From the NCBI GenBank assembly GCA_944329425.1, contig CALVIG010000003.1, positions 51,460 through 115,459 of the forward strand: a stretch of DNA of 64,000 bases, given 5' to 3'. A program made the translations under genes and the position numbers. Positions 1 through 64,000 of this stretch are shown here, piece by piece; the stretch's first letter is position 1, and each line of letters begins with the position of its first letter. Source of the DNA: an uncultured Bacilli bacterium. Lineage in GTDB: Bacteria > Bacillota_I > Bacilli_A > RF39 > UBA660. The notes under the pieces were generated by a model. That model was not told the origin of the DNA. It was given only the letters and a program-made list of their open reading frames with translations, and did no database searches.

Positions 1-186
1 AGTAAAATAGGTACCGGGGACAGATCAGAAAAAATAAGAACCTATAATTATCCTCAAAACAGAGTTACTGATCACCGTATAGGTTATACTACTAACTCAC
101 TAGATAGAGTAATGAATGGTAAGCTAGACGATATAATAGAAGCCTTAATAACTGAGGATCAAAGAAGAAAGTTAGCCGGAGAATAA
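1..186 (+). CDS. prfA: Peptide chain release factor 1, C-terminal fragment (5' end lies outside the window)
   Basis: In-frame translation [61 protein letters not shown] matches the conserved RF1 C-terminus. It is followed by prmC, as in the canonical operon. Confidence 0.8.
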
Positions 187-226
187 AACTCTGGTTTTTT
201 AAATAAACTTAATTTATGAGGTAAAT

Positions 227-943
227 ATGGAAAAAGAAACGGAATATTTAAAAAAGTATTATAAAGGCAATATTACGGATGCGATAAAAAGGTTAGAAGA
301 AGGTGAACCCGTTCAATATATAGTGGGTAACGTTGATTTTTACGGTTATGAATTGAACGTTAATAAAAACGTTCTTATACCAAGAAGAGAAACGGAAGAA
401 TTGGTAGAAGAAGTAATTAAAAGAAGTAGAAGTTTTATAAACCCAATAATAATAGATGTTGGGACGGGTAGCGGTGCAATAGCTATTGCACTTTCTAAAG
501 AACTTAATTGCCATGTTTATGCTTCTGATATTAGTAATGATGCTTTGGAGGTCGCGAAGGAAAATGCGGAAAAAACTAATTCTAACATTACTTTGTATCA
601 AGGAAACATGTTAGAGCCTTATATAAAAAATGATATAAAAGTAGATATAATAGTAAGTAATCCACCATATATTAAAGAAAATGAAGAAATAGAAGACGTT
701 GTTAGAAATAACGAACCTTCTATTGCTCTTTATGCAAAAAATAATGGGTTGGAATACTATGAAAGTATTTTTAAAAACGCCAGTAAAATATTAAAAGATA
801 AATATTTAATAGCTTTAGAAATAGGCCAAACGCAAGGAGAAAATGTAAAAAAAATAGCTTTAACTTATTTAAATAACGTAAAAGTCGAAATAAAAAAGGA
901 TTTGTCTTTAAAGAATAGAATGGTTTTTGTATACAATTATTAA
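227..943 (+). CDS. prmC: Release factor glutamine N5-methyltransferase (HemK/PrmC)
   Basis: SAM-binding motif DVGTGSGAIAIA and the NPPY methyltransferase motif are present. It lies immediately downstream of prfA. Confidence 0.85.
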   Translation: MEKETEYLKKYYKGNITDAIKRLEEGEPVQYIVGNVDFYGYELNVNKNVLIPRRETEELVEEVIKRSRSFINPIIIDVGTGSGAIAIALSKELNCHVYASDISNDALEVAKENAEKTNSNITLYQGNMLEPYIKNDIKVDIIVSNPPYIKENEEIEDVVRNNEPSIALYAKNNGLEYYESIFKNASKILKDKYLIALEIGQTQGENVKKIALTYLNNVKVEIKKDLSLKNRMVFVYNY

Positions 944-978
944 AAATCACCCAATAGAAAATAGAGGGTGATTTTTAT

Positions 979-1509
979 ATGAAAAAATTAATTATAATAT
1001 TAATAGCGTTATTTAGTATTTATTTAGTTTATAATACCAACGAGAAACAAGAAACCGTTAAAATACCCGATTCTGCAATAAGGTTTAGGGTATTAGCAAA
1101 CAGTAACTCTCCTAGGGATCAGAAAATAAAAGAAGATGTTAGGGATAAAATGCAAAATGAATTATACACTCTTCTTAAAAATGCTAAGGATATAAATGAA
1201 GCTAGGGTTTTAATAAATGATAAAATGGATTATTTTGATGAAGTTGTTAAAAGTAGTTTAGAAGAGGTAGGTTACTCATATACCATAGATTATGGAATGC
1301 ACGAATTTCCAGAAAAAACTTATAAAGGAATAACCTATGATGCTGGAGAGTATGAATCATTATTAGTAACTTTAGGAGAAGGAAAAGGAGATAATTGGTG
1401 GTGTGTATTGTTTCCACCATTATGTTTGTTAGAAGCTGAAGAAACTACTGATACAACCGAAATTGAATATAAATCTTTTATAAAAGAAATAATTGAAAAA
1501 TATTTTTAG
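979..1509 (+). CDS. spoIIR: Stage II sporulation protein R (SpoIIR)-like secreted protein
   Basis: N-terminal signal peptide. It also carries IRFRVLANSNSPRDQ and GDNWWCVLFPPLC motifs that are characteristic of SpoIIR. Confidence 0.65.
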   Translation: MKKLIIILIALFSIYLVYNTNEKQETVKIPDSAIRFRVLANSNSPRDQKIKEDVRDKMQNELYTLLKNAKDINEARVLINDKMDYFDEVVKSSLEEVGYSYTIDYGMHEFPEKTYKGITYDAGEYESLLVTLGEGKGDNWWCVLFPPLCLLEAEETTDTTEIEYKSFIKEIIEKYF

Positions 1510-1571
1510 ATAAATAGTAATAATATAATGTAGGAAGGTGATTAATCATCATAAACATTATATTAATTGCA

Positions 1572-2075
1572 GTGAGTTTAAGCATGGATACTTTTGCCCT
1601 TGCTTTATCTTACGGGATAAACAAAATTAATTTAAAAAGTGTTATTTTAACGGCAGCTATGGTTGGCTCATTTCATTTTTTTATGCCACTTATTGGTAAC
1701 GCGATTGGTGTTTCTTTGTTTGAATATACCATAATTAAGCCAAAATTTGTTATGTTTTTTGTTTTTCTTCTGCTTTCTATTGATATGTTTATACACTTTT
1801 TTGAAGAAAAGCCTAAATTAAGAGCATTAAACATCATAGGTATATTATTATTTGCTTTCTCGGTAAGCTTTGATAGTTTGTCTGTTGGTTTAGGAATAAG
1901 GTATATATATGATAATTTGTTAATAGCGTTAATGTCCTTTTGTTTTATCAGTGCTTTTTTTACTTTATTAGGTTTTTGGCTAGGAAAAAAACTATCACAA
2001 AAAATAGGGCAATATTCTTTTTTAGTAGGAAGCATCACGCTGTTTTTATATTCAATATGGATATTGACAAAATAA
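1572..2075 (+). CDS. MntP/YtaF-family (DUF204) integral membrane protein
   Basis: Polytopic membrane protein with an N-terminal DTFALALSYG motif and duplicated halves, as in manganese efflux pump MntP and sporulation protein YtaF. Confidence 0.5.
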   Translation: MSLSMDTFALALSYGINKINLKSVILTAAMVGSFHFFMPLIGNAIGVSLFEYTIIKPKFVMFFVFLLLSIDMFIHFFEEKPKLRALNIIGILLFAFSVSFDSLSVGLGIRYIYDNLLIALMSFCFISAFFTLLGFWLGKKLSQKIGQYSFLVGSITLFLYSIWILTK

Positions 2076-2124
2076 TCAATAAGTGTTAAGATATACCACA
2101 TTCAAACAAAAGGGGGAGATTTGA

Positions 2125-3510
2125 ATGACTGAACATAAAAATATTTATGAACAATCTCATAAGAAAGCAAAAAATGTTAGTGCGTTTACAGCGCTTTTGG
2201 TAACTGGCGCTTTATTAGTGGGTGGTACCCTTGCAGCTTCAAAGATAAAATTAAAAAAGCCGCAAGAACCAGTAACTACCACTACTGAAACTACCGCTTA
2301 TGTACCAGAAAATGAATTATTAGTGTTAACCGAAGACTTTGACATAAATGATGCTGCTCAGGTAAAGAAAAGGGCACAAGATATTTATGATTTGTCAGAA
2401 AAAGAAGTTAGTGTTTTTGATATTCAAAATTTAATATACATCCATGCTGAGAAAATTGATAAAATAACTTATCCAGAAAATCTTAATAATGATGATGAAA
2501 AATTTGAATATTTCCAAAATTTAGCGTTGTCATTAGGGAAAATATTAGATGATTATTTAAATGATTATCGTGTTGTAATGCAATTAGTCGTAAATGACAA
2601 GAAAGATGATATTACTTTTACTGGTAATACTGGTAGTGTTCCTTGTGCATATATGTTCATGCCAAAAATGAATTATGCTAAGAAACAAGCAATTGAAATT
2701 GCTAATTTATACTACGAACAACGTTCAAATATATTAAATGGTAATGTTGCTGCAATGACTATAACCGCTAATGATTATTATAATTTATATTGTGAGTTAA
2801 AAAAAGCCGATTTATCTACAGGTGATAAAACTCTTATATTTAGACAATTTAATTCAATAAATTCTATTTTCACACCATTCTTAAGTAAAGAACAGGCACA
2901 AGAGCTAGAAGGTGCGTTAGGTTTTATAACTACATCAACGAATAAGTTATATAGTAGTGCAGCAGAAAATTTAGATTTGTCACCTAGATTAAGAGAGGAT
3001 CTTGAAAAAGGCACGTTTGCCAAAAACATTACGAAGTTAGAAGAAAAATACATTAGTGAACAAAAACAAGAAGCAGAATCAATGTTTGGAGCAATTATTG
3101 ATGATGAAACTTTGGTTGTTGATCAAGGCGGAAAACCTGCTGGTGACTCATCAGATAAACATGAAGTAATAGATGATAAGGTTACTACGACGGTAAGTAC
3201 AAGTGATTTTGTGGTATCAATACCTAATGAAGGGATTTCTGAAGAGATTATTCCTGGTGGAGACGTTGTCGAAGAAAATACCACCTCAGCTTCAACGACA
3301 ACTACTAAAGCAGAAACTACAACTTCATACGTTGATGGTGATGAAGATATTCCGGTAATGGATGAAAAAGATTTCTTTGGTCAAGCTACTGATGAGGATA
3401 TAGAAGATTATAGAAACTCTGTTGGACAAAAAGCTGGATATGGTACAGGTTTTGGACTTATGGGAGTAGGATCTTTAGGTGCAGCATATACCAAAAAAAA
3501 GAAAAAATAA
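2125..3510 (+). CDS. Hypothetical membrane-anchored protein with a Thr/Asp/Glu-rich C-terminal region
   Basis: Long ORF with an RBS (AAGGGGGAG) and an N-terminal transmembrane anchor. No family recognised. Confidence 0.4.
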   Translation: MTEHKNIYEQSHKKAKNVSAFTALLVTGALLVGGTLAASKIKLKKPQEPVTTTTETTAYVPENELLVLTEDFDINDAAQVKKRAQDIYDLSEKEVSVFDIQNLIYIHAEKIDKITYPENLNNDDEKFEYFQNLALSLGKILDDYLNDYRVVMQLVVNDKKDDITFTGNTGSVPCAYMFMPKMNYAKKQAIEIANLYYEQRSNILNGNVAAMTITANDYYNLYCELKKADLSTGDKTLIFRQFNSINSIFTPFLSKEQAQELEGALGFITTSTNKLYSSAAENLDLSPRLREDLEKGTFAKNITKLEEKYISEQKQEAESMFGAIIDDETLVVDQGGKPAGDSSDKHEVIDDKVTTTVSTSDFVVSIPNEGISEEIIPGGDVVEENTTSASTTTTKAETTTSYVDGDEDIPVMDEKDFFGQATDEDIEDYRNSVGQKAGYGTGFGLMGVGSLGAAYTKKKKK

Positions 3511-3609
3511 AAAATAATAAGTAAAAAATATATACACTAGAATGTAAATTCTAGTGTTTTTCTTTGACTAACATAGATAAATATAATAAAATTATATTAG
3601 GTGAATGGT

Positions 3610-4461
3610 ATGTTAGTAAATAGTAATGAATTATTTAATGCGGCTTTAAAAGGGGGATATGCTATACCAGCATATAACGTTAATAACTTAGAATGGATTA
3701 AGTTTGTACTAGAAGCGTGTCAAGAAGATAATAGCCCGGTTATTTTGGCCGTGACACCAAAATCAATTCAATATTTTGGTGGATATAAAGTTGTTTATAA
3801 CGTAGTTAATTCTTTAATAAGTGAATTAAATATAAATATTCCCGTTGTATTACATTTAGATCATGCAAAGGATTTTGATAGTTGTAAAAAGGCCATAGAT
3901 GCCGGATTTACTTCGGTTATGATTGATGCATCTTTAAAAACGTTTGAGCAAAACGTAGACATAACAAATAAAGTTATGGATTATGCAAAAAAACGTGGTG
4001 TGAATGTAGAAGCAGAGCTTGGAGTAATAAAAACCGATGGTTATGGGATTAATGATAGAGCCTATTATTCTGATTTAGAAGATAGTAAAAACTTTGTTAT
4101 TCAAACCGGGATTGACTCATTCGCACCGTCAATTGGTAACGTGCATGGCTTTTATAAGGAAAACGATAATCTTGATTTTGACCTTTTAGGTGCAATTTGT
4201 AAGGAAGTAAAGATCCCACTAGTTCTTCATGGTGGTTCTAACTTAGATGAGAACAAGTTAAAAGCAGCTGTTTTTTGTGGCGTTGTAAAAGTTAATTTTA
4301 ATACTGATCTTATGCATGCATGGTCACTTGCGGTAAGAGAATACTTAAAGAAAAATGTTGATGTATATGATCCTAGAAAAATAATATTATCTGGGGAAGA
4401 TGCTTTAAAGGAAGTTATTCATAAAAAAAATTGTATGATTGGAAGTAAAAATAGAAAATAA
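3610..4461 (+). CDS. fba: Class II fructose-1,6-bisphosphate aldolase
   Basis: AIPAYNVNNLEW, LHLDHAKDF and VMIDAS motifs are present. The length matches Firmicute FbaA. The ATG at 3610 with RBS AGGTGA is preferred over the GTG at 3601. Confidence 0.85.
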   Translation: MLVNSNELFNAALKGGYAIPAYNVNNLEWIKFVLEACQEDNSPVILAVTPKSIQYFGGYKVVYNVVNSLISELNINIPVVLHLDHAKDFDSCKKAIDAGFTSVMIDASLKTFEQNVDITNKVMDYAKKRGVNVEAELGVIKTDGYGINDRAYYSDLEDSKNFVIQTGIDSFAPSIGNVHGFYKENDNLDFDLLGAICKEVKIPLVLHGGSNLDENKLKAAVFCGVVKVNFNTDLMHAWSLAVREYLKKNVDVYDPRKIILSGEDALKEVIHKKNCMIGSKNRK

Positions 4462-4528
4462 ATTAGGGCTAATTAATCACTTTTTTTACATAATTAAATA
4501 CAATACAATGTAGATATGGAGGAGTAGT

Positions 4529-5791
4529 ATGCACAAAATAATAATTGAAGGTGGAAAAGAATTAAGTGGGGAAATAAAGATAAGTGGTTCGAAAAACAGT
4601 GCTGTTGCGCTTGTGCCGGCCGCAGTTTTATGTGATGAGGAAGTAACCATTGCTAACGTTCCAAACATTTCTGATATAGATGCTTTAGATGAGATTTTAA
4701 ATCATTTAGGGGCTACTGTGACAAGAAACGATGATATGATAAAAATAGATTCATCAAAAATAGAAAACAAAGTTATACCTGAAGTTATTTCTAAAAAATT
4801 AAGAGCGTCTTATTATTTTATGGGAGCTTTATTAAGTAAGTTTAAGAAAGTTGAAATGTATTTTCCTGGAGGTTGCTCTATTGGGGCAAGACCAATAAAC
4901 CTTCATCTTAAAGGATTTGAGGCACTGGGGGCAAAAGTACAAGAGAAAGATAACATGTTTGTTATAACCGCTGATAATTTAAGGGGGGCTAAAATAAACT
5001 TGGATTTTGCATCCGTAGGCGCAACAATTAATTTAATGCTTGCAGCTGTAAAAGCTGAGGGCACAACCGTTATTTCTAATGCTGCTAAAGAACCACACAT
5101 TGTTAATGTTGCAACGTTTTTAAATAATATGGGAGCTAAAATAAGTGGTGCTGGAACCAGTGAAATTAAGATTGTTGGTGTTAACCACTTACATTCTTGT
5201 TTTCATGAGGTTGTACCTGATTATATTGAGGCCGGAACATATATGATATTAGCAAGTATAATCGGAAAAAAAGTAACTATTTCAAACATAATTCCTGATC
5301 ATTTAGAATCTTTAATATCAAAATTAGAAGATATAGGAGTGCCAATGGAAATAGGAATAGATTTTATTAGAATAAGTGCTCCTGATAAATTAATGGCAAC
5401 GAATATAAAAACGCAAGTATACCCAGGATTTCCAACTGATTTGCAGCAACCGATGGCAACCCTTTTGACTCAAGCGGTGGGTAAATCAATAATAAATGAA
5501 ACAATTTGGGAGAATAGGTTTTTGAATTTAAACGAATTAAATAAAATGGGTGCAACAACTGAATTATTATCAAATAGTAAAGCGGTTATAGTAGGTCCTA
5601 CTAAATTGCACGGAAAAAAAGTAAAAGCAACTGATTTAAGGGCTGGGGCCTCCCTTGTGATTGCTGGTTTAGTAGCTGATGGAAAAACAACGATCGAAAA
5701 TGCGGATTATATTTTAAGGGGATATGAAGGAATCGTTGATAAGTTAACTAACGTTGGGGCCAAAATAAAATTAGAGCAAAGCAACGAATAA
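4529..5791 (+). CDS. murA: UDP-N-acetylglucosamine 1-carboxyvinyltransferase
   Basis: N-terminus IIEGGKELSGEIKISGSKNSAVALVPAAVL with the catalytic Cys region GGCSIGARPIN. 420 aa. Confidence 0.9.
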   Translation: MHKIIIEGGKELSGEIKISGSKNSAVALVPAAVLCDEEVTIANVPNISDIDALDEILNHLGATVTRNDDMIKIDSSKIENKVIPEVISKKLRASYYFMGALLSKFKKVEMYFPGGCSIGARPINLHLKGFEALGAKVQEKDNMFVITADNLRGAKINLDFASVGATINLMLAAVKAEGTTVISNAAKEPHIVNVATFLNNMGAKISGAGTSEIKIVGVNHLHSCFHEVVPDYIEAGTYMILASIIGKKVTISNIIPDHLESLISKLEDIGVPMEIGIDFIRISAPDKLMATNIKTQVYPGFPTDLQQPMATLLTQAVGKSIINETIWENRFLNLNELNKMGATTELLSNSKAVIVGPTKLHGKKVKATDLRAGASLVIAGLVADGKTTIENADYILRGYEGIVDKLTNVGAKIKLEQSNE

Positions 5792-5855
5792 TAAGTACTA
5801 AAACTTTTACCTCTTAAATAAGATAGTATTGTAATAAATACTATTTTATTTTGGG

Positions 5856-6629
5856 GTGAAAAATTTGAAAAGAAGATATAAGGTTTTAATAGGTTTTTTA
5901 ATTACTAGCGTAATATTACTTTTTATTTTTTTAATTACTAGGGATAAAAAAATATATTATTTATCACTTGGAGATTCCTTGGCTGCGGGGCAAACTCCTT
6001 ATAACACTATTTCTAATAGTTATGGGGATTATGTTGCAGAATATTTTAAAGATAAAGAGGTTTTGGAATTTTATACAAAAAAGTTTGCTAAAAGTGGATA
6101 TAGAAGTATTGATTTGTTAAATGACATAAAATCTAATAAAGAAATAAAAGTTGATGGTAAAAAAATAACAATTAAAAATGCCCTTATAAAAGCGGATTTG
6201 GTTACCGTAAGTATTGGAGCGAATGACCTTTTTTACAAGCTTAACATTGGTAATGAATTTGATATGAATGAATTTGATGACGTTTATTCATACGTTGACG
6301 AAACGATTTTGGATGTTGATAAACTATTATATGAACTTAGAAAATGTTGTAAGGAGCAGATAATGGTATTTGGCTTTTATAATCCTTTTACTAATTTTTC
6401 ATCATCCCTTGCAAACATGGTAGAACCCATAATCGTTTATGCAAATGGAAAAATGGAAAACATTGTTAAAAAGTATGATATGACGTATGTTGATATTCAT
6501 GATATGTTTTTAGCAAATGATAATTATCTTCCTGATACTCTCGAAATACATCCGACAAAAGATGGGTATAAAGCTATGTCTAAAGCCATAATTAAACTTA
6601 TAGATGAAAAATACTTGCAAAATAATTAA
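5856..6629 (+). CDS. SGNH/GDSL-family hydrolase with signal/anchor
   Basis: LSLGDSLAAG (GDSL block I) and GANDL block. N-terminal transmembrane/signal segment. GTG start. Confidence 0.6.
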   Translation: MKNLKRRYKVLIGFLITSVILLFIFLITRDKKIYYLSLGDSLAAGQTPYNTISNSYGDYVAEYFKDKEVLEFYTKKFAKSGYRSIDLLNDIKSNKEIKVDGKKITIKNALIKADLVTVSIGANDLFYKLNIGNEFDMNEFDDVYSYVDETILDVDKLLYELRKCCKEQIMVFGFYNPFTNFSSSLANMVEPIIVYANGKMENIVKKYDMTYVDIHDMFLANDNYLPDTLEIHPTKDGYKAMSKAIIKLIDEKYLQNN

Positions 6630-6701
6630 ACAGTTGTTATAATATAAAAGATTTTATATCTATGACTTTGTAAAAGTCATGGCGAAAGGAGCTATGAGAG
6701 T

Positions 6702-6917
6702 ATGCCAAAGAAAGAAAGTATTTATAAAACTTCAACGGTTACTTGTACTTGTGGAGCTACGTTTGAAACAAAATCTATTGATGATAAAATTCATGTAGAA
6801 GTATGTTCTAAATGTCATCCGTTTTATACTGGTCAAGCAACAATGCAGTCAAAGACTGGTAGGGCAGAGAAGTTTAATAAGAAATATGGTTTAAAAAATA
6901 ATACTGATGCACAATAA
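6702..6917 (+). CDS. rpmE: 50S ribosomal protein L31 (zinc-binding type)
   Basis: CTCG...[10 protein letters not shown] motif. 71 aa. Confidence 0.85.
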
Positions 6918-6953
6918 GGTGCATGGTATTTTTACTTTAAAATAAAAAATATA

Positions 6954-6983
6954 TTGACATATAACGAAAAAAAGTGTTATATT
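6954..6983 (+). promoter_or_regulatory. Candidate sigma-A promoter of the str operon (TTGACA, 18-nt spacer with TG extension, TATATT)
   Basis: TTGACA at 6954-6959 and TGnTATATT around 6975-6983, about 95 nt upstream of rpsL. Confidence 0.4.
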
Positions 6984-7078
6984 AATATAGCTGATTAATT
7001 AAGTCTTGCTTTTAGTAAGGCTTAAAAATATATCAAAAAAGAAACACCAGGTAGTGTGTTAAGAAAGGAGTAGAAAAT

Positions 7079-7492
7079 ATGCCTACAATAAACCAAATTC
7101 TTCGTCATGGAAGAAAAAACAAGAAGCGTAAACCAAAAGCACCAGTTTTACTTGTTAGAACAAATACTCTAAAGAAGAAAAACTTGGCTGCTAACTCACC
7201 ACAAAAGCGTGGTGTTTGTACACGTGTTGGAACAATGACTCCAAAGAAACCAAACTCAGCATTGCGTAAGTATGCTCGTGTACGTTTAAGTAATGGTTAT
7301 GAAGTAACTGCTTACATTCCAGGACAAGGACATAATTTACAGGAACACAGCGTTGTTTTGATTCGTGGTGGCCGTGTAAAAGACTTAATCGGTGTGCGTT
7401 ATCACATCATTAGGGGTACTTTAGATACTGCAGGAGTTGCTGATAGAAAGCAAGGTAGATCTAAGTATGGTGCAAAAAAGCCAAAAAAATAA
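7079..7492 (+). CDS. rpsL: 30S ribosomal protein S12
   Basis: MPTINQ...[10 protein letters not shown] sequence is highly conserved. Confidence 0.95.
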
Positions 7493-7523
7493 AATAATTT
7501 AAAAACATAAAAGGAGGACAAAT

Positions 7524-7991
7524 ATGCGTAAAAGATGTGCTGTTAAAAGAGACGTATTAGCGGATCCAGTATATAATTCAAAGGTAATTACAAAGTTAAT
7601 TAACCAAATAATGTTAGATGGTAAACGTGGTAAAGCTGAAACTATCGTTTATGATGCGTTTGACATGATTCATGAAAGAACTGGAGAAAACGCTAATGAC
7701 GTATTTAAAAAGGCCATGGAAAACGTTACTCCGGCATTAGAAGTTAAAGCACGCCGTGTTGGTGGAGCCAATTACCAAGTTCCAGTTGAAGTTAAACCTG
7801 ATAGGGCTCAAGCTTTAGCACTTCGTTGGATAGTTAACGCATCACGTAGTCGTGGTGGAAAAACAATGGCTGAAAAACTAGCAAATGAACTAATAGATGC
7901 TTCTAACGGAACTGGAGCAGCTGTTAAGAAAAAAGATGATACTCACAGAATGGCAGAAGCTAATAAAGCGTTTGCTCATTATCGTTGGTAG
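7524..7991 (+). CDS. rpsG: 30S ribosomal protein S7
   Basis: [14 protein letters not shown]...[15 protein letters not shown]. Confidence 0.95.
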
Positions 7992-8006
7992 GAAAGGATT
8001 TAGTAT

Positions 8007-10079
8007 ATGGGTCGTGAATATTCATTAGAAAATACTCGTAACATTGGTATTATGGCACACGTTGATGCCGGTAAAACCACATGTACTGAGCGTGTTTTGT
8101 TCCATACTCATAAAATTCATAAAATAGGTGAAACACATGATGGTGAATCACAAATGGACTGGATGGAACAAGAAAAAGAACGTGGTATAACCATTACTTC
8201 TGCAGCAACAACGGCTTTCTGGAAAGGACACCGTCTAAATATTATTGATACTCCAGGACACGTAGACTTCACTATTGAAGTTACTAGATCTTTAAGGGTA
8301 TTGGACGGTGCGGTAACCGTTTTGGATGCACAAAATGGTGTAGAACCACAAACTGAAAACGTTTGGCGTCAAGCTACTGATATGCATGTTCCAAGACTTG
8401 TTTTTGCAAACAAGATGGATAAAATGGGTGCTGACTTCGCCGCAAGCGTTGAATCAATTAAAACAAGGTTAGGTGTTAAAGCTACTGCAATTCAATGGCC
8501 AATTGGTGCAGAATCTGATTTTGATGGAATTATTGATTTAGTAACCATGAAAGCATATCATTATGATGGTAAGCCAGAAGAAAATGCAACGGAAATAGAA
8601 ATTCCAGCAGATTTAAAGGATATTGCTGAACAAAAAAGAACAGAAATGATAGAAGATGCTGCTGAATTTGATGAAGAATTAATGGAAAAATATTTGGAAG
8701 GGGCTGAAATTTCAGTTGACCTTATAAAAAGAGCAATAAGGAAGGGTACTATAGCTGTTAAGATGTTCCCAGTTATGTGTGGTACTGCACTTGGAAACAA
8801 AGGTGTTAAGTTAATGCTTGACGCAGTAGTAGATTACTTACCAGCTCCAACTGATATTCCATCAATTAAGGGACATGATGAAAATGATAAAGAAGTTGAA
8901 AGACATGCTTCTGATTCTGAACCTTTCGCAGCTTTGGCATTTAAAATCATGACTGATCCGTTTGTTGGTAGATTATCATTTTTCCGTGTATATTCTGGTA
9001 CGCTAAAAAGTGGATCATACGTTTTAAACGCAAATAAAAACGTAAAAGAAAGAGTTGGCCGTATATTACAAATGCATGCTAATAACCGTACTGAAATAAC
9101 TGAAGTATATGCTGGTGATATAGCTGCAGCTGTAGGTCTTAAAAACACAACTACTGGAGATACTTTGTGTGATGAAAAACATCCAGTAATCTTAGAAAAA
9201 ATGGTTATTCCTGAACCAGTTATCTCAATAGCAATTGAGCCAAAAAGTAAGGGAGACCAAGAAAAAATGTCTACTGCATTACAAAAACTTGCTGAAGAGG
9301 ATCCTACTTTCAGGGCAGAAACTGATCAAGAATCTGGACAAACTGTTATATCTGGTATGGGTGAACTTCACCTAGACGTATTAGTAGACAGAATGAGAAG
9401 AGAGTTTGGAGTAGAAGCAAATATCGGTAAACCTCAGGTTGCTTATCGTGAAACCTTAACGGCTGCTGGTGATTGTGAAGGTAAATACATTAAGCAATCA
9501 GGTGGTCGTGGACAATATGGACACGTATGGGTTAAGTTTGAACCAAACAAAGATAAAGGTTATGAATTCGTTGATGCTATCGTTGGTGGTGTAGTTCCTC
9601 GTGAATACATCCCAGTAGTAGACAAGGGATTGCAAGAAGCAATGAAAACAGGTGTTTTAGCAGGATATCCTATGATAGATGTTAAAGCAACGTTATTTGA
9701 TGGTTCTTACCATGACGTTGACTCAAACGAAATGGCATTTAAAGTTGCAGCTTCATTAGCACTTAAGGAAGCTAAGAAAAACTGTAAACCAGTTCTTCTT
9801 GAACCAATAATGAAAGTAGATATTACCGTTCCAGATGAATACATGGGTAACGTTATGGGTGATATTACTTCAAGAAGAGGACGTCCAATGGGACAAGAAT
9901 CTGTTGGTAACGCATTAAAGATAAGTGCATACGTACCATTATCTGAAATGTTTGGTTACGCTACTGCATTAAGATCTAATACTCAAGGTCGTGGAACGTT
10001 TATAATGTTCTTTGATCACTATGAAGAAGTACCAAAGAGTATTTCTGAAGACATCATTAAGAAAAATGGTGCTCAATAA
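8007..10079 (+). CDS. fusA: Elongation factor G
   Basis: [24 protein letters not shown] GTPase motifs. 690 aa. Confidence 0.95.
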
Positions 10080-10163
10080 TAAATAATCCTGAGGGAAAAT
10101 GCTTGATATTTTTCCTTAGATTAGATAAAATAGATATGTAATTTATATAGGGAGGAAATTTAT

Positions 10164-11348
10164 ATGGCAAAAGAAAAATTTGATCGTTCTAAACCACACG
10201 TTAACATTGGTACAATTGGACACGTTGACCATGGTAAAACAACGTTAACTGCAGCGATCACAAAAAGATTATCTGAAAAAGGTCAAGCTAAATTCGAAGA
10301 CTATGCTGATATCGATAAGGCGCCTGAAGAAAGAGAACGTGGTATAACAATTAATACTGCTCACGTTGAGTATGAAACAGACAAACGTCACTATGCTCAC
10401 GTTGACTGCCCAGGACATGCTGACTACGTAAAGAACATGATTACTGGTGCTGCTCAAATGGATGGTGCAATTCTAGTTTTAGCTGCTACTGATGGACCAA
10501 TGGCACAAACTCGTGAACACATCTTACTTGCTCGTCAAGTTGGAGTACCAAGAATGGTAGTATTCATGAATAAATGTGACATGGTTGATGATCCAGAAAT
10601 GCTAGATTTAGTTGAAATGGACGTTCGTGAATTATTAAATAAATACGGATTTGAAGGAGACGATACTCCAGTTATTCGTGGTTCAGCTTTAAAAGCTCTT
10701 GAAGGTGATCCTGAATATGAAAAGAAGATTGATGAATTAATGGATGCTGTTGATGAATGGATCCCAACTCCAGAAAGAGATAATTCAAAACCATTCTTAA
10801 TGTCAATCGAAGACGTATTTACAATTACAGGTCGTGGTACTGTTGTTACTGGACGTGTAGAACGTGGACAATTAAAACTTAACGATGAAGTTGAAATCGT
10901 TGGTTTAAAACCTACTAAGAAAACTGTTGTTACTGGTATAGAAATGTTCCGTAAACAACTTGATTACGCTGAAGCAGGAGATAACGCTGGTGTATTATTA
11001 CGTGGTATTGCACGTGAAGAAGTACAACGTGGACAAGTTTTAGCTAAACCTGGAACTGTTACTCCTCATACTAAGTTTGAAGGTCAAGTTTACGTATTAA
11101 GTAAGGAAGAAGGCGGACGTCATACTCCATTCTTCTCAAATTACAGACCACAATTCTATTTCAGAACTACTGACGTAACTGGTGTTGTTACATTACCTGA
11201 AGGTACTGAAATGGTTATGCCTGGTGATAACGTTAACATGTCAGTTGAGTTAATAGCTCCAATCGCACTTGAAAATGGTACTAAATTCTCTATCCGTGAA
11301 GGTGGACGTACTGTTGGTGCTGGTGTTGTTACTAAAATTGATGCATAA
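10164..11348 (+). CDS. tuf: Elongation factor Tu
   Basis: [21 protein letters not shown] motifs. 394 aa. Confidence 0.95.
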
Positions 11349-11355
11349 TAAAAAA

Positions 11356-11388
11356 GAAAAGACATTCAATTGAATGTCTTTTTTTTTA
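11356..11388. terminator. Bidirectional rho-independent terminator between tuf (+) and the femAB-like gene (-)
   Basis: Perfect hairpin AGACATTCAATTGAATGTCT followed by a T-run, and preceded by an A-run on the other strand. Confidence 0.6.
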
Positions 11389-11397
11389 ATTCTTTTA

Positions 11398-12654
11398 CTA
11401 AATAGGGGTATTAAGCCAGTTTAGTATAGGATTTAGTTTACTTCCCGTATAATATGATTTTTTATTTATAACTAAATCAAATTCTCCGACGTATTCTACA
11501 ATATGATTTGATAATTCTCTTTTTATTAAACTATTATATTCATCCTTAAACTCACCAGTTATTCCGTTAAAATCTATTATTTGGTAACCTTGTTTTGCAA
11601 ATTCTTGCATTAATTGCCACCTAAGTAAATATTCTGGGTATTGATCTTTAAATTTTTCGTTTATACCACTTGCGAAAAAGGTAACTGTTTTCCCATACTT
11701 AATAACTGCAACTCCCGCGGTTATTAATCCACTAGGGTACTGTTGAAATAAGTTAATTGCCTCTAACATATTCTTTTTATATTTAGATACTAACTCATCT
11801 GATTTTAATTTTTCGTTCATAATCATTTCTTTGTTTGGGTTATTCCAGTCCTGCATCTGATTATTTAATTCATTGTTTCTTTGCTCTTCTTTTTCATATA
11901 AAGTTTTACTAGAATTAACGTAAGAAACTGGTTCTAATTTAGTGAAATAAACCTCAAAACCATTATTTTGACCAAAAAATTGATAATAATCTAAATAATA
12001 CTCTAATGGTGGATTTTGTTTGTTTATTACGCTATAAAGTAAACTTATATCATTCATTCCACCTTTATATACTTTATTTCCTAATTTTGATGATTCCATT
12101 ATTTTTTCTCTAGCTTCTTTAGAGATGGAATTATATAAATTTATTATGTTGTTATCTAAAACGGTAATGGCGTTCCATCTGGGTTTACTTGCTTCCATTC
12201 CTTTATTATATCCCATGTGAATGTACCCTAAGCTTTGTAATTTCTGTACGAAACTACCATTATTATATCCATCTATTTTTTCACTACCATCAATGTTATG
12301 TTCCTTATAAACAACTTGAGGATCAACTTTAAGGTAAGTAAAACTTCTTTTTGAGAGGAAATCTTTAAGGGCATTCGTAAATTCACTTACCAACGCATCA
12401 TTGTTCCAATCAATTAAAAAACCACGAGGAGCATACCCCATTTTTCGCTTATTATTCTTCTCGTTTTTTACTATCATTAAGGTTGCAGCTTTTATGTTTC
12501 CCATGTCATCAACTAGTCCTAAATAATATGCATTATAACCATGCTTTGTCATAAACCTGCCATAGTTGCTAGATTGATAAAAGTTATAGTTAGGATGATT
12601 CATAGCAAAACTATCAAATCTAAATTCATCAAGTAGCACGATTTGCATCTTCAT
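11398..12654 (-). CDS. FemA/FemB/FemX-family aminoacyltransferase (peptidoglycan interpeptide bridge formation)
   Basis: 418 aa. The N-terminal region (NHPNYNFYQSSNYGRF...MGYAPRGFLIDW) is typical of FemABX/MurM lipid II aminoacyltransferases. Confidence 0.7.
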   Translation of the reverse strand: MKMQIVLLDEFRFDSFAMNHPNYNFYQSSNYGRFMTKHGYNAYYLGLVDDMGNIKAATLMIVKNEKNNKRKMGYAPRGFLIDWNNDALVSEFTNALKDFLSKRSFTYLKVDPQVVYKEHNIDGSEKIDGYNNGSFVQKLQSLGYIHMGYNKGMEASKPRWNAITVLDNNIINLYNSISKEAREKIMESSKLGNKVYKGGMNDISLLYSVINKQNPPLEYYLDYYQFFGQNNGFEVYFTKLEPVSYVNSSKTLYEKEEQRNNELNNQMQDWNNPNKEMIMNEKLKSDELVSKYKKNMLEAINLFQQYPSGLITAGVAVIKYGKTVTFFASGINEKFKDQYPEYLLRWQLMQEFAKQGYQIIDFNGITGEFKDEYNSLIKRELSNHIVEYVGEFDLVINKKSYYTGSKLNPILNWLNTPI

Positions 12655-12913
12655 CCCTCCTATTTATTCTTATACTTTATTATACTCCATATAAGCTTAT
12701 AAAGTCAATTTACATAAGAAAAATTAGAACTACAATTTTATTTAAAATAATAATATTTCAAACTATTATATGGTATAATTAAAGCAAGGAGTGATATTAT
12801 GAAAAAGATAGATAGATAATTTATCTGCACTCTTATGAAAGATAATTAAAAAAAGTTAATTATCTTTCTTTTTTTATGCTAAAATATACTTGTAAGATTG
12901 GAGGATAGCATAA

Positions 12914-14143
12914 ATGAAGATTACTAACATAAAAGCAAGAGAAATATTGGATTCAAGGGGTAACCCAACCGTTGAAGTAGACGTTACGTTAGAAAATAAC
13001 ATAATGGCTAGAGCAGCGGTTCCTTCAGGAGCTTCAACTGGAGAAAGAGAAGCGCTTGAAATGAGGGATAATGATAAAAATAGGTTTGGTGGTAAAGGAG
13101 TTTTAAACGCGGTTAAAAACGTAAATGAACGGATTAAGCCAGTTATTGTTGGCATGGATGTATTTGATCAATATAGTATTGATACCGCAATGTTGGAGCT
13201 TGATGGTACAAAGACAAAGAGTAATTTAGGTGCTAACGCAATATTAGGTGTATCTATGGCATGTTTAAAGGCTGCTGCTAAGGCAAAGAATATGCCTTTA
13301 TATAAGTATGTTGGTGAAGGTACTACTTTACCTGTTCCTATGATGAACATTTTAAATGGTGGAGCTCATGCCGATAATAAGCTTGATTTTCAAGAGTTTA
13401 TGATAATTCCACAGAGAGATACCATTCATGAAAGGGTACGCGTAGGATCAGAAGTATTTCATGCTCTAAAAAAGGTATTAAACGAAAGAAAACTTTCAAC
13501 AGGAGTAGGTGATGAAGGTGGTTTTGCGCCTGATTTAAACTCAAACACAGAAGGTTTTGAACTTATTATGGAAGCCATTAAAAAGGCAGGTTATGAGCCT
13601 GGTAAAGACGTTAAATTAGCAATAGATGTTGCGGCATCAGAATTTTATAAAGATGGTAAATATAACTTAGTTGGTGAAGGAAGAAGTCTTACAACTGATG
13701 AGCTTATTTATTTTTATAAAGAATTAGTTAGTAAGTATCCAATAATTTCAATAGAGGATCCAGTTGATGAAAATGATTGGGAAGGTTTTGCAAAAATAAC
13801 TAGGGAACTGGGCGATAAGATTCAGTTGGTTGGAGATGATTTATTCGTAACGAATAAGGAGTGTTTACAAAAGGGTATAGACATGAAAGCTGGTAACGCA
13901 ATTCTTTTAAAAGTTAACCAAATTGGAAGCATTACCGAAACTTTAGAAACAATAAAACTTGCTAAGGAAAATGGTTATAAAACAATTATCTCACATAGAT
14001 CAGGTGAAACGGAAGACACAACCATCGCTGATTTGGCGGTAGGGCTTGATTTAGGACAAATAAAAACTGGGTCAATGTCTAGAACCGATAGAATTTGTAA
14101 GTATAATCAATTAATGAGAATAGAAGAAGAACTAGAGAGCTAG
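12914..14143 (+). CDS. eno: Enolase (phosphopyruvate hydratase)
   Basis: [14 protein letters not shown] and [17 protein letters not shown] motifs. Confidence 0.95.
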
Positions 14144-14289
14144 TTCTTTTTATATTATGGGAAACTAAAAGATATCATTAAATACTTCTGGATAATTATG
14201 CAACTAATTTTTTTTATAAATAATTCATTTTATTTGATATTTATATTATAATATGATAGAATAATTAATAGCTACAAGGAGGAATTATT

Positions 14290-14499
14290 ATGCTTACCTT
14301 ATTAATGGTTATATCTGTTTTGCTTATTATTATAGTGTTACTTCAAAGTGGAAAAGCTGAAAGTGGTAATATAATAACTGGTGGTAATGCTGATTTATTT
14401 ATGAATAGAAAAGAACGCGGTGGAGAATTATTCATAACTCGTTTAACATATGTTTTAGGAATCGTTTTTTTCGTACTATGTATAGTAATAGACATGTAA
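14290..14499 (+). CDS. secG: Preprotein translocase subunit SecG
   Basis: 69-aa two-transmembrane protein with LLQSGK and GGNADLF motifs. Conserved position upstream of rnr-smpB-ssrA. Confidence 0.7.
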   Translation: MLTLLMVISVLLIIIVLLQSGKAESGNIITGGNADLFMNRKERGGELFITRLTYVLGIVFFVLCIVIDM

Positions 14500-14505
14500 T
14501 ATAAA

Positions 14506-14533
14506 AAAAGCTTGGTTAGAAGCTTTTTTTTGT
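14506..14533 (+). terminator. Rho-independent terminator after secG
   Basis: AAGCTTGGTTAGAAGCTT hairpin plus a T-run. Confidence 0.5.
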
Positions 14534-14563
14534 TTTATAATATTATTAGATAGGAGAATACTT

Positions 14564-16705
14564 ATGAAAGATAGAGTTTTAAACATACTTAAAGAAAAAG
14601 ATAAATCTTATACTATTTATGAATTAAAAGATATATTAGGAATTGATACTACTGAGGAGTTAGAAACGTTATTAAAGACGTTAAATGAGCTTGAAAGTAA
14701 TTTAGATATATATCATACAAATAAGGATAAATACATGGCTTTTGAGTATAGTCATTTAAAAAAGGGTAATATTTCCGTTTCTGAAAAAGGTTTTGGTTTT
14801 GTTTTAATGGATACTGAAGAAGACATACACGTTGATAAAGAGCATTTAAATGGTGCCATGGATGGTGATACGGTAATAGTAGAAATCGTAAATAAAAACA
14901 CTGGCGCTAAAAAAGAAGGAAGAGTATTAAGAATTAAGGCTAGGTATTATGGCCCTATTGTTGGAGAGTACGTTTTTAATGATGGGAATCCAACCATTAT
15001 ACCAAATGATAGAAAAATCAAACAAAAGATTGTTTTAACTAAAGAAAGTACCAAAGATGCCGTGGATGGACACATTGTTGTTGGTAACGTTATAAAGGAA
15101 CTGGATAGAAACACTATTTTAGTAGAAATAAAAACCATAATTGGTCATAAAAACGACGTTGGTGTTGACGTGGAAGCCATTGTTTATAAACATATGTTTT
15201 CTCCAAAATTTCCTGATGAAGTTTTAGAAGAACTTGATGAAATACCTAATGAAGTAAGACCAGAAGATAAAATAGGAAGGCGCGATTTAACTAATGTTAC
15301 CATATTTACCATAGATGGTGATGATACTAAAGACATAGATGATGCTATATCCATTAAAAAACTTGATAATGGTAATTATGAATTAGGTGTACATATAGCA
15401 GATGTTTCTTTTTATGTTAAACCTGGTACCAAACTTTATGACGAAGCGTACGAAAGGGGAACAAGTGTCTATTTAGTAGATAGGGTAATACCTATGCTTC
15501 CTCATAAACTATCAAATGGTATATGTTCCTTAAATCCTAACGTTGAACGTTTAGCAATAAGTTGTGTTATGGAAATAAATTCTAAAGGCAACGTTGTTTC
15601 ACATGACATATTTGAAAGTATTATAAAATCAAGAATCCAAATGACGTATAAAAAAGTTAATAAGTGGTTAGAAGAAGGTGTAATAGAACAAGGTTATGAA
15701 CCATTTACAAAAGATTTAAGTCAGATGAAGGAACTTGCTGACATATTAAGAAATGCAAGGCAAAGAAGGGGTGCAATTGATTTTGACACTGATGAAGCAA
15801 AGATAATCGCTGATGAAAATGGCAAACCAATAGATATTGTTTTAAGAGAACGTGGCGTTGGAGAAAAACTGATAGAAGACTTCATGATTGCTGCAAACGA
15901 AACGGTAGCAGAACATGTCTTTTATATGGAACTTCCGTTTGTATACCGTGTACATGGAACTCCAAAAGAAGAAAAAATAAATGATTTTTTAAATTTTGTT
16001 AGCTCTTTAGGTTACAAAATAAGTGGTAAAATAAACGTAAAATATCCATCAAGTATTCAGCATGTATTAGATCAGTTAAAGGATAAGAAAGAGTATAAAA
16101 TACTTTCAAGCTTAATGTTAAGAGCAATGCAAAAAGCGGTTTATCAGCCTGATAATATAGGCCATTTTGGTCTTGCAAGTAAAATATATACACATTTTAC
16201 TTCACCAATAAGAAGATTTCCGGACACAACGGTCCATAGGTTATTAAGAACTTATTTATTTAATAAGGATGAGTCTAAAAAAACAATTGATTACTTTAAA
16301 GAATACTTACCTGTTTTAACGGAACATGCTTCTTTAAAAGAGCGTGATGCAATAGAATGTGAAAGAGAAGTAGAAGATATGAAGATGGCTGAATACATGA
16401 TGAATCACGTTGGTGAAGAGTTTAAGGGTATGATAAGCGGTGTTACATCATTTGGTTTATTTGTTGAACTACCTAACATGATAGAAGGTCTTGTTCATAT
16501 AAGCGATATAAAAGGAGATTATTATAATTACGATGAAAACACGATGAGTTTGGTTGGGCAAAGACATAAAAAAAGATACAGAATAGGCGATGAAGTAACG
16601 GTAATCTGTGTTTCTGCATCAAAGGAAGAGTCGTTTATTGATTTTGAAATCGTGACCGAAGGTAGTGATGAAAGTGAAGGAGAACAAGAAAAAAAGACAT
16701 CTTAA
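14564..16705 (+). CDS. rnr: Ribonuclease R
   Basis: RNB catalytic motif HFGLASKIYTHFTSPIRRFPDTTVHRLL. Cold-shock and S1 domains flank it. 713 aa. Confidence 0.9.
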   Translation: MKDRVLNILKEKDKSYTIYELKDILGIDTTEELETLLKTLNELESNLDIYHTNKDKYMAFEYSHLKKGNISVSEKGFGFVLMDTEEDIHVDKEHLNGAMDGDTVIVEIVNKNTGAKKEGRVLRIKARYYGPIVGEYVFNDGNPTIIPNDRKIKQKIVLTKESTKDAVDGHIVVGNVIKELDRNTILVEIKTIIGHKNDVGVDVEAIVYKHMFSPKFPDEVLEELDEIPNEVRPEDKIGRRDLTNVTIFTIDGDDTKDIDDAISIKKLDNGNYELGVHIADVSFYVKPGTKLYDEAYERGTSVYLVDRVIPMLPHKLSNGICSLNPNVERLAISCVMEINSKGNVVSHDIFESIIKSRIQMTYKKVNKWLEEGVIEQGYEPFTKDLSQMKELADILRNARQRRGAIDFDTDEAKIIADENGKPIDIVLRERGVGEKLIEDFMIAANETVAEHVFYMELPFVYRVHGTPKEEKINDFLNFVSSLGYKISGKINVKYPSSIQHVLDQLKDKKEYKILSSLMLRAMQKAVYQPDNIGHFGLASKIYTHFTSPIRRFPDTTVHRLLRTYLFNKDESKKTIDYFKEYLPVLTEHASLKERDAIECEREVEDMKMAEYMMNHVGEEFKGMISGVTSFGLFVELPNMIEGLVHISDIKGDYYNYDENTMSLVGQRHKKRYRIGDEVTVICVSASKEESFIDFEIVTEGSDESEGEQEKKTS

Positions 16706-17834
16706 AAAATGGGTTAAAGTAACCTTATTTTTGTTATTAATTTTCATATTGGTATTTATTGTTTATTGTTTTAGAAATGAAACCAGGTCCGTTTCTGTTA
16801 AAGAAAAACAAATTAAGGATAAAGAAATAACAACGAAACAAGAAGACACTAATAAACTTTCTATGGTTATGGTTGGTGATTGTCTTATCCATAGATTTGT
16901 TTATACGGATGCAAAAAATAATGATGGTTCGTATTCTTTTTCAAAGATGTTTACGGAAGTAGAGCCATTAATAAAAAATCATGATTTGGCATTTTATAAT
17001 CAAGAAAGTAATATAGGTGGTAAATCGCTTGGTTTATCTGCTTATCCTAGGTTTAATTCTCCTGAAGAAATAGGTGATGATATGGTAGATTTAGGCTTTA
17101 ATCTTGTTAGTTTGGCAAATAATCATACTATGGATAGAGGAGAACAAGGAGTAATTAATTCAGTTAACTACTGGAAAACCAAGCCAGGTGTTTATTATAC
17201 TGGCCAAGCCTTATCAGAAGAAGATAGGGAAAGCAATATTAAAATAGAAGAAAAAAACGGAATAAAATATGCTTTTTTTGCATATACAACCGTTACTAAT
17301 GGTTTGTTACCTCCAAGTGGCAAAGAATATTTAACTAATATTTACTCTAAAGAAAAAGCCAAGGCTGATATTAATAAAGTAAAAGATAAAGTAGATTTAA
17401 TAATCGTGTCTATGCATTGGGGTGAAGAGTACACTACGAATCCTAATGGCAACCAAAAGCAAATCGCAAAGGAATTATCAGACATGGGAGTAAATTTAAT
17501 AATTGGAAATCATGCTCATTCCATTCAACCTGTTGAAATGGTTAATGACACTTTAGTGTTTTATGCCCTTGGAAATTTCATTGCGGCTCAAGATACTCCA
17601 GATAGGCAAACTGGAGTAGTAGTATCATTAGACATTAACAAAGGTGAAGATAGTAAAGTTACTTTTGATAATATTAAGGCTAATTTAATATACACGTACT
17701 TTAAAAATGGTCGTAATTTTAAAATATACCCATATACAAAGTTAGATAATAATCTTTTAAATAATTACCAAACGTATTATAATAAATATAAATCTGTTTT
17801 AACCAGATACACTGATATAATAGAGGTGGAATAA
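16665..17834 (+). CDS. CapA/PgsA-family metallophosphatase-like protein (poly-gamma-glutamate capsule biosynthesis family), membrane-anchored
   Basis: [13 protein letters not shown]...[12 protein letters not shown] motifs of the CapA family. N-terminal transmembrane anchor. The start overlaps the rnr 3' end; an ATG at 16668 is also possible. Confidence 0.6.
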
Positions 17835-18274
17835 TGATTGAAATAAAAAATAAAAAAGCAAATTTTGATTATTTTATTGAGGATACATATGAAGCCGGTA
17901 TTGTCTTAAAGGGAACCGAAATAAAGGCAATAAGAAAAGGAAGCTGTAATTTAAAAGATACTTATGCTAGAGTAAAGAATAACGAGATATACGTAATTAA
18001 TATGTTTATAGCACCTTATGAACAAGGTAATAGGTTTAATCATGACGAAAGACGTGAAAGAAAACTTCTTTTACATAAGAAAGAAATAATTAAAATAAAA
18101 CAAAAAATAGAAAAAGAAGGTTATTCGTTGGTTCCGATAAAACTATATTTGAAAAATGGTAGAGCAAAGGTTCTGATAGGAGTTGCTAAAGGTAAAAAGG
18201 CTTATGATAAAAGACAGTCCTTAAAAGAAAAAGATATTAAAAGGGATTTAGAAAAAACGGTTAGTAAATATTAA
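17834..18274 (+). CDS. smpB: SsrA-binding protein SmpB
   Basis: [28 protein letters not shown] is highly conserved. It sits upstream of the tmRNA gene. Confidence 0.9.
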
Positions 18275-18333
18275 CCGTTTTTTTGTCAAAAAAATGTCAT
18301 TCAATGATATAATGATTATGAAAGGATGGTAAG

Positions 18334-18804
18334 ATGAGGAGAATACTAAAGATTTTTGCTGTTTTCATTTGTATGTTTGTTTTAGCTGGGTGCGGTAATG
18401 AAGAAGAAAAAGTTGTTAAATGTACATTAACACAAAATAACGTAGCTCAAGGTTATAAAGTATCATCGGAGTATAAAATTTATACTGATGGTAAAATCGT
18501 AAATAAAGTAGAAACAACCGAAATTGCTACTAGTGATAATAGTGAGGTGTTAGATTCTTTAGAAAATTATGAAAACACTCTTTACACTAACATGAATAAC
18601 GAGTATGGTGGATATGATTTTAAGATTACTAATGAGAACGGAACGTTAACAGCTATAACAAAAATTGATTATACTAAGCTTGATATGGAAAAATTAGCAA
18701 AAGACCAATCATCAATGAAGAATTACATGAATGATAAAAACGAAATTACTTTAGAGGGTATTAAAGCTTTATATAAAGCAATGGGAGCAACTTGTGAAGA
18801 ATAA
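18334..18804 (+). CDS. Hypothetical lipoprotein
   Basis: Signal peptide with lipobox LAGCGN. No recognised domain. Confidence 0.45.
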   Translation: MRRILKIFAVFICMFVLAGCGNEEEKVVKCTLTQNNVAQGYKVSSEYKIYTDGKIVNKVETTEIATSDNSEVLDSLENYENTLYTNMNNEYGGYDFKITNENGTLTAITKIDYTKLDMEKLAKDQSSMKNYMNDKNEITLEGIKALYKAMGATCEE

Positions 18805-18846
18805 AAGAAGATTCTAAAAAAGAAAAGATTCTAAAAAAGAATCTTT

Positions 18847-20172
18847 TTATTTTGTAACTATAACCGTAGAAGCAATACCCCTTGTTTTATGCTTTAATGA
18901 TGAGTCAACGGGATCATTAATGTAACAATAATCCTTATCACATGAATTTATGTATTTTAAGGCTTCTTTTTTGGGAAGAACCATCACGCTTGATGTTCCA
19001 CCATCTAGGTTTGCGGCATTAACAGCACCATAGTTACCCATTATTTCCGTTAAATCAGTCATTGAAGCGCCCTTAGTTCTGGTAGAATTACTATCCACTA
19101 CCAATAAAAGTATTATTCCGTCTTGTCTTTGCCCGATGGCGGTTCTAGCAGCGTACCCCCATCCTCCATTACCTTTTATAAATGATTTTTTTCCATTTAC
19201 GATTAAGAAAGGCCCCCAAGAAACACCATCACGAACGTTCATTTTTTTTGCTTTACTTGCGGTAGCGTTTTTAATTAACACTAATTTGTTATCAGTTGTC
19301 ATTCCGATTAACCCTCCAGACTGAGCGTCTGAACTGTACGTGTTATCGGTTATTACCTTTCCGTTTGAGATGGTAACGCCAGTAGGTCTTCCTCCAGTTG
19401 TATCACCCGGAGCATTAGCAAAACCCCCACCATTTACCGCTAATATTGCTTTGTTATCACTAGCCATTTTAGTTGCATATTGTCCAGTTCTTCCAACGTT
19501 TGATGATACTGCTACTTTTACTTTAGATGGATCATATATAGCGGCTAGATAAGCTCTTTGACCATTTACTTCTAGTTTAATAATCTTATAATCTTGATCT
19601 TTTTTTCTATTTAATATTTGCTTTTCATATTTGTTTTTATATTCTTCTTTTTCCATGTCAATTAAACTGGTATCCGTTTCTTCATTAATTTCAATTATGT
19701 AATTTTTACTTAAAACGTTAGCAATTTCCTCATCACTATAAAACCATTTACATATGTATTGGTGGCTCATCGTACTCATGGAAGTAGATATAAACCATGA
19801 CCTAAAATTATCGTAAGGTCCGTACAATAAGAATAATCCAGTAGAACAACAAATCACATAAATTGATACAAATATTATACATAAAATTTTTCTAAGCTTT
19901 TTCTTTTTGGCTAATTTGTTTTTTTTCTTTTTTATCGTAAATAGTCCTAAAATAAACAGATAAATAAATAGTGATAATAAAACGTATATAACGTAATTTA
20001 TAGGAATTATTACTAATCTTAATGAATGGGTAGAAATAATGGTTAAAACAAATAAAATTGGTATTAATAATATTGGTAATACTCTTAATAAAAATACTTT
20101 TTTATCCTTTTTATTAGGTCTCATAATTACATCATCAAAATTTAGTACTTCGGTTTTGTCGTTATAATTCAT
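18847..20172 (-). CDS. Membrane-anchored phosphodiester glycosidase-family protein (DUF2233/NAGPA-like)
   Basis: N-terminal transmembrane segments plus a C-terminal domain with NGGGFANAPGD...DGGTSSVMV motifs of the phosphodiester glycosidase family. The ATG at 20172 with RBS AGGTGA is preferred over the upstream TTG. Confidence 0.55.
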   Translation of the reverse strand: MNYNDKTEVLNFDDVIMRPNKKDKKVFLLRVLPILLIPILFVLTIISTHSLRLVIIPINYVIYVLLSLFIYLFILGLFTIKKKKNKLAKKKKLRKILCIIFVSIYVICCSTGLFLLYGPYDNFRSWFISTSMSTMSHQYICKWFYSDEEIANVLSKNYIIEINEETDTSLIDMEKEEYKNKYEKQILNRKKDQDYKIIKLEVNGQRAYLAAIYDPSKVKVAVSSNVGRTGQYATKMASDNKAILAVNGGGFANAPGDTTGGRPTGVTISNGKVITDNTYSSDAQSGGLIGMTTDNKLVLIKNATASKAKKMNVRDGVSWGPFLIVNGKKSFIKGNGGWGYAARTAIGQRQDGIILLLVVDSNSTRTKGASMTDLTEIMGNYGAVNAANLDGGTSSVMVLPKKEALKYINSCDKDYCYINDPVDSSLKHKTRGIASTVIVTK

Positions 20173-20261
20173 ATTATCACCTATGGTAATTATACATAAT
20201 ATGACAAAAATTAACAATTAAATTTTATAAAATTGTGATATAATAACTATGTTATTTATTT

Positions 20262-20625
20262 GGGGCTGTTATTGGTTTCGACGGAAAGCATGAATCTATG
20301 GTTGCAAGTGGAAGGTACTCCTTAAGTACAAACAAAAATAAATAACAAAACAAATAATTATGCTTTCGCAGCTTGTGCTGCCTAGTCTCTAATAGAGGAA
20401 GCGCTTCTTTTTAAGTTTTACTCACGGATTTTTAAAGAGGCTCATTTTAGTGAGTTATACTATTCTTTTTGTTTAGGAAAGAATAATGAACGTTACTAAA
20501 CTCGTTATTTGGTGGGTATGTTAGTTACCTTTATCATATAATTAAATTTTAATTACTAACTAAACTTGTAGACGTCATAGTGGAAAGTTTTTCGGACACG
20601 AGTTCAAATCTCGTCAGCTCCACCA
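20262..20625 (+). ncRNA. ssrA: Transfer-messenger RNA (tmRNA, SsrA)
   Basis: Begins GGGGCUGUUAUUGGUUUCGACGG and ends GGACACGAGUUCAAAUCUCGUCAGCUCCACCA (tRNA-Ala-like T-arm/acceptor plus CCA). An internal tag ORF ends ...NNYAFAACAA followed by a TAG stop. smpB is adjacent. Confidence 0.85.
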
Positions 20626-20894
20626 TAGGGAAATTAGTCGAACTATTCGAACTTTAAATACAAAAAGTATCAATTTCAAAAGAAGTTGATATTTTTTTGT
20701 GATTTAAGAAAGGGCAGCTGAAAATGGTAAATATCGTAAGTAAAGAATTACACTTTGATGAATAAATAAAAAAGGAAATGATAAAAATCATCATGATTTT
20801 GAACGATAATAAAGGTTAGAATATATTATTTAAGGGTAAAATATGATAAAATATTTTTTATTAAAATCAAAAATAAAAAATTAGGAGGAACTAT

Positions 20895-21482
20895 ATGAGC
20901 AAACTAATTATAATTACAGGCATAAGCGGTAGTGGCAAATCTACAATATCAAAAGTAATATATAACCATTATAAAAAATCCATATTAATTTCTATGGATA
21001 TCTTAAAAGAAAATATTTATGAATTAGTAGAATTTTATAATTATAATCAAAAGCAAAATTTAAAAAAAATTGTATATAATACATTTCTAAAATTATTAGA
21101 AGAATGTATGAATAGAAATGATGAAAATATTATAATAGAATATCCATTTAATAAAACTTGGGAAAATGATTTTAAGAGTTTATTAAAAAAATATGACTAT
21201 AATGCAATAACAATAAGAGTTAAAAGTATAAGCTATGACACTATTTATGAAAGATTAAATATAAGAAATAATGGTTCAAATAGGCATCCAAGCCATTCTT
21301 TAATTAATTACAATCCTAAAATGAAAGATATATATAAATCTACAAATGAACTTAAATATGATGAATTAAAAGAAGATTATGAATCTAATAAATATACATC
21401 ATTAAATATTGGAAAGACCATAGATTTTATAAATGATAATTTTAATTTTGATAATCTTATAAGTTTAATAGATGGTGATTAA
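20895..21482 (+). CDS. P-loop NTPase, small-molecule kinase-like (AAA_33/zeta-toxin-like fold)
   Basis: Walker A GISGSGKST at the N-terminus. 195 aa. Extremely AT-rich codon usage. Confidence 0.45.
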   Translation: MSKLIIITGISGSGKSTISKVIYNHYKKSILISMDILKENIYELVEFYNYNQKQNLKKIVYNTFLKLLEECMNRNDENIIIEYPFNKTWENDFKSLLKKYDYNAITIRVKSISYDTIYERLNIRNNGSNRHPSHSLINYNPKMKDIYKSTNELKYDELKEDYESNKYTSLNIGKTIDFINDNFNFDNLISLIDGD

Positions 21483-23199
21483 AATGATTAAAGAAAATTT
21501 TATAGTTATAAGAAATTATTTTAGGATAGTTAAAGGAAATAAGACTGGTATTGTTAAATTATTTTTGTCATCAATTATATCACATAGCATATCATTAATA
21601 ATTCCTATTATAATAGCTAATATAATAAAATATATTACACTTGGAAATTATAATTATGCATATATATATTCTTTTGTATTATTTTTATCTTATTTATTTT
21701 ACAACATATTTTTGAAATGGAATTATGATATTTATACACAAAACACAAAATTTTGCTGTGCTGAAATTCAAAAGGAAATTATAAGAAAAATTTCAATTTA
21801 TGATGATAATTTTCAAAATCAAGTTTCAAAAGGTGAACTAATTAGTACAATAAATCAAGATGTTATTGATTTAACGAAGTGTATTGATAGAATTGCTGAA
21901 TATATAATAAATTTTTTGAGTTTTATTTTTTTAATCATAATTGTGTCAACTATAAACTATATTGCTACTTTAATTATATTTATGGTAAGTTTTATTTATT
22001 TGATTTTATATAATAAATGCAATAAAAAAATAGTAACATTTACAAGTTTATATAGAAAAGATATGGATAATATTAGTAATACTTTTTCCCAAATGATGAC
22101 AGGAATTAATGAGGTAAAAGTATTTAATTTAACTGATAAAATGTTAGAAAAATATAATGAATTAAAGAAACAATTTGATTACAATTATACTAGAAGAAGA
22201 ACACCTTTAAATGTGAGAGATAATGGAATAACATATTTAGTTTATTTTGCAAAAGTATTAATTTATATTTTATGCATATATCTTATATCTAAAAATAATT
22301 TAACATTAGATTTATTAGTTTTATTAATTTCATATTATGATAATTCATTATCTATATGTAAAGGTATAATGAAAAATTCTAGTGATATAAGATTAATGTC
22401 TATTTCTATCGAACGTATTGGTAATATTTTAAACTATAGTCCATTGGAAAAAATTAATTTTGGTATAAAAAATATTCCTGTCAAAATTAACAATATAAAG
22501 TTTGAAAATGTATGTTATAAATATTATGATAAAGAAGATAATGCTTTAACTAATATTTCATTTGAAATAGAGCCAAAAAAAATAACTGCTTTGGTAGGAC
22601 ATACTGGAAGCGGTAAATCAACAATAGGAAAATTGTTATTAAGATTATATAAAAATAATAGTGGTAATATATTAGTAAATGGTGAAGATATATTTGAATT
22701 TGATAGAAATGAATATAAGAATTTAATATCTGTGGTAAATCAAAAAACTTTTATTTTTAATATGTCAATTATGGATAATTTTAAATTAGTACAAAATAAT
22801 GAAGAAAAAATCCTAGCAGTTTGTAAACAATTGAAGATTGATCAGTTAATAAGAAGTTTAAAAGATGGATATGATACAATTTTAAAAGAAGATGCGACAG
22901 ATTTATCTGGTGGTCAAAAGCAATTGATATCTATTGCTAGAACTATTATGTGTGAATCTAAAATAATTATTTTTGATGAAGTAACTAGTGCTTTAGATCC
23001 TAAAACTACACAACATGTTATAGAAATATTAAATGAAATAAAAAAGGAAAAAACTATAATTTTAATAACTCATAAAATAGATTTAATGAAAATAGCTGAT
23101 AAACTAATTTTATTAGATAATGGTAAAATTGTAGGAATGGGCAAACATAATGAATTATTAAAAAATAATAAATATTATCAAATATTATTAAAAAAATAG
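21472..23199 (+). CDS. ABC exporter, fused permease/ATP-binding protein
   Basis: Six-transmembrane N-terminal half followed by an NBD with GHTGSGKST (Walker A), LSGGQKQ (signature) and IIIFDE (Walker B). The start overlaps the upstream gene (ATGA). Confidence 0.8.
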   Translation: MVIKMIKENFIVIRNYFRIVKGNKTGIVKLFLSSIISHSISLIIPIIIANIIKYITLGNYNYAYIYSFVLFLSYLFYNIFLKWNYDIYTQNTKFCCAEIQKEIIRKISIYDDNFQNQVSKGELISTINQDVIDLTKCIDRIAEYIINFLSFIFLIIIVSTINYIATLIIFMVSFIYLILYNKCNKKIVTFTSLYRKDMDNISNTFSQMMTGINEVKVFNLTDKMLEKYNELKKQFDYNYTRRRTPLNVRDNGITYLVYFAKVLIYILCIYLISKNNLTLDLLVLLISYYDNSLSICKGIMKNSSDIRLMSISIERIGNILNYSPLEKINFGIKNIPVKINNIKFENVCYKYYDKEDNALTNISFEIEPKKITALVGHTGSGKSTIGKLLLRLYKNNSGNILVNGEDIFEFDRNEYKNLISVVNQKTFIFNMSIMDNFKLVQNNEEKILAVCKQLKIDQLIRSLKDGYDTILKEDATDLSGGQKQLISIARTIMCESKIIIFDEVTSALDPKTTQHVIEILNEIKKEKTIILITHKIDLMKIADKLILLDNGKIVGMGKHNELLKNNKYYQILLKK

Positions 23200-23393
23200 A
23201 TAATTCATTATATATTGAATTTAATAAGTTGATACAAACATTGTATTGATTACCTAATTTAGTGAAAAGTTGTAGATAACATCCACTATGGCCCCAGATT
23301 GATAAGAAACTCGAACTTTTATAAATTCGAGAGTAATAAATTACTAACAGAAATGTTAGTTTTTTGTAATTAAGAAATTGATTATGTTTATAT

Positions 23394-23630
23394 ATGATAA
23401 CAATAAAAACTAAAAATTTAAATAGTAAAACTGATGAATTACAAAATAAATCTAATGAGATTAATGATATTATTGGTAATTTAAAACTAACTATTATGAA
23501 TAAAAATAACTACTCTATTCTAAGTGATGATGTAAATAAAATCAAAAAGTATATTGAACAAGCTAACGATACTACTTCTAATTTAAGAGATGCTAATGAC
23601 ATAAATATAGTTTTAAAAAGATATGAATAG
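23394..23630 (+). CDS. Hypothetical small coiled-coil protein
   Basis: ORF only. N/K/D-rich. Confidence 0.3.
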   Translation: MITIKTKNLNSKTDELQNKSNEINDIIGNLKLTIMNKNNYSILSDDVNKIKKYIEQANDTTSNLRDANDINIVLKRYE

Positions 23631-23663
23631 GATTTAAGAGAACACTCTAACGAAGTTAGAAAC

Positions 23664-23897
23664 TTGAAAAAGAAAATTAAAACTCGTGATGATAGAATTG
23701 AAGAATTAGAATATGATTTAGATAATGCAAATGATACTATTGATGAGTTAGAAGATAAAGTATCAACACTTCAAGAAACATTAAATTACTTTAAAGGGTT
23801 ATGTCAAAAGTTTATAGAATTTTTAAAAGATAAGTTCTTCTCTAATAATAAATATGATGATTTTATAAATGATTTATATGATGGAAGATATACTTGA
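23664..23897 (+). CDS. Hypothetical small coiled-coil protein
   Basis: ORF only. Heptad-like acidic repeats. Confidence 0.3.
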   Translation: MKKKIKTRDDRIEELEYDLDNANDTIDELEDKVSTLQETLNYFKGLCQKFIEFLKDKFFSNNKYDDFINDLYDGRYT

Positions 23898-24018
23898 AGA
23901 AAATGACATTGATGCTATACAAAATAACAAAGATAATTTTGAAAGGTAGTAAAAAATACTGATTTATAGTATAATTTAATCAATGAAAATTCTAAAAATA
24001 GATAGGAAATAATTAGGT

Positions 24019-24507
24019 ATGAACTACAAAATAGAAAAAGCAAAAATAGAAGATCTAGATGCTATTCATAAATTGATATATGATAGATGTTTATGGTTTT
24101 CAGAAAAAGGCGTTAAAGGATGGAATGTAGATTTCTATCCTAATAAATATGACAAGAATTATTTTATAGAGCAAATGAAAATAAATAAATTGTTTGTTGC
24201 AAAATTTAATAATAAAATATGTGGAGTTATGCTTTTAAAAGATGAAGATAAGGATTATTGGAATAATGATGATTCTTCTTATTATATTCATCATTTAGCA
24301 ACTGATATTAATTTAAAAGGTGTTGGCAAGACATTGATTAATTATGCAATTGAGCAATGTAAAATAAATAATAAAAAGTATTTAAGACTTGATTGTTATC
24401 AAGAAAGTAAATTTCTTAATGAACATTATGAGAAATTGGGCTTCAATAAAGTTGGAAGTGGAACAGATGAAAATTATAATTTTAATTTATGGGAGATGAA
24501 AATATAA
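24019..24507 (+). CDS. GNAT-family N-acetyltransferase
   Basis: Acetyl-CoA binding motif region HHLATDINLKGVGKTL (Q/RxxGxG/A). Confidence 0.6.
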   Translation: MNYKIEKAKIEDLDAIHKLIYDRCLWFSEKGVKGWNVDFYPNKYDKNYFIEQMKINKLFVAKFNNKICGVMLLKDEDKDYWNNDDSSYYIHHLATDINLKGVGKTLINYAIEQCKINNKKYLRLDCYQESKFLNEHYEKLGFNKVGSGTDENYNFNLWEMKI

Positions 24508-24508
24508 C

Positions 24509-25072
24509 ATGAATACAATAGAATCAATAGAAAATAGAAGAAGTATCAGGGCTTTTAAAAATGATGATATTTCAAAAGAAATAGTTGAAGATATATTAAA
24601 TTGTGGAAGACTGGCTCCATCTGCAAAAAATAGGCAACCATGGTATTTTGTGGTAACAAAAGGTAAAGCAAAAGATAAAATAGCAGATATGATGATTGAG
24701 TATACTATAAATAATGATGATACCATTGAGAGAAAAAATTTAGGTTGTGCAAGTAGTGTTAATCCAACTGCAAATGTAATAAAACAAGCACCAATATTAG
24801 TTTTAATATTTAGAGAAAAAAACGATAATTGGATTATAGGAGATAATTTATCAATAGGTGCTTGTGTAGAAAATATGTGTTTAAGAGCAACAGAATTGGA
24901 AATAGGTACTTTATGGATTAGAGATACTGTATATGTTGCAGAAGAAGTAGCTAAAATGTTAAATCACGAAAATATGGAATTAAATTGCGCTTTAGCGATT
25001 GGATATGCAAATCAAAGTCCTAAACAAAGACCTAGAAAAGAGTTAAAAGATATTGTGGAGTGGTACAAATGA
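24509..25072 (+). CDS. Nitroreductase-family protein
   Basis: RRSIRAF, APSAKNRQPW motifs. Translationally coupled to the GNAT gene. Confidence 0.7.
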   Translation: MNTIESIENRRSIRAFKNDDISKEIVEDILNCGRLAPSAKNRQPWYFVVTKGKAKDKIADMMIEYTINNDDTIERKNLGCASSVNPTANVIKQAPILVLIFREKNDNWIIGDNLSIGACVENMCLRATELEIGTLWIRDTVYVAEEVAKMLNHENMELNCALAIGYANQSPKQRPRKELKDIVEWYK

Positions 25073-25216
25073 TATTAAAATATGAAAAAATAAGCAAAGA
25101 TAAATATGATTTTGTTTTAGAAATTTAATAAACTTTTAAAGTTAATGAAAAATATATAAAATTAATAATAAAATAAAGAAAAATCATGATATAATAATTA
25201 GCAAAAAGGAGGACTT

Positions 25217-26176
25217 ATGGTAAATTTAGAGCACAAATTAACCGTAGATGATTTAATAGTAGAATATATGATGTATAAAACTAATAATGGATATGAACCT
25301 AGTTTTTCTACTTCTGAATTTATTAATTTTTTATACTTTTTTGAATCAAAAATGAAAGTGGAAGATGCACTATACGAAAATGAAAAACTATTTAAACGTT
25401 TTTTTGAAAGAAAAAATGAAAGTGATTGGTCTAATGAATCACATATGAATATGATAGAAGATGAAATTAGTAATGATTATATTATTCAAGCAAATTATAG
25501 GTTAGGCGATTATGATAGAAGCGTTATTAACACATATTTTATGGATGGTGGTATGGGTGAGTATACTGATTTTAAAGGACAAGTATTTGAAATTAGAAAA
25601 ATTATTGAAGAATATTTAGCGGATGTATCTAAGAGAAAAATAGATAATATTATTGATATAGATGAAAATGATTTATTAATGGGAAAATATGTAGCAGCAC
25701 AAATAATTCAAAATATATGGGAAAGTCATATAGATAAATTAATTGAAAACCAAGAATGGCCTAGACAATGTAAAGATATAAATAAATACTTACTTGAAAC
25801 AGACTTATCAACAATCATTAATCTTAAATCAATAAAAAAAGAATTGCTAGAACTATATAACGCTATTTCTAAAAGAATTGCTATTATGTATCATCAAGAT
25901 AGAAATTTACAAATTAGTTCATTTGGAGGCTCTTATCTAGCAATGGCAAATTATAAACTATTAATTGAAGGTTATGAAAATTTATTTAGTATTGCTTTTG
26001 GTAAATACAATAAATCATTAAACATTAATTTATCAACATTAACATTTAGAGAAAGTCATGAATTAGGTGGTGTATATTACTGGGATGATGATCCAGATAT
26101 AAAAACTACTACCACTTCAATTGATGATAAAAATGTAAAAAATTTGGTAAGAAGTTTGGATAAACATTATTTGTAG
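25217..26176 (+). CDS. Hypothetical protein
   Basis: ORF with RBS AAAGGAGG. No family recognised. Confidence 0.35.
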   Translation: MVNLEHKLTVDDLIVEYMMYKTNNGYEPSFSTSEFINFLYFFESKMKVEDALYENEKLFKRFFERKNESDWSNESHMNMIEDEISNDYIIQANYRLGDYDRSVINTYFMDGGMGEYTDFKGQVFEIRKIIEEYLADVSKRKIDNIIDIDENDLLMGKYVAAQIIQNIWESHIDKLIENQEWPRQCKDINKYLLETDLSTIINLKSIKKELLELYNAISKRIAIMYHQDRNLQISSFGGSYLAMANYKLLIEGYENLFSIAFGKYNKSLNINLSTLTFRESHELGGVYYWDDDPDIKTTTTSIDDKNVKNLVRSLDKHYL

Positions 26177-26386
26177 TTTTAATTATAAAATGTATGGTAT
26201 AATAAAAATAAAGAAAGGAACTTTTTTTATGGACATAGTTCATTAATAAAATAGTTTTTTATTACTAGTTGCTATTATAATAGCTATAAAGTTATATAAT
26301 ACTAAAATCTTGAAAGATTAAATTGATTAATCTTTTTTTTAAAATAATTACTTAAAAAAATGGTATTATAATTATAGGAGGATTTT

Positions 26387-27763
26387 ATGAAAGATAAAAT
26401 ATTAAATAAAAAAGTTAGTGGTTGGTTAAATATTAATACTGTGGATAAAGATAAAATATATGATTTTTGTGGTGGTTACATTGATTTTTTGAACAATGGC
26501 AAAACCGAAAGAGAAGTTTCTGATGTAATAGTTAAGTTATTAGATTCTAACGGATTTAAACGTATTAATGATATCGATAATTTAAAACCAAATGATAAGG
26601 TATACATGGTTAATAGAAATAAGAGTATATATGCGGCAGTAATTGGTAGTGATAACATAACAAGCGGAATAAACATAGTTGGTGCTCATATTGATTCACC
26701 AAGGTTAGATTTGAAGCCAAATCCATTATATGAAGATGCAAAACTTGCACTTTTTAAAACTCATTACTATGGGGGTATAAAAAAATATCAGTGGACTACT
26801 ATCCCACTAGCTATTCACGGTGTTGTTGTTAAACCTAACGGAGAAAAAATTAACATAGTTATAGGCGAAGATGATAATGATCCAGTATTTACCATAACGG
26901 ACATATTGCCTCATTTAGCAGAAGAACAATACCAAAAAAAGATTGGTCAAGCAATTGGTGGAGAGGATTTAAACGTTTTAGTAGGAAGCATTCCATCGAA
27001 AGATGATTCAATTAAAGAAAACATCATGACGTTAATTAACGAAAAATATAAGATAGATGAAATTGATTTTTATAGTTCAGAGCTTGAGGTTGTTCCGGCG
27101 TTTAAAGCAAGGAATTTAGGTTTTGATAAAAGCATGGTTGCTGCTTATGGGCAAGATGATAGAGTATGTGCTTATGCAACTTTAATGGCACTTTTAGATG
27201 CTAAGGAATCAAGTAAAACCAAAGTAGCTATATTCGCTGATAAAGAAGAAATAGGAAGTGTTGGTAACACCGGGATGTGTTCTCAAATGTTTGACCTTTT
27301 TGTTAACGAATTATTAAATAAAACAAAAGAAAATAATGCTGGCGCTTTAAATAAAACGTATTGTAATTCAATAATGCTTTCTGCTGATGTTGGAGCGGGT
27401 GTAGATCCTAATTATCAAAGTGCGTCGGAAAAAAATAACGCATCATACATTGGTTACGGAGTAGAACTAAACAAGTATACTGGTTCTCGCGGTAAGTCAG
27501 GTGCGTCTGATGCTAACGCGGAATTCGTTGCTAAGGTTAGAAATATTTTTGAAAAAAACGATGTTAAGTATCAGGTTTCAGAATTAGGAAAAGTAGACCT
27601 TGGTGGTGGCGGAACCATAGCATACATATTAGCTAATAAAGGAATGGACGTAATAGATTGCGGCGTTCCCGTTATATCAATGCACTCACCTTATGAAGTA
27701 ACTAGTAAGTTTGATATATACGCAGCATATAAAGGTTATAAAGCATTTTTTGAAGAAGAATAA
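26387..27763 (+). CDS. M18-family aminopeptidase
   Basis: GAHIDSPRLDLKP, GQDDRVCAY and SMHSPYE motifs typical of aspartyl/M18 aminopeptidases. 458 aa. Confidence 0.75.
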   Translation: MKDKILNKKVSGWLNINTVDKDKIYDFCGGYIDFLNNGKTEREVSDVIVKLLDSNGFKRINDIDNLKPNDKVYMVNRNKSIYAAVIGSDNITSGINIVGAHIDSPRLDLKPNPLYEDAKLALFKTHYYGGIKKYQWTTIPLAIHGVVVKPNGEKINIVIGEDDNDPVFTITDILPHLAEEQYQKKIGQAIGGEDLNVLVGSIPSKDDSIKENIMTLINEKYKIDEIDFYSSELEVVPAFKARNLGFDKSMVAAYGQDDRVCAYATLMALLDAKESSKTKVAIFADKEEIGSVGNTGMCSQMFDLFVNELLNKTKENNAGALNKTYCNSIMLSADVGAGVDPNYQSASEKNNASYIGYGVELNKYTGSRGKSGASDANAEFVAKVRNIFEKNDVKYQVSELGKVDLGGGGTIAYILANKGMDVIDCGVPVISMHSPYEVTSKFDIYAAYKGYKAFFEEE

Positions 27764-27832
27764 TTAAAACTCCAATGATTTGGAGTTTTTTATATAATAA
27801 CAATTATTGTACATAATAATATTGGTGATAAT

Positions 27833-28777
27833 ATGATTGTAAGATTAGGATACGTAGCGTTATCAAAAACTCTTGATAACTTAACTACATCTAGCACGGT
27901 AACCTATACTAATTATGTTTCTAAAAATTATACTGTGGATAAGTTAATAGATATTACTAAAGGTAACCTTGAATCCTTAAAACAAATAATGATTTACAAC
28001 GTTAAAAATAACGTACATTTTTATAGGTTAACTTCTAAACTAGTTCCCCTTGCGACCCATAACAAGGTAAAGTTTGATTATGTTACACCATTAAAAAAAG
28101 AATACGAAGAAATTTCTGACATAATAAATAAAAATAACATTAGGGTTGATACTCATCCAGACCAATTTGCGGTATTAAACAGCATGGATAATAAAATAGT
28201 TAAAAACACTTTTGAAATACTAGAATATCATTATAAAATTTTGCAAGCGTTAAACATAAAAAATCAGATAATAATACTTCATGTTGGAAGTAGTGCATGT
28301 GGTAAAAAAGCATCGATTACTAGGTTTATTAATAATTTTTATAAATTACCTTCTTATATACAAAAATGTATAGCAATAGAAAATGATGATAAAACGTATA
28401 ATATTAAGGATGTATTGTTTTTATGTAACAAATTAAACGTTCCTGTGGTACTGGACTATCATCACTACGTGTGTAATAACGAAAAAGAAAAATTAAATGA
28501 TTATTTAAATGATATTTTATCTACGTGGAAATGTTTGACCCCAAAGATACATTTTTCATCCCCTAAAAGTAATTTGAAAAAAAAGTTTAGGAGTCACCAT
28601 GATTTTGTTAACGTGGATGATTTTATAAAATTGTTAGAAGATTTAAAAAATTATACTAATAACGTTGATATAATGTTAGAGGCTAAGGCAAAGGATGAGG
28701 CTTTATTTAGACTTGTAAGGGAATTAAAGTATAAAACAAACTATAAATTCATTGATGAAACAACTTTTATTATTTAA
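27833..28777 (+). CDS. uvsE: UV damage endonuclease UvdE
   Basis: N-terminus RLGYVALSKTL...LTSKLVPLATH and TIM-barrel UvdE-family features. 314 aa. Confidence 0.7.
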   Translation: MIVRLGYVALSKTLDNLTTSSTVTYTNYVSKNYTVDKLIDITKGNLESLKQIMIYNVKNNVHFYRLTSKLVPLATHNKVKFDYVTPLKKEYEEISDIINKNNIRVDTHPDQFAVLNSMDNKIVKNTFEILEYHYKILQALNIKNQIIILHVGSSACGKKASITRFINNFYKLPSYIQKCIAIENDDKTYNIKDVLFLCNKLNVPVVLDYHHYVCNNEKEKLNDYLNDILSTWKCLTPKIHFSSPKSNLKKKFRSHHDFVNVDDFIKLLEDLKNYTNNVDIMLEAKAKDEALFRLVRELKYKTNYKFIDETTFII

Positions 28778-28825
28778 TTTATTAATGTTTAATATGTCCA
28801 AATTCATACAAAAAAATATAATATT

Positions 28826-29008
28826 ATGAAAGGAAGTGTTTTTATGTACGAATATGGATATCCATGTTACTCTTATTATCCTGCATATAACAATAATGGT
28901 TACGGTTTTAGCTGGCTATGGGTAATAGTAATCGTTTTCATTGCTTTTTGCTTATTTAGAGGCTTTGGAAATAATGATTGTAATCACAATGGGTGTAATA
29001 GAAACTAA
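28826..29008 (+). CDS. Hypothetical small Tyr/Cys-rich membrane peptide
   Basis: 60 aa. Tyr-rich N-terminus, one transmembrane helix, Cys/His-rich C-terminus (CNHNGCNRN). RBS GAAAGGAAG. Confidence 0.3.
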   Translation: MKGSVFMYEYGYPCYSYYPAYNNNGYGFSWLWVIVIVFIAFCLFRGFGNNDCNHNGCNRN

Positions 29009-29095
29009 AAAAGGGCTTTTAAAGCCCTTTTAATAATTAATAAAATATGGTGTGTATTTGGAAGGAACTACAACTGCTTTTGTTAATGGAATATT

Positions 29096-29911
29096 TTATT
29101 TTAATTTTTTAATTTCAGAATAGCTATTCAACACCTCATATAAATTTATATTCAAACATTTTATATATATCTCATTATCAGTCTGTATTAAGTTATTGTC
29201 CATTAAGTAAGTTGAAAGAATGTTTGCAAGAGGATATCTTAATAAATAATTAACTACGCTACCATCAGTATCATATTTCATTACAGTTTTAACTTTATCA
29301 ATTGATAGTGAACTTTCAGTTATTTGTCCTTCTTCTTTATATATTTTTTCACAGTATAATTCATACTCTATTGCCTCTAGCATTTGTGATTCATAATACA
29401 TTCTATTATTTCTTCTTATATTAATTAAATTTTTATACTCATCATTATCAAGCCAAATTTCTAACTGTTTTTCTATATAAAATGAAAAAACCTCACCAAG
29501 AAAATCGTATTTACTAGGTATAATCATTGGAGTACTATTTCTATCAATGTAGTGAGCTAATTCATGAACCAAAATAAATATATCACTATCATCTCCAATT
29601 AATTTAATATAAGTAACGTTAGTATCCAAATCAGTAAATGATTTTTTTAACTTTTGACTAATAATGATGTTTGAATTCTGCAATCCTTCTATAATCATAC
29701 TATAATAATCATTATTATAGTGTTTGTAAAATTTCAAGGCAATTTCTAAAGGGTCTTTAATTTTTTTAGTATACGTTAACTTTTCATAATCTTTATTAAA
29801 CATACTAATTAATTGATAAATTATATCCTTTTTTAAAAATTTATTATAAGTTGATTCTAATTTTACTTTTTCTATAAATTTTTTAATTAAAATATCAGTC
29901 ATATTATCCAT
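29096..29911 (-). CDS. Putative zinc metallopeptidase (HExxH)
   Basis: ILVHELAHYIDRN motif. No further classification possible. Confidence 0.4.
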   Translation of the reverse strand: MDNMTDILIKKFIEKVKLESTYNKFLKKDIIYQLISMFNKDYEKLTYTKKIKDPLEIALKFYKHYNNDYYSMIIEGLQNSNIIISQKLKKSFTDLDTNVTYIKLIGDDSDIFILVHELAHYIDRNSTPMIIPSKYDFLGEVFSFYIEKQLEIWLDNDEYKNLINIRRNNRMYYESQMLEAIEYELYCEKIYKEEGQITESSLSIDKVKTVMKYDTDGSVVNYLLRYPLANILSTYLMDNNLIQTDNEIYIKCLNINLYEVLNSYSEIKKLK

Positions 29912-30057
29912 ACCTCTAATTATTTTTTAGTAATTGATAATGTTATTATACAAATGTGTTTCTAGATTAGAATAATCAATTTTGTTTTTGTAAGTATTTT
30001 ATCATAAATTTTTGTATATTAAAACTCTAACCATTAAAGTTAGAGTTCCCTACAATC

Positions 30058-30131
30058 TGGTGCCGCTTGTAGGAATCGGACCTACAGCTAATCATTACGA
30101 GTGACTTGTTTTACCATTAAACTAAAGCGGC
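30058..30131 (-). tRNA. tRNA-Thr (anticodon CGT) with encoded CCA
   Basis: The reverse complement folds as a cloverleaf: acceptor GCCGCTT/AAGCGGC, D-stem GTTT/AAAC, anticodon stem AGTCA/TGATT with loop CTCGTAA, T-stem GTAGG/CCTAC, 3' ACCA. Confidence 0.6.
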
Positions 30132-30141
30132 ATACATGGGT

Positions 30142-30654
30142 TTATTTGAAAAACCCGTTTTCAACGTACTTTGTTTCGTTTACAACCACAAAAGCATTTT
30201 CATCTATTGATGTTATAGCTTTTTTTAAATCTTTTAGGTGCTTTTTTTCAGCCTCGATAAAAAGCATAGATTTTTTAACATTATCTTTGCCAGTACACTC
30301 AACTTGTGATACTGCAAATCCAGCGTCTCTTATTTTTTCTATTTCGTCACTAGCTAGATAATTTAATACTACTTGAACAGATATTTTTCCGTTTATTAAC
30401 ACGTTTGATAAAGTAGCACCAATAAACGTTCCAGCGGCATACCCGCCTGCGTATGAAAGTGCTATCCAAATACTGTTTATTTTAGCATTTAATGCTTCTC
30501 TAACTACCATAAACCATATTATAACATCTATAAACCCTATTAACGTTGCTATTAAACGTTTGTTTTTAACCGTTAATACCGTTACAAATGTTCCAAGTGA
30601 TACATCTACTATTCTTGTTATGAATATTTTAATGCATAACAGAGATAATGACAT
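30142..30654 (-). CDS. UPF0316 (DUF2179) family membrane protein
   Basis: 170 aa. Three N-terminal transmembrane helices plus a C-terminal cytoplasmic domain. The layout resembles B. subtilis YebE-type proteins. Confidence 0.55.
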   Translation of the reverse strand: MSLSLLCIKIFITRIVDVSLGTFVTVLTVKNKRLIATLIGFIDVIIWFMVVREALNAKINSIWIALSYAGGYAAGTFIGATLSNVLINGKISVQVVLNYLASDEIEKIRDAGFAVSQVECTGKDNVKKSMLFIEAEKKHLKDLKKAITSIDENAFVVVNETKYVENGFFK

Positions 30655-30758
30655 TTATCCTCCCTCTGACGCTAGAAATATAATAACATAATTATTTTAA
30701 TTCTTCAATAGATAAGTTTGTAATAAAATGTTATAATGTTTTATGTGGAGGAATTTAT

Positions 30759-31496
30759 ATGGATAAAAAAATTGATTTAAAGAAGAACTGTGTATTATTA
30801 TTCGTGTTAAACATCTTAGTTTTTTTATCACTTATTTTATTTAAAGTGTATTTTACTAAAATGGGATATTCAAGCGTCTTGGTTAACTCGGCGTTAATTA
30901 TAAACGTAATATTGCTTGTAATTGGCGTTATTTTTAACGTATTAATGTTTAAAAATCCAAGCTTCTGTTGTGATAAAAAACATTCGGTTATATTCGTGGT
31001 AATTTTTATAATATACTTATTTATAAATACCTTTGGAGTTGTTTTAATAAATAAACCATTAAATAGTGGGTATACAAAAATTGCGGAAGAGTTATCTGGT
31101 TATTGTGAATCTTTTATGTGCCAAAAGTATGAAACGGTTAATGATGGCACTTTAAGAGATTTTGTTATTAATAATTCTTACTTAGATTATAATGGAGTAA
31201 CAAACGAAGTACAAATACATACAAAGTATGATTCTAAAGAAGTTTTATTGGTAGAAGCTACTATTTTTTCACAGAACGAAATGTTTTCTGAAGATCTTAT
31301 AAAAAATCAAGTTGAAGCTTATTATAATAACTTTGGTGTAAAAGTTGATGCAAATGTAATAAAGCAAGCTTTTGATAACAGGTTTAATGGAAGCATAAAA
31401 AAGGAGAAGTTAACTTATAAGGTGTCTGAAGTTTATGATGAAGATACTTTAGTTGGTTTAAAAACTACCATAACTTTAGATTTAAAACAAGGTTAA
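30759..31496 (+). CDS. Hypothetical membrane protein
   Basis: ORF with RBS GGAGG. Four predicted transmembrane segments in the N-terminal half. Confidence 0.35.
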   Translation: MDKKIDLKKNCVLLFVLNILVFLSLILFKVYFTKMGYSSVLVNSALIINVILLVIGVIFNVLMFKNPSFCCDKKHSVIFVVIFIIYLFINTFGVVLINKPLNSGYTKIAEELSGYCESFMCQKYETVNDGTLRDFVINNSYLDYNGVTNEVQIHTKYDSKEVLLVEATIFSQNEMFSEDLIKNQVEAYYNNFGVKVDANVIKQAFDNRFNGSIKKEKLTYKVSEVYDEDTLVGLKTTITLDLKQG

Positions 31497-31562
31497 CTAT
31501 CTAACCTTGTTTTTTTTTATTTTTTTTGGTAATATTATTAAAGAATAAGAGGTGGATGGTAA

Positions 31563-31952
31563 ATGTCTATTTTTAACGTTTTTTTGGATAGCCCTATGTT
31601 AACCGTTTCTGTAATTTTATTTGCTACATGCGTAGTAATTGGTTTTTTTGGAGACAGGTACTTTAAAAAACACGGTACAACTATTATAAAACCATCACCT
31701 AAACAAACGGATGAAACTAAAGTTAGTCAAGATCAGGATAAACAAGACCAAGAACATATTAATACGGATGATAATGTTCGGGAAAATGAAAGTGATGAAA
31801 ATAAAAAAGAGGTAGAAGATGTTGCTAGTAATGAGGAAGTAAGCGTAAGTAACGAAGTAACAACTCCATCTAATACTAATAATATAACTAACCCAAGTGA
31901 AAATATTTCTTCTTATATCGTGGATGATGATAATTTTAATAACATGTTTTAA
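31563..31952 (+). CDS. Hypothetical membrane-anchored acidic protein
   Basis: ORF with RBS GAGGTGG. One transmembrane helix, then a D/E/N-rich tail. Confidence 0.35.
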   Translation: MSIFNVFLDSPMLTVSVILFATCVVIGFFGDRYFKKHGTTIIKPSPKQTDETKVSQDQDKQDQEHINTDDNVRENESDENKKEVEDVASNEEVSVSNEVTTPSNTNNITNPSENISSYIVDDDNFNNMF

Positions 31953-32079
31953 GTTCCTTATTTAATAAGGAATTTTAATTTCTAAAAATAATTAATTTAA
32001 AAAAAGTGGTTAAATATGATATAATTTTGATATAATAAATTAGTAAAATATAGGTGATTAATATTATTTAGGAGGATGT

Positions 32080-32901
32080 ATGACAGTAGATAATGTTTTA
32101 ACAATAATAAAAGATATAATAGATATATGTATTGTATGGGCAGGAATGTATTTTATATTAAAAAGCATTAAAAACAACGTAAAATTTACGATGCTTTTTA
32201 AAGGAATAATAATCATAATAGTAATTAAATTGTTAAGTGATTTATTTGATTTGACCGCGATAGGTTTATTATTAGAATATGTTGTTATGTGGGGACCACT
32301 TGCGCTTGTTATCATATTCCAACCGGAAATAAGGTCAGTTTTAGAACAATTAGGAAGGTCGCAGCTACTTGGAAGACATAAGGTATTAACCATTTCTGAA
32401 AGAGAAAGAATTGTATATGAAATAGGACTAGCATTAGAATATTTAAAAAAGCATAGAATTGGTGCTTTAATCGTTATTGAAAGAGACAATTCCCTTGCGG
32501 AATACATAGAAAGATCTAAAAAATTATATGCTGAAATATCAAACGAACTTTTGGTGGCAATATTCTTCCCAGATAACCCACTTCATGATGGTGGTGTAAT
32601 AATCCAAGGTGATAAAATAACTTCTGCGGGAGCCGTATTTCCTACTACCGTAGAAATGAAGTTTAGTAAAAGGTTAGGAACAAGGCATCGTGCTGCAATT
32701 GGTATAAGTGAAGAAACTGATGCAATAGCAATTATCGTATCAGAAGAAACCGGAAGAATATCGATTGCCATAAATGGCAACTTGAATTATAATTTATCAT
32801 TAGAAGAAGCTAAAATGATGATTTTAGATGAATTAAAACCAAAGAAAACCGCTGAATTTGATTATGAGGTAGAAGAAGTGGAAGGTGAAGATAATGAATA
32901 A
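32080..32901 (+). CDS. cdaA: Diadenylate cyclase CdaA (c-di-AMP synthase)
   Basis: Three N-terminal transmembrane helices and a DAC domain with HDGGVIIQGDKITSAGAVFP and RHRAAIGISEETDA motifs. Confidence 0.85.
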   Translation: MTVDNVLTIIKDIIDICIVWAGMYFILKSIKNNVKFTMLFKGIIIIIVIKLLSDLFDLTAIGLLLEYVVMWGPLALVIIFQPEIRSVLEQLGRSQLLGRHKVLTISERERIVYEIGLALEYLKKHRIGALIVIERDNSLAEYIERSKKLYAEISNELLVAIFFPDNPLHDGGVIIQGDKITSAGAVFPTTVEMKFSKRLGTRHRAAIGISEETDAIAIIVSEETGRISIAINGNLNYNLSLEEAKMMILDELKPKKTAEFDYEVEEVEGEDNE

Positions 32902-34258
32902 GGTATTTAAATCGATTTCCAAGTTTTTTAAAAAAATCGGAAAATTCATTGATAAAAAAATAATCCTTCCCATAGCAAAATTCTTTGTTGGAATTTCTAA
33001 TAAGTTTAAGGGTAACGGTAGAAGTTTTGAAAAAATATTAACTAGGAAACCAGGGCTTATAATCGTATCTTTGGTGATTGCTTTGGGCGTGTTTTTTATC
33101 GCAGATACAAAATCAACGTCATTAATTGAAACGTCAGCCGAAGTGTTGTATGACCAACCTATTTCAGCGACTTATAATGAAGAAGCATACGTTGTTGAAG
33201 GCTTGCCAGAAACGGTTGATATAACGTTAATAGGTAGAAAATCAGATGTTTACTTAGCTAAACAATTACCAACCAATGATATAACCGTAGACTTAACAGG
33301 GTTAAAACCTGGGGTTCATAAGGTTAATTTAAAATATAAAAAGGCATTAAGTTCGGTTGAATATAAGCTAGATCCTTCAGTGGCAACAATAGTTATATAC
33401 GAGAAGGTATCAGAAGAAAAAGAAATAAATTATGAAGTTATAAACAAAGATAAGATAGATTCAAAATTAATGATTGAAGACGTAACTTTAAGTACTGAAA
33501 AAGTTTATGTTAAGGGTAAAGAAGCTACGTTAAATGAAGTAGCTTCCGTAAAAGCTTTAATTGATTTAAAAAACTTAGTTGATCCTAGTGTTGGGGAACA
33601 AGAGTTAAAAGATGTAAGCTTAGTTGCATATGATAGTAATGGTAAAAAGGTGGATGTAGAAATAGTTCCTTCTAAAATTACTGCAACGGTTAAGATAACA
33701 TCCCCACAAAAAGAAGTTCCAATAAAAGTAATACCTAAAAATTATGATAAGATTGTATTTGGTAAAGCAATAAGTAAAATAACTACTGATGTAACTAAAG
33801 TCACTATATATGGCGAATCATCTAAATTAGATAAAATATCTTATATACCGGTTTACGTAGATGTTGGGGATTTAAAAGAAGATAAAAAATATTCTATTAC
33901 GATTACGAAACCAAACGGTGTAAGGGCAATCAGTGAAAATTCCGTTAACGTTAACGTTGAACTTGGTGATGAAACATCTAAGGAAATTAATGATGTATAT
34001 TTGGAATACGAAAACCTTGGTGATGGATTGACAGTTCAAGCGGTTGACGCTGATAGTACTAAGGTAACCGTTAGCGTAAAAGGTGTTGAAAGTGTTCTAG
34101 CGGATCTTGATCCTACGACCATTAAGGCTTATGTGGACTTAAAAGGATTGGGCGTTGGAGTACACGAAATTCCGGTTCAAGTAACAGGATCTGATGAAAA
34201 AGTTAAGTATTCTTCTAAAACAACTAAGATAACGCTAAGAATAACGCAAAAAAATTAA
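32885..34258 (+). CDS. cdaR: CdaA regulatory protein CdaR (YbbR-like domain repeats)
   Basis: Follows and overlaps cdaA. N-terminal transmembrane anchor, then repeated YbbR-like beta-rich modules. Confidence 0.7.
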   Translation: MKIMNKVFKSISKFFKKIGKFIDKKIILPIAKFFVGISNKFKGNGRSFEKILTRKPGLIIVSLVIALGVFFIADTKSTSLIETSAEVLYDQPISATYNEEAYVVEGLPETVDITLIGRKSDVYLAKQLPTNDITVDLTGLKPGVHKVNLKYKKALSSVEYKLDPSVATIVIYEKVSEEKEINYEVINKDKIDSKLMIEDVTLSTEKVYVKGKEATLNEVASVKALIDLKNLVDPSVGEQELKDVSLVAYDSNGKKVDVEIVPSKITATVKITSPQKEVPIKVIPKNYDKIVFGKAISKITTDVTKVTIYGESSKLDKISYIPVYVDVGDLKEDKKYSITITKPNGVRAISENSVNVNVELGDETSKEINDVYLEYENLGDGLTVQAVDADSTKVTVSVKGVESVLADLDPTTIKAYVDLKGLGVGVHEIPVQVTGSDEKVKYSSKTTKITLRITQKN

Positions 34259-34370
34259 AAATGGTTGACAAATGTACCGGTTTAAAGTAAAATTTAAATT
34301 GGTACATTTTATAACCCCACGTAAGTTTGTCCTGGGAAAACAAACTTATTAAGGAAAGGAAGAATTTATT

Positions 34371-34799
34371 ATGACAACATTTATGGCTAATGCCGCAAAC
34401 ATTGAGCGTAAATGGTATGTTATCGATGCTAAGGGAAAACCATTAGGTAGGGTAGCATCTAAAGCTGCTGTAATGTTAAGAGGAAAACATAAAGCAACTT
34501 ATACACCACACGTTGATTGTGGAGATAACATTATCATTATTAACGCTAAAGAAGTAGCTTTAACTGGTAACAAGTTAGCGCAAAAAATTTATTATAATCA
34601 TAGTGGTTATACAGGTGGTTTAAGAGAAAGAACCGCTAAGGAAATGAAAGAAAATTATCCAGTAGAAATGGTTGAAAGAGCAGTAAAAGGAATGCTTCCA
34701 AAAGGAAGATTAGGAAGACAAATGTATAAAAAATTATTTGTATATGAAGGTGCTGATCATAAGCATCAAGCTCAAAAACCAGAGATTGTGGAAATTTAA
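34371..34799 (+). CDS. rplM: 50S ribosomal protein L13
   Basis: [19 protein letters not shown]...[11 protein letters not shown]. Confidence 0.95.
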
Positions 34800-34810
34800 G
34801 GAGGAGAAAA

Positions 34811-35224
34811 ATGGCAAAAACATTCATTGGTACAGGTCGTCGCAAACGTTCAATCGCTCGTGTTAGAATGACGTCTGGTAAAGGTAAAATTACCATTAAT
34901 GGTAGAGATGTTAACGAATATCTTCCTTTTAAAACTTTGGTTATGGACTTAACTCAACCATTAGATGTAACAAAAACACGTGATAAATTTGATATTGAAG
35001 TAACTGTTAATGGTGGTGGATTTTCAGGTCAAACGGGAGCTATTCGTTTAGGAATAACAAGAGCTTTATTACAATACGATAAAAATACTGACCCTACTTC
35101 AGAATCTTCTTTTAGAAAAATTTTGAAAGCTGAAGGGTTCATTACTAGGGATGCAAGAATTAAAGAACGTAAAAAGTATGGTTTAAAGAAAGCTCGTCGT
35201 GCACCACAATTTAGTAAACGTTAA
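34811..35224 (+). CDS. rpsI: 30S ribosomal protein S9
   Basis: [13 protein letters not shown]...[15 protein letters not shown]...[12 protein letters not shown]. Confidence 0.95.
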
Positions 35225-35284
35225 GATAAAAAGATTTGGTATTTTGAACTGAACCCCAAAAGTTGGACAGTTTATAATTAGTTT

Positions 35285-36097
35285 CTAATTAGAGGATTGT
35301 AACCTGTAATTTACAGGGGACAGTCCTTTTAATTTTACTTTAATTCTATCATAATTGTAATAATAAATATAGTCATCTATTGCTTTTATCAAGTCATCTA
35401 ATGTTTTATAATTATCTTCTTGATCATAAAACATTTCTGTTTTGAGTATGCCAAAAAAGTTTTCCATCATTCCATTATCCATACTATTTCCTTTTCTAGA
35501 CATGCTTTGTTTTATACCATTATTTTTTAATCTTTGTTGATATGATTCATGTTGGTATTGCCAGCCTTGATCCGAATGAAATATCAATCCATTAAGATTA
35601 TTATTCTTATCAAACGCTTTATTAAGCATATCGTTTATTTGTTCTAAGTTAGGTGATTTAGAAGTGTTATAAGATATTACTTCTCCATTAAATCCATCTA
35701 ATATTGGTGATAAATAACATTTCTCTCCACGAAGATTAAATTCTGTAACATCTGTATACCATTTTTTATTAGGTTTATCTGCATTAAAATCTCTTTCGAT
35801 TAAATTATCAGCAATTTTACCAATTGTTCCTTTATAAGAAGAGTATTTTCTTTTGTTTCTTTTTAATGGTTTTAATCCTAATTTAACCATTAATCTATAA
35901 ACTTTTTTATGATTAACATTATAACCTTGATTTCTTAATTCTAATGTAATTCTACGATACCCATATCTTTCTTTATTATTAATAAATATTTCTTTTATTT
36001 TTTCTATTATTTCTTTATTTTTATCATCTTTGTCTATTTTAGATAAAGTATAATAATATACTGATTTAGCTAAACCAGATACTTGTAGAAGAATCAT
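35285..36097 (-). CDS. IS3-family transposase OrfB (DDE integrase core)
   Basis: rve-type motifs KKWYTDVTEF, LIFHSDQGWQYQ and ENFFGILKTE (DDE triad). Confidence 0.85.
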   Translation of the reverse strand: MILLQVSGLAKSVYYYTLSKIDKDDKNKEIIEKIKEIFINNKERYGYRRITLELRNQGYNVNHKKVYRLMVKLGLKPLKRNKRKYSSYKGTIGKIADNLIERDFNADKPNKKWYTDVTEFNLRGEKCYLSPILDGFNGEVISYNTSKSPNLEQINDMLNKAFDKNNNLNGLIFHSDQGWQYQHESYQQRLKNNGIKQSMSRKGNSMDNGMMENFFGILKTEMFYDQEDNYKTLDDLIKAIDDYIYYYNYDRIKVKLKGLSPVNYRLQSSN

Positions 36098-36132
36098 TAA
36101 TGGATATGTTAGCCGAAGTTCACTTACAACAT

Positions 36133-36642
36133 TTACTTTTTCTTCTGTTGTTGATTCTTCCTTGCTTGAACAACGGCTCTCAATTTTTTTGAGTAATCTA
36201 GTTCTGCTTTCAAATATAAATTTTCTTCTTCTAATCTTTTAACTTTTTCTTCTATGGTTTCATTTTTTGGGGGCTTTGTAGATTTCTTTGGCATAGTCGA
36301 TCGACCTCGCTTTCGTTCAACTATATTATAACCCATTTCTTTATATTTTTTTATCCAAGTATGTAACATTCCTTCACTTGGAAGTCCTTCATCAACAGAA
36401 ACAGATTGTATTGATTCATTATTTAATAATACTCGATTTATAATTTGTTCTTTTTGGTAAGGTGTATAATATTTATTTTTAGTATGTTTTAATATATCAA
36501 ATCCATGCCTATCTATAAGCCAAACCAAATATTGAATATTATGCTTAGTTATACCATATTTAGAATGTAGAGTATTTAATGTTACTCCTGCTTTTCTTTT
36601 ATTATATATTTCTATTTTTTCTTCATAACTTAATTTGCTCAT
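36133..36642 (-). CDS. IS3-family transposase OrfA (HTH)
   Basis: HTH and leucine-zipper-like region (LKAELDYSKKLRAV). It lies upstream of and overlaps orfB in the -1 frame. Confidence 0.8.
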   Translation of the reverse strand: MSKLSYEEKIEIYNKRKAGVTLNTLHSKYGITKHNIQYLVWLIDRHGFDILKHTKNKYYTPYQKEQIINRVLLNNESIQSVSVDEGLPSEGMLHTWIKKYKEMGYNIVERKRGRSTMPKKSTKPPKNETIEEKVKRLEEENLYLKAELDYSKKLRAVVQARKNQQQKKK

Positions 36643-36849
36643 ATAAAAACCTCGTTTCTATGTCCAAGAAACGGGGTTCATATCATTTTCCAAATCTTTT
36701 TATTTTTGTTTTACAAACATTTTATTTTGACATATTTTATACAATGGCTTGTCTTATTATTATTTTAGTCATTAATAAATGACAATATTTAACATTATTA
36801 CGTACTATTTTGCTGTTTGTGTGTTATAATTTATGATAGGTGATGCTAG

Positions 36850-37779
36850 GTGAAGACAAAGGAGTTTAAAACCCTAGATGAGCAAATAGAAATTTTAAAA
36901 AACCGTGGGTTGGTTATTAATGACATTGATGGTGCGAAAAGATTGCTATTAAGAGAAAATTATTTCTTTATTAACGGATATCGTCATATATTTCTTAAGA
37001 ATCGTAATGGAAATGACTTCATAAAGGGTACTACCTTTGAAGAGTTGTATGCGGTATTTCAGTTTGATAGGAATTTTAGAAACATCTTGTTTAAGAATTT
37101 GCTTATCGTTGAAAACAACTTAAAATCAATACTATCATATTGTTTATCAAAAAAATATGGTATTAAAGAAAAAGATTATTTAAAACCTTCTAATTTTTCT
37201 CAAGACATAAAAAAAATTAGACAAGTAAACGATGTTTTAAGCAAGATTAAAAGGCAAATAAAATTAAATGGTAGGCAGCATAGTGCTACGCTTCACTATT
37301 TAAGTAATTATGGTTATGTTCCTTTATGGATCTTAGTAAAGTTACTATCTTTTGGTATGATTAATGAATTATATTCTATACTAAAACCGGAGGATAAATT
37401 ACTAATTGCAGAATATTATAATTTAGATGTTGAAACGTTAGGAATATACATAGGACTTTTATCTAATTATCGTAATTTGTGCGCCCATGAAGACATTGTA
37501 TATGATCATAAAACGCAAAAAGAAATTCCTGATACTAGATACCATAGAATACTTGATATACCTACCATGAATGATGAATATGAGTATGGTAAAAATGATA
37601 TTTATGCCGTTGTAATAATGTTAAAACAAGTTTTAGACGAAAGGGATTTTAGCTCTTTTATAGGTGAAGTAAGTTACGAACTAAGTTTGTTAGATGGAAG
37701 GGTAGAAGTTATTCCTCAAAGAAAGATTTTAGATAAGATGGGATTTCCCGAAAATTGGGAGGATATCACTAATATTTAA
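36850..37779 (+). CDS. Abi_2 family abortive-infection protein (AbiD/AbiF-like)
   Basis: N-terminal motif FKTLDEQIEILKNRGLVI...ENYFFINGYRHIF is typical of Pfam Abi_2. GTG start. Confidence 0.65.
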   Translation: MKTKEFKTLDEQIEILKNRGLVINDIDGAKRLLLRENYFFINGYRHIFLKNRNGNDFIKGTTFEELYAVFQFDRNFRNILFKNLLIVENNLKSILSYCLSKKYGIKEKDYLKPSNFSQDIKKIRQVNDVLSKIKRQIKLNGRQHSATLHYLSNYGYVPLWILVKLLSFGMINELYSILKPEDKLLIAEYYNLDVETLGIYIGLLSNYRNLCAHEDIVYDHKTQKEIPDTRYHRILDIPTMNDEYEYGKNDIYAVVIMLKQVLDERDFSSFIGEVSYELSLLDGRVEVIPQRKILDKMGFPENWEDITNI

Positions 37780-37798
37780 TAAAGAAAGGTGAGGTTTT

Positions 37799-38950
37799 GT
37801 GGAAAAAATAGAAGTTTCTAACAGTGAAAAAAATAATATTGGTAAGAAAAATAATAAAAAAAGTAAGTTAAAGTATTTTATTTTTCTGTTAATAGCGTTT
37901 ATTCTTGGCGGAGTAATTATGTACGTTTATAGTATCAATAATCCGACTGTTGTTACAAAAAATAGAACTATCTCCCAAACTAAGGTTACCGAAGAAGCAA
38001 TGGAAGATGCAATAGATAAAGTGTATGATTCGGTGTTATGTATAGAAGTATTAAATGATAACGGGGATACGCTTAGTACGGGAACGGGATTTGTTTACGC
38101 AAAAGATGACAAGTATGGTTACGTATTAACTAACGCACACGTGGTTTCTGGTGGTAGTAACATACAAGCCACTTTATCAAATAACGAAGTTGTTAAACTA
38201 ACCATATTAGGAACGGATTCTTATACTGATTTGGCGGTTTTAAGAATGGATGCAAAAGATGTTCTTCAAGTTGCTAGTATTGGTACGAGTGAAAATATGG
38301 AAGTGGGTAATACTGTGTTTACCGTAGGCTCACCAATGGGTGCTACTTATGCGGGAACCGTTACTAAGGGTATTTTATCTGGTAAGGATAGGCTTGTTGA
38401 GACAAGTACTTCTAATAATCTTTTAAATTCAGAATCTTACATAGTAAAGGTGTTACAAACTGATGCTGCAATAAGTCCTGGAAATAGTGGTGGACCTTTA
38501 GTAAATTTAGCAGGAGATGTTATTGGGATCACGTCACTTAAATTAGTTGACGAGGAAGTAGAAGGTATGGGCTTTGCCATTCCGATAGAAGATGCTATGA
38601 ATTACGTGGATACACTTGAAAAAGGTGAAACAATACAAAGACCTATGATGGGTGTACAAATAATTGATTTAACCAATAAATACGTTTTATACAGATATGG
38701 TATAAACGTTGATGATAGCATAGAATCAGGTGTTATGCTAATGGAGGTTAGTAATGGTTATCCAGCAGCGGATGCTGGTTTAAAAGATGGGGATGTTATA
38801 ACCGAAATAAATGGTGAAAAAGTAAGTACAACTTCTGAATTTAAATATGAATTATATAAACATTCCGTTGGAGATACAATAGAAGTAACTTATATTAGAG
38901 ATGGAAAAGAAAAGAAAACTAACGTAACTTTAAATAAAAATAGTGAATAA
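37799..38950 (+). CDS. HtrA/DegP-family serine protease (trypsin-like domain plus PDZ)
   Basis: N-terminal transmembrane anchor, GSGFVY-like region TGTGFVYAKD, catalytic GNSGGPLVN, and a C-terminal PDZ domain. Confidence 0.8.
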   Translation: MEKIEVSNSEKNNIGKKNNKKSKLKYFIFLLIAFILGGVIMYVYSINNPTVVTKNRTISQTKVTEEAMEDAIDKVYDSVLCIEVLNDNGDTLSTGTGFVYAKDDKYGYVLTNAHVVSGGSNIQATLSNNEVVKLTILGTDSYTDLAVLRMDAKDVLQVASIGTSENMEVGNTVFTVGSPMGATYAGTVTKGILSGKDRLVETSTSNNLLNSESYIVKVLQTDAAISPGNSGGPLVNLAGDVIGITSLKLVDEEVEGMGFAIPIEDAMNYVDTLEKGETIQRPMMGVQIIDLTNKYVLYRYGINVDDSIESGVMLMEVSNGYPAADAGLKDGDVITEINGEKVSTTSEFKYELYKHSVGDTIEVTYIRDGKEKKTNVTLNKNSE

Positions 38951-39066
38951 ATAAATATTAAGTAGAATATTCTTTAATGAATGTTCTACTTTTTGTTTAC
39001 ATGTTATATCATAGATATTATGTTTATTAATTAATAAATGCTATAATTGAATGGGGAAGTGATAAC

Positions 39067-39729
39067 GTGAGTATATATACTTATTTTTTACTGTTCATAA
39101 TTTATTCGTTTGTAGGATGGGTAATAGAAATAATTACTGAATATTATCATCATAAAAGATTTGTTAACAGGGGTTTTTTAATAGGACCTTATTGTCCCAT
39201 TTATGGAGCGGCATCGGTAGTTATGATATTATTTTTAAATAAATACATAGATGATCCAATAGCATTATTTGTTATGGCACTTGTAATATGCTCAATTATT
39301 GAATATTTGGCTAGCTATGTTATGGAAAAATTATTTAATGCTAGATGGTGGGATTACAGTAATAATAAATTTAATATAAATGGTAGAATATGTTTAGAAA
39401 CCATGATACCATTTGGTTTTGGAGGTTTATTATTAATGTATTTTATCAATCCTTTTGTTGTAAAAGTTTTATCCTATGTACCAACTGGTTTGTTAAAGAT
39501 TATAGCGATTATTCTGTTTTTATTATTTTTAATGGATTGCTTCATTTCGTTTAAAATAATATTAGGGTTTAAGAAGGTTACTTTTAAACAAGAAAGAGAT
39601 AATACTGCAGAAATAACGAATAAGGTAAAAGAAACTTTAATTAAAAAATCAAAGCTTAACAAAAGATTAATAAATTCATTTCCTAATTTAAGGGTAAGAA
39701 AACGAAAAACAAAAAAAAGAAACAAGTAG
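39067..39729 (+). CDS. Putative ABC-transporter type IV (CmpB-like) family membrane protein
   Basis: Polytopic protein with a YSFVGWVIE...LIGPYCPIYG motif reminiscent of PF06541. Basic C-terminus. Confidence 0.4.
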   Translation: MSIYTYFLLFIIYSFVGWVIEIITEYYHHKRFVNRGFLIGPYCPIYGAASVVMILFLNKYIDDPIALFVMALVICSIIEYLASYVMEKLFNARWWDYSNNKFNINGRICLETMIPFGFGGLLLMYFINPFVVKVLSYVPTGLLKIIAIILFLLFLMDCFISFKIILGFKKVTFKQERDNTAEITNKVKETLIKKSKLNKRLINSFPNLRVRKRKTKKRNK

Positions 39730-39827
39730 TTTCTTTTTTTAAATTATTAAAAATATAGAATGTTTCTTATTATCAACCTATTTTTAAATCCATATAATAT
39801 AAAAGAGAAATGATGGAGGTTATTTTT

Positions 39828-40724
39828 ATGTATTGTGATAAGTTAGATTCTTGTAATAAAAGTTGTTGTGGACCTTTTAAACGTGTGTATCCTATTCCTG
39901 GGCCTACTGGCCCGACAGGACCCACGGGACCAATGGGAGCAACAGGCCCAACAGGTCCAACAGGTCCAACCGGCCCTACTGGACCAGTAGGTGCTACCGG
40001 ACCAACTGGAAGTGTTGAGGTAAACCCATATGATTTATATGTTCAATCTACGGCAGTACCCGGAGGAGATGGTAGTCAATCTGCACCTTTTCAAACAATA
40101 CAAGAGGCACTAGCAGTATCAAAACCTAATGGCACGATAAACGTTTTAAGTGGCACTTATCCTATCACGCAGCAGATTACTTTAAATATTCCAGGATTAA
40201 CGTTAAAAGGTAAGGCTGGAACAATGATTTTGCTTAAGGCACCGATTGTACCATTTCTATGTACTGGGGGTAATATCACGATTGATGGATTTACCATGAC
40301 AAGTGATGCACCATATCCGGTTGAATTTATACAAATTGCAGGAGATGGGAACCAAATTTTAAATTGTCAGATTTATGGCCCAGACCAGCAGGGAGATTCT
40401 TCAACATGGGTAGTAAACAGGGGATTTGTAACCCAAAATAATGCTACTAATTTATTAGTACGAAATAATGTTTTTCATACGCTAAGGCAACCCGCGTATT
40501 TAAATCCTAACTCTACTGGAACAATTATGGATAACGTTGTTTATAATACTCGTGGGTACGTGGTTGATCAGGCGATATTTTTGTTTTCGGGTAATTCTTG
40601 GGGAATTCCAGAAAATACGGTAGATATTGCGTTACTTGCGGGGACTAAAACTGGTGCGCCTTATGATCCACTATCAGCTTTAGAAGCTAATAATAGTAAT
40701 GTTACAATCAGTGATCAGCGGTAA
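39828..40724 (+). CDS. Collagen-like triple-helix repeat protein with C-terminal right-handed beta-helix domain
   Basis: Cys-rich N-terminus ([16 protein letters not shown]) and about 20 GPT/GAT triplets ([37 protein letters not shown]). It is followed by repetitive N/G/T-rich beta-helix-like rungs. Local GC is elevated. The ATG at 39828 is the preferred start. Confidence 0.7.
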
Positions 40725-40867
40725 AATAAGAGTATTTAAGTGTAATAATATAAATAAAAATAATAATTTTAAATTTAAAAGTAGCAGATGTAACTAAGAC
40801 TTCAATAATTTCATAGTAAGTAGAAGTTCTTTATAACTAAAAAAATATGAATTAATATTTTCTGTAT

Positions 40868-41917
40868 GTGAATATGAAGGAATTTATTAAAACTAATAGT
40901 ATAACAAATCTTTTAGGTTTCTTTTTTTATGAAGGCTATAATTATTGTATAATTAAATCGATAACATCAAAAAAGATAGGATTTTATTTGATTATGAAAC
41001 TAAAAGATTTAAAATGTGAAAATTATGATATTAATCTAGATGAATATATTGAATTTAGAGAAAATGTTAAAAAAAATATGATACACCCAGAATGGCTTGG
41101 TGATTTTTCAAAAGAAGATTTATTAAACCTATTAAATAATAACTCTAAAATATGGATTTACTATTTAGATAAAGAACCTGTTTGTTCTATGATGTTAATT
41201 CCAGCAGATAAAAATGCTTTATTAAAATTTAAATTAGGTTTAGATTACAAAGTCGTAGCTGACTATGGTCCTATGTTTGTTAATCCAAAATACGTGGGTA
41301 ATGGTTTACAGTATCAGATGCTGCTTGAATTGGACAATTATTGTATTAATATGGGATATGAATATGCAGTAACAACTATTCATCCAGATAATATTTATTC
41401 AATCAATAATATAATAAAAGATGATTTTAAGCTAATTAACTATAAGGGTTTCAAAAGAGGCGTAAGAAATATTTATTTGAATTGTTTGGGTAAAAATCAT
41501 ATTCAAAAAATATTAACATTTATTATTTGTGATAATAAATTATTATTATTAAAAGGAAGTAACAAAGATCCTCAATTTCATAAATCATTTTGGTATGTTG
41601 TAACAGGAGCCGTAGAAAAAGAAGATAAAAGTTTAATGGATGCTGTTATACGTGAAATAAAAGAAGAAACGAATTTGAATGCATTAGAGATAAAAAGAAT
41701 TCCATTTTTATTTAAATATGAGTCATTGGGCAAAAAATGCTTAGAACATTGCTTTATAACATATTCTAATAATGATAATATAATTTTAAATGAAGAAAGT
41801 ATTGATTATAAATGGTGTGATCTAGAAGAATTTATAGATTTAATTAATTGGTATGATTCAAAGGCTAAATTAAAAGAAATATTAACTAAATATTTTAATA
41901 ATAAACTTAAAAAATAA
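40868..41917 (+). CDS. GNAT acetyltransferase-like N-terminal domain fused to a NUDIX hydrolase domain
   Basis: Nudix box GAVEKEDKSLMDAVIREIKEETNL in the C-terminal half. The N-terminal half shows a GNAT-like fold signature (YVGNGLQYQML). A terminator hairpin follows at 41921-41945. Confidence 0.55.
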   Translation: MNMKEFIKTNSITNLLGFFFYEGYNYCIIKSITSKKIGFYLIMKLKDLKCENYDINLDEYIEFRENVKKNMIHPEWLGDFSKEDLLNLLNNNSKIWIYYLDKEPVCSMMLIPADKNALLKFKLGLDYKVVADYGPMFVNPKYVGNGLQYQMLLELDNYCINMGYEYAVTTIHPDNIYSINNIIKDDFKLINYKGFKRGVRNIYLNCLGKNHIQKILTFIICDNKLLLLKGSNKDPQFHKSFWYVVTGAVEKEDKSLMDAVIREIKEETNLNALEIKRIPFLFKYESLGKKCLEHCFITYSNNDNIILNEESIDYKWCDLEEFIDLINWYDSKAKLKEILTKYFNNKLKK

Positions 41918-41998
41918 GTTAAGAAACCTTTTGGGTTTCTTTTTTTGTTATCACCCAAATAGGTATTAATCATAAAATACTTTGAAGGAAGTGATAAT

Positions 41999-42055
41999 AT
42001 GGTTATAGTAGATGCTGGACATCAAAGGTGCTTTTTAACAAGGTATATAAAATAA
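41999..42055 (+). pseudogene. 5' fragment of a cwlC-type N-acetylmuramoyl-L-alanine amidase (Amidase_3) gene, interrupted after MVIVDAGH
   Basis: RBS GAAGGAAG followed by ATG. The encoded MVIVDAGH is the start of the IDAGHGGxDPGA catalytic motif. The frame runs into element DNA and stops after 18 codons. The 3' remainder is at 58005-58270. Confidence 0.6.
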
Positions 42056-42191
42056 AGAACCCGCTAGCTATAAGTCATTATACATAAAAGATAAATTAGT
42101 TGAAAAAATAGAGAAAATAGCAATTGAAAACAATACTTCATTCAATAATGTTATTATATCAATGATAGAAACATGCCTAAAACAAAAGTAA
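42051..42191 (+). pseudogene. Start-less remnant ORF with ribbon-helix-helix-like C-terminus at the left edge of the element
   Basis: Frame NKEPASYKSLYIKDKLVEKIEKIAIENNTSFNNVIISMIETCLKQK* has no usable start codon. A terminator hairpin follows at 42187-42220. Confidence 0.3.
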
Positions 42192-42428
42192 GACTCTTTA
42201 TAATTGATGTCTTACTTTTTAAATTTTAGAAATATTTATTAGTTTATCTACTAGTTTTTATAAACAGCATAAGATATTTTAAAATATATATTTTTTAAAG
42301 ATTGTTTTGTGATATTTTTATTATTTTTCTAATATAAAAATAACATTTACTTTTATATTAGAAAGATATATAATAACACCCAAAAAGGAGCAATGCGTTT
42401 AATTATAATTATATTGGTATAAAGTCTT

Positions 42429-42660
42429 AGATATTGAGTAGTACATCTAAACACTTTTACTTTTGCAGTAAATGTTTGTGGCATTGTAGTGGGTGTGCTA
42501 CTATGATTATAGAGTTTTATTTTTTTGATTTATTTTTTTATATAAATCTCGGATGCGTTTTTGTTAATAAAATCCCATCAGGGATTTTTTTTGTGCAATT
42601 TTATTTAGCACGAGCACCGCCTTTCTGTAAAAAAAAATTATTTTTACGGAAAGGAGTTTA
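42429..42660 (+). promoter_or_regulatory. Conserved leader upstream of sigma-like regulator copy A (paralogous to 54777-55011)
   Basis: About 85 nt are roughly 80% identical to copy B (AGATATTGAGTAGTACATCTAAACACTTTTACT ... GGGTGTGCTACTATG). This is followed by a terminator-like hairpin plus T-run (42570-42593), the shared CACCGCCTTTCT box and a second hairpin abutting the RBS. Confidence 0.4.
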
Positions 42661-42661
42661 A

Positions 42662-43147
42662 ATGAATATACCTAGGAGACGAAAAAGTAAGGATAATCCT
42701 TATACCTTAGGCGTTAATAATGAAGGTAAGTACTTAGTTTCATTTAAAAATGCTAATAATTATAAAGTGTGTATTGAAGTTAGTTATTTAATTTATAAAA
42801 CATTAAACGAATTTGAATTAAAAGATTTATCTCAGTTAAATGAATTTGATAGACATATAGAACATCTAGATTTAATGGAAAATGATGAAATTCTATATAA
42901 AAGAATTATAAAAAAAGAGTTATCTATTGAAGAAATAGTTAATATTAAAATTTCTAAAGAAAATTTAATTTATGCTATAAATAAACTTTCTATAAATCAA
43001 AAAACAAGAATAATGAAATACTATTTTGATGGTAAAACAGAAAGTGATATTGCTTTGGAAGAAAATGTGACACAGCAATCTGTTCATATAGGTTTAAAAC
43101 GAGCAATAAAAAAATTAAGAGAAATTTTAAAAAGTTTAGAAAAATAG
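42662..43147 (+). CDS. Sigma-70 region-4-like HTH regulator (small alternative-sigma/late-activator-like protein), copy A
   Basis: 161 aa. C-terminal MKYYFDGKTESDIALEENVTQQSVHIGLKRAIKKLREILK fits the sigma-70 region 4 HTH pattern. About 50% identical to the ORF at 55012-55491. Confidence 0.55.
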   Translation: MNIPRRRKSKDNPYTLGVNNEGKYLVSFKNANNYKVCIEVSYLIYKTLNEFELKDLSQLNEFDRHIEHLDLMENDEILYKRIIKKELSIEEIVNIKISKENLIYAINKLSINQKTRIMKYYFDGKTESDIALEENVTQQSVHIGLKRAIKKLREILKSLEK

Positions 43148-43180
43148 TCTGTTATTTTTCATTTTAGTGAGGAAATAGGT

Positions 43181-43245
43181 GAAGGGATATATATCCCTTT
43201 TGCCTATCTTTATTAATTAGGTATGATCTTTGACAACTTAATATT
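43181..43245 (+). promoter_or_regulatory. Conserved terminator hairpin plus TTGACA-containing 21-nt box downstream of sigma-like copy A
   Basis: Hairpin GAAGGGATATATATCCCTTT, then GATCTTTGACAACTTAATATT. The same arrangement, nearly identical, occurs at 55531-55611 after copy B. It lies about 80 nt upstream of the tail-collar gene. Confidence 0.4.
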
Positions 43246-43323
43246 ATTAATTTAAAAATGTCTAGTGAAATTCCAGTAGAAAAAATTTTATGATGAAGCT
43301 GTTAAAGAAAGGAGAATGATATT

Positions 43324-44466
43324 ATGAATTTAACAGAACAAACTGTAAGTGGAACCAATGAAGTTAGCTTACAAGATTCACTTAATGCTTCTTTATTGAA
43401 GTTAAAAGTGACAATGGGTGCAAATACAGTAGCACCAGAAGATACAGATTGTTTTATCTATGTAGATAAAGCGTCTAGTGCAAATCCTACGGAAGAAAAG
43501 AAAAGTTATCTTTTTGAACTTTCAGAACCATTAAGATATTGTAATGGAGTAGGAGATGAGTTATTACAAGAAATAAAAATTGTAAATAACGATGTTGTAA
43601 TGAAAACAACGGTAACAAGAAAGGTAGGAGTATCTGAAGATGGTACTTTAAGTGTTTTAGAAACACCTACAACAGAGGAGATTGATGCATATCCAGTTAC
43701 TTTATTTGAAGGAATTAATTATATTTATACTAATTATTCAAATGCGGATATTGAATTAATATATCCAAAAGATACTGATGAAAACAAAATGTTTTTAAAC
43801 AATGCCATTTATTGTAATCACAAGTTAAAAAATGATGGTGAATTTTCGCTTGATGATATTTACTTTAAAGACGCATTTACTAAAACAGAAGATAAATTAA
43901 ACCTAGAAGTAAATAATGCTTCAGTTGATTGTATTACTTCGAATAATAATAAATTTAGCTTAGATAGTGAAGGTAATTTAATTGTTAATTCAATTACTAC
44001 TGCGCAAGGGTCACAAGGCTCTTCATCTGATAATGAAACAATATGTAATTTGATATATCCAGTTGGTAGTATTTATATGTCTGTTAATAGTACTGATCCA
44101 ACAACTTTATTCGGCGGTACATGGGAACAGTTAAAAGATAGATTCCTACTTGGAGCTGGTGATTCCTATGGAAACGGAGCAACCGGTGGAGAAGCAAACC
44201 ATACATTAACTATTAATGAGATGCCAAGCCACACTCACACTCAAAATCCACATACACACAGTGTTAGAGCAAAAGGGTTTAATGGTACTTCGAACTTGAA
44301 TGGATATTATATGCTACGTAGAAATAGAAATGATGATAGCTATGATGATGTCGATCCAAATGCAGCTATGAGTGCAACAGCAACTAACCAAAATACTGGT
44401 GGAGGAGCAAGTCATAATAATATGCCACCATACTTAGTAGTATACATGTGGAAAAGGGTATCTTAA
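43324..44466 (+). CDS. Phage tail-collar (receptor-binding fibre tip) domain protein
   Basis: C-terminal PVGSIYMS...LFGGTWEQL...RFLLGAG...GGEANHTLTINEMPSHTHT...HNNMPPYLVVYMWKR is the tail-collar/MdpB-type domain. The N-terminal part is fibre-like. Confidence 0.6.
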   Translation: MNLTEQTVSGTNEVSLQDSLNASLLKLKVTMGANTVAPEDTDCFIYVDKASSANPTEEKKSYLFELSEPLRYCNGVGDELLQEIKIVNNDVVMKTTVTRKVGVSEDGTLSVLETPTTEEIDAYPVTLFEGINYIYTNYSNADIELIYPKDTDENKMFLNNAIYCNHKLKNDGEFSLDDIYFKDAFTKTEDKLNLEVNNASVDCITSNNNKFSLDSEGNLIVNSITTAQGSQGSSSDNETICNLIYPVGSIYMSVNSTDPTTLFGGTWEQLKDRFLLGAGDSYGNGATGGEANHTLTINEMPSHTHTQNPHTHSVRAKGFNGTSNLNGYYMLRRNRNDDSYDDVDPNAAMSATATNQNTGGGASHNNMPPYLVVYMWKRVS

Positions 44467-44855
44467 TGATAACCCTTCCCATTAAGGATCATTTAATTAT
44501 GCGAGCACTTAATAATTATTCTAATACTGTTTATGAACTTAATATTTTAAAAAGAAGATTAAATTTACTTGTAAATTATGAATCCGAAATTGCTTTGGAA
44601 AAAAATAGGTTAATAAATTTAATAGATAACGAACAACAGGTGATAAAGCAAATGGAAAATGATTTACAAAATTTATCTGGTATTGAAAATAAACTGTATT
44701 ATGAAATTGTTATTAATGGTACTAACGTAACAAAGGCAATAGATAAAGTAGCAACAAATGAATTTATTGATACTTCAACTTTATGGAAAAATTATTATCC
44801 TAAAGTAAAAAAAGAAATAGATAAATTATATCTACTATTATCTAAAGAAAATTAA
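44448..44855 (+). CDS. Hypothetical protein (possible fibre chaperone/accessory), translationally coupled
   Basis: Overlaps the 3' end of the previous gene. 135 aa. No recognisable family. Confidence 0.35.
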   Translation: MEKGILMITLPIKDHLIMRALNNYSNTVYELNILKRRLNLLVNYESEIALEKNRLINLIDNEQQVIKQMENDLQNLSGIENKLYYEIVINGTNVTKAIDKVATNEFIDTSTLWKNYYPKVKKEIDKLYLLLSKEN

Positions 44856-44875
44856 ATATAGAAAGGAGATTAGCA

Positions 44876-47800
44876 ATGAAAGAAATAGAGTTAATTGGAA
44901 AACGAAAAGCAAGAGAAAAACATTTCTTAAAAGAAAATGGAATAATAACAGCTAATGTCTATGATGAAGATATTCATTTTTTAAAAGATGGAAAATATGA
45001 AGAGATTGATAATACACTTATTGAGGAAAATGGCTATTTAGTAAATAAAAATAATGCGTATAAAGTTTCTTTTGCAAAGAAAAGTAAAGATGAACTAATG
45101 GAAATGAGTATAGGTAATAATTATATTAAAACAATGTTGGTTTATCAAAAAGAAGTGGATTTAAAAGAAAATATTACTCAGTCCAAACTTCACAAAAACG
45201 TATGTTATCCTAATATAATAGAAAATGTTGATTTAGAATATAATATTATGCCTGGAAAGGTAAAAGAAGCAATTATATTAAAAAATAAAAATGTTGATTT
45301 AGAAAAATTAGTTTTCATAATTGAAACAAACACAAAATTAGAATTAAAGGAAAATAAAAAAATTATTTCAACGGTAGACAATAATAATTGTTTCGAATTT
45401 GACGCACTTTATATGATAGATGCTAACTTTAAAACAAATAATAATATTAATTATAAATTAACTAAAAGAGATGATGATATATATCAACTTGAATTAATTG
45501 TTGACAAAGAATGGTTAAATAATGAAGAAACAAAATATCCAGTAATAATTGATCCAACAATAACAAATTCCGGTCAGAACAATAGTGTCTATGATACTTA
45601 TATTTATCCTGGTGATACTGGAGTTGATAGAAATAGTCAAGATATTTTAAAAGCAGGGGTTGAAAGAATTGATGGCGTTGATAGGGAAAATAGAACGTTA
45701 ATAAAATTTGATTTGCCTGTAATAGGTACCGGTAGTCAAGTAATAGGTGCCAATTTACAGTTATATGGTTATCCAAAAATACCTTCAGATAGTGAAACAG
45801 ATTTGTTGTTGGCTCATAGAATCACCACAAATTGGGATGAAAGTACTGCTACATGGGATAATATGAATGACAAATTTGATCCGTTGGTTGAAGGTTTAAT
45901 ATTTGTTGGAAGAGGATACTATGATTTTGAAAACGAAACTATTCATCCATTTAATTGTGGTGGTGATATTACTAGATTAGTGAGAAAATGGTACACAGGA
46001 ACGCCTAATTATGGTATTATGTTGAAACAAAATCTATTGAAGTATAATGCAAATATATTACCAGCATTTTATTCAAACAATAATAATTCTACTGGTATAA
46101 ATCCTAAGCCTGTATTATCTATATCATATAGAAATCAAAATGGAATAGAAAATTATATGAATTATCAGACAAAAGGTTTTTATGATGGCGAAGCATATGT
46201 CAATAACTATAATGGAAATTTGACCACAATATTTGATATTGGTTCAACAATAAGTGGAAAAATGCCAATTGGTTTAAATCTTATATATAATACAAATGAT
46301 GTTGTGTTAGAAAAAAATTATGGTTATGGATTAGGGTATAAATTAAATTTACACCAAACTATAAAAGAACAACTTATTGATTCTAAAACATATTTAGAGT
46401 ATTGTGATGAAGATGGTACTTTACATTATTTTTTAAATGAAAAAGCTATGTTTGATGAAAATGGTTATAATATCATTAATACACAAAACATTTATTATGA
46501 TGAAGATGGGTTGGATATGACTATAACAAAAAATAGTAATAGTTATGTGCTTAAAGATAAAAATGGAAATACTATGACATTTATTAAAAATGGTGATAAA
46601 GCATATTTAACTAAGATAGAAGATGTTAATGGTAATAAAAATACTATTGAATATAGTCCTGAGAATGCAATAGTAAAAATAATAGATGCTAATGATAATG
46701 AAATAAATTTAGAATATGGTGCAACTACAATAACTATAATAAGTCCAGAACAAACAGTTACTTTAAGTTATTTAAATAACCAAGTAGTCAGTATAAATAG
46801 TTTAACAGGAATAACTCAATTCGAATATAATGCAAATAATATTATATCTAAAATTATTGATATTGATGGTATGAAAACTACTTATGATTACTATGATCAA
46901 AAACCATACAAAGTAAAAAAAGTATCTGAATATGGTGCTGAAAATACTTTGGGAGAATATTTTGAGATGTTGTATGATTTTGATTCTACAACTATAGTAG
47001 ATTCAAAAGAAAACGCAAAAAATATTATATTTAATTCTCAAGGTAGTGTAGTATCAATTAGTGGTTTGAAGGATAAGGATGATATAAAAAATTCGTATGG
47101 GCTTAGCCAAATAAATGGCACATCTGGAATTACCATTAATAATGGAAACAATAATAAATTATTAAGAACAGAGATACCACTTAAATATGTTAAAAATTTA
47201 TTATCTAATACAAGTTTTGAAAAAAATGTAATTAATTTTACTAGTACAGAAGATGTTAATATGATTATAACTAATGAAACCTCGGAAACAGGTGCTAATA
47301 GTTTAAAAGCTACTAGTACAATTAATAATCAAGCATTAACACAAAGTATAGATGTAGAAAAAGGTGATTATTATACATTTAGTAGTTATATTAAAAATAC
47401 TGGTGATGTTAAATTAATTCTTAGTTACTTTGACAAGAATGGGATTATTATTCAATCTCAAAGTGAATTAATAAAGCCGAGTGATGTTTTTGAAAGATAT
47501 GATGTAACAATAAAGTATCCTGAAGATGCAACAAGTAATTTAACTTTAAAAATAATTTTAGAAGATGCTGGAACAGTATATGTTGATGATGTACAGTTGG
47601 AAACCGGTGAAGTTGCAAATAATTATAATTTATTAGAAAATTCAGATTTTTCTAATGGTTTCTCTGATTGGGAGGTTTCAGCTAGTGATAATTTAACAGG
47701 TGATTTATTATCTATAAATGATGTATTTGAAATTGTTTCTTTGCCAGACAATTTAAACGCACTTAAAATAAAAATGAATCCTGCTTATAATTATATTATG

Positions 47801-50800
47801 GAAAAAACATATAATATAAGTGGAAAAGGCGGAGATGTATTTAATCTTTCATTTTGGTATAAAAATGAAGGTGTAGATTCAGATTTATCAGAGTATTATG
47901 GAAGCAGACCATATATTATTTTTCATTATACAAATCAAGAAGATGGACATTGCATTATTCCTACACCGTTACTTAATATAAATGATCAATCATGGCAATA
48001 TGTTTCGAATGATTTTACTGCTGAAAAAGATTATAGTTCTATTACGATTAGTATTCAACATCAATATACTGCAAATGATTTTTATATTACAAATATGAGT
48101 TTATTTAAAGATATAAGAAATGTTTATTATGAGTATGATGAATTTGGAAATGTAATATTAGAAAAAAATTTAGATGATAATAGTAATAAATATAATTATG
48201 ATAAAGATAATAAATTGATTCAGATGACTAATCCAAAAGGCAAAAATTTTACTATTGAATATGATAATATTTTTAAAAATAGGACTATCAATGGTATGAC
48301 TGATATGGGGGTATCTAATCAATTAAAATATGACAATAATAATAATCCAATTATATCTAGGGTTCAAAAAAATAATATTATAGGTGATATAACAGATGGT
48401 TTATATAAAATAAGATTAAAGGGAAGCGATATATATTTAAGAAATATATCAAATGATATTAAATGTAAATTAGAAAACTGTAACCATGATATATGGAAAT
48501 TAGAAAAGATAGATGAATATGTTAAAATCCATCACTCTATTCTTACTGATAAATATTTTACTGTTCAGAATAATAATATTATTTTATCAAATGAAAATGG
48601 AGATAATTCACTATTTAAGTTGAAGAAAAATAAAAACGGAAGTTATTCTATAAAATTAAAACTAGAGGATAAATACTTAAAATATAATAATTCAGGAATA
48701 GAAATATCAACTTTGATAGATGAAGATTACAGTTTTGAATTTTATTTTGAAACTGTAGATTGTGATTTATTTATTGAAAATAAAGCGGAGTATACAGAAA
48801 ATGGTGCGTTTATAAGTCGAATAATTGATTCATTAAATCATTCTTATAATTATGAAATTGATCAGGAAAAAGGTTTGACTAAATCAGAAACAAACGAAAA
48901 AGGTATTAAAACTAATTATAATTATAATTCTAAAAAGAAACTTATTTCATCTATATGCAACGATAAAAGTGTATTTTATGAATATAATGATAAAAATTTG
49001 TTAAGTAAAGTTAAGCATGGTAAGAAAGAATATAATTTTATTTATGATGAATTTTCTAATGTTAAGACAATAAAAATGGGTAATAATATTAGGCTTATTA
49101 CATATAATTATGATACAAATGGAGATTTGATTTTATTAGATTATGGGAATGAAGGCTCTCTAAATTATGAGTATGACGAATTTTCTAGATTAAGTAAAAA
49201 AACTAAAGAAAATGATACCTATGAATATAAGTATAATGGAAGTGGAGATTTGGTAAAAATTTTATCAAATAATTACATAACTAAATATACTTATGATTTA
49301 GCTAAAAGATTGAGTAAATATAATTTTGATGATTTTATAATTAAATATAAATATGACTCAAATGAAAATATAACGAATATTAAGTATAGTTTGGGTAGCA
49401 TAAATAATGAAATAATAAATACTTTTAATGATGATGATTTGATAATTAATACGTCATTTTCAAATAAAAAAATAAATTATACCTATGATTTACTAGGTAG
49501 ATTAAAAAGTGAAAAAATAAACAATATATATGAAACAAGTTATGAATATATAGAGAATGGAAAAAATACTTCTACTCTATTGAAAAAGCTTAAAACAGGT
49601 AATAATATATATTCATACAAATATGATAAATTAAATAATTTAACGCATGTTTATTATAATGACGACTTATTAACTAAATATTATTATGATGACTATAATC
49701 AGCTTATAAAGGAAATCGATTTTGAAGATAAAAAAATTATAAAATATAAATATGATAATGTAGGTAATATGTTATACAAAAAAGTATATGCTTTGGATAC
49801 CTATGACTTTATTACCCAAGATATATATTATTACAATAATGATGATTGGCAAGATCAATTAACTTCGTTTAATAACACCGCTATTACTTATGATGAAATA
49901 GGGAATCCATTAACTATAGGTAATAATATTAATCTAAACTGGATTAATGGTAGAGAACTAGAAACTTATAATGATGGTACTAACCTAATTTCGTATAAAT
50001 ATAATTCTGAAGGTATAAGAATAAGTAAAAAGGTGAATAACACGGAAACGAAATATTATTTAGAGGATAATGATATAATATTTGAAAAGAGAGGAAATAA
50101 TGTGCTATACTATTTACGTAATGATATAGATGATTTGTTTGGATTTATGTATAATAACGATTTATATTATTATGTAAAAAATAATAAGAATGATATTGTA
50201 GGTATATTAGATAACAGTTATAATATAGTAGCTAAGTATAAATATGATTCTTGGGGAAAAGTAATTTCTATAACTGATAGTCAAGATAACGATATATCAA
50301 ATAATGTTAATAATATAGGAAATATAAATCCGTTTAGATATAGATCTTATTATTATGATTCAGAAACTAAATTATATTATTTAAATAGTAGATATTATAA
50401 TCCGGAATGGAAAAGATTTATTAATCCTGATTCTTATGCTGGACAAATTGGTGGAAATATATTACTTCACAATATATATATATATTCTTTAAATAATCCT
50501 ATTTTATATAGCGATGAAAGTGGTAATATAGTAGGATTAACATCAGTAGCTGCGGGTGTGTTATACGCTTTTGGAATTGCTGTATTTAAAGCTTCTGTGT
50601 ATGTAGCTGTTAGTGGTTTAGTTGTTGGGGGCTCTATTTATGTGGGAAAAGCCATATCCAATAATAAAAGTAAATCAAAATCAAAGACGAAAGCACAAAG
50701 TAAATCTAAAATAAAAACTGCTGTGGCTGCAAAAGCAAAAACTAGTACAAAAAAATATTCGAACAACAATAAGCCATGTACAGAAGCCTATTTTACAAAA

Positions 50801-51079
50801 GATATGAGAGATGTTGTACGTGGTGAAAGATTAACAATTGAAGAAACAATTGCAAAAGTTAATGCTAAGGGAAATGTTATGTGTGATAATTATTGGCCCG
50901 CTAAAGAAGTTGCTACTGCCATTTCTCCAAATCCAATATGTGAAATAAATAGCATTCAGCATAAAGGATATAAATATTACTATCACTTTCATCCAAATAG
51001 AGATACTTATAAGGATGTACATATATTCTTTGAAGGATTACCATTAGAATTTTTTGAAGGGAAGGGAAATTGTAGATGA
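44876..51079 (+). CDS. Rhs/YD-repeat polymorphic toxin (2067 aa): DNRLRE-like domain, CBM-like and ricin-B-like lectin modules, YD repeats, RHS core, variable C-terminal toxin domain
   Basis: RBS GAAAGGAGA. Dozens of YD-type repeats (e.g. YKYDSNENITNIKY, YTYDLLGRL). RHS core end motif FRYRSYYYDSETKLYYLNSRYYNPEWKRFINPD...NIYIYSLNNPILYSDESGN. N-terminal region with DNRLRE-like segment (DRENRTLIKFDL). No signal peptide. Confidence 0.85.
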   Translation: MKEIELIGKRKAREKHFLKENGIITANVYDEDIHFLKDGKYEEIDNTLIEENGYLVNKNNAYKVSFAKKSKDELMEMSIGNNYIKTMLVYQKEVDLKENITQSKLHKNVCYPNIIENVDLEYNIMPGKVKEAIILKNKNVDLEKLVFIIETNTKLELKENKKIISTVDNNNCFEFDALYMIDANFKTNNNINYKLTKRDDDIYQLELIVDKEWLNNEETKYPVIIDPTITNSGQNNSVYDTYIYPGDTGVDRNSQDILKAGVERIDGVDRENRTLIKFDLPVIGTGSQVIGANLQLYGYPKIPSDSETDLLLAHRITTNWDESTATWDNMNDKFDPLVEGLIFVGRGYYDFENETIHPFNCGGDITRLVRKWYTGTPNYGIMLKQNLLKYNANILPAFYSNNNNSTGINPKPVLSISYRNQNGIENYMNYQTKGFYDGEAYVNNYNGNLTTIFDIGSTISGKMPIGLNLIYNTNDVVLEKNYGYGLGYKLNLHQTIKEQLIDSKTYLEYCDEDGTLHYFLNEKAMFDENGYNIINTQNIYYDEDGLDMTITKNSNSYVLKDKNGNTMTFIKNGDKAYLTKIEDVNGNKNTIEYSPENAIVKIIDANDNEINLEYGATTITIISPEQTVTLSYLNNQVVSINSLTGITQFEYNANNIISKIIDIDGMKTTYDYYDQKPYKVKKVSEYGAENTLGEYFEMLYDFDSTTIVDSKENAKNIIFNSQGSVVSISGLKDKDDIKNSYGLSQINGTSGITINNGNNNKLLRTEIPLKYVKNLLSNTSFEKNVINFTSTEDVNMIITNETSETGANSLKATSTINNQALTQSIDVEKGDYYTFSSYIKNTGDVKLILSYFDKNGIIIQSQSELIKPSDVFERYDVTIKYPEDATSNLTLKIILEDAGTVYVDDVQLETGEVANNYNLLENSDFSNGFSDWEVSASDNLTGDLLSINDVFEIVSLPDNLNALKIKMNPAYNYIMEKTYNISGKGGDVFNLSFWYKNEGVDSDLSEYYGSRPYIIFHYTNQEDGHCIIPTPLLNINDQSWQYVSNDFTAEKDYSSITISIQHQYTANDFYITNMSLFKDIRNVYYEYDEFGNVILEKNLDDNSNKYNYDKDNKLIQMTNPKGKNFTIEYDNIFKNRTINGMTDMGVSNQLKYDNNNNPIISRVQKNNIIGDITDGLYKIRLKGSDIYLRNISNDIKCKLENCNHDIWKLEKIDEYVKIHHSILTDKYFTVQNNNIILSNENGDNSLFKLKKNKNGSYSIKLKLEDKYLKYNNSGIEISTLIDEDYSFEFYFETVDCDLFIENKAEYTENGAFISRIIDSLNHSYNYEIDQEKGLTKSETNEKGIKTNYNYNSKKKLISSICNDKSVFYEYNDKNLLSKVKHGKKEYNFIYDEFSNVKTIKMGNNIRLITYNYDTNGDLILLDYGNEGSLNYEYDEFSRLSKKTKENDTYEYKYNGSGDLVKILSNNYITKYTYDLAKRLSKYNFDDFIIKYKYDSNENITNIKYSLGSINNEIINTFNDDDLIINTSFSNKKINYTYDLLGRLKSEKINNIYETSYEYIENGKNTSTLLKKLKTGNNIYSYKYDKLNNLTHVYYNDDLLTKYYYDDYNQLIKEIDFEDKKIIKYKYDNVGNMLYKKVYALDTYDFITQDIYYYNNDDWQDQLTSFNNTAITYDEIGNPLTIGNNINLNWINGRELETYNDGTNLISYKYNSEGIRISKKVNNTETKYYLEDNDIIFEKRGNNVLYYLRNDIDDLFGFMYNNDLYYYVKNNKNDIVGILDNSYNIVAKYKYDSWGKVISITDSQDNDISNNVNNIGNINPFRYRSYYYDSETKLYYLNSRYYNPEWKRFINPDSYAGQIGGNILLHNIYIYSLNNPILYSDESGNIVGLTSVAAGVLYAFGIAVFKASVYVAVSGLVVGGSIYVGKAISNNKSKSKSKTKAQSKSKIKTAVAAKAKTSTKKYSNNNKPCTEAYFTKDMRDVVRGERLTIEETIAKVNAKGNVMCDNYWPAKEVATAISPNPICEINSIQHKGYKYYYHFHPNRDTYKDVHIFFEGLPLEFFEGKGNCR

Positions 51080-51804
51080 TAATAAGAGATAAAGTGACTG
51101 GTGATTTATATAAAAATTTAATGAATTATATTATTTCAAAAAGTGACGTTTTATCAGTATCAGTAAATCTTATTTATAATAAGAAAGTTACGGATAAATT
51201 TATGAAAATTATTACATATAATAATGAGTATGATATTAATAATATTCTAAATGATGTTCCTAAAAAACTAATAGAGGAAATTTCTGAGGAAAACAAGAAT
51301 AATACTTTAATTTTTGATGAAGAATATATAAATAATGAAAAAAGATATTTAATAAAATATATTCAAAATTTTTCAGAAGATGATAGGGTATCTCTCATAT
51401 ATAAAAGAAGAAAAACTTATATAAAAAATATGATTTATTGGCTAGTTTATGAATATAAAACAACTAATTGGTTACGTAAATTTAAAACTAGTATTATTTA
51501 TAAAAAGCGTAAAAATTCATCGTATACTACTTATTATCTCAATCTGACGAAGGATTTAATAGATGATATCCTTAGCAGAAATTCATTTGATGATTGGAAT
51601 TTTCCATTATCTGTTGAAGATATTGCATTTTTTAAGGATAAACAATGTTTATTATGTTCAGAAACTCATGAAAATATGTGGGATTTATATTGTAAAGATC
51701 AAAATGAATATAAGTATTTTAAATCTATTGGTATTAAATTTAATGATTTTAAATATAAATCAGAAGGAAAAAAAGGATTACCTTACAATAATTATTATAT
51801 TTAA
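51076..51804 (+). CDS. Putative cognate immunity protein of the Rhs C-terminal toxin
   Basis: Start overlaps the Rhs stop (ATGA). Cytoplasmic 242-aa protein with no homology recognised. The position is typical for Rhs immunity genes. Confidence 0.45.
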   Translation: MIIRDKVTGDLYKNLMNYIISKSDVLSVSVNLIYNKKVTDKFMKIITYNNEYDINNILNDVPKKLIEEISEENKNNTLIFDEEYINNEKRYLIKYIQNFSEDDRVSLIYKRRKTYIKNMIYWLVYEYKTTNWLRKFKTSIIYKKRKNSSYTTYYLNLTKDLIDDILSRNSFDDWNFPLSVEDIAFFKDKQCLLCSETHENMWDLYCKDQNEYKYFKSIGIKFNDFKYKSEGKKGLPYNNYYI

Positions 51805-51908
51805 TTAGATTTAGGTATTATTAATTTGAACTTTAACTCTAAAATTTGCAAAAGGCATTTTGATCGAGTTATCATTATGTCTTTTAATATTTTTCAAAAG
51901 GAAAAATT

Positions 51909-52208
51909 ATGATAAATTTTATAATAAATTATTGGATTGAGATATTATTGACGTCTATTACATCAGGAATTATATATATTTTTAAACAATATATGGGTTT
52001 AAAAAACGGAATGAAATCTCTTTTAAGAAATGAAATAATAAGAATATATGATAATCAAGAAAAATTAGGATATTGTCCTAGTTATATGAAAGAGAACATT
52101 AAAGAAATGTATGAAAACTACCATAAATTAGGTGGTAATGGAATGGTTACAAAAATGACTAATAAATTATATGAATTACCAAATGTAAAGGAGGATGATA
52201 AAGTATGA
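51909..52208 (+). CDS. BhlA/UviB-like holin-family protein (N-terminal transmembrane helix plus coiled region)
   Basis: 99 aa. Single N-terminal transmembrane segment. First gene of a three-gene overlapping cassette that ends in a lysin. Confidence 0.35.
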   Translation: MINFIINYWIEILLTSITSGIIYIFKQYMGLKNGMKSLLRNEIIRIYDNQEKLGYCPSYMKENIKEMYENYHKLGGNGMVTKMTNKLYELPNVKEDDKV

Positions 52209-52432
52209 AAGAAAAATTGATTTTATCTATTATTAATTTACTTAAAGTAAAATCAATAATAACGCTACTTACATTTGTAGCGTTCTTTTATTTATCTATT
52301 TCAGAAAAAATAGGTAGCGATAATTTTATGCTGATTATAGGAATGATTGCGACTTATTTCTTTAATAAAGATAATTCTGAAAAATTAAAAAATAAATCTA
52401 TGGAAGTGGTAAAAGATGAGCAAGATAACTAA
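52205..52432 (+). CDS. Small two-transmembrane holin-like protein
   Basis: 75 aa. Two hydrophobic helices and a charged C-terminus (KDEQDN). It overlaps both neighbours (ATGA-type coupling). Confidence 0.45.
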   Translation: MKEKLILSIINLLKVKSIITLLTFVAFFYLSISEKIGSDNFMLIIGMIATYFFNKDNSEKLKNKSMEVVKDEQDN

Positions 52433-53153
52433 CTTAATATTTAAAAATGCTAATCATTATGTAACATCTGGCTTTGGTAATAGAAAAGTAATGAATACCA
52501 AAGGAGGCTATACAAGTTCTTTTCATAATGGAACAGATTATGGGACAAATAATGTTAAATTACCACAATATGCTATTGAAAATGGAACTGTATTAAGTTG
52601 TGGTACGGATTCTTTAGGAGGAAAATTTGTTTGGGTTAAATATCCTAGAATAAATGTTAAAATGCTTCATTATCATTTATCTAGTGTTAATTGTAAAACT
52701 AATCAAATAGTATCTAAGGGAACACTTTTAGGATATACTGGTATGAGTGGTAAGGCAACAGGTATTCATTTGCATTTGTCTATTGTTGATCTATCTAATG
52801 GAGAGTTTTTGAATCCTGAGACGTATTCTTATACTGAACAAAGTGAAACATCTGTGCCTGTAATTAATAATTCATTTTTTGGTAATAAATCATATTTTAA
52901 GCGTGGTGATTCATGTGACAATATAGGTAAAGTATGTTATTTTTTTGCAGACTATTTTTATGGATATTTTTGTAAAACTAAAGAGGAGGCTCATAAGTTA
53001 TTAGATGGTAATCTATTTGGACCATATCTTGAGAAATGGGTAAAAGAGTTTCAAGAAAGAGCTAAAGCAGAGGGAAGGTATTATGATAACATTGATGGCT
53101 ACATTGGACCTAAAACTTTAAAAACTTTAGAAAGCTATGGGTTTATTTATTGA
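52416..53153 (+). CDS. M23-family peptidoglycan endopeptidase with C-terminal PG_binding_1 domain (endolysin-like)
   Basis: HNGTDYG ... GMSGKATGIHLHLSI (HxxxD/HxH zinc motifs of LytM/M23). C-terminal ...YYDNIDGYIGPKTLKTLESYGF is the peptidoglycan-binding repeat. No signal peptide. Confidence 0.75.
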   Translation: MSKITNLIFKNANHYVTSGFGNRKVMNTKGGYTSSFHNGTDYGTNNVKLPQYAIENGTVLSCGTDSLGGKFVWVKYPRINVKMLHYHLSSVNCKTNQIVSKGTLLGYTGMSGKATGIHLHLSIVDLSNGEFLNPETYSYTEQSETSVPVINNSFFGNKSYFKRGDSCDNIGKVCYFFADYFYGYFCKTKEEAHKLLDGNLFGPYLEKWVKEFQERAKAEGRYYDNIDGYIGPKTLKTLESYGFIY

Positions 53154-53284
53154 TTAATAAAGGGGTACAAATTATTATTTTGTATCCTTTTAAAATATTC
53201 ATATTTACTAAAATAATTAAATATGATAATATAAACTTATAAAATGTGTTGATTAGCAGTAAATAATATTTATTAGGAGAAATC

Positions 53285-54058
53285 ATGACAAAGAGATTAA
53301 AACTATTTATAATAATTACTGTATTATTAATTATAATAATATTTATTTTCAGATTATTTCCTTTTGGATATAATCAATATAAAATTAGCTTGGATTTAAG
53401 TAAAATTACTTTGCCTAAATTTTCATATGATATTAAACAGGAACAAAAAGGTATAATAACTTTTAAATCACATAGAAGTAAATTTATAATTCAAGATGAA
53501 ATAAATGATATGTTTGAATCTTATGATAAATATATTTGTAATAACAAAGTGTATTATTATGATAAAAATCATAATATAACATTTATGGATTATGAAATCT
53601 CAAATAGATTTTTTACTAATAATATTAAATTAATATATCATAGTGGTAAATTTAGTGATAATGAATGTGCAAAAGTATTTGATTATAAACAAATGGATTA
53701 CAGAATTATCCCGGTTAATAGCACAGGTCATTGTTATATTAAAGAAGATAAGTTTGAATATAGAGATGAAAATAATGAATTACATAATGTGTATTATGAA
53801 TGTTTTGGTAATTTAGCATTTAAAAATGGAATGAATAAAATGGAATATATTGATAGAGTTTTATTTTTTAGATGGATTTCTATGAAGGACATAATTAATT
53901 ATTTAAATTATAAAACAAAAGATAAAACTTTTATGAAAAAAATAATAGATAAAAAACATACGTTATATTATAATAATGATTTTTATTTGTTGAAGTGTAA
54001 TAATAAAAATATATATATAGGTGAAAAGTATGATGAATTTAAAAGTTATTGTAATTAA
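53285..54058 (+). CDS. Hypothetical protein with N-terminal transmembrane anchor
   Basis: ORF with RBS AGGAGA. Extremely AT-rich. No family recognised. Confidence 0.35.
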   Translation: MTKRLKLFIIITVLLIIIIFIFRLFPFGYNQYKISLDLSKITLPKFSYDIKQEQKGIITFKSHRSKFIIQDEINDMFESYDKYICNNKVYYYDKNHNITFMDYEISNRFFTNNIKLIYHSGKFSDNECAKVFDYKQMDYRIIPVNSTGHCYIKEDKFEYRDENNELHNVYYECFGNLAFKNGMNKMEYIDRVLFFRWISMKDIINYLNYKTKDKTFMKKIIDKKHTLYYNNDFYLLKCNNKNIYIGEKYDEFKSYCN

Positions 54059-54412
54059 AAATAAATTTGATATAAAATAATCAAATTTATTTTTCTATGC
54101 ACCTATAACAAATTTCAGAAATAGAAAAGTTATATCTTTTTGAAAGTAAGTAAAGTCTTTCTAATTAAATAATGACTTTACCATACTCTATTCCACTTAA
54201 CATACTTTTTTGAATATTTAGTATTATTGCTAATTTTTTTAACTTAGATTTTAAGTTTTTCTTATTCTTAAAATATTTTTAGGAATGATTTTTAAATTCA
54301 ACTCTGTAATATTATAAATTCTTTTAGAATCATTTTTAATAAATTAACAACAGAAGAGAGAAAAATTATATATTGGATTTATTTGGACAATAAATGAAAG
54401 AAGGAAAACAAA

Positions 54413-54613
54413 ATGAGAAAAGACTCTTTAAATAGTGTGGCATCAGCAGTAAAAGAGTTCAAAAAATATATAAAAGAGAATGAAAATAATATTGATAAAT
54501 CGAAAAAAATTATATTAAGGCAGGCTCTAAAAGCAGCGCGCTCTATTATAAGCTCTAATAGAACATATTTTAATAGCCAAGAGTTAAGAGAATTATTTAA
54601 TGATAATGATTAA
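54413..54613 (+). CDS. Hypothetical small protein
   Basis: 66-aa ORF with RBS GAAGGAAAA. Confidence 0.3.
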   Translation: MRKDSLNSVASAVKEFKKYIKENENNIDKSKKIILRQALKAARSIISSNRTYFNSQELRELFNDND

Positions 54614-54776
54614 AAGTAAAATTATATTTCATTTTTTAAAAACATTAAAATAGTAAAGTTTTAAATCATGTTTTTATTAGTTTTATATTATAAAAATCTC
54701 ATTTACTTTTCTGATGTAAAAGTATATAATAGCACTTAAAAAAAAGCAGTGCTTATTATAAAGTATAAGCGATTTT

Positions 54777-55011
54777 AGATATTTGAGTAGTACATCTATA
54801 AACTTTTACTAGTGCAGTAGTTTAGTAGCATTGCTATTAGGGTGTGCTACTATGTATGAAAAGATATTTAATAGTCAATATTTTATTTTTAATGCCGTAT
54901 GGGGCTTGTTCGTTCAAGTCCCGTGCGGCATTTTTTTTATACCTGTTTTTATTATGTTTAAAATTCGTTCACCGCCTTTTCTATTGAATAACTCAATAGA
55001 AAGGAAGGTAA
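54777..55011 (+). promoter_or_regulatory. Conserved leader upstream of sigma-like regulator copy B (paralogous to 42429-42660)
   Basis: Same conserved 5' block, internal hairpin plus T-run (54894-54938), CACCGCCTTTCT box and RBS-proximal hairpin CTTTCTATTGAATAACTCAATAGAAAG. Confidence 0.4.
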
Positions 55012-55491
55012 ATGAATAATCCAAAAAGACGCAAAAGTAAAGATAATCCATATACTTTAATTTATAATTCACAAGATGATAAATATATTATTTCTTTTAA
55101 TGATTCTAGTAACCATAAAATTATTTTTGAAATAGATCGTTCTTTATATATGTTATTTAATGAATTTGAATTAGAAGACTTATCAGAGTTAAATGAATTT
55201 GATAGACATATAGAGCATCTTAATATAATGGAGAGTGATGAGATTCTATATAAAAGAACCCTGAAAAAGAGTTTATTAGTAGATGACATTGTTGATAAAA
55301 AATTAGAAATGGAAACATTGAGAGAAGCTATAAATGAACTTCCAATGACGCAGAAAAGGAGATTAAAAAAGTACTATTTTGAAAATAAAACGCTGGAAGA
55401 TATAGCAAAAGATGAACATTGCTCAAAAGTGGCTGTTAAATATAGCATTGATTGTGCAATTAGTAATTTAAGAAAAAAATTAAAAAGTTAA
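55012..55491 (+). CDS. Sigma-70 region-4-like HTH regulator, copy B
   Basis: 159 aa. Paralogue of 42662-43147 (shared KSKDNPYTL, LNEFDRHIEHL, KYYF...K..S blocks). Confidence 0.55.
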   Translation: MNNPKRRKSKDNPYTLIYNSQDDKYIISFNDSSNHKIIFEIDRSLYMLFNEFELEDLSELNEFDRHIEHLNIMESDEILYKRTLKKSLLVDDIVDKKLEMETLREAINELPMTQKRRLKKYYFENKTLEDIAKDEHCSKVAVKYSIDCAISNLRKKLKS

Positions 55492-55530
55492 ATTTTTAGG
55501 CTTAACTTTTAGGCTAGAAGTGAGGAAATA

Positions 55531-55611
55531 GATGGAAGGGTAAAATATCCTTTCCATCTGTTTTTGATTTTAATAACAAAACACAGAAGTTGATCTTTGA
55601 CAACTTAATAT
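55531..55611 (+). promoter_or_regulatory. Conserved terminator hairpin plus TTGACA box downstream of sigma-like copy B
   Basis: GATGGAAGGGTAAAATATCCTTTCCATC hairpin, then GATCTTTGACAACTTAATATT (identical 21-mer to copy A). Confidence 0.4.
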
Positions 55612-55880
55612 TTATTCATCAGATACGTTCTTATTGTTCTGGAGCACGTTAACAAGTACGCTTGTCGGTAAATACTTGGTTATAAAACTAGATGGCAACT
55701 AGTATTGCGAAGATAAATAATAAGGTTAAAGATACTTCTGTTCAGCCATAGACTCAATCATTGGGAGCAGTCCGGAGTGATCCTCGGGAGAGTGAAAATC
55801 TCATGGAATTAGTTAGCCACTAATCGTCTGGTGAATGTTAAAAGTACTTGTTTATATTAAAATGGAAGGGAATTTATTAA

Positions 55881-56081
55881 ATGAAAAAGTATAAAGTAAA
55901 AATAAAATTAATATTTGAGACTACTATGTATCATTCACAGACGAGTTTGAAAAAGACTAAAGAAGACATTAATAGGGTTATAACACATTATTTAAAGGGT
56001 AAAAAACTTAATATTTTAAATTTATTTAATACTACACCGCGAATTATTTGTAAGGTGGAAAAAGATGATAGAAAACAATGA
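55881..56081 (+). CDS. Hypothetical small basic protein
   Basis: 66-aa ORF with RBS GGAAGGGAA. Upstream of the recombinase. Confidence 0.25.
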   Translation: MKKYKVKIKLIFETTMYHSQTSLKKTKEDINRVITHYLKGKKLNILNLFNTTPRIICKVEKDDRKQ

Positions 56082-56373
56082 TATTAATTAGTAAAAAAAT
56101 ATTATGATTAAAAAGTTTTGCATACATATAAATAGGAGGAAGATAATGTGAATGAAGTTGAATATAATGTTAATGTTTTTGTAAATAAAAATGGTTATAA
56201 TTCAAAAGATAAGAAAATAATTGAAAAAAAATTTAATCAAAAATTATTAAAGATAATTATTTCTATAGAAAAAAATAAAGTTTGTCAAGTTTAAAAAAAT
56301 AAAAAAAGTATAATTTATATTTTTAAAAATTTATTTTAGTATTAATTTGCAAGAAAGGAGGGTGCTTTCTATA

Positions 56374-57984
56374 ATGAAGAATAGAGTTGATATATATACA
56401 AGACTTTCCGATGAAGACAGATATAAAAAAAATAAAAGTGATGATAGTGAATCTATAGCTAACCAGAAAAGCATGTTATTAAAATATGCGTTAGAGCAGG
56501 GCTGGGAAGTAATAAATGTTTATAGTGATGATGATTATTCCGGTGCTGATAGTAATAGACCACAATTTCAAAAACTTTTAAAGGATTGTGAAAATGGCGT
56601 TGTTGATATAGTGCTTTGCAAAACCCAGAGTAGGTTTTCTCGTGATATGGAAGTCGTTGAAAGGTATATACATAATAAATTTATTGAATGGGGAGTACGC
56701 TTCGTTAGTATTGTTGATAATGCAGATACTGCAAATAAAGGCAATAAAAAATCTAGGCAAATTAATGGCCTTGTAAACGAATGGTATTTAGAAGATTTAT
56801 CAGATAATATTAGAAATTCATTGCAAAACAGAAGAGAAGATGGTTTATTTTTAGGATCTTTCGCTCCATATGGTTACATTAAGGATCCGGATAACAAAAA
56901 CAAGTTATTAATTGATCCCATTGCTGCTGAAATAGTAAGAGAAATATTTAACTTGTATAAATCCGGAGTTGGTTATTATAATATTGCCACAACTTTAAAT
57001 AAAAGAGGCGTTTTAACACCTTCTAATTATAAAAAAGAAAATGGTAGTAAATATGTATGCGGGAAAGCACGATTTAAAGAGAAAACAAAATGGTCTCAAG
57101 ATACGATTGCTAAAATATTAAGAAATGAAGTTTATATAGGTAATTTAGTGCAAGGAGTAAAAACTTATGTAAGTTATAAAAATCATAAATCTTATATTAA
57201 GCCTAAAAATGAATGGACTTATTCTTATGGTACACACGAACCTATAATAGATATGGAAACGTGGAATATGGTTCAATCTAAATTTAGATCTAGGACAAGA
57301 GTTAGTAGAACAACAGGTGAAGTATATTTGTTAAGTAAGAAGATTTATTGTAAAGAATGTGGTGGTGTATTTAATAGACAAATTTATCACACAAAAGACG
57401 GAAAAGTTCCATATATGAAATGTAAGGGAGTAAAGCTAGCTAATCGTGATTGTTCTAATAGGGAATCAATAAGATGTGAAAAAGTTGAAAAAATAATATT
57501 AGATGAATTGAATAAACAATTAGACTTATATTATAATGTTGATGAATTAGAAAGGTTATATGTTTTGCAAAAAAAATCTTTGAATAGTAGTACTTTATTA
57601 AAGAAAGAAACTTTAAATAATGAAAAACAAATATTACAGGAAAAAGTCGATAAAAAAAATGAACATTATAAAGCTTTATATGAAGATAAATTGGAGGGAA
57701 TAATTACGCAAGAAGACTTTATAATGTTTAGAGAAAAATTTTTAAATGAAATTGAAGAATATAAAAATAGAATCAAAATTATTGACGAGGAATTGAAATC
57801 GTTAAAATCGGAAGAAGAAAATGTTGAATCGAGCAGAGAAGTTTTTGAAAAATATAGACATATTAATAAACTTACAAAAGAAATTGTTGATGAATTTGTT
57901 GATGTTGTTAAAATAGGTAAAATAAATAAAGAAGATAATAGTAGAGATATAGATATTCATTTGAATATCATTAATTTAGATTAA
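56374..57984 (+). CDS. Large serine recombinase (resolvase/invertase N-terminal catalytic domain, recombinase domain, zinc ribbon, coiled-coil)
   Basis: N-terminal VDIYTRLSDEDR...IANQKSML (catalytic Ser region), YSGADSNRPQFQKLL, a C-terminal Cys cluster (CKECGG...CKG...C) and a long coiled-coil. The ATG at 56374 with RBS AGGAGGG is the preferred start. The stop lies 20 bp from the att core. Confidence 0.85.
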   Translation: MKNRVDIYTRLSDEDRYKKNKSDDSESIANQKSMLLKYALEQGWEVINVYSDDDYSGADSNRPQFQKLLKDCENGVVDIVLCKTQSRFSRDMEVVERYIHNKFIEWGVRFVSIVDNADTANKGNKKSRQINGLVNEWYLEDLSDNIRNSLQNRREDGLFLGSFAPYGYIKDPDNKNKLLIDPIAAEIVREIFNLYKSGVGYYNIATTLNKRGVLTPSNYKKENGSKYVCGKARFKEKTKWSQDTIAKILRNEVYIGNLVQGVKTYVSYKNHKSYIKPKNEWTYSYGTHEPIIDMETWNMVQSKFRSRTRVSRTTGEVYLLSKKIYCKECGGVFNRQIYHTKDGKVPYMKCKGVKLANRDCSNRESIRCEKVEKIILDELNKQLDLYYNVDELERLYVLQKKSLNSSTLLKKETLNNEKQILQEKVDKKNEHYKALYEDKLEGIITQEDFIMFREKFLNEIEEYKNRIKIIDEELKSLKSEEENVESSREVFEKYRHINKLTKEIVDEFVDVVKIGKINKEDNSRDIDIHLNIINLD

Positions 57985-58004
57985 TTACCTTGCTAACACG
58001 TATC

Positions 58005-58270
58005 CTGGACATGGAGGATCTGATCCAGGCGCATCAAATGGTGATATTATTGAAAAAGATTATACTTTAAAAATATCTAATTACATGTATGATAGGTTTA
58101 AAGATTTGGGTATACCGGTGGTTATAACTAGAACAACGGATAAAACTCTTAATCCAACAGACAGGGTAAATGTTATTAAACCCAACATAACTAGTAAAGA
58201 TGATATAGTTATTTCTAATCACTTAAATGCCGGAGGTGGCGAAGGTCAAAGTGTAACAATAAATGTATAA
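58005..58270 (+). pseudogene. 3' fragment of the cwlC-type Amidase_3 gene (start-less), resuming at ...PGHGGSDPGASNGD
   Basis: The frame is open from the element junction with no start codon. It contains GHGGSDPGA, VITRTTD, and HLNAGGG (the H.NAGGG zinc-ligand region), then stops prematurely shortly after. Confidence 0.6.
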
Positions 58271-58309
58271 CAATTAAAGCCTAAATATAGAAAGAAATGA
58301 GGAAATGTT

Positions 58310-58660
58310 ATGAATATTAGTTACACTAGAAAAGGTGATTATTTATTACCTAATTTGATATTAGAAAATAAAGAACAATATAATATAAGAAAATATGGAT
58401 TATTAAGATTAGATTATATTAAAAATAATAAGAAAAGTTTATACATTAAATTACTTATGAATGATGAATTAAATAAATATTTACATGATATAGATGAATT
58501 AGTAGAAGATAAAGTAAATGAATTAATAAAGATACTTGCTGAAAAAGAAAATATAAATGAAGAAATGAAATGTAATCAACAATTACTATGGATAAAAAAT
58601 ATGAATAATATAAAAAATAGAGCTGAAGAAATTATATTAAAGGAGTATATCTATGTGTGA
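58310..58660 (+). CDS. TnpV-like transposon-encoded protein (Tn4451 TnpV family)
   Basis: N-terminus MNISYTRKGDYLLPNLIL and C-terminal LWIKNMNNIKNRAEEII resemble TnpV proteins, which pair with large serine recombinases. Confidence 0.45.
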   Translation: MNISYTRKGDYLLPNLILENKEQYNIRKYGLLRLDYIKNNKKSLYIKLLMNDELNKYLHDIDELVEDKVNELIKILAEKENINEEMKCNQQLLWIKNMNNIKNRAEEIILKEYIYV

Positions 58661-58952
58661 TATAACAGAAAAAGAATGGAATCAAAAATATTTACCTTTT
58701 TATCATAATTTCAGTAAGTATATGATTAATTACATTATTCCTGATGTAGTAGCTTTTTATATAGCTAATAGTTATAGTAGAAAATGTTTATGTGATTCAT
58801 CGCTTTATAATCATATTAATTCTGCAAAAGATGTATTTAATGTAAGCTGCGATACAAAAAAATTAATACCTAAAATCGAAGAAATATTAAGAATAAAATA
58901 TAATCTAAAAATAGTAAATAATAATCCATTAAGATTAAAAAGATGTTATTAA
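58653..58952 (+). CDS. Hypothetical protein
   Basis: ORF overlapping the tnpV-like stop. No family recognised. Confidence 0.3.
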   Translation: MCDITEKEWNQKYLPFYHNFSKYMINYIIPDVVAFYIANSYSRKCLCDSSLYNHINSAKDVFNVSCDTKKLIPKIEEILRIKYNLKIVNNNPLRLKRCY

Positions 58953-59368
58953 AGAAATTAACGCTATCTGAAATATGATAGTGTTTTTTGTTTATGTGAG
59001 TATATTTATTGTCTAGCCAGCACTGAATTTCTACTCCCGTACGAAATTCTTTTGTGGGAAATGTCCCAAGCCCTATTTTTAAAATTAAAAATTTGTAAGT
59101 ATTTCAATGCCAAAATTAAAATTTTGTCAAATTATATGGTATAATAATATCATATTGGTTTTGATACTACGAAAAACAATAGGATCAACTAGGATATTAA
59201 TTAATTTGTAATTTTTATAGTTTGTTAAGCTTTATTTATTAATAGTGTGGTATTAAAAAAAATTAAAATTATACTTATTGCTAAAAAAGATTATTTAAAT
59301 TCTTTTTTGTTGAAATAGCTTATTTTAATAAATAATAAATTGAAAAATAGTTATTAGGAAGTGATATA

Positions 59369-61474
59369 ATGGCTAATAAAAATACTAACTTGCAAAACGC
59401 AAAAAAAGCAAAAGATGATGAATTTTATACGAGATATGAAGATATTTATAACGAAGTAATTCAATATAAAAAACATTTTAATAATAAAATAGTTTTGTGT
59501 AATTGTGATGACCCGTTTGAATCAAATTTCTGCAAATTTTTTTTGAAAAATTTTAACGTATTGAAGTTAAAAAGATTGATTTGTACAACTTATTATTGTT
59601 CAAAAATTGTTTCTAAAGAATTTGAATTTTTAAAAAAGGAAAAGAAGAAAAACAAAAAGTATGGATATGTTTTAGACGTCACCAAGTTTTCAAATATTAA
59701 TGGAGAAATTCCTGATGAAATAATTTATGATTTCCTTAAAAAAGCAGATTGTATAAAAAGATTAAATGGTGATGGAGATTTTCAAAGTGATGAGTGTATT
59801 GAGTATGTAAAATTATCAGATATAATTGTAACAAATCCACCTTTTTCCTTGTTTAGAGAATTTGTATCTATTATTACAAAATATCAAAAAAAATTTTTAA
59901 TAGTAGGTAATCAAAATGCATTGACTTATAAAGAAATTTTCCCACTAATAAAAAATGATAAGATATGGACTGGTTTTCAATTTGGTGAGATGAAATTTAG
60001 AGTTCCAAAAACATCAAAACCAAGAACAACTAGATATTGGGTTGATGAGTCTGGTCAAAAGTGGAGAAGTCTTGGTAATGCCATGTGGTTAACAAATATT
60101 GATAACGAAAGAAGACATAGACAAATAAATTTAACGAAAAAATATGATCCCAATGAATATCCTAAATATGATAATTATGATGCTATTAATGTAAAAACTA
60201 TAAATGATATACCTTATGATTTTTATGGAATAATGGGGGTACCTATAACGATTATAAATAGATATAATAGTGAACAATTTGAGATAGTTGGTGAGGCTAA
60301 TCATGGCTCTGATAACGAATATGATTTATTTAAACCAATATTAAATGGTAGGGAACTATATAAAAAAATTTTGATTAGAAGAAGAATCAAAGATGTAAAA
60401 ATAAAAGAGTTTTTGATTTTAGATTTATTTAGTGGGGCAGGTGGATTTTCGTACGGAATGGAAAAAAATCCTCATTTTAAAACAGTAGTAGCTCTAGATT
60501 TTAATAAATATGCATTAGATACTTTTAAAAGTAATATGCCAGATTCAGAAATCATATGTGGTGATATTACTAATGACGAAATAAAAGAGCAGGTTATTAA
60601 AATAAGTAGAGAAAAAAAAGTAAATATGATTATTGGTGGGCCCCCATGTCAGGGGTTCTCGTTGAAAGGAAAGAAATTAGGTTTGGATGATCCTAGAAAT
60701 TATTTATTTAGTGAGTATTTAAAAATAGTTGAAGCATTAAAACCGGAAGTTTTTATTATTGAAAATGTCAAGGCTTTATTGTCAACATCGGCTGGATGGT
60801 TTAAGAATCAAATAATTGAAAAAGTCTCTAAAATGGGATATTTTATTGAATGTGGAATATTGACAGCATCAGATTTTGGCGTTCCACAATCCAGGCAAAG
60901 AGCAATATTTATATGTTCAAAAAATAAAAAAATATCGCTTCCTAGTGCAACTGTTAAAAATAAAGTGACAGTTAAAGATGCAATTTATGATTTGGCGTTC
61001 CTTAATTCTGGAGAAGGAGATTTCGAACAAAATTATCAATTATCAGTGACTAGTAAATATCAAAAAGATATGAGAAAAGGTTGTAAAAAATTATATAATC
61101 ATCAAGCTTCTAATCATGCAAAGATTGCAATACAAAAATTAGAAATGATTCCACCAGAAGGTGGGAAAGAATTTTTACCAAAAGAAATGTTAGGAAAACA
61201 AAAATATAGTGGAACATGGGGGAGATTAAAATGGGATGATGTTTCTCCAACTATTGATACTAGATTTGATGCAGCATCAAATGGAACAAATAATCATCCG
61301 TTTTTAAATAGGGCAATAACTCCTAGGGAAGCAGCAAGATTACAATCTTTTGATGATAAATTTATTTTTTTAGGATCAAAAGTGCATGTTAGAGAACAAA
61401 TAGGGAATGCTGTTCCCCCTCTATTGGCAAAGGCAATAGCAGATAAAATATATATGGAATTAGGTGATGAATAA
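59369..61474 (+). CDS. Fused DNA methyltransferase: N-terminal EcoRI-methylase-type N6-adenine MTase domain plus C-terminal C5-cytosine MTase domain
   Basis: N-terminus NAKKAKDDEFYTRYEDI...IVLCNCDDPFESNF...IIVTNPPF (EcoRI methylase family blocks plus the NPPF motif). C-terminal half has FSGAGGF (motif I), GGPPCQGFS (PCQ, motif IV), ENV (VI) and QIGNAVPPLLA (X). Confidence 0.85.
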   Translation: MANKNTNLQNAKKAKDDEFYTRYEDIYNEVIQYKKHFNNKIVLCNCDDPFESNFCKFFLKNFNVLKLKRLICTTYYCSKIVSKEFEFLKKEKKKNKKYGYVLDVTKFSNINGEIPDEIIYDFLKKADCIKRLNGDGDFQSDECIEYVKLSDIIVTNPPFSLFREFVSIITKYQKKFLIVGNQNALTYKEIFPLIKNDKIWTGFQFGEMKFRVPKTSKPRTTRYWVDESGQKWRSLGNAMWLTNIDNERRHRQINLTKKYDPNEYPKYDNYDAINVKTINDIPYDFYGIMGVPITIINRYNSEQFEIVGEANHGSDNEYDLFKPILNGRELYKKILIRRRIKDVKIKEFLILDLFSGAGGFSYGMEKNPHFKTVVALDFNKYALDTFKSNMPDSEIICGDITNDEIKEQVIKISREKKVNMIIGGPPCQGFSLKGKKLGLDDPRNYLFSEYLKIVEALKPEVFIIENVKALLSTSAGWFKNQIIEKVSKMGYFIECGILTASDFGVPQSRQRAIFICSKNKKISLPSATVKNKVTVKDAIYDLAFLNSGEGDFEQNYQLSVTSKYQKDMRKGCKKLYNHQASNHAKIAIQKLEMIPPEGGKEFLPKEMLGKQKYSGTWGRLKWDDVSPTIDTRFDAASNGTNNHPFLNRAITPREAARLQSFDDKFIFLGSKVHVREQIGNAVPPLLAKAIADKIYMELGDE

Positions 61475-62349
61475 TGAATACAGAAATGGCATATTTGTTA
61501 GGAATGATTTTGGGAAATGGTGAAATACAACAAGGAATTAATGAAACGGTTGTTACAATAGATATTCCTCATAAAAATTTATACACAGATGATGAGAAAG
61601 ATGTTAGAGTATATGTTAAGGCTAGTTTAATGGATATAAGACAAATAGTAGAACCATTGATAGGGACTGATATTAGCTATACACAAAGTAGAAAATCTAC
61701 TTCTATTTCATTCAAAAAGTCAAACGCCGAATATGTAATGCGGCAAATCTTACATTATGTAGGTAATGGAAGCAAGCATGCATATATGGAAATGAATGAT
61801 GATTTATTTAATATAAAAAAAGATGAGAAGAAAGCACTTTTAAGAGGAATGGCTGATGTTACTGGGTACATTCGTAGGAGTAATTTGGCTTATGGAGTAG
61901 CAGGAGCACATCGTGTGTATATTGAAATACCTTGTAATTGGAAGATGGTAATTGATGTTGCAAATCTTTTAAAAGATATTGATGTTCCTATTCAAAATAT
62001 AGATTTTGGACATCCAAACTTTCGAGATAGTAATTTAAAAAAGTATAATTCAGGCCAAAAATTATATTGGAAAAAAGAACATCAAATTAAAATATACGCA
62101 AATGAATTTTTACCAATTGGATTTAGTATTAGTCATAAACAAGAAGCTTTGATAAAATATAGTAAAGAATTGCTTAATCACATGAGTCCAGAAACAACAC
62201 ATAAATTTTATTGGCAAAAAAATAATAAAGTAAACAAAATTAAGCCAATACATCCTGGTGAAAATGATAGCTCTTTGCCTACGTCAATACGTGGTAAACA
62301 TTATAATTCATGGACTGAGTTAGCAAAGGATTTGGGATATCATGAGTAA
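61474..62349 (+). CDS. Hypothetical protein with two LAGLIDADG-like motifs (candidate endonuclease)
   Basis: AYLLGMILGNGEI and LLRGMADVTGYI resemble the duplicated LAGLIDADG helices. The start overlaps the MTase stop. Confidence 0.3.
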   Translation: MNTEMAYLLGMILGNGEIQQGINETVVTIDIPHKNLYTDDEKDVRVYVKASLMDIRQIVEPLIGTDISYTQSRKSTSISFKKSNAEYVMRQILHYVGNGSKHAYMEMNDDLFNIKKDEKKALLRGMADVTGYIRRSNLAYGVAGAHRVYIEIPCNWKMVIDVANLLKDIDVPIQNIDFGHPNFRDSNLKKYNSGQKLYWKKEHQIKIYANEFLPIGFSISHKQEALIKYSKELLNHMSPETTHKFYWQKNNKVNKIKPIHPGENDSSLPTSIRGKHYNSWTELAKDLGYHE

Positions 62350-62836
62350 TGTTGCATTAGAAATAGAATTGTATGAGCCAATGAGAATTTGGTTTCAACA
62401 ATATTTAGAAGATAAATATAAAAATGCTGAAATAATTACAGTAGATGCTCATGCAAGAACCTTAGATAGTTACTTGCAAAAATATGGCGTTTTAAAATAT
62501 TATCCTTTAACAATCGGATTGAATATTCAAATAGATGTTTTAGGTATTATAAAACAGAAAAACAAAGTGTCATTAGCTTTTATTGAGGCCAAAAAGACCC
62601 AATTAAATTTACATGATTTGGGGCAGCTATGGGCATATTGCAAGTTATGCGACCCACAAGAAGCATTTTTGCTATCTTCACAAGGGTTAGGTAGTTTAAA
62701 TAAAATATTCAATCATTTATTGAGAGAAGATTTACTTGATTTTGGAGATGGAAAATTAATTAAAAAGATGAAAGTAGGTAAATGGGACATTCTGACAAAC
62801 AGTATAGATTATAACTCATTAATACCAAAAATATAA
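62342..62836 (+). CDS. Hypothetical protein with PD-(D/E)xK-like nuclease motif
   Basis: IQIDVLGII...(13 aa)...FIEAKKT fits a D...EAK nuclease core pattern. Overlaps the upstream gene. Confidence 0.3.
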   Translation: MSNVALEIELYEPMRIWFQQYLEDKYKNAEIITVDAHARTLDSYLQKYGVLKYYPLTIGLNIQIDVLGIIKQKNKVSLAFIEAKKTQLNLHDLGQLWAYCKLCDPQEAFLLSSQGLGSLNKIFNHLLREDLLDFGDGKLIKKMKVGKWDILTNSIDYNSLIPKI

Positions 62837-62929
62837 TTTAATATTCAAATAGAAAAATATATAAAAGCGCTAGTACAGGCTTAATCTATTTAGGTTTTGT
62901 ATTGCGCTTTTTTAGTAGTAGGAGGAATT

Positions 62930-64000
62930 ATGCAGTATAATATTTTTAGAGTAAAAGATGAAAAAGGGCTTTTAGAGGAAATGAAAATAAAAAATTACAT
63001 TAAAAGTAATAATGAAAAAAAGGTAGATAATTATAAACTGTCATTATATTATTGTAAAAATGACAGTTCAAAAATATCATGGCAAAACATATTAAATGAG
63101 TTTAATGTTGATATAACAATAGATAAAGATAATTTGAAAGGGATATTATTAATATCTTCTGATATAGATTTTTATGCAGTTACATATGGTATGAGTAGTT
63201 CATTAGTGCAAAAGTATTGCGATACAGATTTTGCGATGAATATCGCTAAACGTGTAGAAGTTTCAAAAATAAAAAGAAAAGCAGCAAAGTTTTTAAATGG
63301 AAGTACTAGCAGTTTAGTAAAAACTATGTCTAATGCAAACATAATTGTTTTGGATAGAGGAGAATCTGTTGTTAATTTAGAAATTATACCTGATGAGTCT
63401 GAAAATTTAGGGAAGTGTATTATTATTGGAAAATCCTTAAAATTAAATCTAGATAAAAATATTGATAATATATCTGAAATTATATCAATAATAAAAAATA
63501 TTGAGAATAGAGAAGATAAAAGACCGATACCATTATTCGTAAAAGTGACTGATGATGACTTAAAATCTAGAATATGGGATTCATTAAATTCTGAGTTTAT
63601 GAAAAATATAAAAAACATTAATTTTTCACTTGATGAAATGAATGTTTTGGGGAGTTCAATATATTTTGATGATAATTTTAGATTAGAGTTAGCATATTTA
63701 AATAAAAAAGAAGAAATATCAATTTTAAGTACTGATATAGTGAGAAATTTTATTGAAAAAAATGATATAAAAATCGATAAAGTTTTAGATTATATAAAGA
63801 TAAAATATATTTCTGATAGTGGTAATTTTGTACGTTCTTTAAAAGAAGTTGTAACTTTTGATTTTAGTTATGAGAATACAAATTACGTTGTTTATGATGG
63901 TGATATTTACTACTATAATGATGATTTTTATCAAAATATTAAAGATGGATTAAGATTGATAGAATTTAAACCATATGATAAAGTGGATGATAAAAGTATT
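62930..64000 (+). CDS. TIGR04141-family (sporadically distributed) protein, N-terminal about 357 aa (3' end lies outside the window)
   Basis: Open frame from ATG 62930 (RBS AGGAGG) to the window end. Sequence features (FYAVTYG, ...IVLDRGE...) resemble the TIGR04141 family that is common in defence islands. Confidence 0.4.
   Translation, partial: MQYNIFRVKDEKGLLEEMKIKNYIKSNNEKKVDNYKLSLYYCKNDSSKISWQNILNEFNVDITIDKDNLKGILLISSDIDFYAVTYGMSSSLVQKYCDTDFAMNIAKRVEVSKIKRKAAKFLNGSTSSLVKTMSNANIIVLDRGESVVNLEIIPDESENLGKCIIIGKSLKLNLDKNIDNISEIISIIKNIENREDKRPIPLFVKVTDDDLKSRIWDSLNSEFMKNIKNINFSLDEMNVLGSSIYFDDNFRLELAYLNKKEEISILSTDIVRNFIEKNDIKIDKVLDYIKIKYISDSGNFVRSLKEVVTFDFSYENTNYVVYDGDIYYYNDDFYQNIKDGLRLIEFKPYDKVDDKSI

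Follow-up and report, generated by a model that had tools for sequence, protein, structure and literature searches.

The gene for a 380-aa protein resembling a phage tail fibre was located at 43324–44466 of the window (the whole 64,000-nucleotide stretch of DNA analysed) and was characterized by Pfam and PHROG matches, tblastn searches, alignments, and a structural model. The ORF reported in the preliminary description was borne out with its coordinates, and its product contains GGEANHTLTINEMPSHTHT and MPPYLVVYMWKR. The gene order of the cassette is conserved among relatives and consists of a sigma-like regulator, the fibre-like protein, an optional small ORF, a signal-less lectin-decorated Rhs protein, an immunity gene, holins, and an endolysin. 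All features described below lie on the forward strand, and no source gives a name to any of the cassette proteins.

Regulatory regions

A regulatory module is present in two copies. Copy 1 begins with a leader and promoter region (42312–42661) located 5′ of the first sigma-like gene; this region includes a terminator-like hairpin with a T-run (42569–42588), is a direct repeat of 54668–55011 (76–89% identity), and matched no Rfam family. The gene that follows, sig1 (42662–43147), encodes a 161-aa regulator resembling sigma-70 region 4 (Pfam Sigma70_r4_2, 5e-7; phrog_11138, 6e-13; NCBIfam sigma families under their cut-offs), and a homologue was found upstream of the fibre gene in approximately half of the related loci. 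The next segment (43166–43245) comprises a hairpin (43166–43200) and then a promoter-like box, TGATCTTTGACAACTTAATATT (43224–43245). This 22-nt box is repeated exactly at 55591–55612 in copy 2 (54668–55612), which likewise contains a leader, here with a strong hairpin (54891–54932), a second sigma-like gene (55012–55491, 159 aa), and a further hairpin between this gene and the box. A second sigma-like gene at the cassette end was also found in L003, L006, L010, L014, L017, and L019. Of 24 non-identical loci that were aligned, 21 have a GTTCTTTGACAATTTAATA-type box in the interval that separates the sigma gene from the fibre gene. The exact 22-nt sequence was rejected as a family-wide motif; it occurs in 3 loci only, and the conserved box is degenerate and visible by alignment.

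Domain structure of the fibre-like protein

Residues 241–379 of the fibre-like protein matched PF21939 (Gp10_C) with an E-value of 1.1e-24 and a score of 88.4 bits (cut-off, 27) over profile positions 2–139 of 139, and PF21939 was found in all 120 listed homologues but one fragment. The protein had been described as ending in a tail-collar/receptor-binding tip, with a Pfam search for Collar (PF07484) as the check. No PF07484 match was obtained at E ≤ 0.01, nor even at E ≤ 1. The identification of a phage receptor-binding tip stands through PF21939, which is the sister Pfam family of PF07484, and the Collar assignment itself was abandoned. Several PHROG tail families also matched the protein, among them phrog_1800 ("tail collar fiber protein", 4e-6), and short tail fibres as well as phage antireceptors were retrieved by tblastn. 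Homology of the tip extends to the tip domains of T4 gp10 and gp12, and residues 148–379 are 38% identical to the antireceptor gp20 of Ld25A (Lactobacillus delbrueckii phages, LL-H group).

The protein consists of an N-terminal beta-sandwich (residues 1–150) that is optional within the family, a family-specific neck (residues ~170–226, DDIYFKDAFTK...NNKFSLDxxGNLxVNS), and the Gp10_C tip. Family members range from 190 to 680 aa; the short ones (190–260 aa) lack the N-terminal beta-sandwich, and the long variants carry extra domains inserted between neck and tip. Alignment of the tips showed a conserved framework with central loops that are hypervariable and contain indels. Residues 1–150 matched no PHROG family. 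This N-domain was found within genuine phage tail fibres, where it is internal and is preceded by separate N-terminal tail-protein regions. The neck and tip were predicted with low confidence (pLDDT 40–70) in a model of the monomer. Foldseek searches with the full model gave weak PDB matches only, which were driven by the tip (T4 gp10 entries 2fkk and 5iv5), and the N-domain gave generic jelly-roll/SPRY matches, so that its fold was given no name. Homology to the phage relatives indicates that the protein is probably a trimer.

Small coupled ORF

The small ORF (44466–44855), which had been reported as coupled to the fibre gene, is real and conserved, with 89 homologous protein clusters. Its start is most likely the ATG at 44466, which overlaps the fibre stop codon as TAATG in a translationally coupled arrangement and is preceded by the ribosome-binding site GGAAAAGGG; the product is 129 aa from this start, compared with 135 aa from the GTG at 44448. 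The ORF is an optional accessory of the cassette and was found in roughly 30–40% of the related cassettes. The AlphaFold model (pLDDT 88) is all-helical, with a long helix (residues 18–69) and a three-helix bundle (residues 72–126). The best Foldseek matches were to sigma region 4, with weak E-values of 0.2–1, and this resemblance sits in the C-terminus. The protein had no Pfam, PHROG, or NCBIfam match, and a profile search of the PDB returned coiled-coil noise only. A paralogous relationship to the sigma-like proteins of the cassette was rejected (hhalign probability 0.1%), as was homology to the ORF after the Ld25A antireceptor gene, for which no similarity was found. The protein may be a helix-turn-helix-type regulator, which seems more likely than a fibre chaperone.

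Rhs toxin and immunity protein

The gene at 44876–51079 encodes an Rhs polymorphic toxin of 2067 aa. The conserved N-domain (residues 1–230) is followed by DNRLRE/CBM96 and CBM_4_9/NTTRR-F1 modules and a YD shell; these modules, together with a weak match to a ricin-type lectin (RicinB), agree with the earlier report of a lectin-decorated Rhs protein downstream of the fibre gene. The Rhs core is located at residues 1790–1883 and is followed by a hydrophobic segment (~1886–1925), a Lys/Ser-rich linker, and a C-terminal toxin of ~110 aa that has no recognisable family. The scores were 3e-18 for RHS_repeat (Pfam) and 1.6e-15 for the TIGR03696 core (NCBIfam), with an additional NCBIfam match to YD_repeat_2x; a match to DUF7948 was weak and sub-threshold. 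A hydrophobic or Lys-rich amphipathic segment comes after the core in almost all relatives, independently of the toxin type.

The N-terminus of the Rhs protein, MKEIELIGKRKAREKHFL, is devoid of a hydrophobic leader, as are those of 26 relatives (N-terminal consensus, MKEIELxxKRKxREKHFL...). The hydrophobic leader is likewise absent from the N-terminus of the fibre-like protein in every relative. Searches of the Rhs protein with Pfam and NCBIfam gave no match to the cell-wall-binding domains LysM, CWB, or SLH. Moreover, neither a PAAR or VgrG-binding N-terminus (T6SS) nor an LXG/WXG domain (T7SS) was found with these databases in the whole protein or in residues 1–240.

A putative cognate immunity protein of 242 aa is encoded at 51076–51804, with a start that overlaps the Rhs stop codon. 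The protein matched no Pfam, PHROG, or NCBIfam family, and its homologues were found only where the Rhs C-terminus also matches (L002, L036, L040, and L048–L050). The C-terminal toxins and immunity genes differ between loci and co-vary, and orphan toxin/immunity arrays follow in relatives. An overlapping immunity gene and orphan arrays are a hallmark of interbacterial polymorphic toxins (PMC3482391). The YD repeats, Rhs-associated core, variable C-terminal toxin, and adjacent immunity gene together identify the protein as an Rhs/YD polymorphic toxin.

We infer a bacterial target solely from the immunity-gene arrangement. The complex could instead be aimed at host or other eukaryotic glycans (mucus, epithelium, or protists), as eukaryotic cells are the targets of its nearest lysis-released analogues, the Tc toxins and the large clostridial toxins, and both the several lectin-type modules of the Rhs protein and a toxin domain outside recognisable families would suit such a target. 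However, the co-variation of the overlapping gene with toxin type, the orphan arrays in relatives, and the origin of the closest tip homologues in phages of Gram-positive bacteria point to competing bacteria, and we consider a eukaryotic target unlikely.

Lysis genes and flanking ORFs

Downstream of the immunity gene, the window contains lysis genes, as do at least 18 of the 28 non-redundant loci; in approximately one third of the loci, no lysis cassette was found within 4.5 kb. In the window, the first gene (51909–52208) encodes a 99-aa lysis-cassette component with one N-terminal hydrophobic segment (phrog_4105, 1e-16), which directly precedes the endolysin gene in 11 of the 28 loci. The second (52205–52432) overlaps both neighbours and encodes a 75-aa holin-like protein with two hydrophobic segments; its homologues occur in 8 of the 28 loci, and holins of PF05105 (Phage_holin_4_1), which belong to the TcdE family, occupy the same position in other loci. 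The third (52416–53153) encodes an endolysin-like M23 peptidoglycan endopeptidase of 245 aa (Pfam Peptidase_M23, 9e-14), which also matches PHROG endolysin and metallo-endopeptidase families. Across the 28 loci, the peptidoglycan hydrolases were of the M23 (13/28) and GH25 (2/28) types. Thus, holin and peptidoglycan hydrolase genes adjoin the Rhs/immunity cargo (51909–53153), which is the gene content expected for holin/endolysin-dependent release.

A gene for a 257-aa protein with an N-terminal membrane anchor (53285–54058) is not conserved in relatives. An ORF of ~1040 aa upstream of some cassettes was rejected as an extra component and encodes isoleucyl-tRNA synthetase. A serine recombinase is also encoded near the cassette.

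Linkage of the fibre and Rhs genes

The linkage was examined in both directions. Among genome loci found through the fibre-like protein and having sufficient downstream DNA, ~43 of 46 have an Rhs gene of ~2050 codons with the same N-domain directly downstream; a few loci (L039, L047, and L052) have the fibre gene and no adjacent Rhs gene. In the reverse search, the Rhs N-domain retrieved 80 metagenome loci, of which 72 have the fibre gene directly upstream and 3 more provide no upstream DNA. The four clear exceptions (L128 and L135–L137) encode Rhs proteins that are distantly related and carry Sec signal peptides. The linkage spans more than 100 diverged loci and is to Rhs specifically. These results indicate that a tail-fibre-like protein without a tail is an almost obligatory gene partner of signal-less Rhs proteins in many uncultured gut Bacilli. 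Mirror-tree correlations with the Rhs N-domain were all weak (Spearman 0.31 for the neck and 0.22 for the tip), and co-evolution of neck or tip was not used as evidence.

The same gene order was found at differing chromosomal and ICE-like sites, and the cassette is often in or beside mobile elements. The gut Bacilli that carry it are represented by RF39-, RFN20-, and Erysipelotrichales-like MAGs. A leftover of the ancestral phage had been put forward as one explanation of the fibre gene, and the phage-derived lysis genes, the phage-type regulator, and the nearby serine recombinase are compatible with insertion of an Rhs gene into a degraded prophage, of which the fibre gene would be a functionless relic. 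However, an intact fibre gene was found at more than 100 loci (40–80% protein identity), its dN/dS values are 0.14–0.19 at dS ~1, and the identical gene order recurs at unrelated sites without tail genes. The fibre gene is under purifying selection; we therefore regard a relic as highly improbable.

The linkage by itself is silent on the function of the partner. Rhs and LXG toxins elsewhere need small dedicated adaptors encoded upstream (the Eag and Lap proteins), and by this precedent the fibre-like protein could work on the producer side, either as an assembly or stabilising chaperone or by tethering the Rhs protein to the cell surface or cell wall. Such a role is rather unlikely in view of the tip, which corresponds to the receptor-binding end of phage antireceptors and combines a conserved framework with hypervariable loops in the pattern of a host-range determinant, and in view of the domains inserted between neck and tip in the long variants, which fit exchangeable binding modules and not chaperones.

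Absence of tail genes

No sheath, tube, baseplate, tape-measure, or capsid family was found with Pfam or PHROG in the larger ORFs of the low-GC regions and around the cassette. The window ORFs at 1–18 kb and 31–36 kb were judged by their size and by the synteny they share with the left flank of L002, which has Pfam annotation, and look like housekeeping genes. For the ORFs scanned, the earlier statement that the element has no sheath, tube, or baseplate was thus upheld. Furthermore, no tape-measure, Dit/Tal, baseplate, or tube family was found among the neighbours of the fibre gene in the window or in L001–L007, which places the gene outside any tail morphogenesis module there and leaves the cluster without the tube, sheath, tape-measure, and baseplate genes of a tailocin. 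The gene content of related elements gave no consistent linkage of the fibre gene to complete tail modules. Megablast of 42.6–54.1 kb against phages and plasmids returned no match. The antireceptors of L. delbrueckii phages have lengths of ~630 aa and above and come from a tail module, unlike the tail-less fibre-like protein.

It is conceivable that the fibre-like and Rhs proteins are add-ons for a particle encoded elsewhere (a tailocin, the tail of a helper phage, or a PICI-like hijack), with the neck attaching to the baseplate. All three modules of the fibre-like protein are phage tail-fibre modules, and the phage-type lysis genes and frequent association with mobile elements are also in line with this explanation. 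However, no tail genes were found within 10 kb in any Pfam-annotated relative (L001–L007), and the family signature gave no relative among 2.9 million IMG/VR contigs. The fibre-like protein also appears to lack the N-terminal tail-attachment regions present in the phage proteins that share its N-domain, its neck motif DDIYFKDAFTK is absent from the Ld25A phage antireceptor, and the two-way linkage is specifically to Rhs. A particle encoded elsewhere thus appears improbable.

Proposed mechanism

We assign a probability of about 0.5 to the reading that a phage receptor-binding protein, severed from tails, is the dedicated partner of a signal-less Rhs protein in a bacteriocin module of ~13 kb. 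As best read from the sequences, the module would encode an Rhs bacteriocin that is released by lysis and whose targets are recognized by a tail-less, phage-derived trimeric binding subunit. The suggestion of the preliminary description that the fibre-like protein provides target-cell recognition for the toxin is indirectly supported by the two-way linkage in more than 100 diverged loci, by the homology of the tip to phage antireceptors and its hypervariable centre, and by the lack of signal peptides in both proteins with a lysis cassette after them.

Expression of the operon would be switched on by the sigma-like factor at the conserved box, which contains TTGACAA. Lacking signal peptides, the fibre-like and Rhs proteins would both build up in the cytoplasm. 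The fibre-like protein, probably as a trimer, may dock through its invariant N-terminal peptide and neck onto the conserved Rhs N-domain; the beta-sandwich is dispensable, as short forms exist, and any docking surface must therefore be small. The holins and the M23 endolysin would then lyse a fraction of the producers and set the complex free, a route suggested by the gene content and by analogy to the PaLoc of C. difficile and to Tc toxins. Cell-wall glycopolymers of related Gram-positive bacteria would be bound both by the hypervariable Gp10_C tip and by the lectin modules of the Rhs protein, after which the Rhs shell would free its C-terminal cargo, and the hydrophobic or amphipathic segment leading this cargo may carry the variable toxin into the target. 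Sister cells would be protected by the immunity protein encoded directly downstream.

Comparison with known toxin systems

The YenTc toxin of Yersinia entomophaga is a large signal-less toxin whose release depends on lysis by a phage-type lysis cassette (T10SS) (PMC10847048). Tc complexes (TcA + TcB/TcC Rhs cocoon) likewise combine a signal-less Rhs-shell toxin with a separate receptor-binding component, and those of Y. entomophaga likewise have holin/endolysin genes nearby and a dedicated regulator. In contrast, the Tc partner is a pore-forming pentamer of ~1.4 MDa, whereas the partner here is a phage-fibre tip protein of 190–680 aa; the host here is a Gram-positive-type gut bacterium, and the immunity gene implies bacterial targets. 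No SpvB, TcdB, or TcA family was found in the Rhs protein or its neighbours (Pfam/NCBIfam), which sets the cassette apart from Tc toxins. Tailocins (R- and F-type, diffocins, and monocins) likewise use a phage receptor-binding protein, a phage lysis cassette, and a phage-type regulator. However, a tailocin punctures the membrane with its tail, whereas the cassette has no tube, sheath, tape measure, or baseplate, and killing would be by an enzymatic toxin in the Rhs shell.

WapA-type Rhs proteins of B. subtilis and S. suis (PMC12704120) likewise have a YD shell, an Rhs core, and a variable C-terminal toxin with an immunity gene. A DNRLRE domain near the N-terminus is common to WapA and the cassette Rhs protein, but the latter lacks the Sec signal peptide and the wall-anchoring domains that are present in WapA. 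The BCN5 locus of C. perfringens contains UviA/UviB. In the PaLoc of C. difficile, the sigma factor TcdR, the holin TcdE, and the endolysin remnant TcdL accompany large signal-less toxins with lysis-dependent release (PMC12485765). As in the cassette, the gene for a large toxin or bacteriocin that lacks a signal peptide has, at both loci, a small alternative sigma-type regulator and a holin as neighbours; however, these toxins are unrelated to the cassette Rhs protein, and receptor binding is inside the toxin polypeptide, with no separate fibre gene. The umbrella toxin particles of Streptomyces (UmbA/B/C), reportedly described by Zhao et al. in 2024, are said to be a soluble polymorphic toxin with separate lectin-type subunits. 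The concept of target-selecting subunits separate from a soluble polymorphic toxin is the same, but the ALF-repeat UmbC and the trypsin-like UmbA lectins are unrelated proteins, and the particles are secreted, not lysis-released.

A description of the cassette was not found in the searched open-access literature on Rhs toxins, fibres, and lysis genes, and Zhang et al. 2012 (PMC3482391) list tail-fibre repeats solely inside toxin polypeptides. The partnership suggests an as yet undescribed means by which a large antibacterial toxin may be aimed and released. We tentatively propose that the cassette may encode soluble toxin particles of a new, tail-less class, which would be widespread among uncultured gut Bacilli. 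In such a particle, a trimeric phage receptor-binding protein would sit on an Rhs cocoon, and the whole would be freed by programmed lysis. The particle would be the Gram-positive equivalent of both Tc toxins and umbrella particles and a case of a phage fibre working without any tail. Its specificity could be re-programmable by swapping the fibre tip and its payload by swapping the Rhs C-terminus, which would provide a two-part scaffold of exchangeable tip and toxin for engineered narrow-spectrum antibacterials.

The exit, target finding, and entry of Gram-positive Rhs toxins are largely obscure beyond Sec-dependent WapA. The cassette points to a second, testable route, consisting of release by lysis and a separate phage-derived receptor-binding subunit, and the contrast between signal-less Rhs proteins with fibre and lysis genes and signal-peptide Rhs proteins without a fibre provides a comparative handle on it. 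If true, this route would explain competition among abundant uncultured gut Bacilli.

Identification and anatomy of the fibre-like protein

The 380-aa protein encoded at 43324-44466 (+ strand) terminates in a phage receptor-binding tip, and its Pfam family is a sister of the one initially proposed. Residues 241-379 matched Gp10_C (PF21939) over the whole profile with an E-value of 1.1e-24, whereas the PF07484 profile did not match the protein even at E<=1. The preliminary description of a tail-collar/receptor-binding tip thus holds for the receptor-binding tip but not for PF07484, and the sequence motifs that it quoted are found in the protein. Twelve PHROG families matched the fibre, 11 of which are annotated as tail proteins, and a Foldseek search with the AlphaFold model retrieved T4 gp10 (2fkk and 5iv5) and many models named "baseplate protein". 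A tblastn search yielded 427 phage records, each covering at most about 75% of the protein; the best matches were the antireceptors of Lactobacillus delbrueckii phages (627 aa, encoded at the end of the tail module), with 38% identity over fibre residues 148-379.

Three parts were distinguished from an alignment of 35 full-length homologues, a comparison of short and long forms, and the structure model. Residues 1-150 are confidently predicted to form a beta-sandwich (pLDDT about 90). This domain is optional, since the neck directly follows the first few residues (MNxTxQ) in many family members of 190-260 aa. The beta-sandwich recurs internally in genuine phage tail fibres with tail-protein N-termini and Peptidase_S74 C-termini; the proteins P0297, P0301, P0349, and P0358 are long phage tail fibres (580-974 aa) of this kind, ending in the Peptidase_S74 intramolecular chaperone domain. 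The neck (about residues 170-226) contains the invariant motif DDIYFKDAFTK...NNKFSLDxxGNLxVNS and is the most conserved region of the fibre; the motif is not present in the L. delbrueckii phage antireceptor. In the Gp10_C tip, the framework is conserved across the aligned homologues, and hypervariable sequence, including indels, occupies the central loops (about residues 305-360). In long variants (613-682 aa), additional domains separate the neck from the tip. With residues 1-240 as query, an exhaustive search gave 280 clusters (50% identity) at E<=1e-3 and 94 at E<=1e-10.

In each of the three parts, dN/dS against six relatives was 0.14-0.19 at a dS of about 1, which shows that this tail-less, phage-derived receptor-binding protein is under purifying selection. 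This selection and the conservation across relatives contradict the suggestion that the gene is a prophage relic, left over from an ancestral phage, which we regard as very improbable.

Linkage of the fibre gene and the Rhs gene

Homologues with 50-80% identity occur in an unchanged cassette order at unrelated genomic sites, one of which adjoins relA/aspS and another of which lies within a conjugative-element-like region with TraG and CHAP genes (locus L006). Scanning one genome per species with the fibre gave 49 loci. Without exception they came from gut MAGs of uncultured organisms, which carry the labels Bacilli, Erysipelotrichaceae, Tenericutes, 'Mycoplasma sp. CAG:776', or 'Clostridium sp. 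CAG:1000'. An Rhs protein of about 2050 aa with the N-terminal domain found in the window directly followed the fibre or the small ORF at about 43 of the 46 loci with sufficient downstream DNA. In the reverse direction, an alignment of the Rhs N-domain retrieved 80 metagenome loci, and a fibre homologue was immediately upstream in 72 of them; the upstream sequence was too short in 3, and no fibre was found in 5. Four of the fibre-less loci are the most distant matches (25-32% identity) and encode a classical Sec signal peptide ahead of the shared Rhs N-domain (L128, 2570-4216; L135, 3963-10247; L136, 2347-4980; and L137, 2665-5322), and the fifth has just 766 nt of upstream sequence. The four distant loci are a natural contrast group to the signal-less, fibre-linked Rhs clade; because they combine the lack of a fibre with a Sec signal peptide, the fibre accompanies the signal-less Rhs proteins and not their signal-peptide (WapA-like) relatives.

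We regard the fibre-Rhs linkage itself as established, and in one clade of Rhs toxins, which are signal-less and lectin-decorated, the fibre is a near-obligatory neighbour. The contrary case named in the preliminary description, a consistent association with complete tail modules, is clearly not what was found. The family signature had no match among the 2.9 million IMG/VR contigs searched. It is quite unlikely that a particle encoded elsewhere uses the fibre, since no tail genes were found among the ORFs scanned in the window or within 10 kb in any annotated relative, a tail-attachment region appears to be missing from the protein, and the two-way linkage is specific to Rhs. The linkage is consistent with a producer-side chaperone or tether, but this role fits poorly with a hypervariable, exchangeable tip and is considered unlikely.

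Two fibre genes in tandem precede one Rhs gene at L018 (9983-12135) and L033 (9352-11378), which hints at two alternative or combined receptor-binding subunits. At L039 (9989-12001), holin-like genes directly follow the fibre with no Rhs between them. With an Rhs fragment some 7.7 kb upstream, the locus is probably a deletion or rearrangement derivative.

Organization of the cassette

The window is a low-GC Firmicute-type chromosome, in which the ORFs at 8-11 kb have sizes that fit EF-G and EF-Tu. To the left of the cassette, the flank shows synteny with Pfam-annotated housekeeping genes of the related locus L002. Every gene between 42.3 and 55.6 kb is on the + strand in tight packing. A sigma-70 region-4-like protein (42662-43147) precedes the fibre, which is followed by the small ORF overlapping its stop codon, the 2067-aa Rhs protein (44876-51079), a 242-aa ORF that overlaps the Rhs stop codon at its start, a 99-aa membrane protein, a 75-aa membrane protein overlapping both neighbours, and an M23 peptidoglycan endopeptidase (52416-53153). 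A 257-aa protein with an N-terminal membrane anchor (53285-54058) separates the endolysin from the second regulatory module, which contains a second sigma-like gene (55012-55491); it had no family match and no homologue in any related cassette. Directly after the cassette, 56347-61474 encodes a large serine recombinase (Resolvase, Recombinase, Zn ribbon, and DUF4368), TnpV, and a fused DNA methyltransferase of 701 aa (EcoRI-type N6-adenine methylase and C5-cytosine methylase), and looks like the end of a Tn4451/Tn5397-like mobile element.

As the preliminary description had claimed for sheath, tube, and baseplate, no such families, and no tape-measure or capsid families, were found among the ORFs scanned in and around the cassette and in low-GC stretches. 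Just upstream of the cassette, a 304-aa protein (39810-40724) combines a collagen-like GPT-repeat stalk with a right-handed beta-helix/DUF1565 head in a BclA- or fibre-like architecture, and is missing at the syntenic locus L002. An Abi_2 (abortive-infection-like) protein (36850-37779) is located between rpsI and an HtrA-type protease, in the same place as in L002.

Rhs toxin, immunity gene, and lysis genes

No signal peptide was found in the Rhs protein of the window. The strongly conserved N-terminus (MKEIELxxKRKxREKHFL...EEIDNTL) is accompanied by DNRLRE/CBM96 and CBM_4_9/NTTRR-F1 modules, a weak ricin-type lectin match, a YD shell, and the Rhs core. The core motif is immediately followed by a Gly/Ala/Val-rich hydrophobic stretch (residues about 1886-1925; 50530-50650 of the window), after which come a Lys/Ser-rich linker and a C-terminal domain of about 110 aa that matched no family. 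The C-terminal toxins differ in 27 other loci, and because almost all of them open with a hydrophobic stretch or a Lys-rich amphipathic helix, the sequences point to a common, putatively membrane-active "pre-toxin" element after the Rhs core. In almost all Rhs C-termini of L002-L054, a Gly/Ala-rich hydrophobic or Lys-rich amphipathic segment is followed by a Lys/Ser/Thr-rich linker irrespective of the toxin domain.

Homologues of the 242-aa protein, the putative immunity protein, occur solely in loci with a matching toxin C-terminus, and several relatives contain orphan toxin/immunity arrays, as is typical of the polymorphic toxins that Zhang et al. characterized (PMC3482391). This immunity-gene arrangement disfavours a eukaryotic target of the toxin, which we consider improbable. 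In the 28 non-redundant loci whose Rhs is complete, the genes that follow it include M23 peptidases (13 loci), GH25 muramidases (2), relatives of the 99-aa protein (11) and the 75-aa protein (8), and PF05105 holins of the TcdE family (6). A regulator, an immunity gene, and lysis genes are thus usually part of the cassette.

Small ORF

The fibre stop codon and the ATG of the small ORF overlap as TAATG (44464-44468) behind a purine-rich ribosome-binding site, and the product is therefore likely to be 129 aa from 44466; the same features disfavour a 135-aa product from the GTG at 44448. Gene calls at L002 show the same overlap. The ORF is conserved (89 clusters, C-terminal half invariant) and occurs in about a third of cassettes (19/49 genome loci and 21/80 metagenome loci). 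It had no match in Pfam, PHROG, or NCBIfam. AlphaFold predicted an all-helical protein (pLDDT 88) with a long helix (18-69) and a three-helix bundle (72-126), and nearly all of the top Foldseek matches were to region 4 of sigma factors (target TM-scores 0.5-0.67, but E-values of just 0.2-1). A paralogous origin from the sigma-like proteins of the cassette was rejected, no relationship being detectable. We interpret the small ORF as an optional accessory, for which the role of a helix-turn-helix-type regulator is more probable than that of a fibre chaperone. Alternatively, by analogy with the coiled-coil chaperone/adaptor gp57A of T4, it may be a coiled-coil chaperone or adaptor.

Regulatory sequences

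A 0.9-kb module at 42312-43245 is repeated in direct orientation at 54668-55612, on the other side of the cassette (spacing 12,353 nt). In each copy, a leader containing a terminator-like hairpin is followed by a sigma-like gene, a further hairpin, and a 22-nt box, TGATCTTTGACAACTTAATATT, which is exactly identical in both copies; the second copy points towards the recombinase genes and not towards a toxin operon. The hairpin and a GTTCTTTGACAATTTAATA-type box were present between the sigma-like and fibre genes in 21 of 24 aligned loci, from which we infer that the box is a promoter served by the sigma-like factor.

Nine relatives were scanned for the pemK RNA motif (RF02913), and in 6 of them it lies downstream of the box and ahead of the fibre start codon, as the leader of the fibre-Rhs operon (L006, 9842-9921; L017, 2391-2468; L022, 6106-6184; L026, 9849-9906; L030, 9874-9931; and L081, 3905-3983). 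It is not in the fibre leader of the window, where it follows the second box alone (55726-55806), upstream of small ORFs and the serine recombinase. These copies, including that of the window, scored 44-57 bits against a gathering score of 34.8. A conserved untranslated leader precedes both sigma-like genes (42434-42600 and 54783-54940; 89% identity over 37 nt, TTGAGTAGTACATCTA...) and ends in an intrinsic-terminator-like hairpin (42569-42588 and 54891-54932, 18 bp). The leader had no match in Rfam and may act as an attenuator or a riboregulator.

Proposed mechanism

We propose, with a probability of roughly 0.5 for the full mechanism, that the fibre, presumably as a trimer, would dock through its invariant N-peptide and neck on the conserved Rhs N-terminus, and that the complex would be freed when holin and endolysin lyse a fraction of the cells. 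Wall glycopolymers of related bacteria may then be bound by the tip and the lectin modules, and the putatively membrane-active segment may aid passage of the toxin across the target membrane. Release of large signal-less toxins by lysis has been reported for the Tc toxin of Yersinia entomophaga (PMC10847048) and the PaLoc of C. difficile (PMC12485765). In contrast to the signal-less Rhs of the window, the known Gram-positive Rhs toxins (WapA) are Sec-dependent and wall-anchored (PMC12704120).

In the open-access full-text papers and preprints searched, there was no account of an Rhs toxin and a lysis cassette partnered by a phage receptor-binding protein with a gene of its own. Taken singly, the Rhs polymorphic toxin, the phage receptor-binding tip, the release by holin and endolysin, and the sigma-type regulator are all of known kinds; their combination and the strict contrast with the signal-peptide relatives appear to be new.

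Follow-up and report, generated by a model that had tools for sequence, protein, structure and literature searches.

An Rhs toxin with lectin-type modules and no export signal, encoded between phage-type fibre-tip and lysis genes on a mobile element of an uncultured Bacilli bacterium

How does a very large toxin leave its producer when it carries no recognizable export signal? This question is raised by a locus of an uncultured Bacilli bacterium (contig CALVIG010000003.1), in which a giant Rhs gene lies between a fibre gene and a set of lysis genes. The window, i.e. the whole stretch of DNA analysed, is 64,000 nt long, and the features of the locus are listed in Table 1. The reading that we favour, as somewhat more probable than all others together, is that the locus constitutes a self-contained, mobile, phage-derived Rhs bacteriocin module that is released by lysis and guided by a receptor.

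Table 1. Features of the Rhs locus (positions in the window)
Feature	Position	Strand	Evidence or remark
attL core CTGGACAT, left junction of ~16-kb element	42014..42021	+	blastn vs empty site, junction sequences
Promoter/leader region of regulator gene	42312..42661	+	left copy of 1.25-kb direct repeat
Sigma-70 region-4-type regulator, 161 aa	42662..43147	+	Pfam Sigma70_r4_2, E 5e-7
Conserved cis motif ATGTCTAGTGAAATTCCAGTA	43258..43278	+	about 50–65 nt 5' of gp10-like start codon
Phage receptor-binding fibre-tip protein, 380 aa	43324..44466	+	Pfam Gp10_C, E 1e-24
Small coiled-coil protein, 118 aa from ATG (135 aa from GTG at 44448)	44499..44855	+	no family match
Rhs N-terminal domain (aa 1–235)	44876..45580	+	conserved, hydrophilic, no signal peptide; weak DUF7948 match
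DNRLRE domain (aa 240–416), CBM96-related	45593..46123	+	NCBIfam NF033679 (DNRLRE_dom), E 6e-21
CBM_4_9 jelly-roll carbohydrate-binding module (aa ~773–895)	47192..47560	+	Pfam PF02018, E 1.4e-9
Beta-trefoil lectin-like module (aa ~1175–1295), inserted in YD shell	48398..48760	+	family profile, AF2 model
Rhs-associated core (aa 1790–1883), ends ...NPILYSDESG	50243..50524	+	TIGR03696 (Rhs_assc_core), E 1.6e-15
Two hydrophobic helices (aa 1885–1924)	50528..50647	+	hydropathy; candidate membrane-entry segment of released C-terminal piece
Putative toxin module, ~95 aa	50756..51037	+	invariant C1968, C2003, H2037, H2039, H2049
Cognate immunity protein, 242 aa	51076..51804	+	start overlaps Rhs stop codon (ATGA)
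Holin-like protein 1 (hol99), 99 aa, one N-terminal TM segment	51909..52208	+	phrog_4105, E 1e-16
Holin-like protein 2 (hol75), 75 aa, two hydrophobic segments	52205..52432	+	phrog_13256, E 4e-11; TM prediction
Endolysin-type peptidoglycan hydrolase, M23 + C-terminal wall-binding-like domain	52416..53153	+	Peptidase_M23, E 9e-14; PHROG endolysin families
Membrane-anchored protein, 257 aa, element cargo	53285..54058	+	N-terminal TM segment
Second leader and sigma-like regulator copy (gene 55012–55491)	54668..55553	+	direct repeats, Pfam, NCBIfam
pemK RNA motif, cis-regulatory	55726..55806	+	Rfam RF02913, 57 bits vs gathering score 34.8
Large serine recombinase, 545 aa, right end of element	56347..57984	+	Resolvase, Recombinase, Zn_ribbon_recom, DUF4368 domains
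attR core CTGGACAT	58005..58012	+	amidase reading frame resumes (..GHGGSDPGASNG..)

The Rhs protein and its immunity partner

The giant Rhs gene of the original prediction (44876..51079, + strand) proved to be a real reading frame of 2,067 aa; it starts at the first possible start codon after an in-frame stop, 8 nt downstream of a strong ribosome-binding site (AAAGGAG). Analysis of its domains supports the assignment of the product to the Rhs polymorphic toxins, with modules of the lectin type and neither a Sec nor an LXG signal. The profile of the N-terminal domain found no sequence relative in PDB. The expected DNRLRE domain, which is akin to CBM96 (PMC9971899) and matches PF24517 in homologues, is present, but at aa 240–416 rather than at the predicted aa 160–300. 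The jelly-roll module predicted at about 47200–47700 nt was recovered in the same place as a CBM_4_9 domain (38.8 bits, Pfam cut-off 25.9) inserted between blocks of YD repeats; this region also weakly matches NCBIfam GTA_spike_fiber and NTTRR-F1. The ricin-B-like trefoil was likewise upheld: the match to Pfam RicinB_lectin_2 is sub-threshold (E 6e-4), and the family profile matches the lectins Mitsuba-1, SeviL and botulinum HA-17 (E 4e-8 to 5e-4), with an AF2 model (pLDDT 86) superposing on HA17/HA33/CBM42/SeviL at TM 0.71–0.80. RHS_repeat and YD_repeat matches were found along the protein, but a self-trained HMM recognized 13 clear canonical YD repeats, or 22 when used permissively, against the predicted number of about 35. 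A true RHS core was confirmed by HMM, and in the alignment of homologues the family-wide conservation ends with it, at G1883. As the three carbohydrate-binding modules (DNRLRE/CBM96-like, CBM_4_9 and beta-trefoil) either interrupt the shell or precede it, they would be displayed on the exterior of the cocoon.

The two hydrophobic helices behind the core are followed by a Lys/Ser-rich linker (aa 1925–1960, with 13 K/R per 36 residues), and homologues with other toxins have analogous hydrophobic or cationic amphipathic segments at this place. The ~95-aa C-terminal toxin module had no match to known families or folds; among relatives the C-terminal regions vary and include Ntox44, Tox-REase-7, AHH and others. 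Toxin and immunity genes are paired: the immunity family lies downstream of the A2-type toxin module in 10 of 12 cases, orphan cassettes included. Neither a signal peptide nor a TM segment was predicted for the 242-aa immunity protein.

These observations bear on the target of the toxin. The lectin modules could bind gut epithelial glycans, like botulinum HA or Tc toxins, and direct the protein against animal cells: the lectins nearest to the trefoil (HA17/HA33, SeviL and MytiLec-type) bind animal glycans, the producers are gut bacteria, and holin-type release is used by Tc toxins and large clostridial toxins. We nevertheless regard this as very unlikely, because a tightly coupled immunity gene covaries with the toxin type, toxin-immunity cassettes also occur as orphans, classical antibacterial nucleases are found among the C-terminal regions of relatives, and the fibre tip encoded next to the toxin is common to phages of Gram-positive bacteria.

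The predicted absence of a Sec signal and of an LXG/T7SS-type N-terminus was borne out. The maximal 15-residue hydropathy within the first 70 aa is 0.43, with no signal peptide, versus 2.2–2.8 in signal-bearing relatives, and domain profile searches of the protein found no LXG or WXG domain. An extended alternative start that would bring in a secretion signal was checked as well, and no in-frame upstream start is possible. The signal-less, hydrophilic N-terminus is kept in all 120 closest homologues, so that the missing signal is a conserved trait of the family rather than a start-codon artefact. Six relatives in a sister clade have a clear signal peptide and retain the same N-terminal domain, so that the domain does not serve as an adaptor reserved for the fibre. 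Sec is the route taken by the characterised Rhs/WapA proteins of Gram-positive bacteria, among them one from Streptococcus suis with a DNRLRE domain (PMC12704120), and the protein might by analogy be a conventional Sec-dependent (WapA-like) or T7SS-dependent toxin with a signal that was missed. The fixed start with its strong ribosome-binding site at the annotated ATG, the conservation of the hydrophilic N-terminus, the ease with which the true signal peptides of the sister clade are seen, and the search results for LXG/WXG largely refute this explanation, whose chances we consider minimal.

Fibre-tip and lysis genes next to signal-less Rhs genes

In the fibre-tip protein, an N-domain specific to the family and a neck motif precede the trimeric Gp10_C tip, which carries an HxH motif. 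It matches the C-terminal domain of T4 gp10 in PDB (E 3e-14) and shares 34–38% identity with the 'antireceptor' of Lactobacillus delbrueckii phages (E 1e-31 to 1e-34), and at least 544 relatives of the tip are present in viral contigs. Judged by these matches, it is a genuine phage receptor-binding module. The flanks of the Rhs gene had been described correctly: the gene on the upstream side is of the Gp10_C type, and downstream the genes of two small membrane proteins are followed by that of an M23 peptidase. The treatment of the fibre gene as mere context, however, did not hold. A gp10-like gene lies directly 5' of Rhs in 46 of 60 full-length loci, all 46 with signal-less Rhs proteins, and downstream of Rhs in two more; it is absent in all 6 signal-peptide-bearing relatives, 5 of which have upstream sequence long enough to contain it. 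By synteny, therefore, the fibre-tip gene is the most constant partner of the signal-less Rhs genes. The small coiled-coil protein, homologues of which lie between gp10 and Rhs in about 14–17 loci, is possibly a fibre or assembly helper.

Since the Gp10_C tip and the neck are of a kind usual in virions, and since the 2–3 tandem fibre-tip genes of some loci resemble host-range cassettes, both proteins could be accessory parts of a phage or tailocin particle whose genes lie elsewhere in the genome, the fibre tip being mounted on its baseplate and Rhs carried along as an effector; the release of Rhs would then follow the lysis that frees that particle. This is improbable in view of several findings. 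The Rhs family was not found in 2.9 million viral contigs, no structural phage genes were found in the window, and tail, sheath, tube and baseplate genes were not found at any inspected locus of the relatives. The unit has its own regulator and lysis genes, and short gp10-like forms (~180–230 aa) have no obvious baseplate-attachment domain. These short forms also have almost no sequence before the neck motif on which Rhs could dock, so that a physical Rhs-fibre complex is not supported.

Neither of the two holin-like proteins, hol99 and hol75, is assigned to a curated holin family. Homologues of hol99 were found in gut phages, one of them annotated as holin, the hol75 gene overlaps its neighbours on both sides, and the isolated Clostridium phage CS266P3 encodes proteins of 104 aa and 76 aa and a lysozyme in the same order as the trio of hol99, hol75 and hydrolase. 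Linkage of Rhs to lysis genes was counted in 36 loci with at least 5 kb visible on both sides. Within a limit of 6 kb, a holin was found in 17 of these and a holin or M23 in 19, two more loci having a holin at ~7 kb. Three unrelated holin families (the hol99 and hol75 pair and Phage_holin_4_1) and hydrolases of the M23, CW_7/LysM, Amidase_2 and CHAP types occur at the related loci, either upstream or downstream. Phage_holin_4_1, which we take to be the Pfam family of TcdE, is encoded by every signal-less relative of the Lachnospiraceae type whose downstream flank could be read (L077, L086 and L087). Recurring linkage to non-orthologous holins and hydrolases, together with a cis motif shared by the two operons in two species (see below), favours lysis-dependent release. 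The original prediction of a non-Sec and possibly holin/endolysin-dependent route is strengthened by this recurrence, but it is a synteny-based reading, and lysis genes were not found within 6 kb in about 40% of the well-viewed related loci. For that reason the lysis cassette is not an obligatory cis partner. Among well-viewed loci with both gp10 and Rhs, 14 of 29 have neither holin nor M23 within 6 kb, and a Pfam scan of 140 neighbouring ORFs yielded mostly housekeeping genes and only one amidase. In such loci linked lysis genes may be dispensable, act in trans or have been missed.

Mobility and regulation of the locus

The Rhs cassette is cargo of a ~16-kb serine-recombinase integrative element and not part of a prophage. 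The attL core lies in codons 6–8 of a cell-wall amidase gene, and the recombinase gene stops 20 nt before the attR core. The empty integration site was found by blastn in the conspecific strain L175, and the element is absent from conspecific strains. The 257-aa membrane-anchored protein of the element had no family match and occurs in 2 loci only.

The genes of the fibre tip, the holins, the endolysin and the serine recombinase are nevertheless all of phage type. They might be leftovers of a decayed prophage into which an unrelated Rhs gene was inserted, functionally unconnected with the toxin, which would leave by ordinary autolysis or through some other exporter; the lack of linked lysis genes at ~40% of related loci would fit. 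We consider this unlikely. The gp10-Rhs pair is kept across hundreds of species at 40–60% protein identity with intact ORFs, the linked holins and hydrolases swap to non-orthologous types and switch sides, many loci lie amid housekeeping genes with no other phage gene or recombinase, and in two loci one cis motif joins the toxin and lysis operons. This motif, ATGTCTAGTGAAATTCCAGTA, occurs once in the window, with a chance expectation of 0, and is conserved in L002, L004, L025 and L049. In L022 and L036 it is present twice, as GTCTAGTGAAAnTCCAGT, before the gp10 operon and before the holin operon. It is a candidate promoter or operator of the toxin operon. From 43200 to 54890 no strong terminator was found, and the genes are tightly spaced or overlapping.

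The match of the regulator to TIGR02937 spans the C-terminal half of the model only; as only sigma region 4 is matched, the protein may be a sigma-like factor or an HTH activator. Its homologues are found 5' of gp10-Rhs in L004, L005, L009, L021, L022, L025, L026, L036, L055, L059 and L066. The leader contains a terminator-like hairpin at 42569–42588 and is paired with 54668–55059 by the direct-repeat families D2, D7 and D3. The second leader-regulator copy shares 70–89% identity with the first at a spacing of 12,353 nt, and the pemK RNA motif lies 3' of it.

An Abi_2 gene is also located nearby. Together with the missing export signal of both proteins, the phage-like parts and a lysis cassette capable of suicide, it might point to an intracellular role such as abortive infection, in which the fibre-tip-like protein or the regulator senses a phage and toxin plus lysis kill the cell. 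This is highly improbable: the Abi_2 gene is outside the element and also occurs in strains that lack the element, three carbohydrate-binding modules would be hard to explain in the cytoplasm, and polymorphic C-termini with cognate immunity and orphan cassettes are a signature of competition between strains.

Proposed working and comparison with known systems

In a lysis-released, receptor-guided bacteriocin module, the sigma-like regulator would turn on one ~11-kb operon extending from the gp10-like gene through the M23 gene. Rhs would fold in the cytoplasm, its YD-repeat cocoon enclosing its own C-terminal piece, and the trimeric, antireceptor-like fibre tip would be co-produced. Both signal-less proteins would exit when the holin-like pair and the M23 endolysin lyse a fraction of the producers, in what may be a Gram-positive counterpart of type 10 secretion or of colicin-type release. 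Outside the cell, fibre tip and lectin modules may cooperate, physically or functionally, by binding wall glycopolymers of related bacteria. The two helices and the cationic linker might then carry the C-terminal piece across the target membrane, so that the Cys/His toxin reaches the cytoplasm. Sister cells would be shielded by the cytoplasmic immunity protein, and the 16-kb element moves the module between strains. These data suggest that many uncultured gut bacteria may set such toxins free through the lysis of part of their own population.

Colicins and S-type pyocins are lysis-released, receptor-guided diffusible bacteriocins. Like this locus, they combine toxin, immunity and lysis functions, are carried on a mobile element, vary in presence from strain to strain and include a part that binds a receptor, but here the toxin is a lectin-bearing Rhs cocoon, the phage antireceptor-like protein is separate, and a holin-endolysin pair replaces the lysis lipoprotein. 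The giant signal-less Rhs-cocoon toxin YenTc of Yersinia entomophaga adjoins a phage-derived holin/endolysin/spanin cassette, and its proposed release (T10SS) is by lysis of a producer subpopulation (PMC10847048, PMC10847046). YenTc, however, is a tripartite ABC toxin of a Gram-negative producer, is directed against insects, uses a TcA injector and lacks an immunity gene, whereas the present locus has a single-chain Rhs, an antibacterial immunity pair, a spanin-free monoderm-type lysis set and a fibre tip in place of TcA. The Clostridioides difficile PaLoc, with the TcdR sigma factor, TcdA/TcdB, the TcdE holin and the TcdL endolysin remnant (PMC6200909, PMC3369941), is similar in layout: a small sigma-type regulator, giant signal-less toxin, holin and endolysin-type gene. 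Its toxins, however, are glucosyltransferases that target host cells, have no immunity gene and are unrelated to the Rhs cocoon, and the regulator here matches sigma region 4 only.

Like this protein, the Gram-positive Rhs toxins of the WapA kind, such as Bacillus subtilis WapA and Streptococcus suis WapA-CT1 (PMC12704120), have a YD-repeat shell, an Rhs core with a C-terminal cleavage motif and a C-terminal toxin that varies, with an immunity gene downstream; the S. suis protein also has a DNRLRE domain. WapA proteins, however, carry a Sec signal and domains that anchor them in the wall, and their action depends on contact, whereas the protein here has no signal, LysM or anchor and differs in its CBM_4_9 and trefoil insertions, its fibre-tip partner and its lysis genes. 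The Streptomyces umbrella toxin particles and ABP toxins are diffusible, polymorphic Gram-positive toxins with lectin-type glycan recognition, and cationic or amphipathic segments of the ABPs are proposed to help membrane entry (PMC13460014). They resemble the present toxin in these modules and segments but are exported by Sec or T7SS, are not Rhs-based and have no phage fibre or lysis genes. Some bacterial teneurin-like proteins also have no signal peptide, their delivery being unexplained (PMC13018210); they share a YD shell, variable adhesion domains and a polymorphic C-terminal toxin with the Rhs family described here, homologues of which match PF25023 (TEN_YD-shell), whereas this family stands apart by its Rhs core domain and by the fibre-tip and lysis genes around it.

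Architecture and C-terminal toxin of the Rhs protein

The YD (RHS) repeats of the 2,067-aa Rhs protein were detected with PF05593 (E 3e-18) and TIGR01643 (E 2e-14). Using a self-trained HMM, 13 clear and 22 permissive canonical repeats were recovered, fewer than the about 35 of the original prediction. The predicted true RHS core was matched by HMM (Table), its terminal motif NPILYSDESG being invariant through G1883 in an alignment of 40 homologues, and conservation ends exactly at this residue. The anticipated DNRLRE domain is present but does not occupy aa 160–300 as first assigned, and the CBM-like segment proved to be CBM_4_9. For the ricin-B-like segment the beta-trefoil fold was borne out, but the Pfam family RicinB_lectin_2 itself remained sub-threshold (E 6e-4): a profile of 18 homologues matched Mitsuba-1 (4e-8), SeviL (1.5e-5) and botulinum HA-17 (5e-4), and an AlphaFold2 model (pLDDT 86) superposed on HA17, HA33, CBM42 and SeviL with TM 0.71–0.80. 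Since the CBM and the trefoil are each flanked on both sides by YD repeats, they are insertions in the YD shell and should face outward. No wall-anchoring domain (LysM, SLH, CWB or LPXTG) was found in the protein with Pfam and NCBIfam, and the profile of its N-terminal 235 aa has no relative in the PDB.

Among 5.8 billion proteins searched there were 744 matches, hundreds of them about 2,050 aa long and 45–82% identical, with alignment coverage falling to about 91% where the C-termini of the homologues differ; the alternative C-termini include Ntox44, Tox-REase-7 and AHH modules. In homologues with other toxins the C-terminal region likewise opens with hydrophobic or cationic amphipathic segments. 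The gene for the 242-aa immunity protein overlaps the Rhs stop codon, and members of its family lie 3' of the same (A2) type of toxin module in 10/12 cases, orphan cassettes included. Because it pairs with this toxin type and lacks a signal peptide and TM segment, we take it to be the cognate cytoplasmic immunity protein, which would imply a cytoplasmic toxin target. Its repeats, core, variable C-terminus and immunity gene are those that define an Rhs polymorphic toxin. When one genome per species was scanned, at least 587 related stretches were obtained, mostly from MAGs of uncultured gut bacteria with the label Bacilli, Tenericutes or Mollicutes (e.g. Acholeplasma sp. CAG:878 and Clostridium sp. 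CAG:1000), with distant members in Blautia and other Clostridia. In several relatives the main Rhs gene is followed by orphan C-terminal pieces of Rhs genes, accompanied by immunity genes of their own, which constitute a classical polymorphic-toxin cassette array; the window contains no orphan C-terminal cassettes.

The predicted lack of a Sec signal and of an LXG/T7SS-type N-terminus was upheld. In the first 70 aa the maximal 15-residue Kyte-Doolittle mean is 0.43, against 2.2–2.8 by the same measure in signal-bearing relatives, and no LXG or WXG100 domain was detected on the whole protein or on aa 1–240 at E values up to 1. An extended alternative start, the possibility raised against this claim, is excluded since the assigned start is the first ATG/GTG/TTG past an in-frame stop and is preceded by an RBS. 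The N-terminal motif MKEIELIxKRKxREKHFL...IHF...YEEIDNTL is kept throughout the 120 best homologues, and a hydrophobic N-terminus occurs in none of them; the absent export signal is thus a family trait. Obvious signal peptides do occur in more distant relatives (Acutalibacteraceae, Ruminococcaceae and one 'Bacilli' MAG); thus, a signal here would have been noticed. That a Sec or T7SS signal was missed is accordingly next to negligible in probability.

Features of the Rhs locus, its element and related loci (nucleotide positions in the window unless aa or a locus is named; L numbers denote related Rhs loci from other genomes, except L171–L176, which denote conspecific strains)
Feature	Position	Remarks
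tmRNA gene	20262-20625	followed by low-GC segment
Low-GC segment	within 20262-26287	AAA ATPase, ABC transporter, GNAT acetyltransferase, nitroreductase
IS3-family insertion	35246-36683	transposase 35285-36097; upstream ORF 36133-36642
Abi_2 gene	36850-37779	abortive-infection-like
Collagen-repeat / right-handed beta-helix protein and adjacent NUDIX/GNAT gene segment	39810-40724 and 40760-41940 region	just left of the element
Interrupted Amidase_3/LysM gene	41998-42021 and 58005-58246	empty site: L175 14639-16024
att cores	42014-42021 and 58005-58012	CTGGACAT
Direct repeat, 1.25 kb	42312-43200 and 54668-55553	70-89% identity; spacing 12,353 nt
Regulator gene	42662-43147	sigma-region-4 type
21-nt cis motif	43258-43278	GTCTAGTGAAAnTCCAGT
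Fibre-tip (Gp10_C) gene	43324-44466
Rhs gene	44876-51079 (+)	RBS AAAGGAG, 8 nt 5' of start
DNRLRE_dom	aa 240-416	E 6e-21
CBM_4_9	aa ~773-895	E 1.4e-9, exceeds Pfam cut-off
Rhs_assc_core	aa 1790-1883	TIGR03696, E 1.6e-15
Two hydrophobic helices	aa 1885-1924	right after Rhs core
Lys/Ser-rich linker		between hydrophobic helices and toxin module
~95-aa toxin module		invariant C1968, C2003, H2037, H2039, H2049
Immunity gene	51076-51804	242 aa
M23 hydrolase gene	52416-53153
pemK RNA motif	55726-55806	Rfam RF02913; 3' of second sigma-like gene
Large serine recombinase	56347-57984	ends 20 nt before right att core
Second insertion	58247-64000	TnpV 58310-58660; fused EcoRI-type adenine + C5-cytosine DNA methyltransferase 59369-61474
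pemK-type leaders	L021 2380-2435; L005, L009, L017, L055, L059	in the latter five between regulator and gp10
Tandem fibre-tip genes	L032 8818-10001; L040 8740-9994; L063 18901-20671
Orphan toxin-immunity arrays	L037 12647-13668; L049 10-13 kb; L084 17.9-20.1 kb; L032 17079-18117
Insertion in L174	14264-20414	ParA, ParB, SpaA-type pilin, sortase, SSB

Fibre tip, lysis genes and their control

The gene order in the window (regulator, Gp10_C, small coiled-coil protein, Rhs, immunity, 99-aa single-TM protein, 75-aa two-TM protein, M23 hydrolase) agrees with the tail-fibre-like gene on one side and lysis cassette on the other that had been described. For comparison, ORFs were called in 88 loci and classified with jackhmmer, 60 of the loci being non-redundant and full-length. 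The fibre-tip gene lies directly upstream of Rhs in 46 of these 60 and downstream in two more, and is found in none of the six signal-peptide-bearing relatives. The tip matches the C-terminal domain of T4 gp10 (E 3e-14) and shares 34–38% identity, across 230 residues, with the protein annotated as antireceptor in Lactobacillus delbrueckii phages (E 1e-31 to 1e-34). Viral contigs contain at least 544 relatives of the tip but none of the N-terminal ~140–180 residues of the long fibre form. The neck motif and tip are common to the long form (~380 aa) and the short one (~200 aa). In some species two or three tandem short fibre-tip genes, resembling host-range cassettes, adjoin Rhs.

The signal-less Rhs protein is encoded beside two TM proteins with phage homologues in holin position and an M23 hydrolase. 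Homologues of the 99-aa protein occur in gut phages, one further homologue bears the annotation holin, and the isolated Clostridium phage CS266P3 carries the same trio in the order 104 aa, 76 aa, lysozyme; no tblastn match to the 75-aa protein was obtained in GenBank phages. Homologues of 47–60% identity keep the window's gene order in unrelated chromosomal contexts, e.g. between MutS/NusB or DpaA/AsnB genes. In some of the homologous loci Phage_holin_4_1 stands where the window has its pair of small proteins, and M23 gives way to CW_7/LysM, Amidase_2 or CHAP; there are relatives pairing Phage_holin_4_1 with M23, Amidase_2 or CHAP. Among the 36 loci flanked by 5 kb or more on each side, a holin was found in 17 and a holin or M23 in 19; two further loci with a holin at about 7 kb raise the count to 21/36 at a 7-kb limit. 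The lysis genes can be upstream (L013, L029, L032 and L050, and L012, L052 and L061, where a holin directly precedes gp10) or downstream. Three signal-less loci of Lachnospiraceae type could be read on their downstream side, and all of them have Phage_holin_4_1; one is L086 of the cultured Blautia caecimuris DSM 29492. No lysis genes were found near 14 well-viewed gp10+Rhs loci, where a Pfam scan of the 140 surrounding ORFs picked up housekeeping genes and only one amidase; these loci rule out that lysis genes are linked to every signal-less Rhs. A role inside the cell or in abortive infection, to which the missing signal might point, is barely credible to us.

A 21-nt cis motif, unique in the window and conserved in related loci, lies upstream of gp10. 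In two related loci (L022 and L036) it occurs twice, before the gp10 operon and before the holin gene, in the latter case 3' of a terminator-like hairpin; the shared motif is direct evidence, at the level of sequence, that toxin and lysis genes are controlled together in these species. In the window it is present only ahead of gp10 and absent before the holin genes. Because the 104 nt between the immunity gene and the lysis genes contain neither the motif nor a strong terminator, the lysis genes are probably transcribed by read-through out of the toxin operon. The match of the regulator is confined to sigma region 4, and its identity as a TcdR-type sigma factor is not established. The direct repeat comprises the promoter, leader and sigma-like gene, so that the toxin-lysis block has a copy on either flank; one heads the toxin operon, and its counterpart heads the end of the element that bears the recombinase. 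A conserved leader of about 250 nt with the pemK motif separates the sigma-like gene from the fibre-tip/Rhs operon in six other species. It is strongly conserved although the proteins are only ~45% identical, and it may be a regulatory RNA controlling the toxin operon.

Mobility and a proposed route of release

In three conspecific strains (sharing an identical RpsI protein; L172, L173 and L175), one of them represented by a 1.07-Mb contig, an intact Amidase_3/LysM gene occupies the site of the window's ~16.0-kb insertion. The insertion point is at codons 6–8 of this gene, in the DAGHGG motif, and the att core is found at both junctions. With a recombinase at its end, a duplicated att core and an empty site, the insertion is a large-serine-recombinase integrative element, carrying the regulator, fibre tip, Rhs, immunity gene, lysis genes, a membrane protein, a second diverged regulator module, the pemK RNA motif and the recombinase. 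The interrupted gene has as neighbours a SleB-like Hydrolase_2 gene and another gene of Amidase_3/LysM type, and its splitting at DAGHGG recalls the intervening elements of sporulation genes.

No capsid, portal, terminase, tube, sheath or tape-measure gene was found among the ~40 annotated ORFs of the window's 18–64 kb, and a prophage was therefore rejected; baseplate and other phage structural genes were likewise absent from this region and from the inspected related loci. The Rhs family has no relatives among 2.9 million viral contigs (IMG/VR), and megablast of the 11.7-kb cassette gave no match in GenBank phages or PLSDB plasmids. The phage homologues of the tip and holins would also suit a prophage remnant functionally unrelated to Rhs, which we regard as unlikely. 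Rhs and the fibre tip might instead be parts of a particle encoded elsewhere, as a phage-type tip could suggest; with lysis genes and a regulator of its own on the unit, this appears very unlikely.

We lean, with modest confidence, towards a phage-derived, lysis-released, receptor-guided Rhs bacteriocin. The architecture, the absent signal, the synteny counts, the co-variation of toxin and immunity genes, the shared cis motif and the mobility of the unit are directly shown, and the release route, the cooperation of fibre and Rhs, the receptor, the translocation and the target are inferred. It is proposed that 1) a lectin-decorated Rhs cocoon would assemble in the cytoplasm alongside, and in cooperation with, a trimeric antireceptor-like protein, 2) the holin pair and endolysin would lyse a subpopulation of producers, 3) the putative receptors would be wall glycopolymers on related cells, 4) the C-terminal piece would cross the membrane by its hydrophobic and cationic leader to a cytoplasmic target, and 5) kin would be protected by the cytoplasmic immunity protein.

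Unlike WapA-type Rhs proteins, which have a Sec signal and wall anchor, the window's protein lacks both; it differs from LXG/T7SS toxins in having no N-terminal LXG/WXG100, and from Tc (ABC) toxin complexes in that neither a TcA-like translocator nor TcB (SpvB/beta-propeller) was found in it or its neighbours. Structural genes of tailocins or prophages were not found at the locus or in inspected relatives. In logic the locus is similar to the Yersinia Tc toxin with T10SS (PMC10847048), the C. difficile PaLoc (PMC6200909), colicins, and lectin-guided umbrella and ABP toxins (PMC13460014). A host-directed toxin, for which the PaLoc and the gut origin of the carriers might speak, seems a shade less credible even than the particle encoded elsewhere, given a cognate immunity protein and an antireceptor-like tip. 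Among the library papers searched on DNRLRE and on Rhs/polymorphic toxins with holin-endolysin, tail fibre or T10SS, no account of this arrangement was found.

Rhs and teneurin-like toxins are widespread weapons, and export of their signal-less versions from Gram-positives is an open question: a 2026 paper on bacterial teneurin-like proteins leaves secretion and delivery of signal-less members unexplained (PMC13018210), and the passage of WapA through the wall is openly unresolved (PMC12704120). This locus and the related stretches offer a testable answer, with a co-regulated phage lysis cassette for release, and a borrowed phage receptor-binding tip and lectin modules on the cocoon for targeting. 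The bacteriocin proposal would extend type 10/PaLoc-type release to interbacterial Rhs toxins of monoderm gut commensals; the carriers are mostly uncultured, small-genome 'Bacilli/Tenericutes' whose competition biology is almost unstudied. More tentatively, as possible rather than probable, the signal-less Rhs proteins of uncultured gut Bacillota may form an undescribed class of diffusible 'Rhs bacteriocins', in which the lectin-decorated cocoon is co-released with the phage antireceptor-like trimer by a dedicated Gram-positive holin-endolysin (type 10-like) pathway and spread as compact serine-recombinase elements, the ~95-aa Cys/His module being a new toxin fold. If this is true, it would be the first concrete answer to how signal-less monoderm Rhs/teneurin-like toxins exit and find targets. 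The locus also provides a 16-kb mobile unit, compact enough to be rebuilt in a model host, and an uncharacterised toxin module with a defined immunity partner.

Strain-variable DNA around the element

A second insertion in the same amidase gene begins 245 nt past attR and runs off the window. Since strain L176 has a different serine-recombinase insertion at this very point, the amidase gene is an integration hot spot. In L174, a conjugative-element-like insertion replaces the Rhs element. Just left of the element, the collagen-repeat protein varies from 142 to 319 aa among strains and scores as a PHROGs 'tail fibre' via its collagen repeats only; a NUDIX/GNAT gene segment beside its gene is absent from L175. 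The ~5.6-kb low-GC segment (21–25% GC) after the tmRNA gene is also missing in L175 and is probably a strain-variable islet beside ssrA. Downstream of rpsI, the IS3-family insertion is present in L171 and absent from L172–L176. The Abi_2 gene occurs in all compared strains and thus lies outside the element.

Follow-up and report, generated by a model that had tools for sequence, protein, structure and literature searches.

How does a giant toxin that carries no signal peptide leave the cell that makes it? To our knowledge, experiments have settled how large signal-less toxins exit for no more than a few Tc toxins of Gram-negative bacteria, and the case of the C. difficile toxins is still debated. 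The question is raised anew by the window analysed here, a 64,000-nt stretch of contig CALVIG010000003.1 from an uncultured Bacilli bacterium, in which a gene for a signal-less Rhs toxin and its presumed immunity gene are followed by three small genes. The original prediction described these three as an SPbeta-like lysis cassette, likened it to holin/endolysin pairs used for non-lytic export, and suggested a dedicated role in export or release of the toxin.

Organization of the lysis cassette

The cassette starts in the ORF list with a 99-aa gene (positions 51909..52208, + strand), followed by a 75-aa gene (52205..52432, +) that overlaps it by 4 nt (ATGA), and by the 245-aa M23 lysin gene (52416..53153, +), which overlaps the 75-aa gene by 17 nt. 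Three overlapping plus-strand genes had been predicted at 51909-53153, and the ORFs lie exactly there. The layout also agrees with the prediction, comprising a single-pass protein, a small two-helix protein in the holin slot and a signal-less lysin, in the same order as xhlA-xhlB-xlyA of PBSX and bhlA-bhlB-blyA of SPbeta. The likeness to these two cassettes is one of layout only, since the lysin there is an amidase and here an M23 endopeptidase, and the XhlA and BhlA/UviB Pfam families were unmatched. Profile and PHROG searches of the window ORFs detected no terminase, portal, capsid, tail or tail-tube genes, in agreement with the predicted absence of virion genes, and hence no functional prophage next to the cassette. 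A megablast search of positions 42500-58000 against phage and plasmid collections gave zero matches, so the region has no close annotated relative there.

The two small membrane proteins

The N-terminal segment of the 99-aa protein is moderately hydrophobic (Kyte-Doolittle maximum 1.66 over 17 residues) and includes a conserved Glu11; the AlphaFold2 model of the protein (pLDDT 90) consists of one long helix (residues 2-53) and two short helices. Because of the moderately hydrophobic N-terminus and the single long modelled helix, one membrane helix is probable; the claimed single-transmembrane topology thus stands as regards the hydrophobic N-terminal helix, the one pass through the membrane being probable and not proven. 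The protein matched phrog_4105 (PHROG search, E = 1e-16), and a BFVD fold search with its model retrieved phage proteins, some of them named holin. A holin-type gene lies directly downstream of 99-aa homologues in every case, in phages as in modules, and we predict that the 99-aa protein is a holin-associated lysis accessory protein of the phrog_4105 family. A gene for a small, probably single-pass membrane protein directly before the holin-slot and lysin genes occupies the position typical of BhlA and XhlA. Position and helix support a protein that works like BhlA or XhlA, not membership in their families.

For the 75-aa protein, hydropathy, the family alignment and AlphaFold2 all indicated two membrane helices joined by a short loop and followed by a charged C-terminal tail. 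The model (pLDDT 72) has helices at residues 2-12, 15-32 and 38-73, the last two of which bear out the predicted two-transmembrane topology. The protein matched phrog_13256 (E = 4e-11), to which no function is assigned, and a BFVD fold search with its model was uninformative. A homologue stands immediately before the endolysin gene in Clostridium phage CS19 and in two prophages (loci L032/L033), while in sister modules the slot holds a phrog_443 holin or a Phage_holin_4_1-like protein instead; one variant of the holin-slot protein is carried by more than 250 contigs. With this topology, a place before the endolysin gene and interchangeability with known holins, the 75-aa protein is presumed to be a class II-type holin.

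Holin-family profile searches, which the original prediction had proposed as a check, gave no Pfam or NCBIfam holin match for either small protein. For the 99-aa protein no Pfam holin family was matched at E ≤ 0.01 or at E ≤ 10, and none in NCBIfam; a 'BhlA-like' identity by homology was therefore not upheld, the BhlA/UviB (PF10960) and XhlA (PF10779) profiles included (Pfam to E ≤ 10, NCBIfam). For the 75-aa protein no curated holin family was found in Pfam or NCBIfam even at E ≤ 10. BhlA/SPbeta family membership was dropped on these grounds, and what survives of the 'SPbeta-like' description is the gene order. Since known holins fill the 75-aa slot in sister loci, the cassette is a genuine phage-type lysis module, in which a single-pass accessory protein would work with a small holin of two helices and an M23 endolysin dependent on that holin.

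The M23 endolysin

The 245-aa lysin contains a Peptidase_M23 domain (PF01551; E = 8.7e-14, 51.9 bits against a cutoff of 28.7), and its zinc motifs HxxxD (HNGTD) and HxH (HLH) both align to the solved M23 enzyme 6jmx. Direct reading of the sequence revealed a hydrophilic N-terminus with no hydrophobic signal sequence. The prediction of a signal-less M23 endopeptidase was thus confirmed, with both catalytic motifs intact, and the place of the gene after the holin slot is that of an endolysin gene. The C-terminal 95 residues match endolysin PHROGs 1512, 102 and 1493 and form a presumed cell-wall-binding domain, for which a PDB sequence search returned nothing significant. The predicted PG_binding_1 'repeat' came down to a single copy with a sub-threshold match (PF01471, residues 201-237; E = 0.03, 14.9 bits against a cutoff of 23).

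Among the PDB matches of the lysin are lysostaphin and zoocin A, two secreted bacteriolysins of the M23 type. This raises the alternative that the M23 protein, perhaps with the small proteins, acts in attack, thinning the Gram-positive wall of the target so that the Rhs cocoon reaches the membrane. A 240-kDa toxin has to cross the target's peptidoglycan somehow, and a separate, presumably wall-binding C-terminal domain is consistent with such a role. However, the lysin has no signal peptide and its exit therefore still needs a holin or lysis; moreover, sister modules use GH25 muramidases and other typical endolysin architectures, and outside the producer no role is evident for the two membrane proteins. 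We regard this explanation as improbable; help in attack could also come on top of another function and would then not compete with it.

An eight-gene module surrounds the cassette

The original prediction had tied the cassette to the neighbouring Rhs toxin. The link holds, the Rhs adjacency being conserved over many species-level genomes and contexts, but the true unit is bigger: an eight-gene module of ~10.5 kb, headed by a sigma-region-4 regulator and a Gp10_C tail-fibre-like gene. The order is regulator, Gp10_C gene, optional small accessory ORF, Rhs gene, immunity gene, terminator-like hairpin, 99-aa gene, holin gene, endolysin gene and terminator.

The regulator gene is preceded by a leader (42300..42661, +) in which a conserved box (42434-42470) is followed by a terminator-like hairpin and its T-run (42569-42588) and by a further hairpin in which the RBS is buried (~42620-42654); the whole leader is duplicated as a DNA repeat at 54660-55010. 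The terminator hairpin was found by a terminator scan, and the leader fold has z = -3.8. Both the terminator and the anti-SD/SD hairpin are conserved across 13 loci, the latter as judged by single-sequence folds and alignment reading only; RNAalifold on the regulator leaders recovered the terminator hairpin and missed the RBS hairpin because of alignment gaps. The regulator itself (42662..43147, +; 161 aa) has a helix-turn-helix sigma region 4 (Sigma70_r4_2, E = 5e-7) and matches phrog_11138, and its gene lies directly upstream of the Gp10_C gene in related loci. A phmmer search of the PDB gave no matches. In a profile search against solved sigma factors, region 4 alone matched, the N-terminal 95 residues being unlike known sigma factors. 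Because sigma region 4 was the only part detected and region 2 was not, the designation TcdR-type sigma factor was not adopted.

The Gp10_C gene (43324..44466, +) encodes a tail-fibre-like protein of 380 aa with a collar-type receptor-binding tip (PF21939, E = 1e-24; tail-fibre PHROGs). It is conserved over its full length among Rhs-linked loci, and only the C-terminal tip matches fibres of real prophages. The small accessory ORF (44448..44855, +; 135 aa as listed, 118 aa from 44499 according to gene callers) matched no family in Pfam, NCBIfam or PHROG. It is optional in the family, being present in L011, L028, L066 and L074 and absent from L015 and L024, and may encode a fibre chaperone.

The Rhs gene (44876..51079, +) encodes a YD-repeat polymorphic toxin of 2067 aa with no signal peptide and with RHS_repeat, Rhs_assc_core, DNRLRE and NTTRR-F1 matches. 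Its N-terminal domains are of the DNRLRE and carbohydrate-binding-like kinds, and besides the Rhs core it has a hydrophobic segment, a linker rich in Lys and Ser and a C-terminal toxin that varies; a weak match to a phage head spike fibre domain was also seen. Across the family the C-termini are polymorphic, and the Rhs cargo needs a release route because the N-termini are conserved, hydrophilic and signal-less. The presumed immunity gene (51076..51804, +; 242 aa), assigned by position, overlaps the Rhs gene by 4 nt and is replaced by genes for unrelated proteins in sister loci, as expected of immunity to polymorphic toxins. With YD repeats, core, variable tip and an adjacent variable immunity gene, the locus is an Rhs/YD polymorphic toxin system.

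Between the immunity gene and the cassette lies a terminator-like hairpin with a U-rich tail (51850..51896, +; dG -14.5 kcal/mol, z = -3.3), whose end is given as 23 nt ahead of the 99-aa start codon. In 18-19 of 23 Rhs-linked loci, a hairpin and U-run of unrelated sequence likewise ends 16-30 nt ahead of this codon; the prophage versions of the cassette lack it. A weak sigma-A-like promoter (TTGATC-17-TTTAAT) can be read inside this region of the window. The operon is closed by a second terminator-like hairpin (53158..53200, +; dG -15.8 kcal/mol, z = -4.5).

Phage relatives of the cassette

Homologues of the 99-aa protein (67-71% identity) and of the 75-aa protein (73-77%) occur in prophages of the same bacterial lineage. 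In these prophages (L032-L036) they sit between Gp10_C tail-fibre genes and a GH25 endolysin gene, and tape-measure, Dit and Tal genes are present; among the loci, homologues of these three genes are confined to L032-L036. The real prophages of the lineage carry no Rhs gene. Phages CS266P3 and CS19 of Clostridium and FP_Lugh of Faecalibacterium carry remoter homologues in their lysis cassettes. In phages and sister modules, the gene 3' of the 99-aa homologue encodes a recognised holin (phrog_443, 263 or 1129) or has a marginal Phage_holin_4_1 match. An SPbeta origin gave way to these relatives, the cassette being traced instead to a specific siphophage lineage of the same hosts. The homology points clearly to descent of the module from a prophage, and some copies may therefore be mere remnants.

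Conservation of the Rhs-linked block

To determine how widely the block is kept, we surveyed 27 species-representative genomes with a close 99-aa homologue, all source sequences being MAGs or metagenome contigs of uncultured organisms. The 99-aa family as a whole numbers 1,878 clusters. An intact or likely intact Rhs gene lies upstream in 14 of the 27; six more retain remnants of Rhs, toxin or immunity genes, five are real prophages and the last two are uninformative. Eleven of the Rhs-linked loci are fully visible, with the regulator in 10 and the Gp10_C gene in all 11, and the other three run off the contig or locus edge. The block is thus shared by no fewer than 14 species-level genomes and by many metagenome contigs (L011, L013, L015-19, L024-27, L066-71, L074), without capsid, terminase or tail genes. 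In some contigs it stands alone amid housekeeping genes, between CmpB and ClpP-PRK-GAPDH in L066-71 and between psd and SecDF in L074, and these standalone copies have no recombinase of any kind.

The gene order of the cassette is kept in dozens of independent contigs, a conservation far beyond chance. All three lysis genes are under purifying selection, with dN/dS well below 1 (0.05-0.24 for the 99-aa gene, 0.2-0.66 for the 75-aa gene and 0.08-0.19 for the M23 gene). Lysin types are exchanged among modules (M23+LysM, M23+CW_7+LysM, GH25), as are holin types. Together with the polymorphic tips and immunity proteins, these exchanges make up the mosaic typical of working toxin and lysis modules.

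At a few loci (L037, L042, L043) the 99-aa gene occurs without an Rhs gene. The search in the opposite direction, with the N-terminal 240 aa of the Rhs protein, gave only gene fragments, so that the reciprocal Rhs-to-lysis comparison consists of L074, which has the cassette, and L072, where neither regulator nor lysis genes are in view within the 4.4 kb downstream of Rhs until the contig end. The Rhs link of the cassette, conserved across many species-level genomes and genomic contexts, is not accidental.

Given this descent, we considered whether the locus could be the end of a decaying prophage that lost its head and tail genes and was left with the lysis cassette, an Rhs 'moron' and the fibre gene, the cassette having no toxin role and being lost in its turn. 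In favour of decay, the origin of the cassette and Gp10_C in siphophage prophages of this lineage is clear, truncated or remnant copies exist (L020-23, L031, L039, L049, L072), and the window has transposon genes, an amidase fragment and a serine recombinase close by. Decay is nevertheless hard to reconcile with an architecture that recurs so precisely: in several unrelated chromosomal contexts, and in no fewer than 14 species-level genomes, the regulator gene abuts the fibre gene and virion genes are missing. Nor does it fit the purifying selection on three lysis genes with intact catalytic motifs, or the exchange of holins and lysins, which implies continuing functional turnover. We therefore consider simple decay quite unlikely.

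Proposed release of the Rhs toxin by lysis

Our preferred reading, to which we assign a probability of about 0.6, is that the module is a domesticated siphophage late operon acting as a lysis-released Rhs bacteriocin, with the cassette kept as the last part of a self-contained eight-gene operon. From gene content and the comparisons above we infer induction, co-transcription, lysis, release and targeting as follows. Some signal would free the regulator leader from its terminator and RBS-burying hairpin, and the regulator would then switch on the operon. The ~240-kDa Rhs toxin, the immunity protein and the fibre-like protein would build up in the cytoplasm, while limited read-through of the internal hairpin would give a delayed and lower dose of the lysis proteins. 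The holin would then open the membrane and the M23 enzyme cut the wall, so that the cassette most likely bursts the producer cell and frees the giant signal-less toxin; the bursting producers would probably be a sacrificed subpopulation. Finally, the fibre-like tip and the Rhs carbohydrate-binding domains would direct the toxin to competitors that have no matching immunity. All genes lie in one ~10.5-kb unit, and the idea is therefore directly testable by operon transfer to a tractable host.

More tentatively, the module may represent an undescribed class of Gram-positive bacteriocin, a tail-less, phage-derived 'Rhs-ocin'. Here, a soluble Rhs cocoon toxin would be guided by a fibre protein whose N-terminal half has been refitted to the toxin, placed under an RNA leader and a mobile-element-type regulator of its own, and freed by programmed holin-endolysin lysis. 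If true, signal-less Rhs toxins of Bacillota would have in the Rhs-ocin their first dedicated export route, and one widespread in uncultured gut Bacilli. As a compact, repeatedly conserved Gram-positive example with regulator, targeting, toxin, immunity and release genes together, the module would point to a common weapon of these abundant uncultured bacteria, and its fibre protein, swappable toxin tips and lysins are possible parts for engineered antimicrobials.

Comparison with known toxin-release systems

Colicin operons share with the module the gene order from toxin through immunity to lysis, and their polymorphic killing domains have cognate immunity proteins; a terminator before the colicin lysis gene throttles it, and the bacteriocin is released suicidally. 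The hairpin before the 99-aa gene recalls this terminator. It could equally stop Rhs transcription in the normal way, in which case the cassette would be poorly or separately expressed. Colicin operons are plasmid-borne, SOS-controlled and Gram-negative, and their lysis protein is a small lipoprotein that activates phospholipase, in place of a holin-endolysin pair. On C. perfringens pIP404, the signal-less bacteriocin of uviAB-bcn is likewise encoded together with a regulator of sigma type, and with a protein of the BhlA family.

Tailocins (R-/F-type, diffocin, monocin) are likewise domesticated phage late operons that lack head genes and keep fibre and lysis cassette, are freed by lysis of the producer and kill relatives. 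The module differs in lacking tube, sheath, baseplate and tape-measure, and an Rhs-encapsulated enzyme toxin with its immunity protein replaces the membrane-puncturing tail. It would thus show a path from prophage late operon to a pared-down toxin-delivery device other than a tailocin.

Clostridial PaLoc-type loci (TcdR, TcdA/B, TcdE, TcdL; TpeL and TcsL loci) are similar in being Gram-positive and in combining a small dedicated regulator, giant signal-less toxins and a phage-derived holin (PMC6200909, PMC3369941, PMC8878733). Their toxins are glucosyltransferases directed against host cells, with no immunity gene; TcdE belongs to Phage_holin_4_1, which the 75-aa protein of the window does not match and sister modules match marginally, and the similarity of the regulator in the window to sigma factors is confined to region 4. 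The PaLoc retains its endolysin as a fragment beside the holin (PMC6200909).

Non-lytic secretion, with which the original prediction had compared the cassette, would have the holin-like pair form a controlled channel and the M23 enzyme open the wall locally while the producer survives, as proposed for TcdE with TcdA/B and for ChiWXYZ. There is literature precedent for holin-dependent export (PMC9527704, PMC3369941, PMC11344133), and the 99-aa protein and upstream hairpin could damp lysis. TcdL is a remnant (PMC6200909), whereas the endolysin here has its full length and intact catalytic motifs, and for this reason non-lytic export is not favoured over lysis; the same genes at ~70% identity serve real prophages, where their purpose is lysis, and YenTc, the best-studied Rhs-type cargo, exits by lysis (PMC10847048). 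We judge non-lytic secretion unlikely.

The proposed release of an Rhs bacteriocin by lysis has a close parallel in Tc toxin operons of Yersinia (YenTc; Tc-PAI of Y. enterocolitica), in which a phage-derived holin-endolysin cassette lies inside the operon of a huge signal-less toxin, cytoplasmically folded and with an Rhs/YD cocoon (TcC). In Yersinia, the cassette is transcriptionally coupled to the toxin (PMC10847048, PMC9718411), and T10SS lysis cassettes in Tc toxin operons free the toxin by lysis of a subpopulation (PMC10847048). The present module resembles a T10SS in gene content and linkage, with a holin and a peptidoglycan hydrolase encoded together with signal-less cargo outside a functional phage. 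The Yersinia system is Gram-negative, has spanins and an insecticidal tripartite ABC toxin, and lacks an immunity gene and a tail-fibre-like partner; its holin and endolysin families are unrelated.

Mobility genes and flanking regions

Downstream of the module lies a second regulatory head with a recombinase (54660..57984, +), comprising the repeated leader, a 159-aa regulator (55012-55491), a pemK RNA motif (55726-55806, +; Rfam RF02913, 57 bits), two small ORFs and a large serine recombinase (56347/56374-57984, +) identified by its recombinase domains. The pemK RNA was the only hit in an Rfam search of positions 41900-56400, which found no known RNA in the first leader or in the gap between regulator and Gp10_C. 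The two regulator paralogues share 53% protein identity. The pairing of regulator and recombinase recurs in 8 IMG/VR contigs, and the second head with its recombinase probably makes up the mobility unit of the element in which the module resides here.

This pairing raises the alternative of a satellite or helper-dependent element, which would supply fibre and lysis genes for a helper phage and whose Rhs protein would be attached to virions or related to superinfection. Viral contigs have paralogous regulator heads in front of serine recombinases, a helper phage could be what the regulator responds to, and the weak spike fibre match of the Rhs protein is compatible with this idea. We consider it highly improbable, since there are no packaging, replication or capsid-remodelling genes, the standalone copies have no recombinase, and the Rhs gene is missing from the lineage's real prophages.

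The serine recombinase is accompanied near the module by the amidase fragment and the transposon genes. Upstream, a 304-aa collagen-like protein (39810-40724) matched tail-fibre PHROGs, and it was not counted as a phage gene because these matches come solely from the collagen repeat. A NUDIX gene also lies upstream of the element in the window.

Sequence features of the lysis genes

The three overlapping + strand genes of the original prediction were recovered as ORFs spanning exactly window 51909-53153, in low-GC chromosomal DNA (about 20-37% G+C) whose + strand genes lie in long runs. They comprise a 99-aa ORF (51909-52208), a 75-aa ORF (52205-52432, 4-nt overlap with the first) and a 245-aa ORF (52416-53153, 17-nt overlap with the second). 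The 245-aa protein is a signal-less M23 endopeptidase as predicted: it matches Peptidase_M23 (E=8.7e-14, exceeding the Pfam cutoff), solved M23 enzymes align with it at the HxxxD and HxH zinc motifs, and its N-terminus carries no hydrophobic signal. The PG_binding_1 repeat also ascribed to it came down to one match below threshold (E=0.03), while its C-terminal 95 residues match endolysin PHROGs (phage protein families).

In the 75-aa protein an amphipathic N-terminus leads into two hydrophobic helices and then a charged tail, in agreement with a two-transmembrane protein. The single transmembrane segment expected in the 99-aa protein is partly borne out: the N-terminal segment, which contains a conserved glutamate, is moderately hydrophobic, and a high-confidence model (pLDDT 90) contains one long and two short helices. 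Neither small protein matched curated holin families, including BhlA and XhlA, leaving the earlier BhlA-like, SPbeta-like label wrong or unproven; their PHROGs, phrog_4105 (99-aa) and phrog_13256 (75-aa), are both listed with unknown function.

Relationship to phage lysis cassettes

Judged by synteny, the three genes are a predicted lysis cassette. In Clostridium phage CS266P3 the gene for a phrog_4105 protein is followed by those for a phrog_443 holin and a lysozyme; a phrog_263 holin comes after the 99-aa homologue in Faecalibacterium phage FP_Lugh and a phrog_1129 holin does so in Dulem virus 39, and in Clostridium phage CS19 an endolysin lies directly 3' of the 75-aa homologue. Within the same host lineage, siphophage prophages of five MAGs (L032-L036) encode homologues of the 99-aa (67-71% identity) and 75-aa (73-77%) proteins, flanked by tail-fibre genes with the Gp10_C receptor-binding tip domain and by an endolysin (GH25 in L032 and L033, the two loci scanned for lysin type). 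There they close a tail module of tape-measure, Dit and Tal, with a serine integrase downstream in L033.

A Foldseek search of viral structures with the 99-aa model returned phage proteins that are uncharacterised or, in several cases, named holin. The 99-aa family comprises 1,878 clusters (E<=1e-3), and its holin-type partners are of at least four or five unrelated kinds. Its size and varied partners lead us to read the 99-aa protein as a putative holin-associated accessory protein, likened by layout to XhlA/BhlA, and the 75-aa protein as the putative holin.

Conserved linkage to Rhs toxin loci

Upstream of the cassette, all on the + strand, are a leader and sigma-region-4 regulator gene (regulator 42662-43147), a gene for a Gp10_C tail-fibre-like protein (43324-44466), a small ORF, the gene for a 2067-aa Rhs protein (44876-51079; DNRLRE, carbohydrate-binding-like domains, Rhs core and C-terminal toxin) and, overlapping it, a presumed immunity gene (242 aa). 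As predicted, the scanned window ORFs included no capsid, terminase or tail-tube gene, and no portal gene either.

Homologues of the 99-aa protein at ≥56% identity were mapped back to their source contigs. Among species-representative genomes, 27 loci carried a close homologue, all in uncultured gut MAGs titled mostly as Bacilli; the closest named relative is Candidatus Aphodocola. Upstream of the homologue lay an intact or likely intact Rhs homologue at 14 of the 27 loci (11 visible in full, three interrupted by a contig or locus edge), remnants of Rhs, toxin or immunity genes at six and a real prophage at five; at two the sequence was too short to judge. The fully visible Rhs loci contained Gp10_C in 11/11 and the regulator gene in 10/11 cases. 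This conserved linkage is the key result. In its main thrust, that a lysis cassette of phage type is dedicated to the adjacent Rhs toxin, itself without a signal, the original prediction is judged right.

In metagenome contigs the same block has several unrelated sets of neighbours. Two serine recombinases, then yabG and veg, come after it in L011, and uvrB does so in L013; a conjugative coupling protein adjoins it in L015-19; its flanks in L024-27 are 98%-identical copies of a P-type ATPase gene's 5' part; and it stands entirely alone between CmpB and ClpP-PRK-GAPDH (L066-71) or psd and SecDF (L074). The standalone copies delimit the module as regulator through lysin, about 10.5 kb. The repeat flanking the block in L024-L027 is a direct duplication (e.g. 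L024:1-589 versus 11879-12455, P-type cation ATPase), suggesting a discrete insertion by which the target gene is restored.

Within the block, the Rhs body and its hydrophilic, signal-less N-terminus are conserved, and the Gp10_C protein is conserved over its full length, as against only the C-terminal tip when compared with real phage fibres. Toxin tips and immunity genes are polymorphic. Lysin types (M23+LysM, M23+CW_7+LysM, GH25) and the holin-slot gene (including a phrog_443 holin and a marginal Phage_holin_4_1 match) are exchanged among loci. Rhs-linked copies gave dN/dS values of 0.05-0.24 (99-aa gene), 0.2-0.66 (75-aa) and 0.08-0.19 (M23). Such a pattern is consistent with a functioning module under selection and not with a decaying prophage end.

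Hairpins, leader and regulator

At 18-19 of the 23 Rhs-linked loci, the 99-aa start codon follows 16-30 nt after the end of a hairpin that has a U-rich tail; the hairpin sequences are unrelated between loci. The prophage versions have no comparable hairpin; there the 99-aa gene abuts the fibre gene. Little promoter space follows the hairpin, and therefore the lysis genes probably rely on read-through, although a promoter may be embedded within the hairpin region. By analogy, read-through dependence would throttle and delay lysis; in colicin operons, a terminator sits before the lysis genes. A second hairpin follows the lysin and closes the operon.

The regulator leader contains a terminator and a hairpin burying the ribosome-binding site, both conserved across loci; this two-hairpin arrangement is kept across 13 loci despite differing sequences, and no Rfam family matches it. 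Leader and regulator are duplicated and diverged in the window (42300-43147 versus 54660-55491; 70-89% DNA identity in blocks, 53% protein identity between the paralogues), and both leaders pair a terminator-like hairpin with one in which an anti-SD (CCNCCTTT) pairs with the ribosome-binding site.

Just 3' of sigma-region-4 regulator genes there is a pemK RNA motif (Rfam RF02913; 38-60 bits, gathering score 34.8). In the window it occupies 55726-55806 (+), 5' of small ORFs and a serine recombinase, and in related loci it lies at L015:2308-2385, L044:1898-1953, L045:916-971, L051:1700-1766 and L047:12557-12637. Four sister loci carry it between the regulator and the Gp10_C/Rhs operon, which suggests that regulator and pemK RNA are a single control unit. 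Serine recombinases also lie 3' of regulator homologues in viral contigs; the module head therefore looks like a mobile-element control unit duplicated to drive a toxin operon.

Proposed mechanism and known systems

From the observed gene content, homology, linkage, selection and hairpins, we infer how the module could operate. Induction of the regulator would switch on the fibre-like protein, Rhs toxin and immunity protein, and limited read-through would yield accessory protein, holin and endolysin. Lysis of the producer cell would then release the folded Rhs cocoon, which could not use Sec, and the fibre tip and carbohydrate-binding domains would steer it to competitors. The non-lytic export favoured in the original prediction is judged wrong or unproven.

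Tailocins share an origin as a cut-down phage late operon keeping fibre and lysis genes, and colicin operons share the toxin, immunity and lysis logic. The closest functional parallel is the Yersinia Tc toxin operon with its embedded T10SS lysis cassette, where specialised cells lyse, freeing Rhs-cocoon-containing Tc toxin (PMC10847048, PMC9718411). A Gram-positive parallel is the clostridial PaLoc, in which a regulator and giant toxins are accompanied by a holin and the remnant of an endolysin (PMC6200909). Unlike all four, this Bacillota module brings together a polymorphic, presumably antibacterial Rhs toxin/immunity pair, a partner resembling a phage fibre and a full holin-endolysin cassette. 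We found no description of such a module in the full-text literature, the coverage of which is incomplete, so an earlier description is possible.

Additional features of the window and related loci

After the core, the Rhs protein (residues ~1850-2067, window 50420-51079) has a glycine-rich hydrophobic stretch with room for two membrane helices, a Lys/Ser-rich linker and a ~130-aa toxin domain, which matches no family and contains KPCTEA, VMCD and YYxHxHP motifs. This domain is shared with related loci L050 and L052; elsewhere the tips are unrelated, e.g. Ntox44 in L074. Degenerate loci include L020-L023 (10001-10252), where the 99-aa gene is shortened to 83 aa beside orphan toxin/immunity fragments (Ntox44), and L072, where the Rhs locus is fragmented, immunity-like cassettes are repeated and neither regulator nor lysis genes are in view. 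Further downstream in L024-L027 (e.g. L024:14376-20321), a third regulator paralogue heads a cluster ending in bAvd and a reverse transcriptase (diversity-generating retroelement). Several module-bearing MAGs (L030/L054, L037, L043, L047) are titled 'Muribaculaceae', 'Mycoplasma' or 'Tenericutes'; neighbouring sporulation genes (in related contigs) and Gram-positive-type lysins suggest wrong labels or binning.

Upstream of the module are an IS3-family transposase pair (35285-36642, - strand), an Abi_2 abortive-infection gene (36850-37779) and a collagen-repeat/beta-helix protein (39810-40724), whose tail-fibre PHROG matches are due only to the collagen repeat. The cassette is followed by a membrane protein, the leader/regulator duplicate, the pemK RNA motif, a large serine recombinase, an amidase fragment, TnpV and methyltransferases. 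The membrane protein (257 aa, 53285-54058) has a strongly hydrophobic N-terminal anchor and no family match, and its occurrences were confined to contigs virtually identical to the window; an unrelated 241-aa gene takes the equivalent position in L013, and the 257-aa protein may be element-specific cargo. After the recombinase, a 61-aa Amidase_3 fragment (58085-58270), possibly the remnant of another endolysin, TnpV (58310-58660) and a 701-aa fusion of EcoRI-type N6-adenine and C5-cytosine methyltransferases (59369-61474) together resemble a cargo region of Tn4451-like or restriction-modification type.
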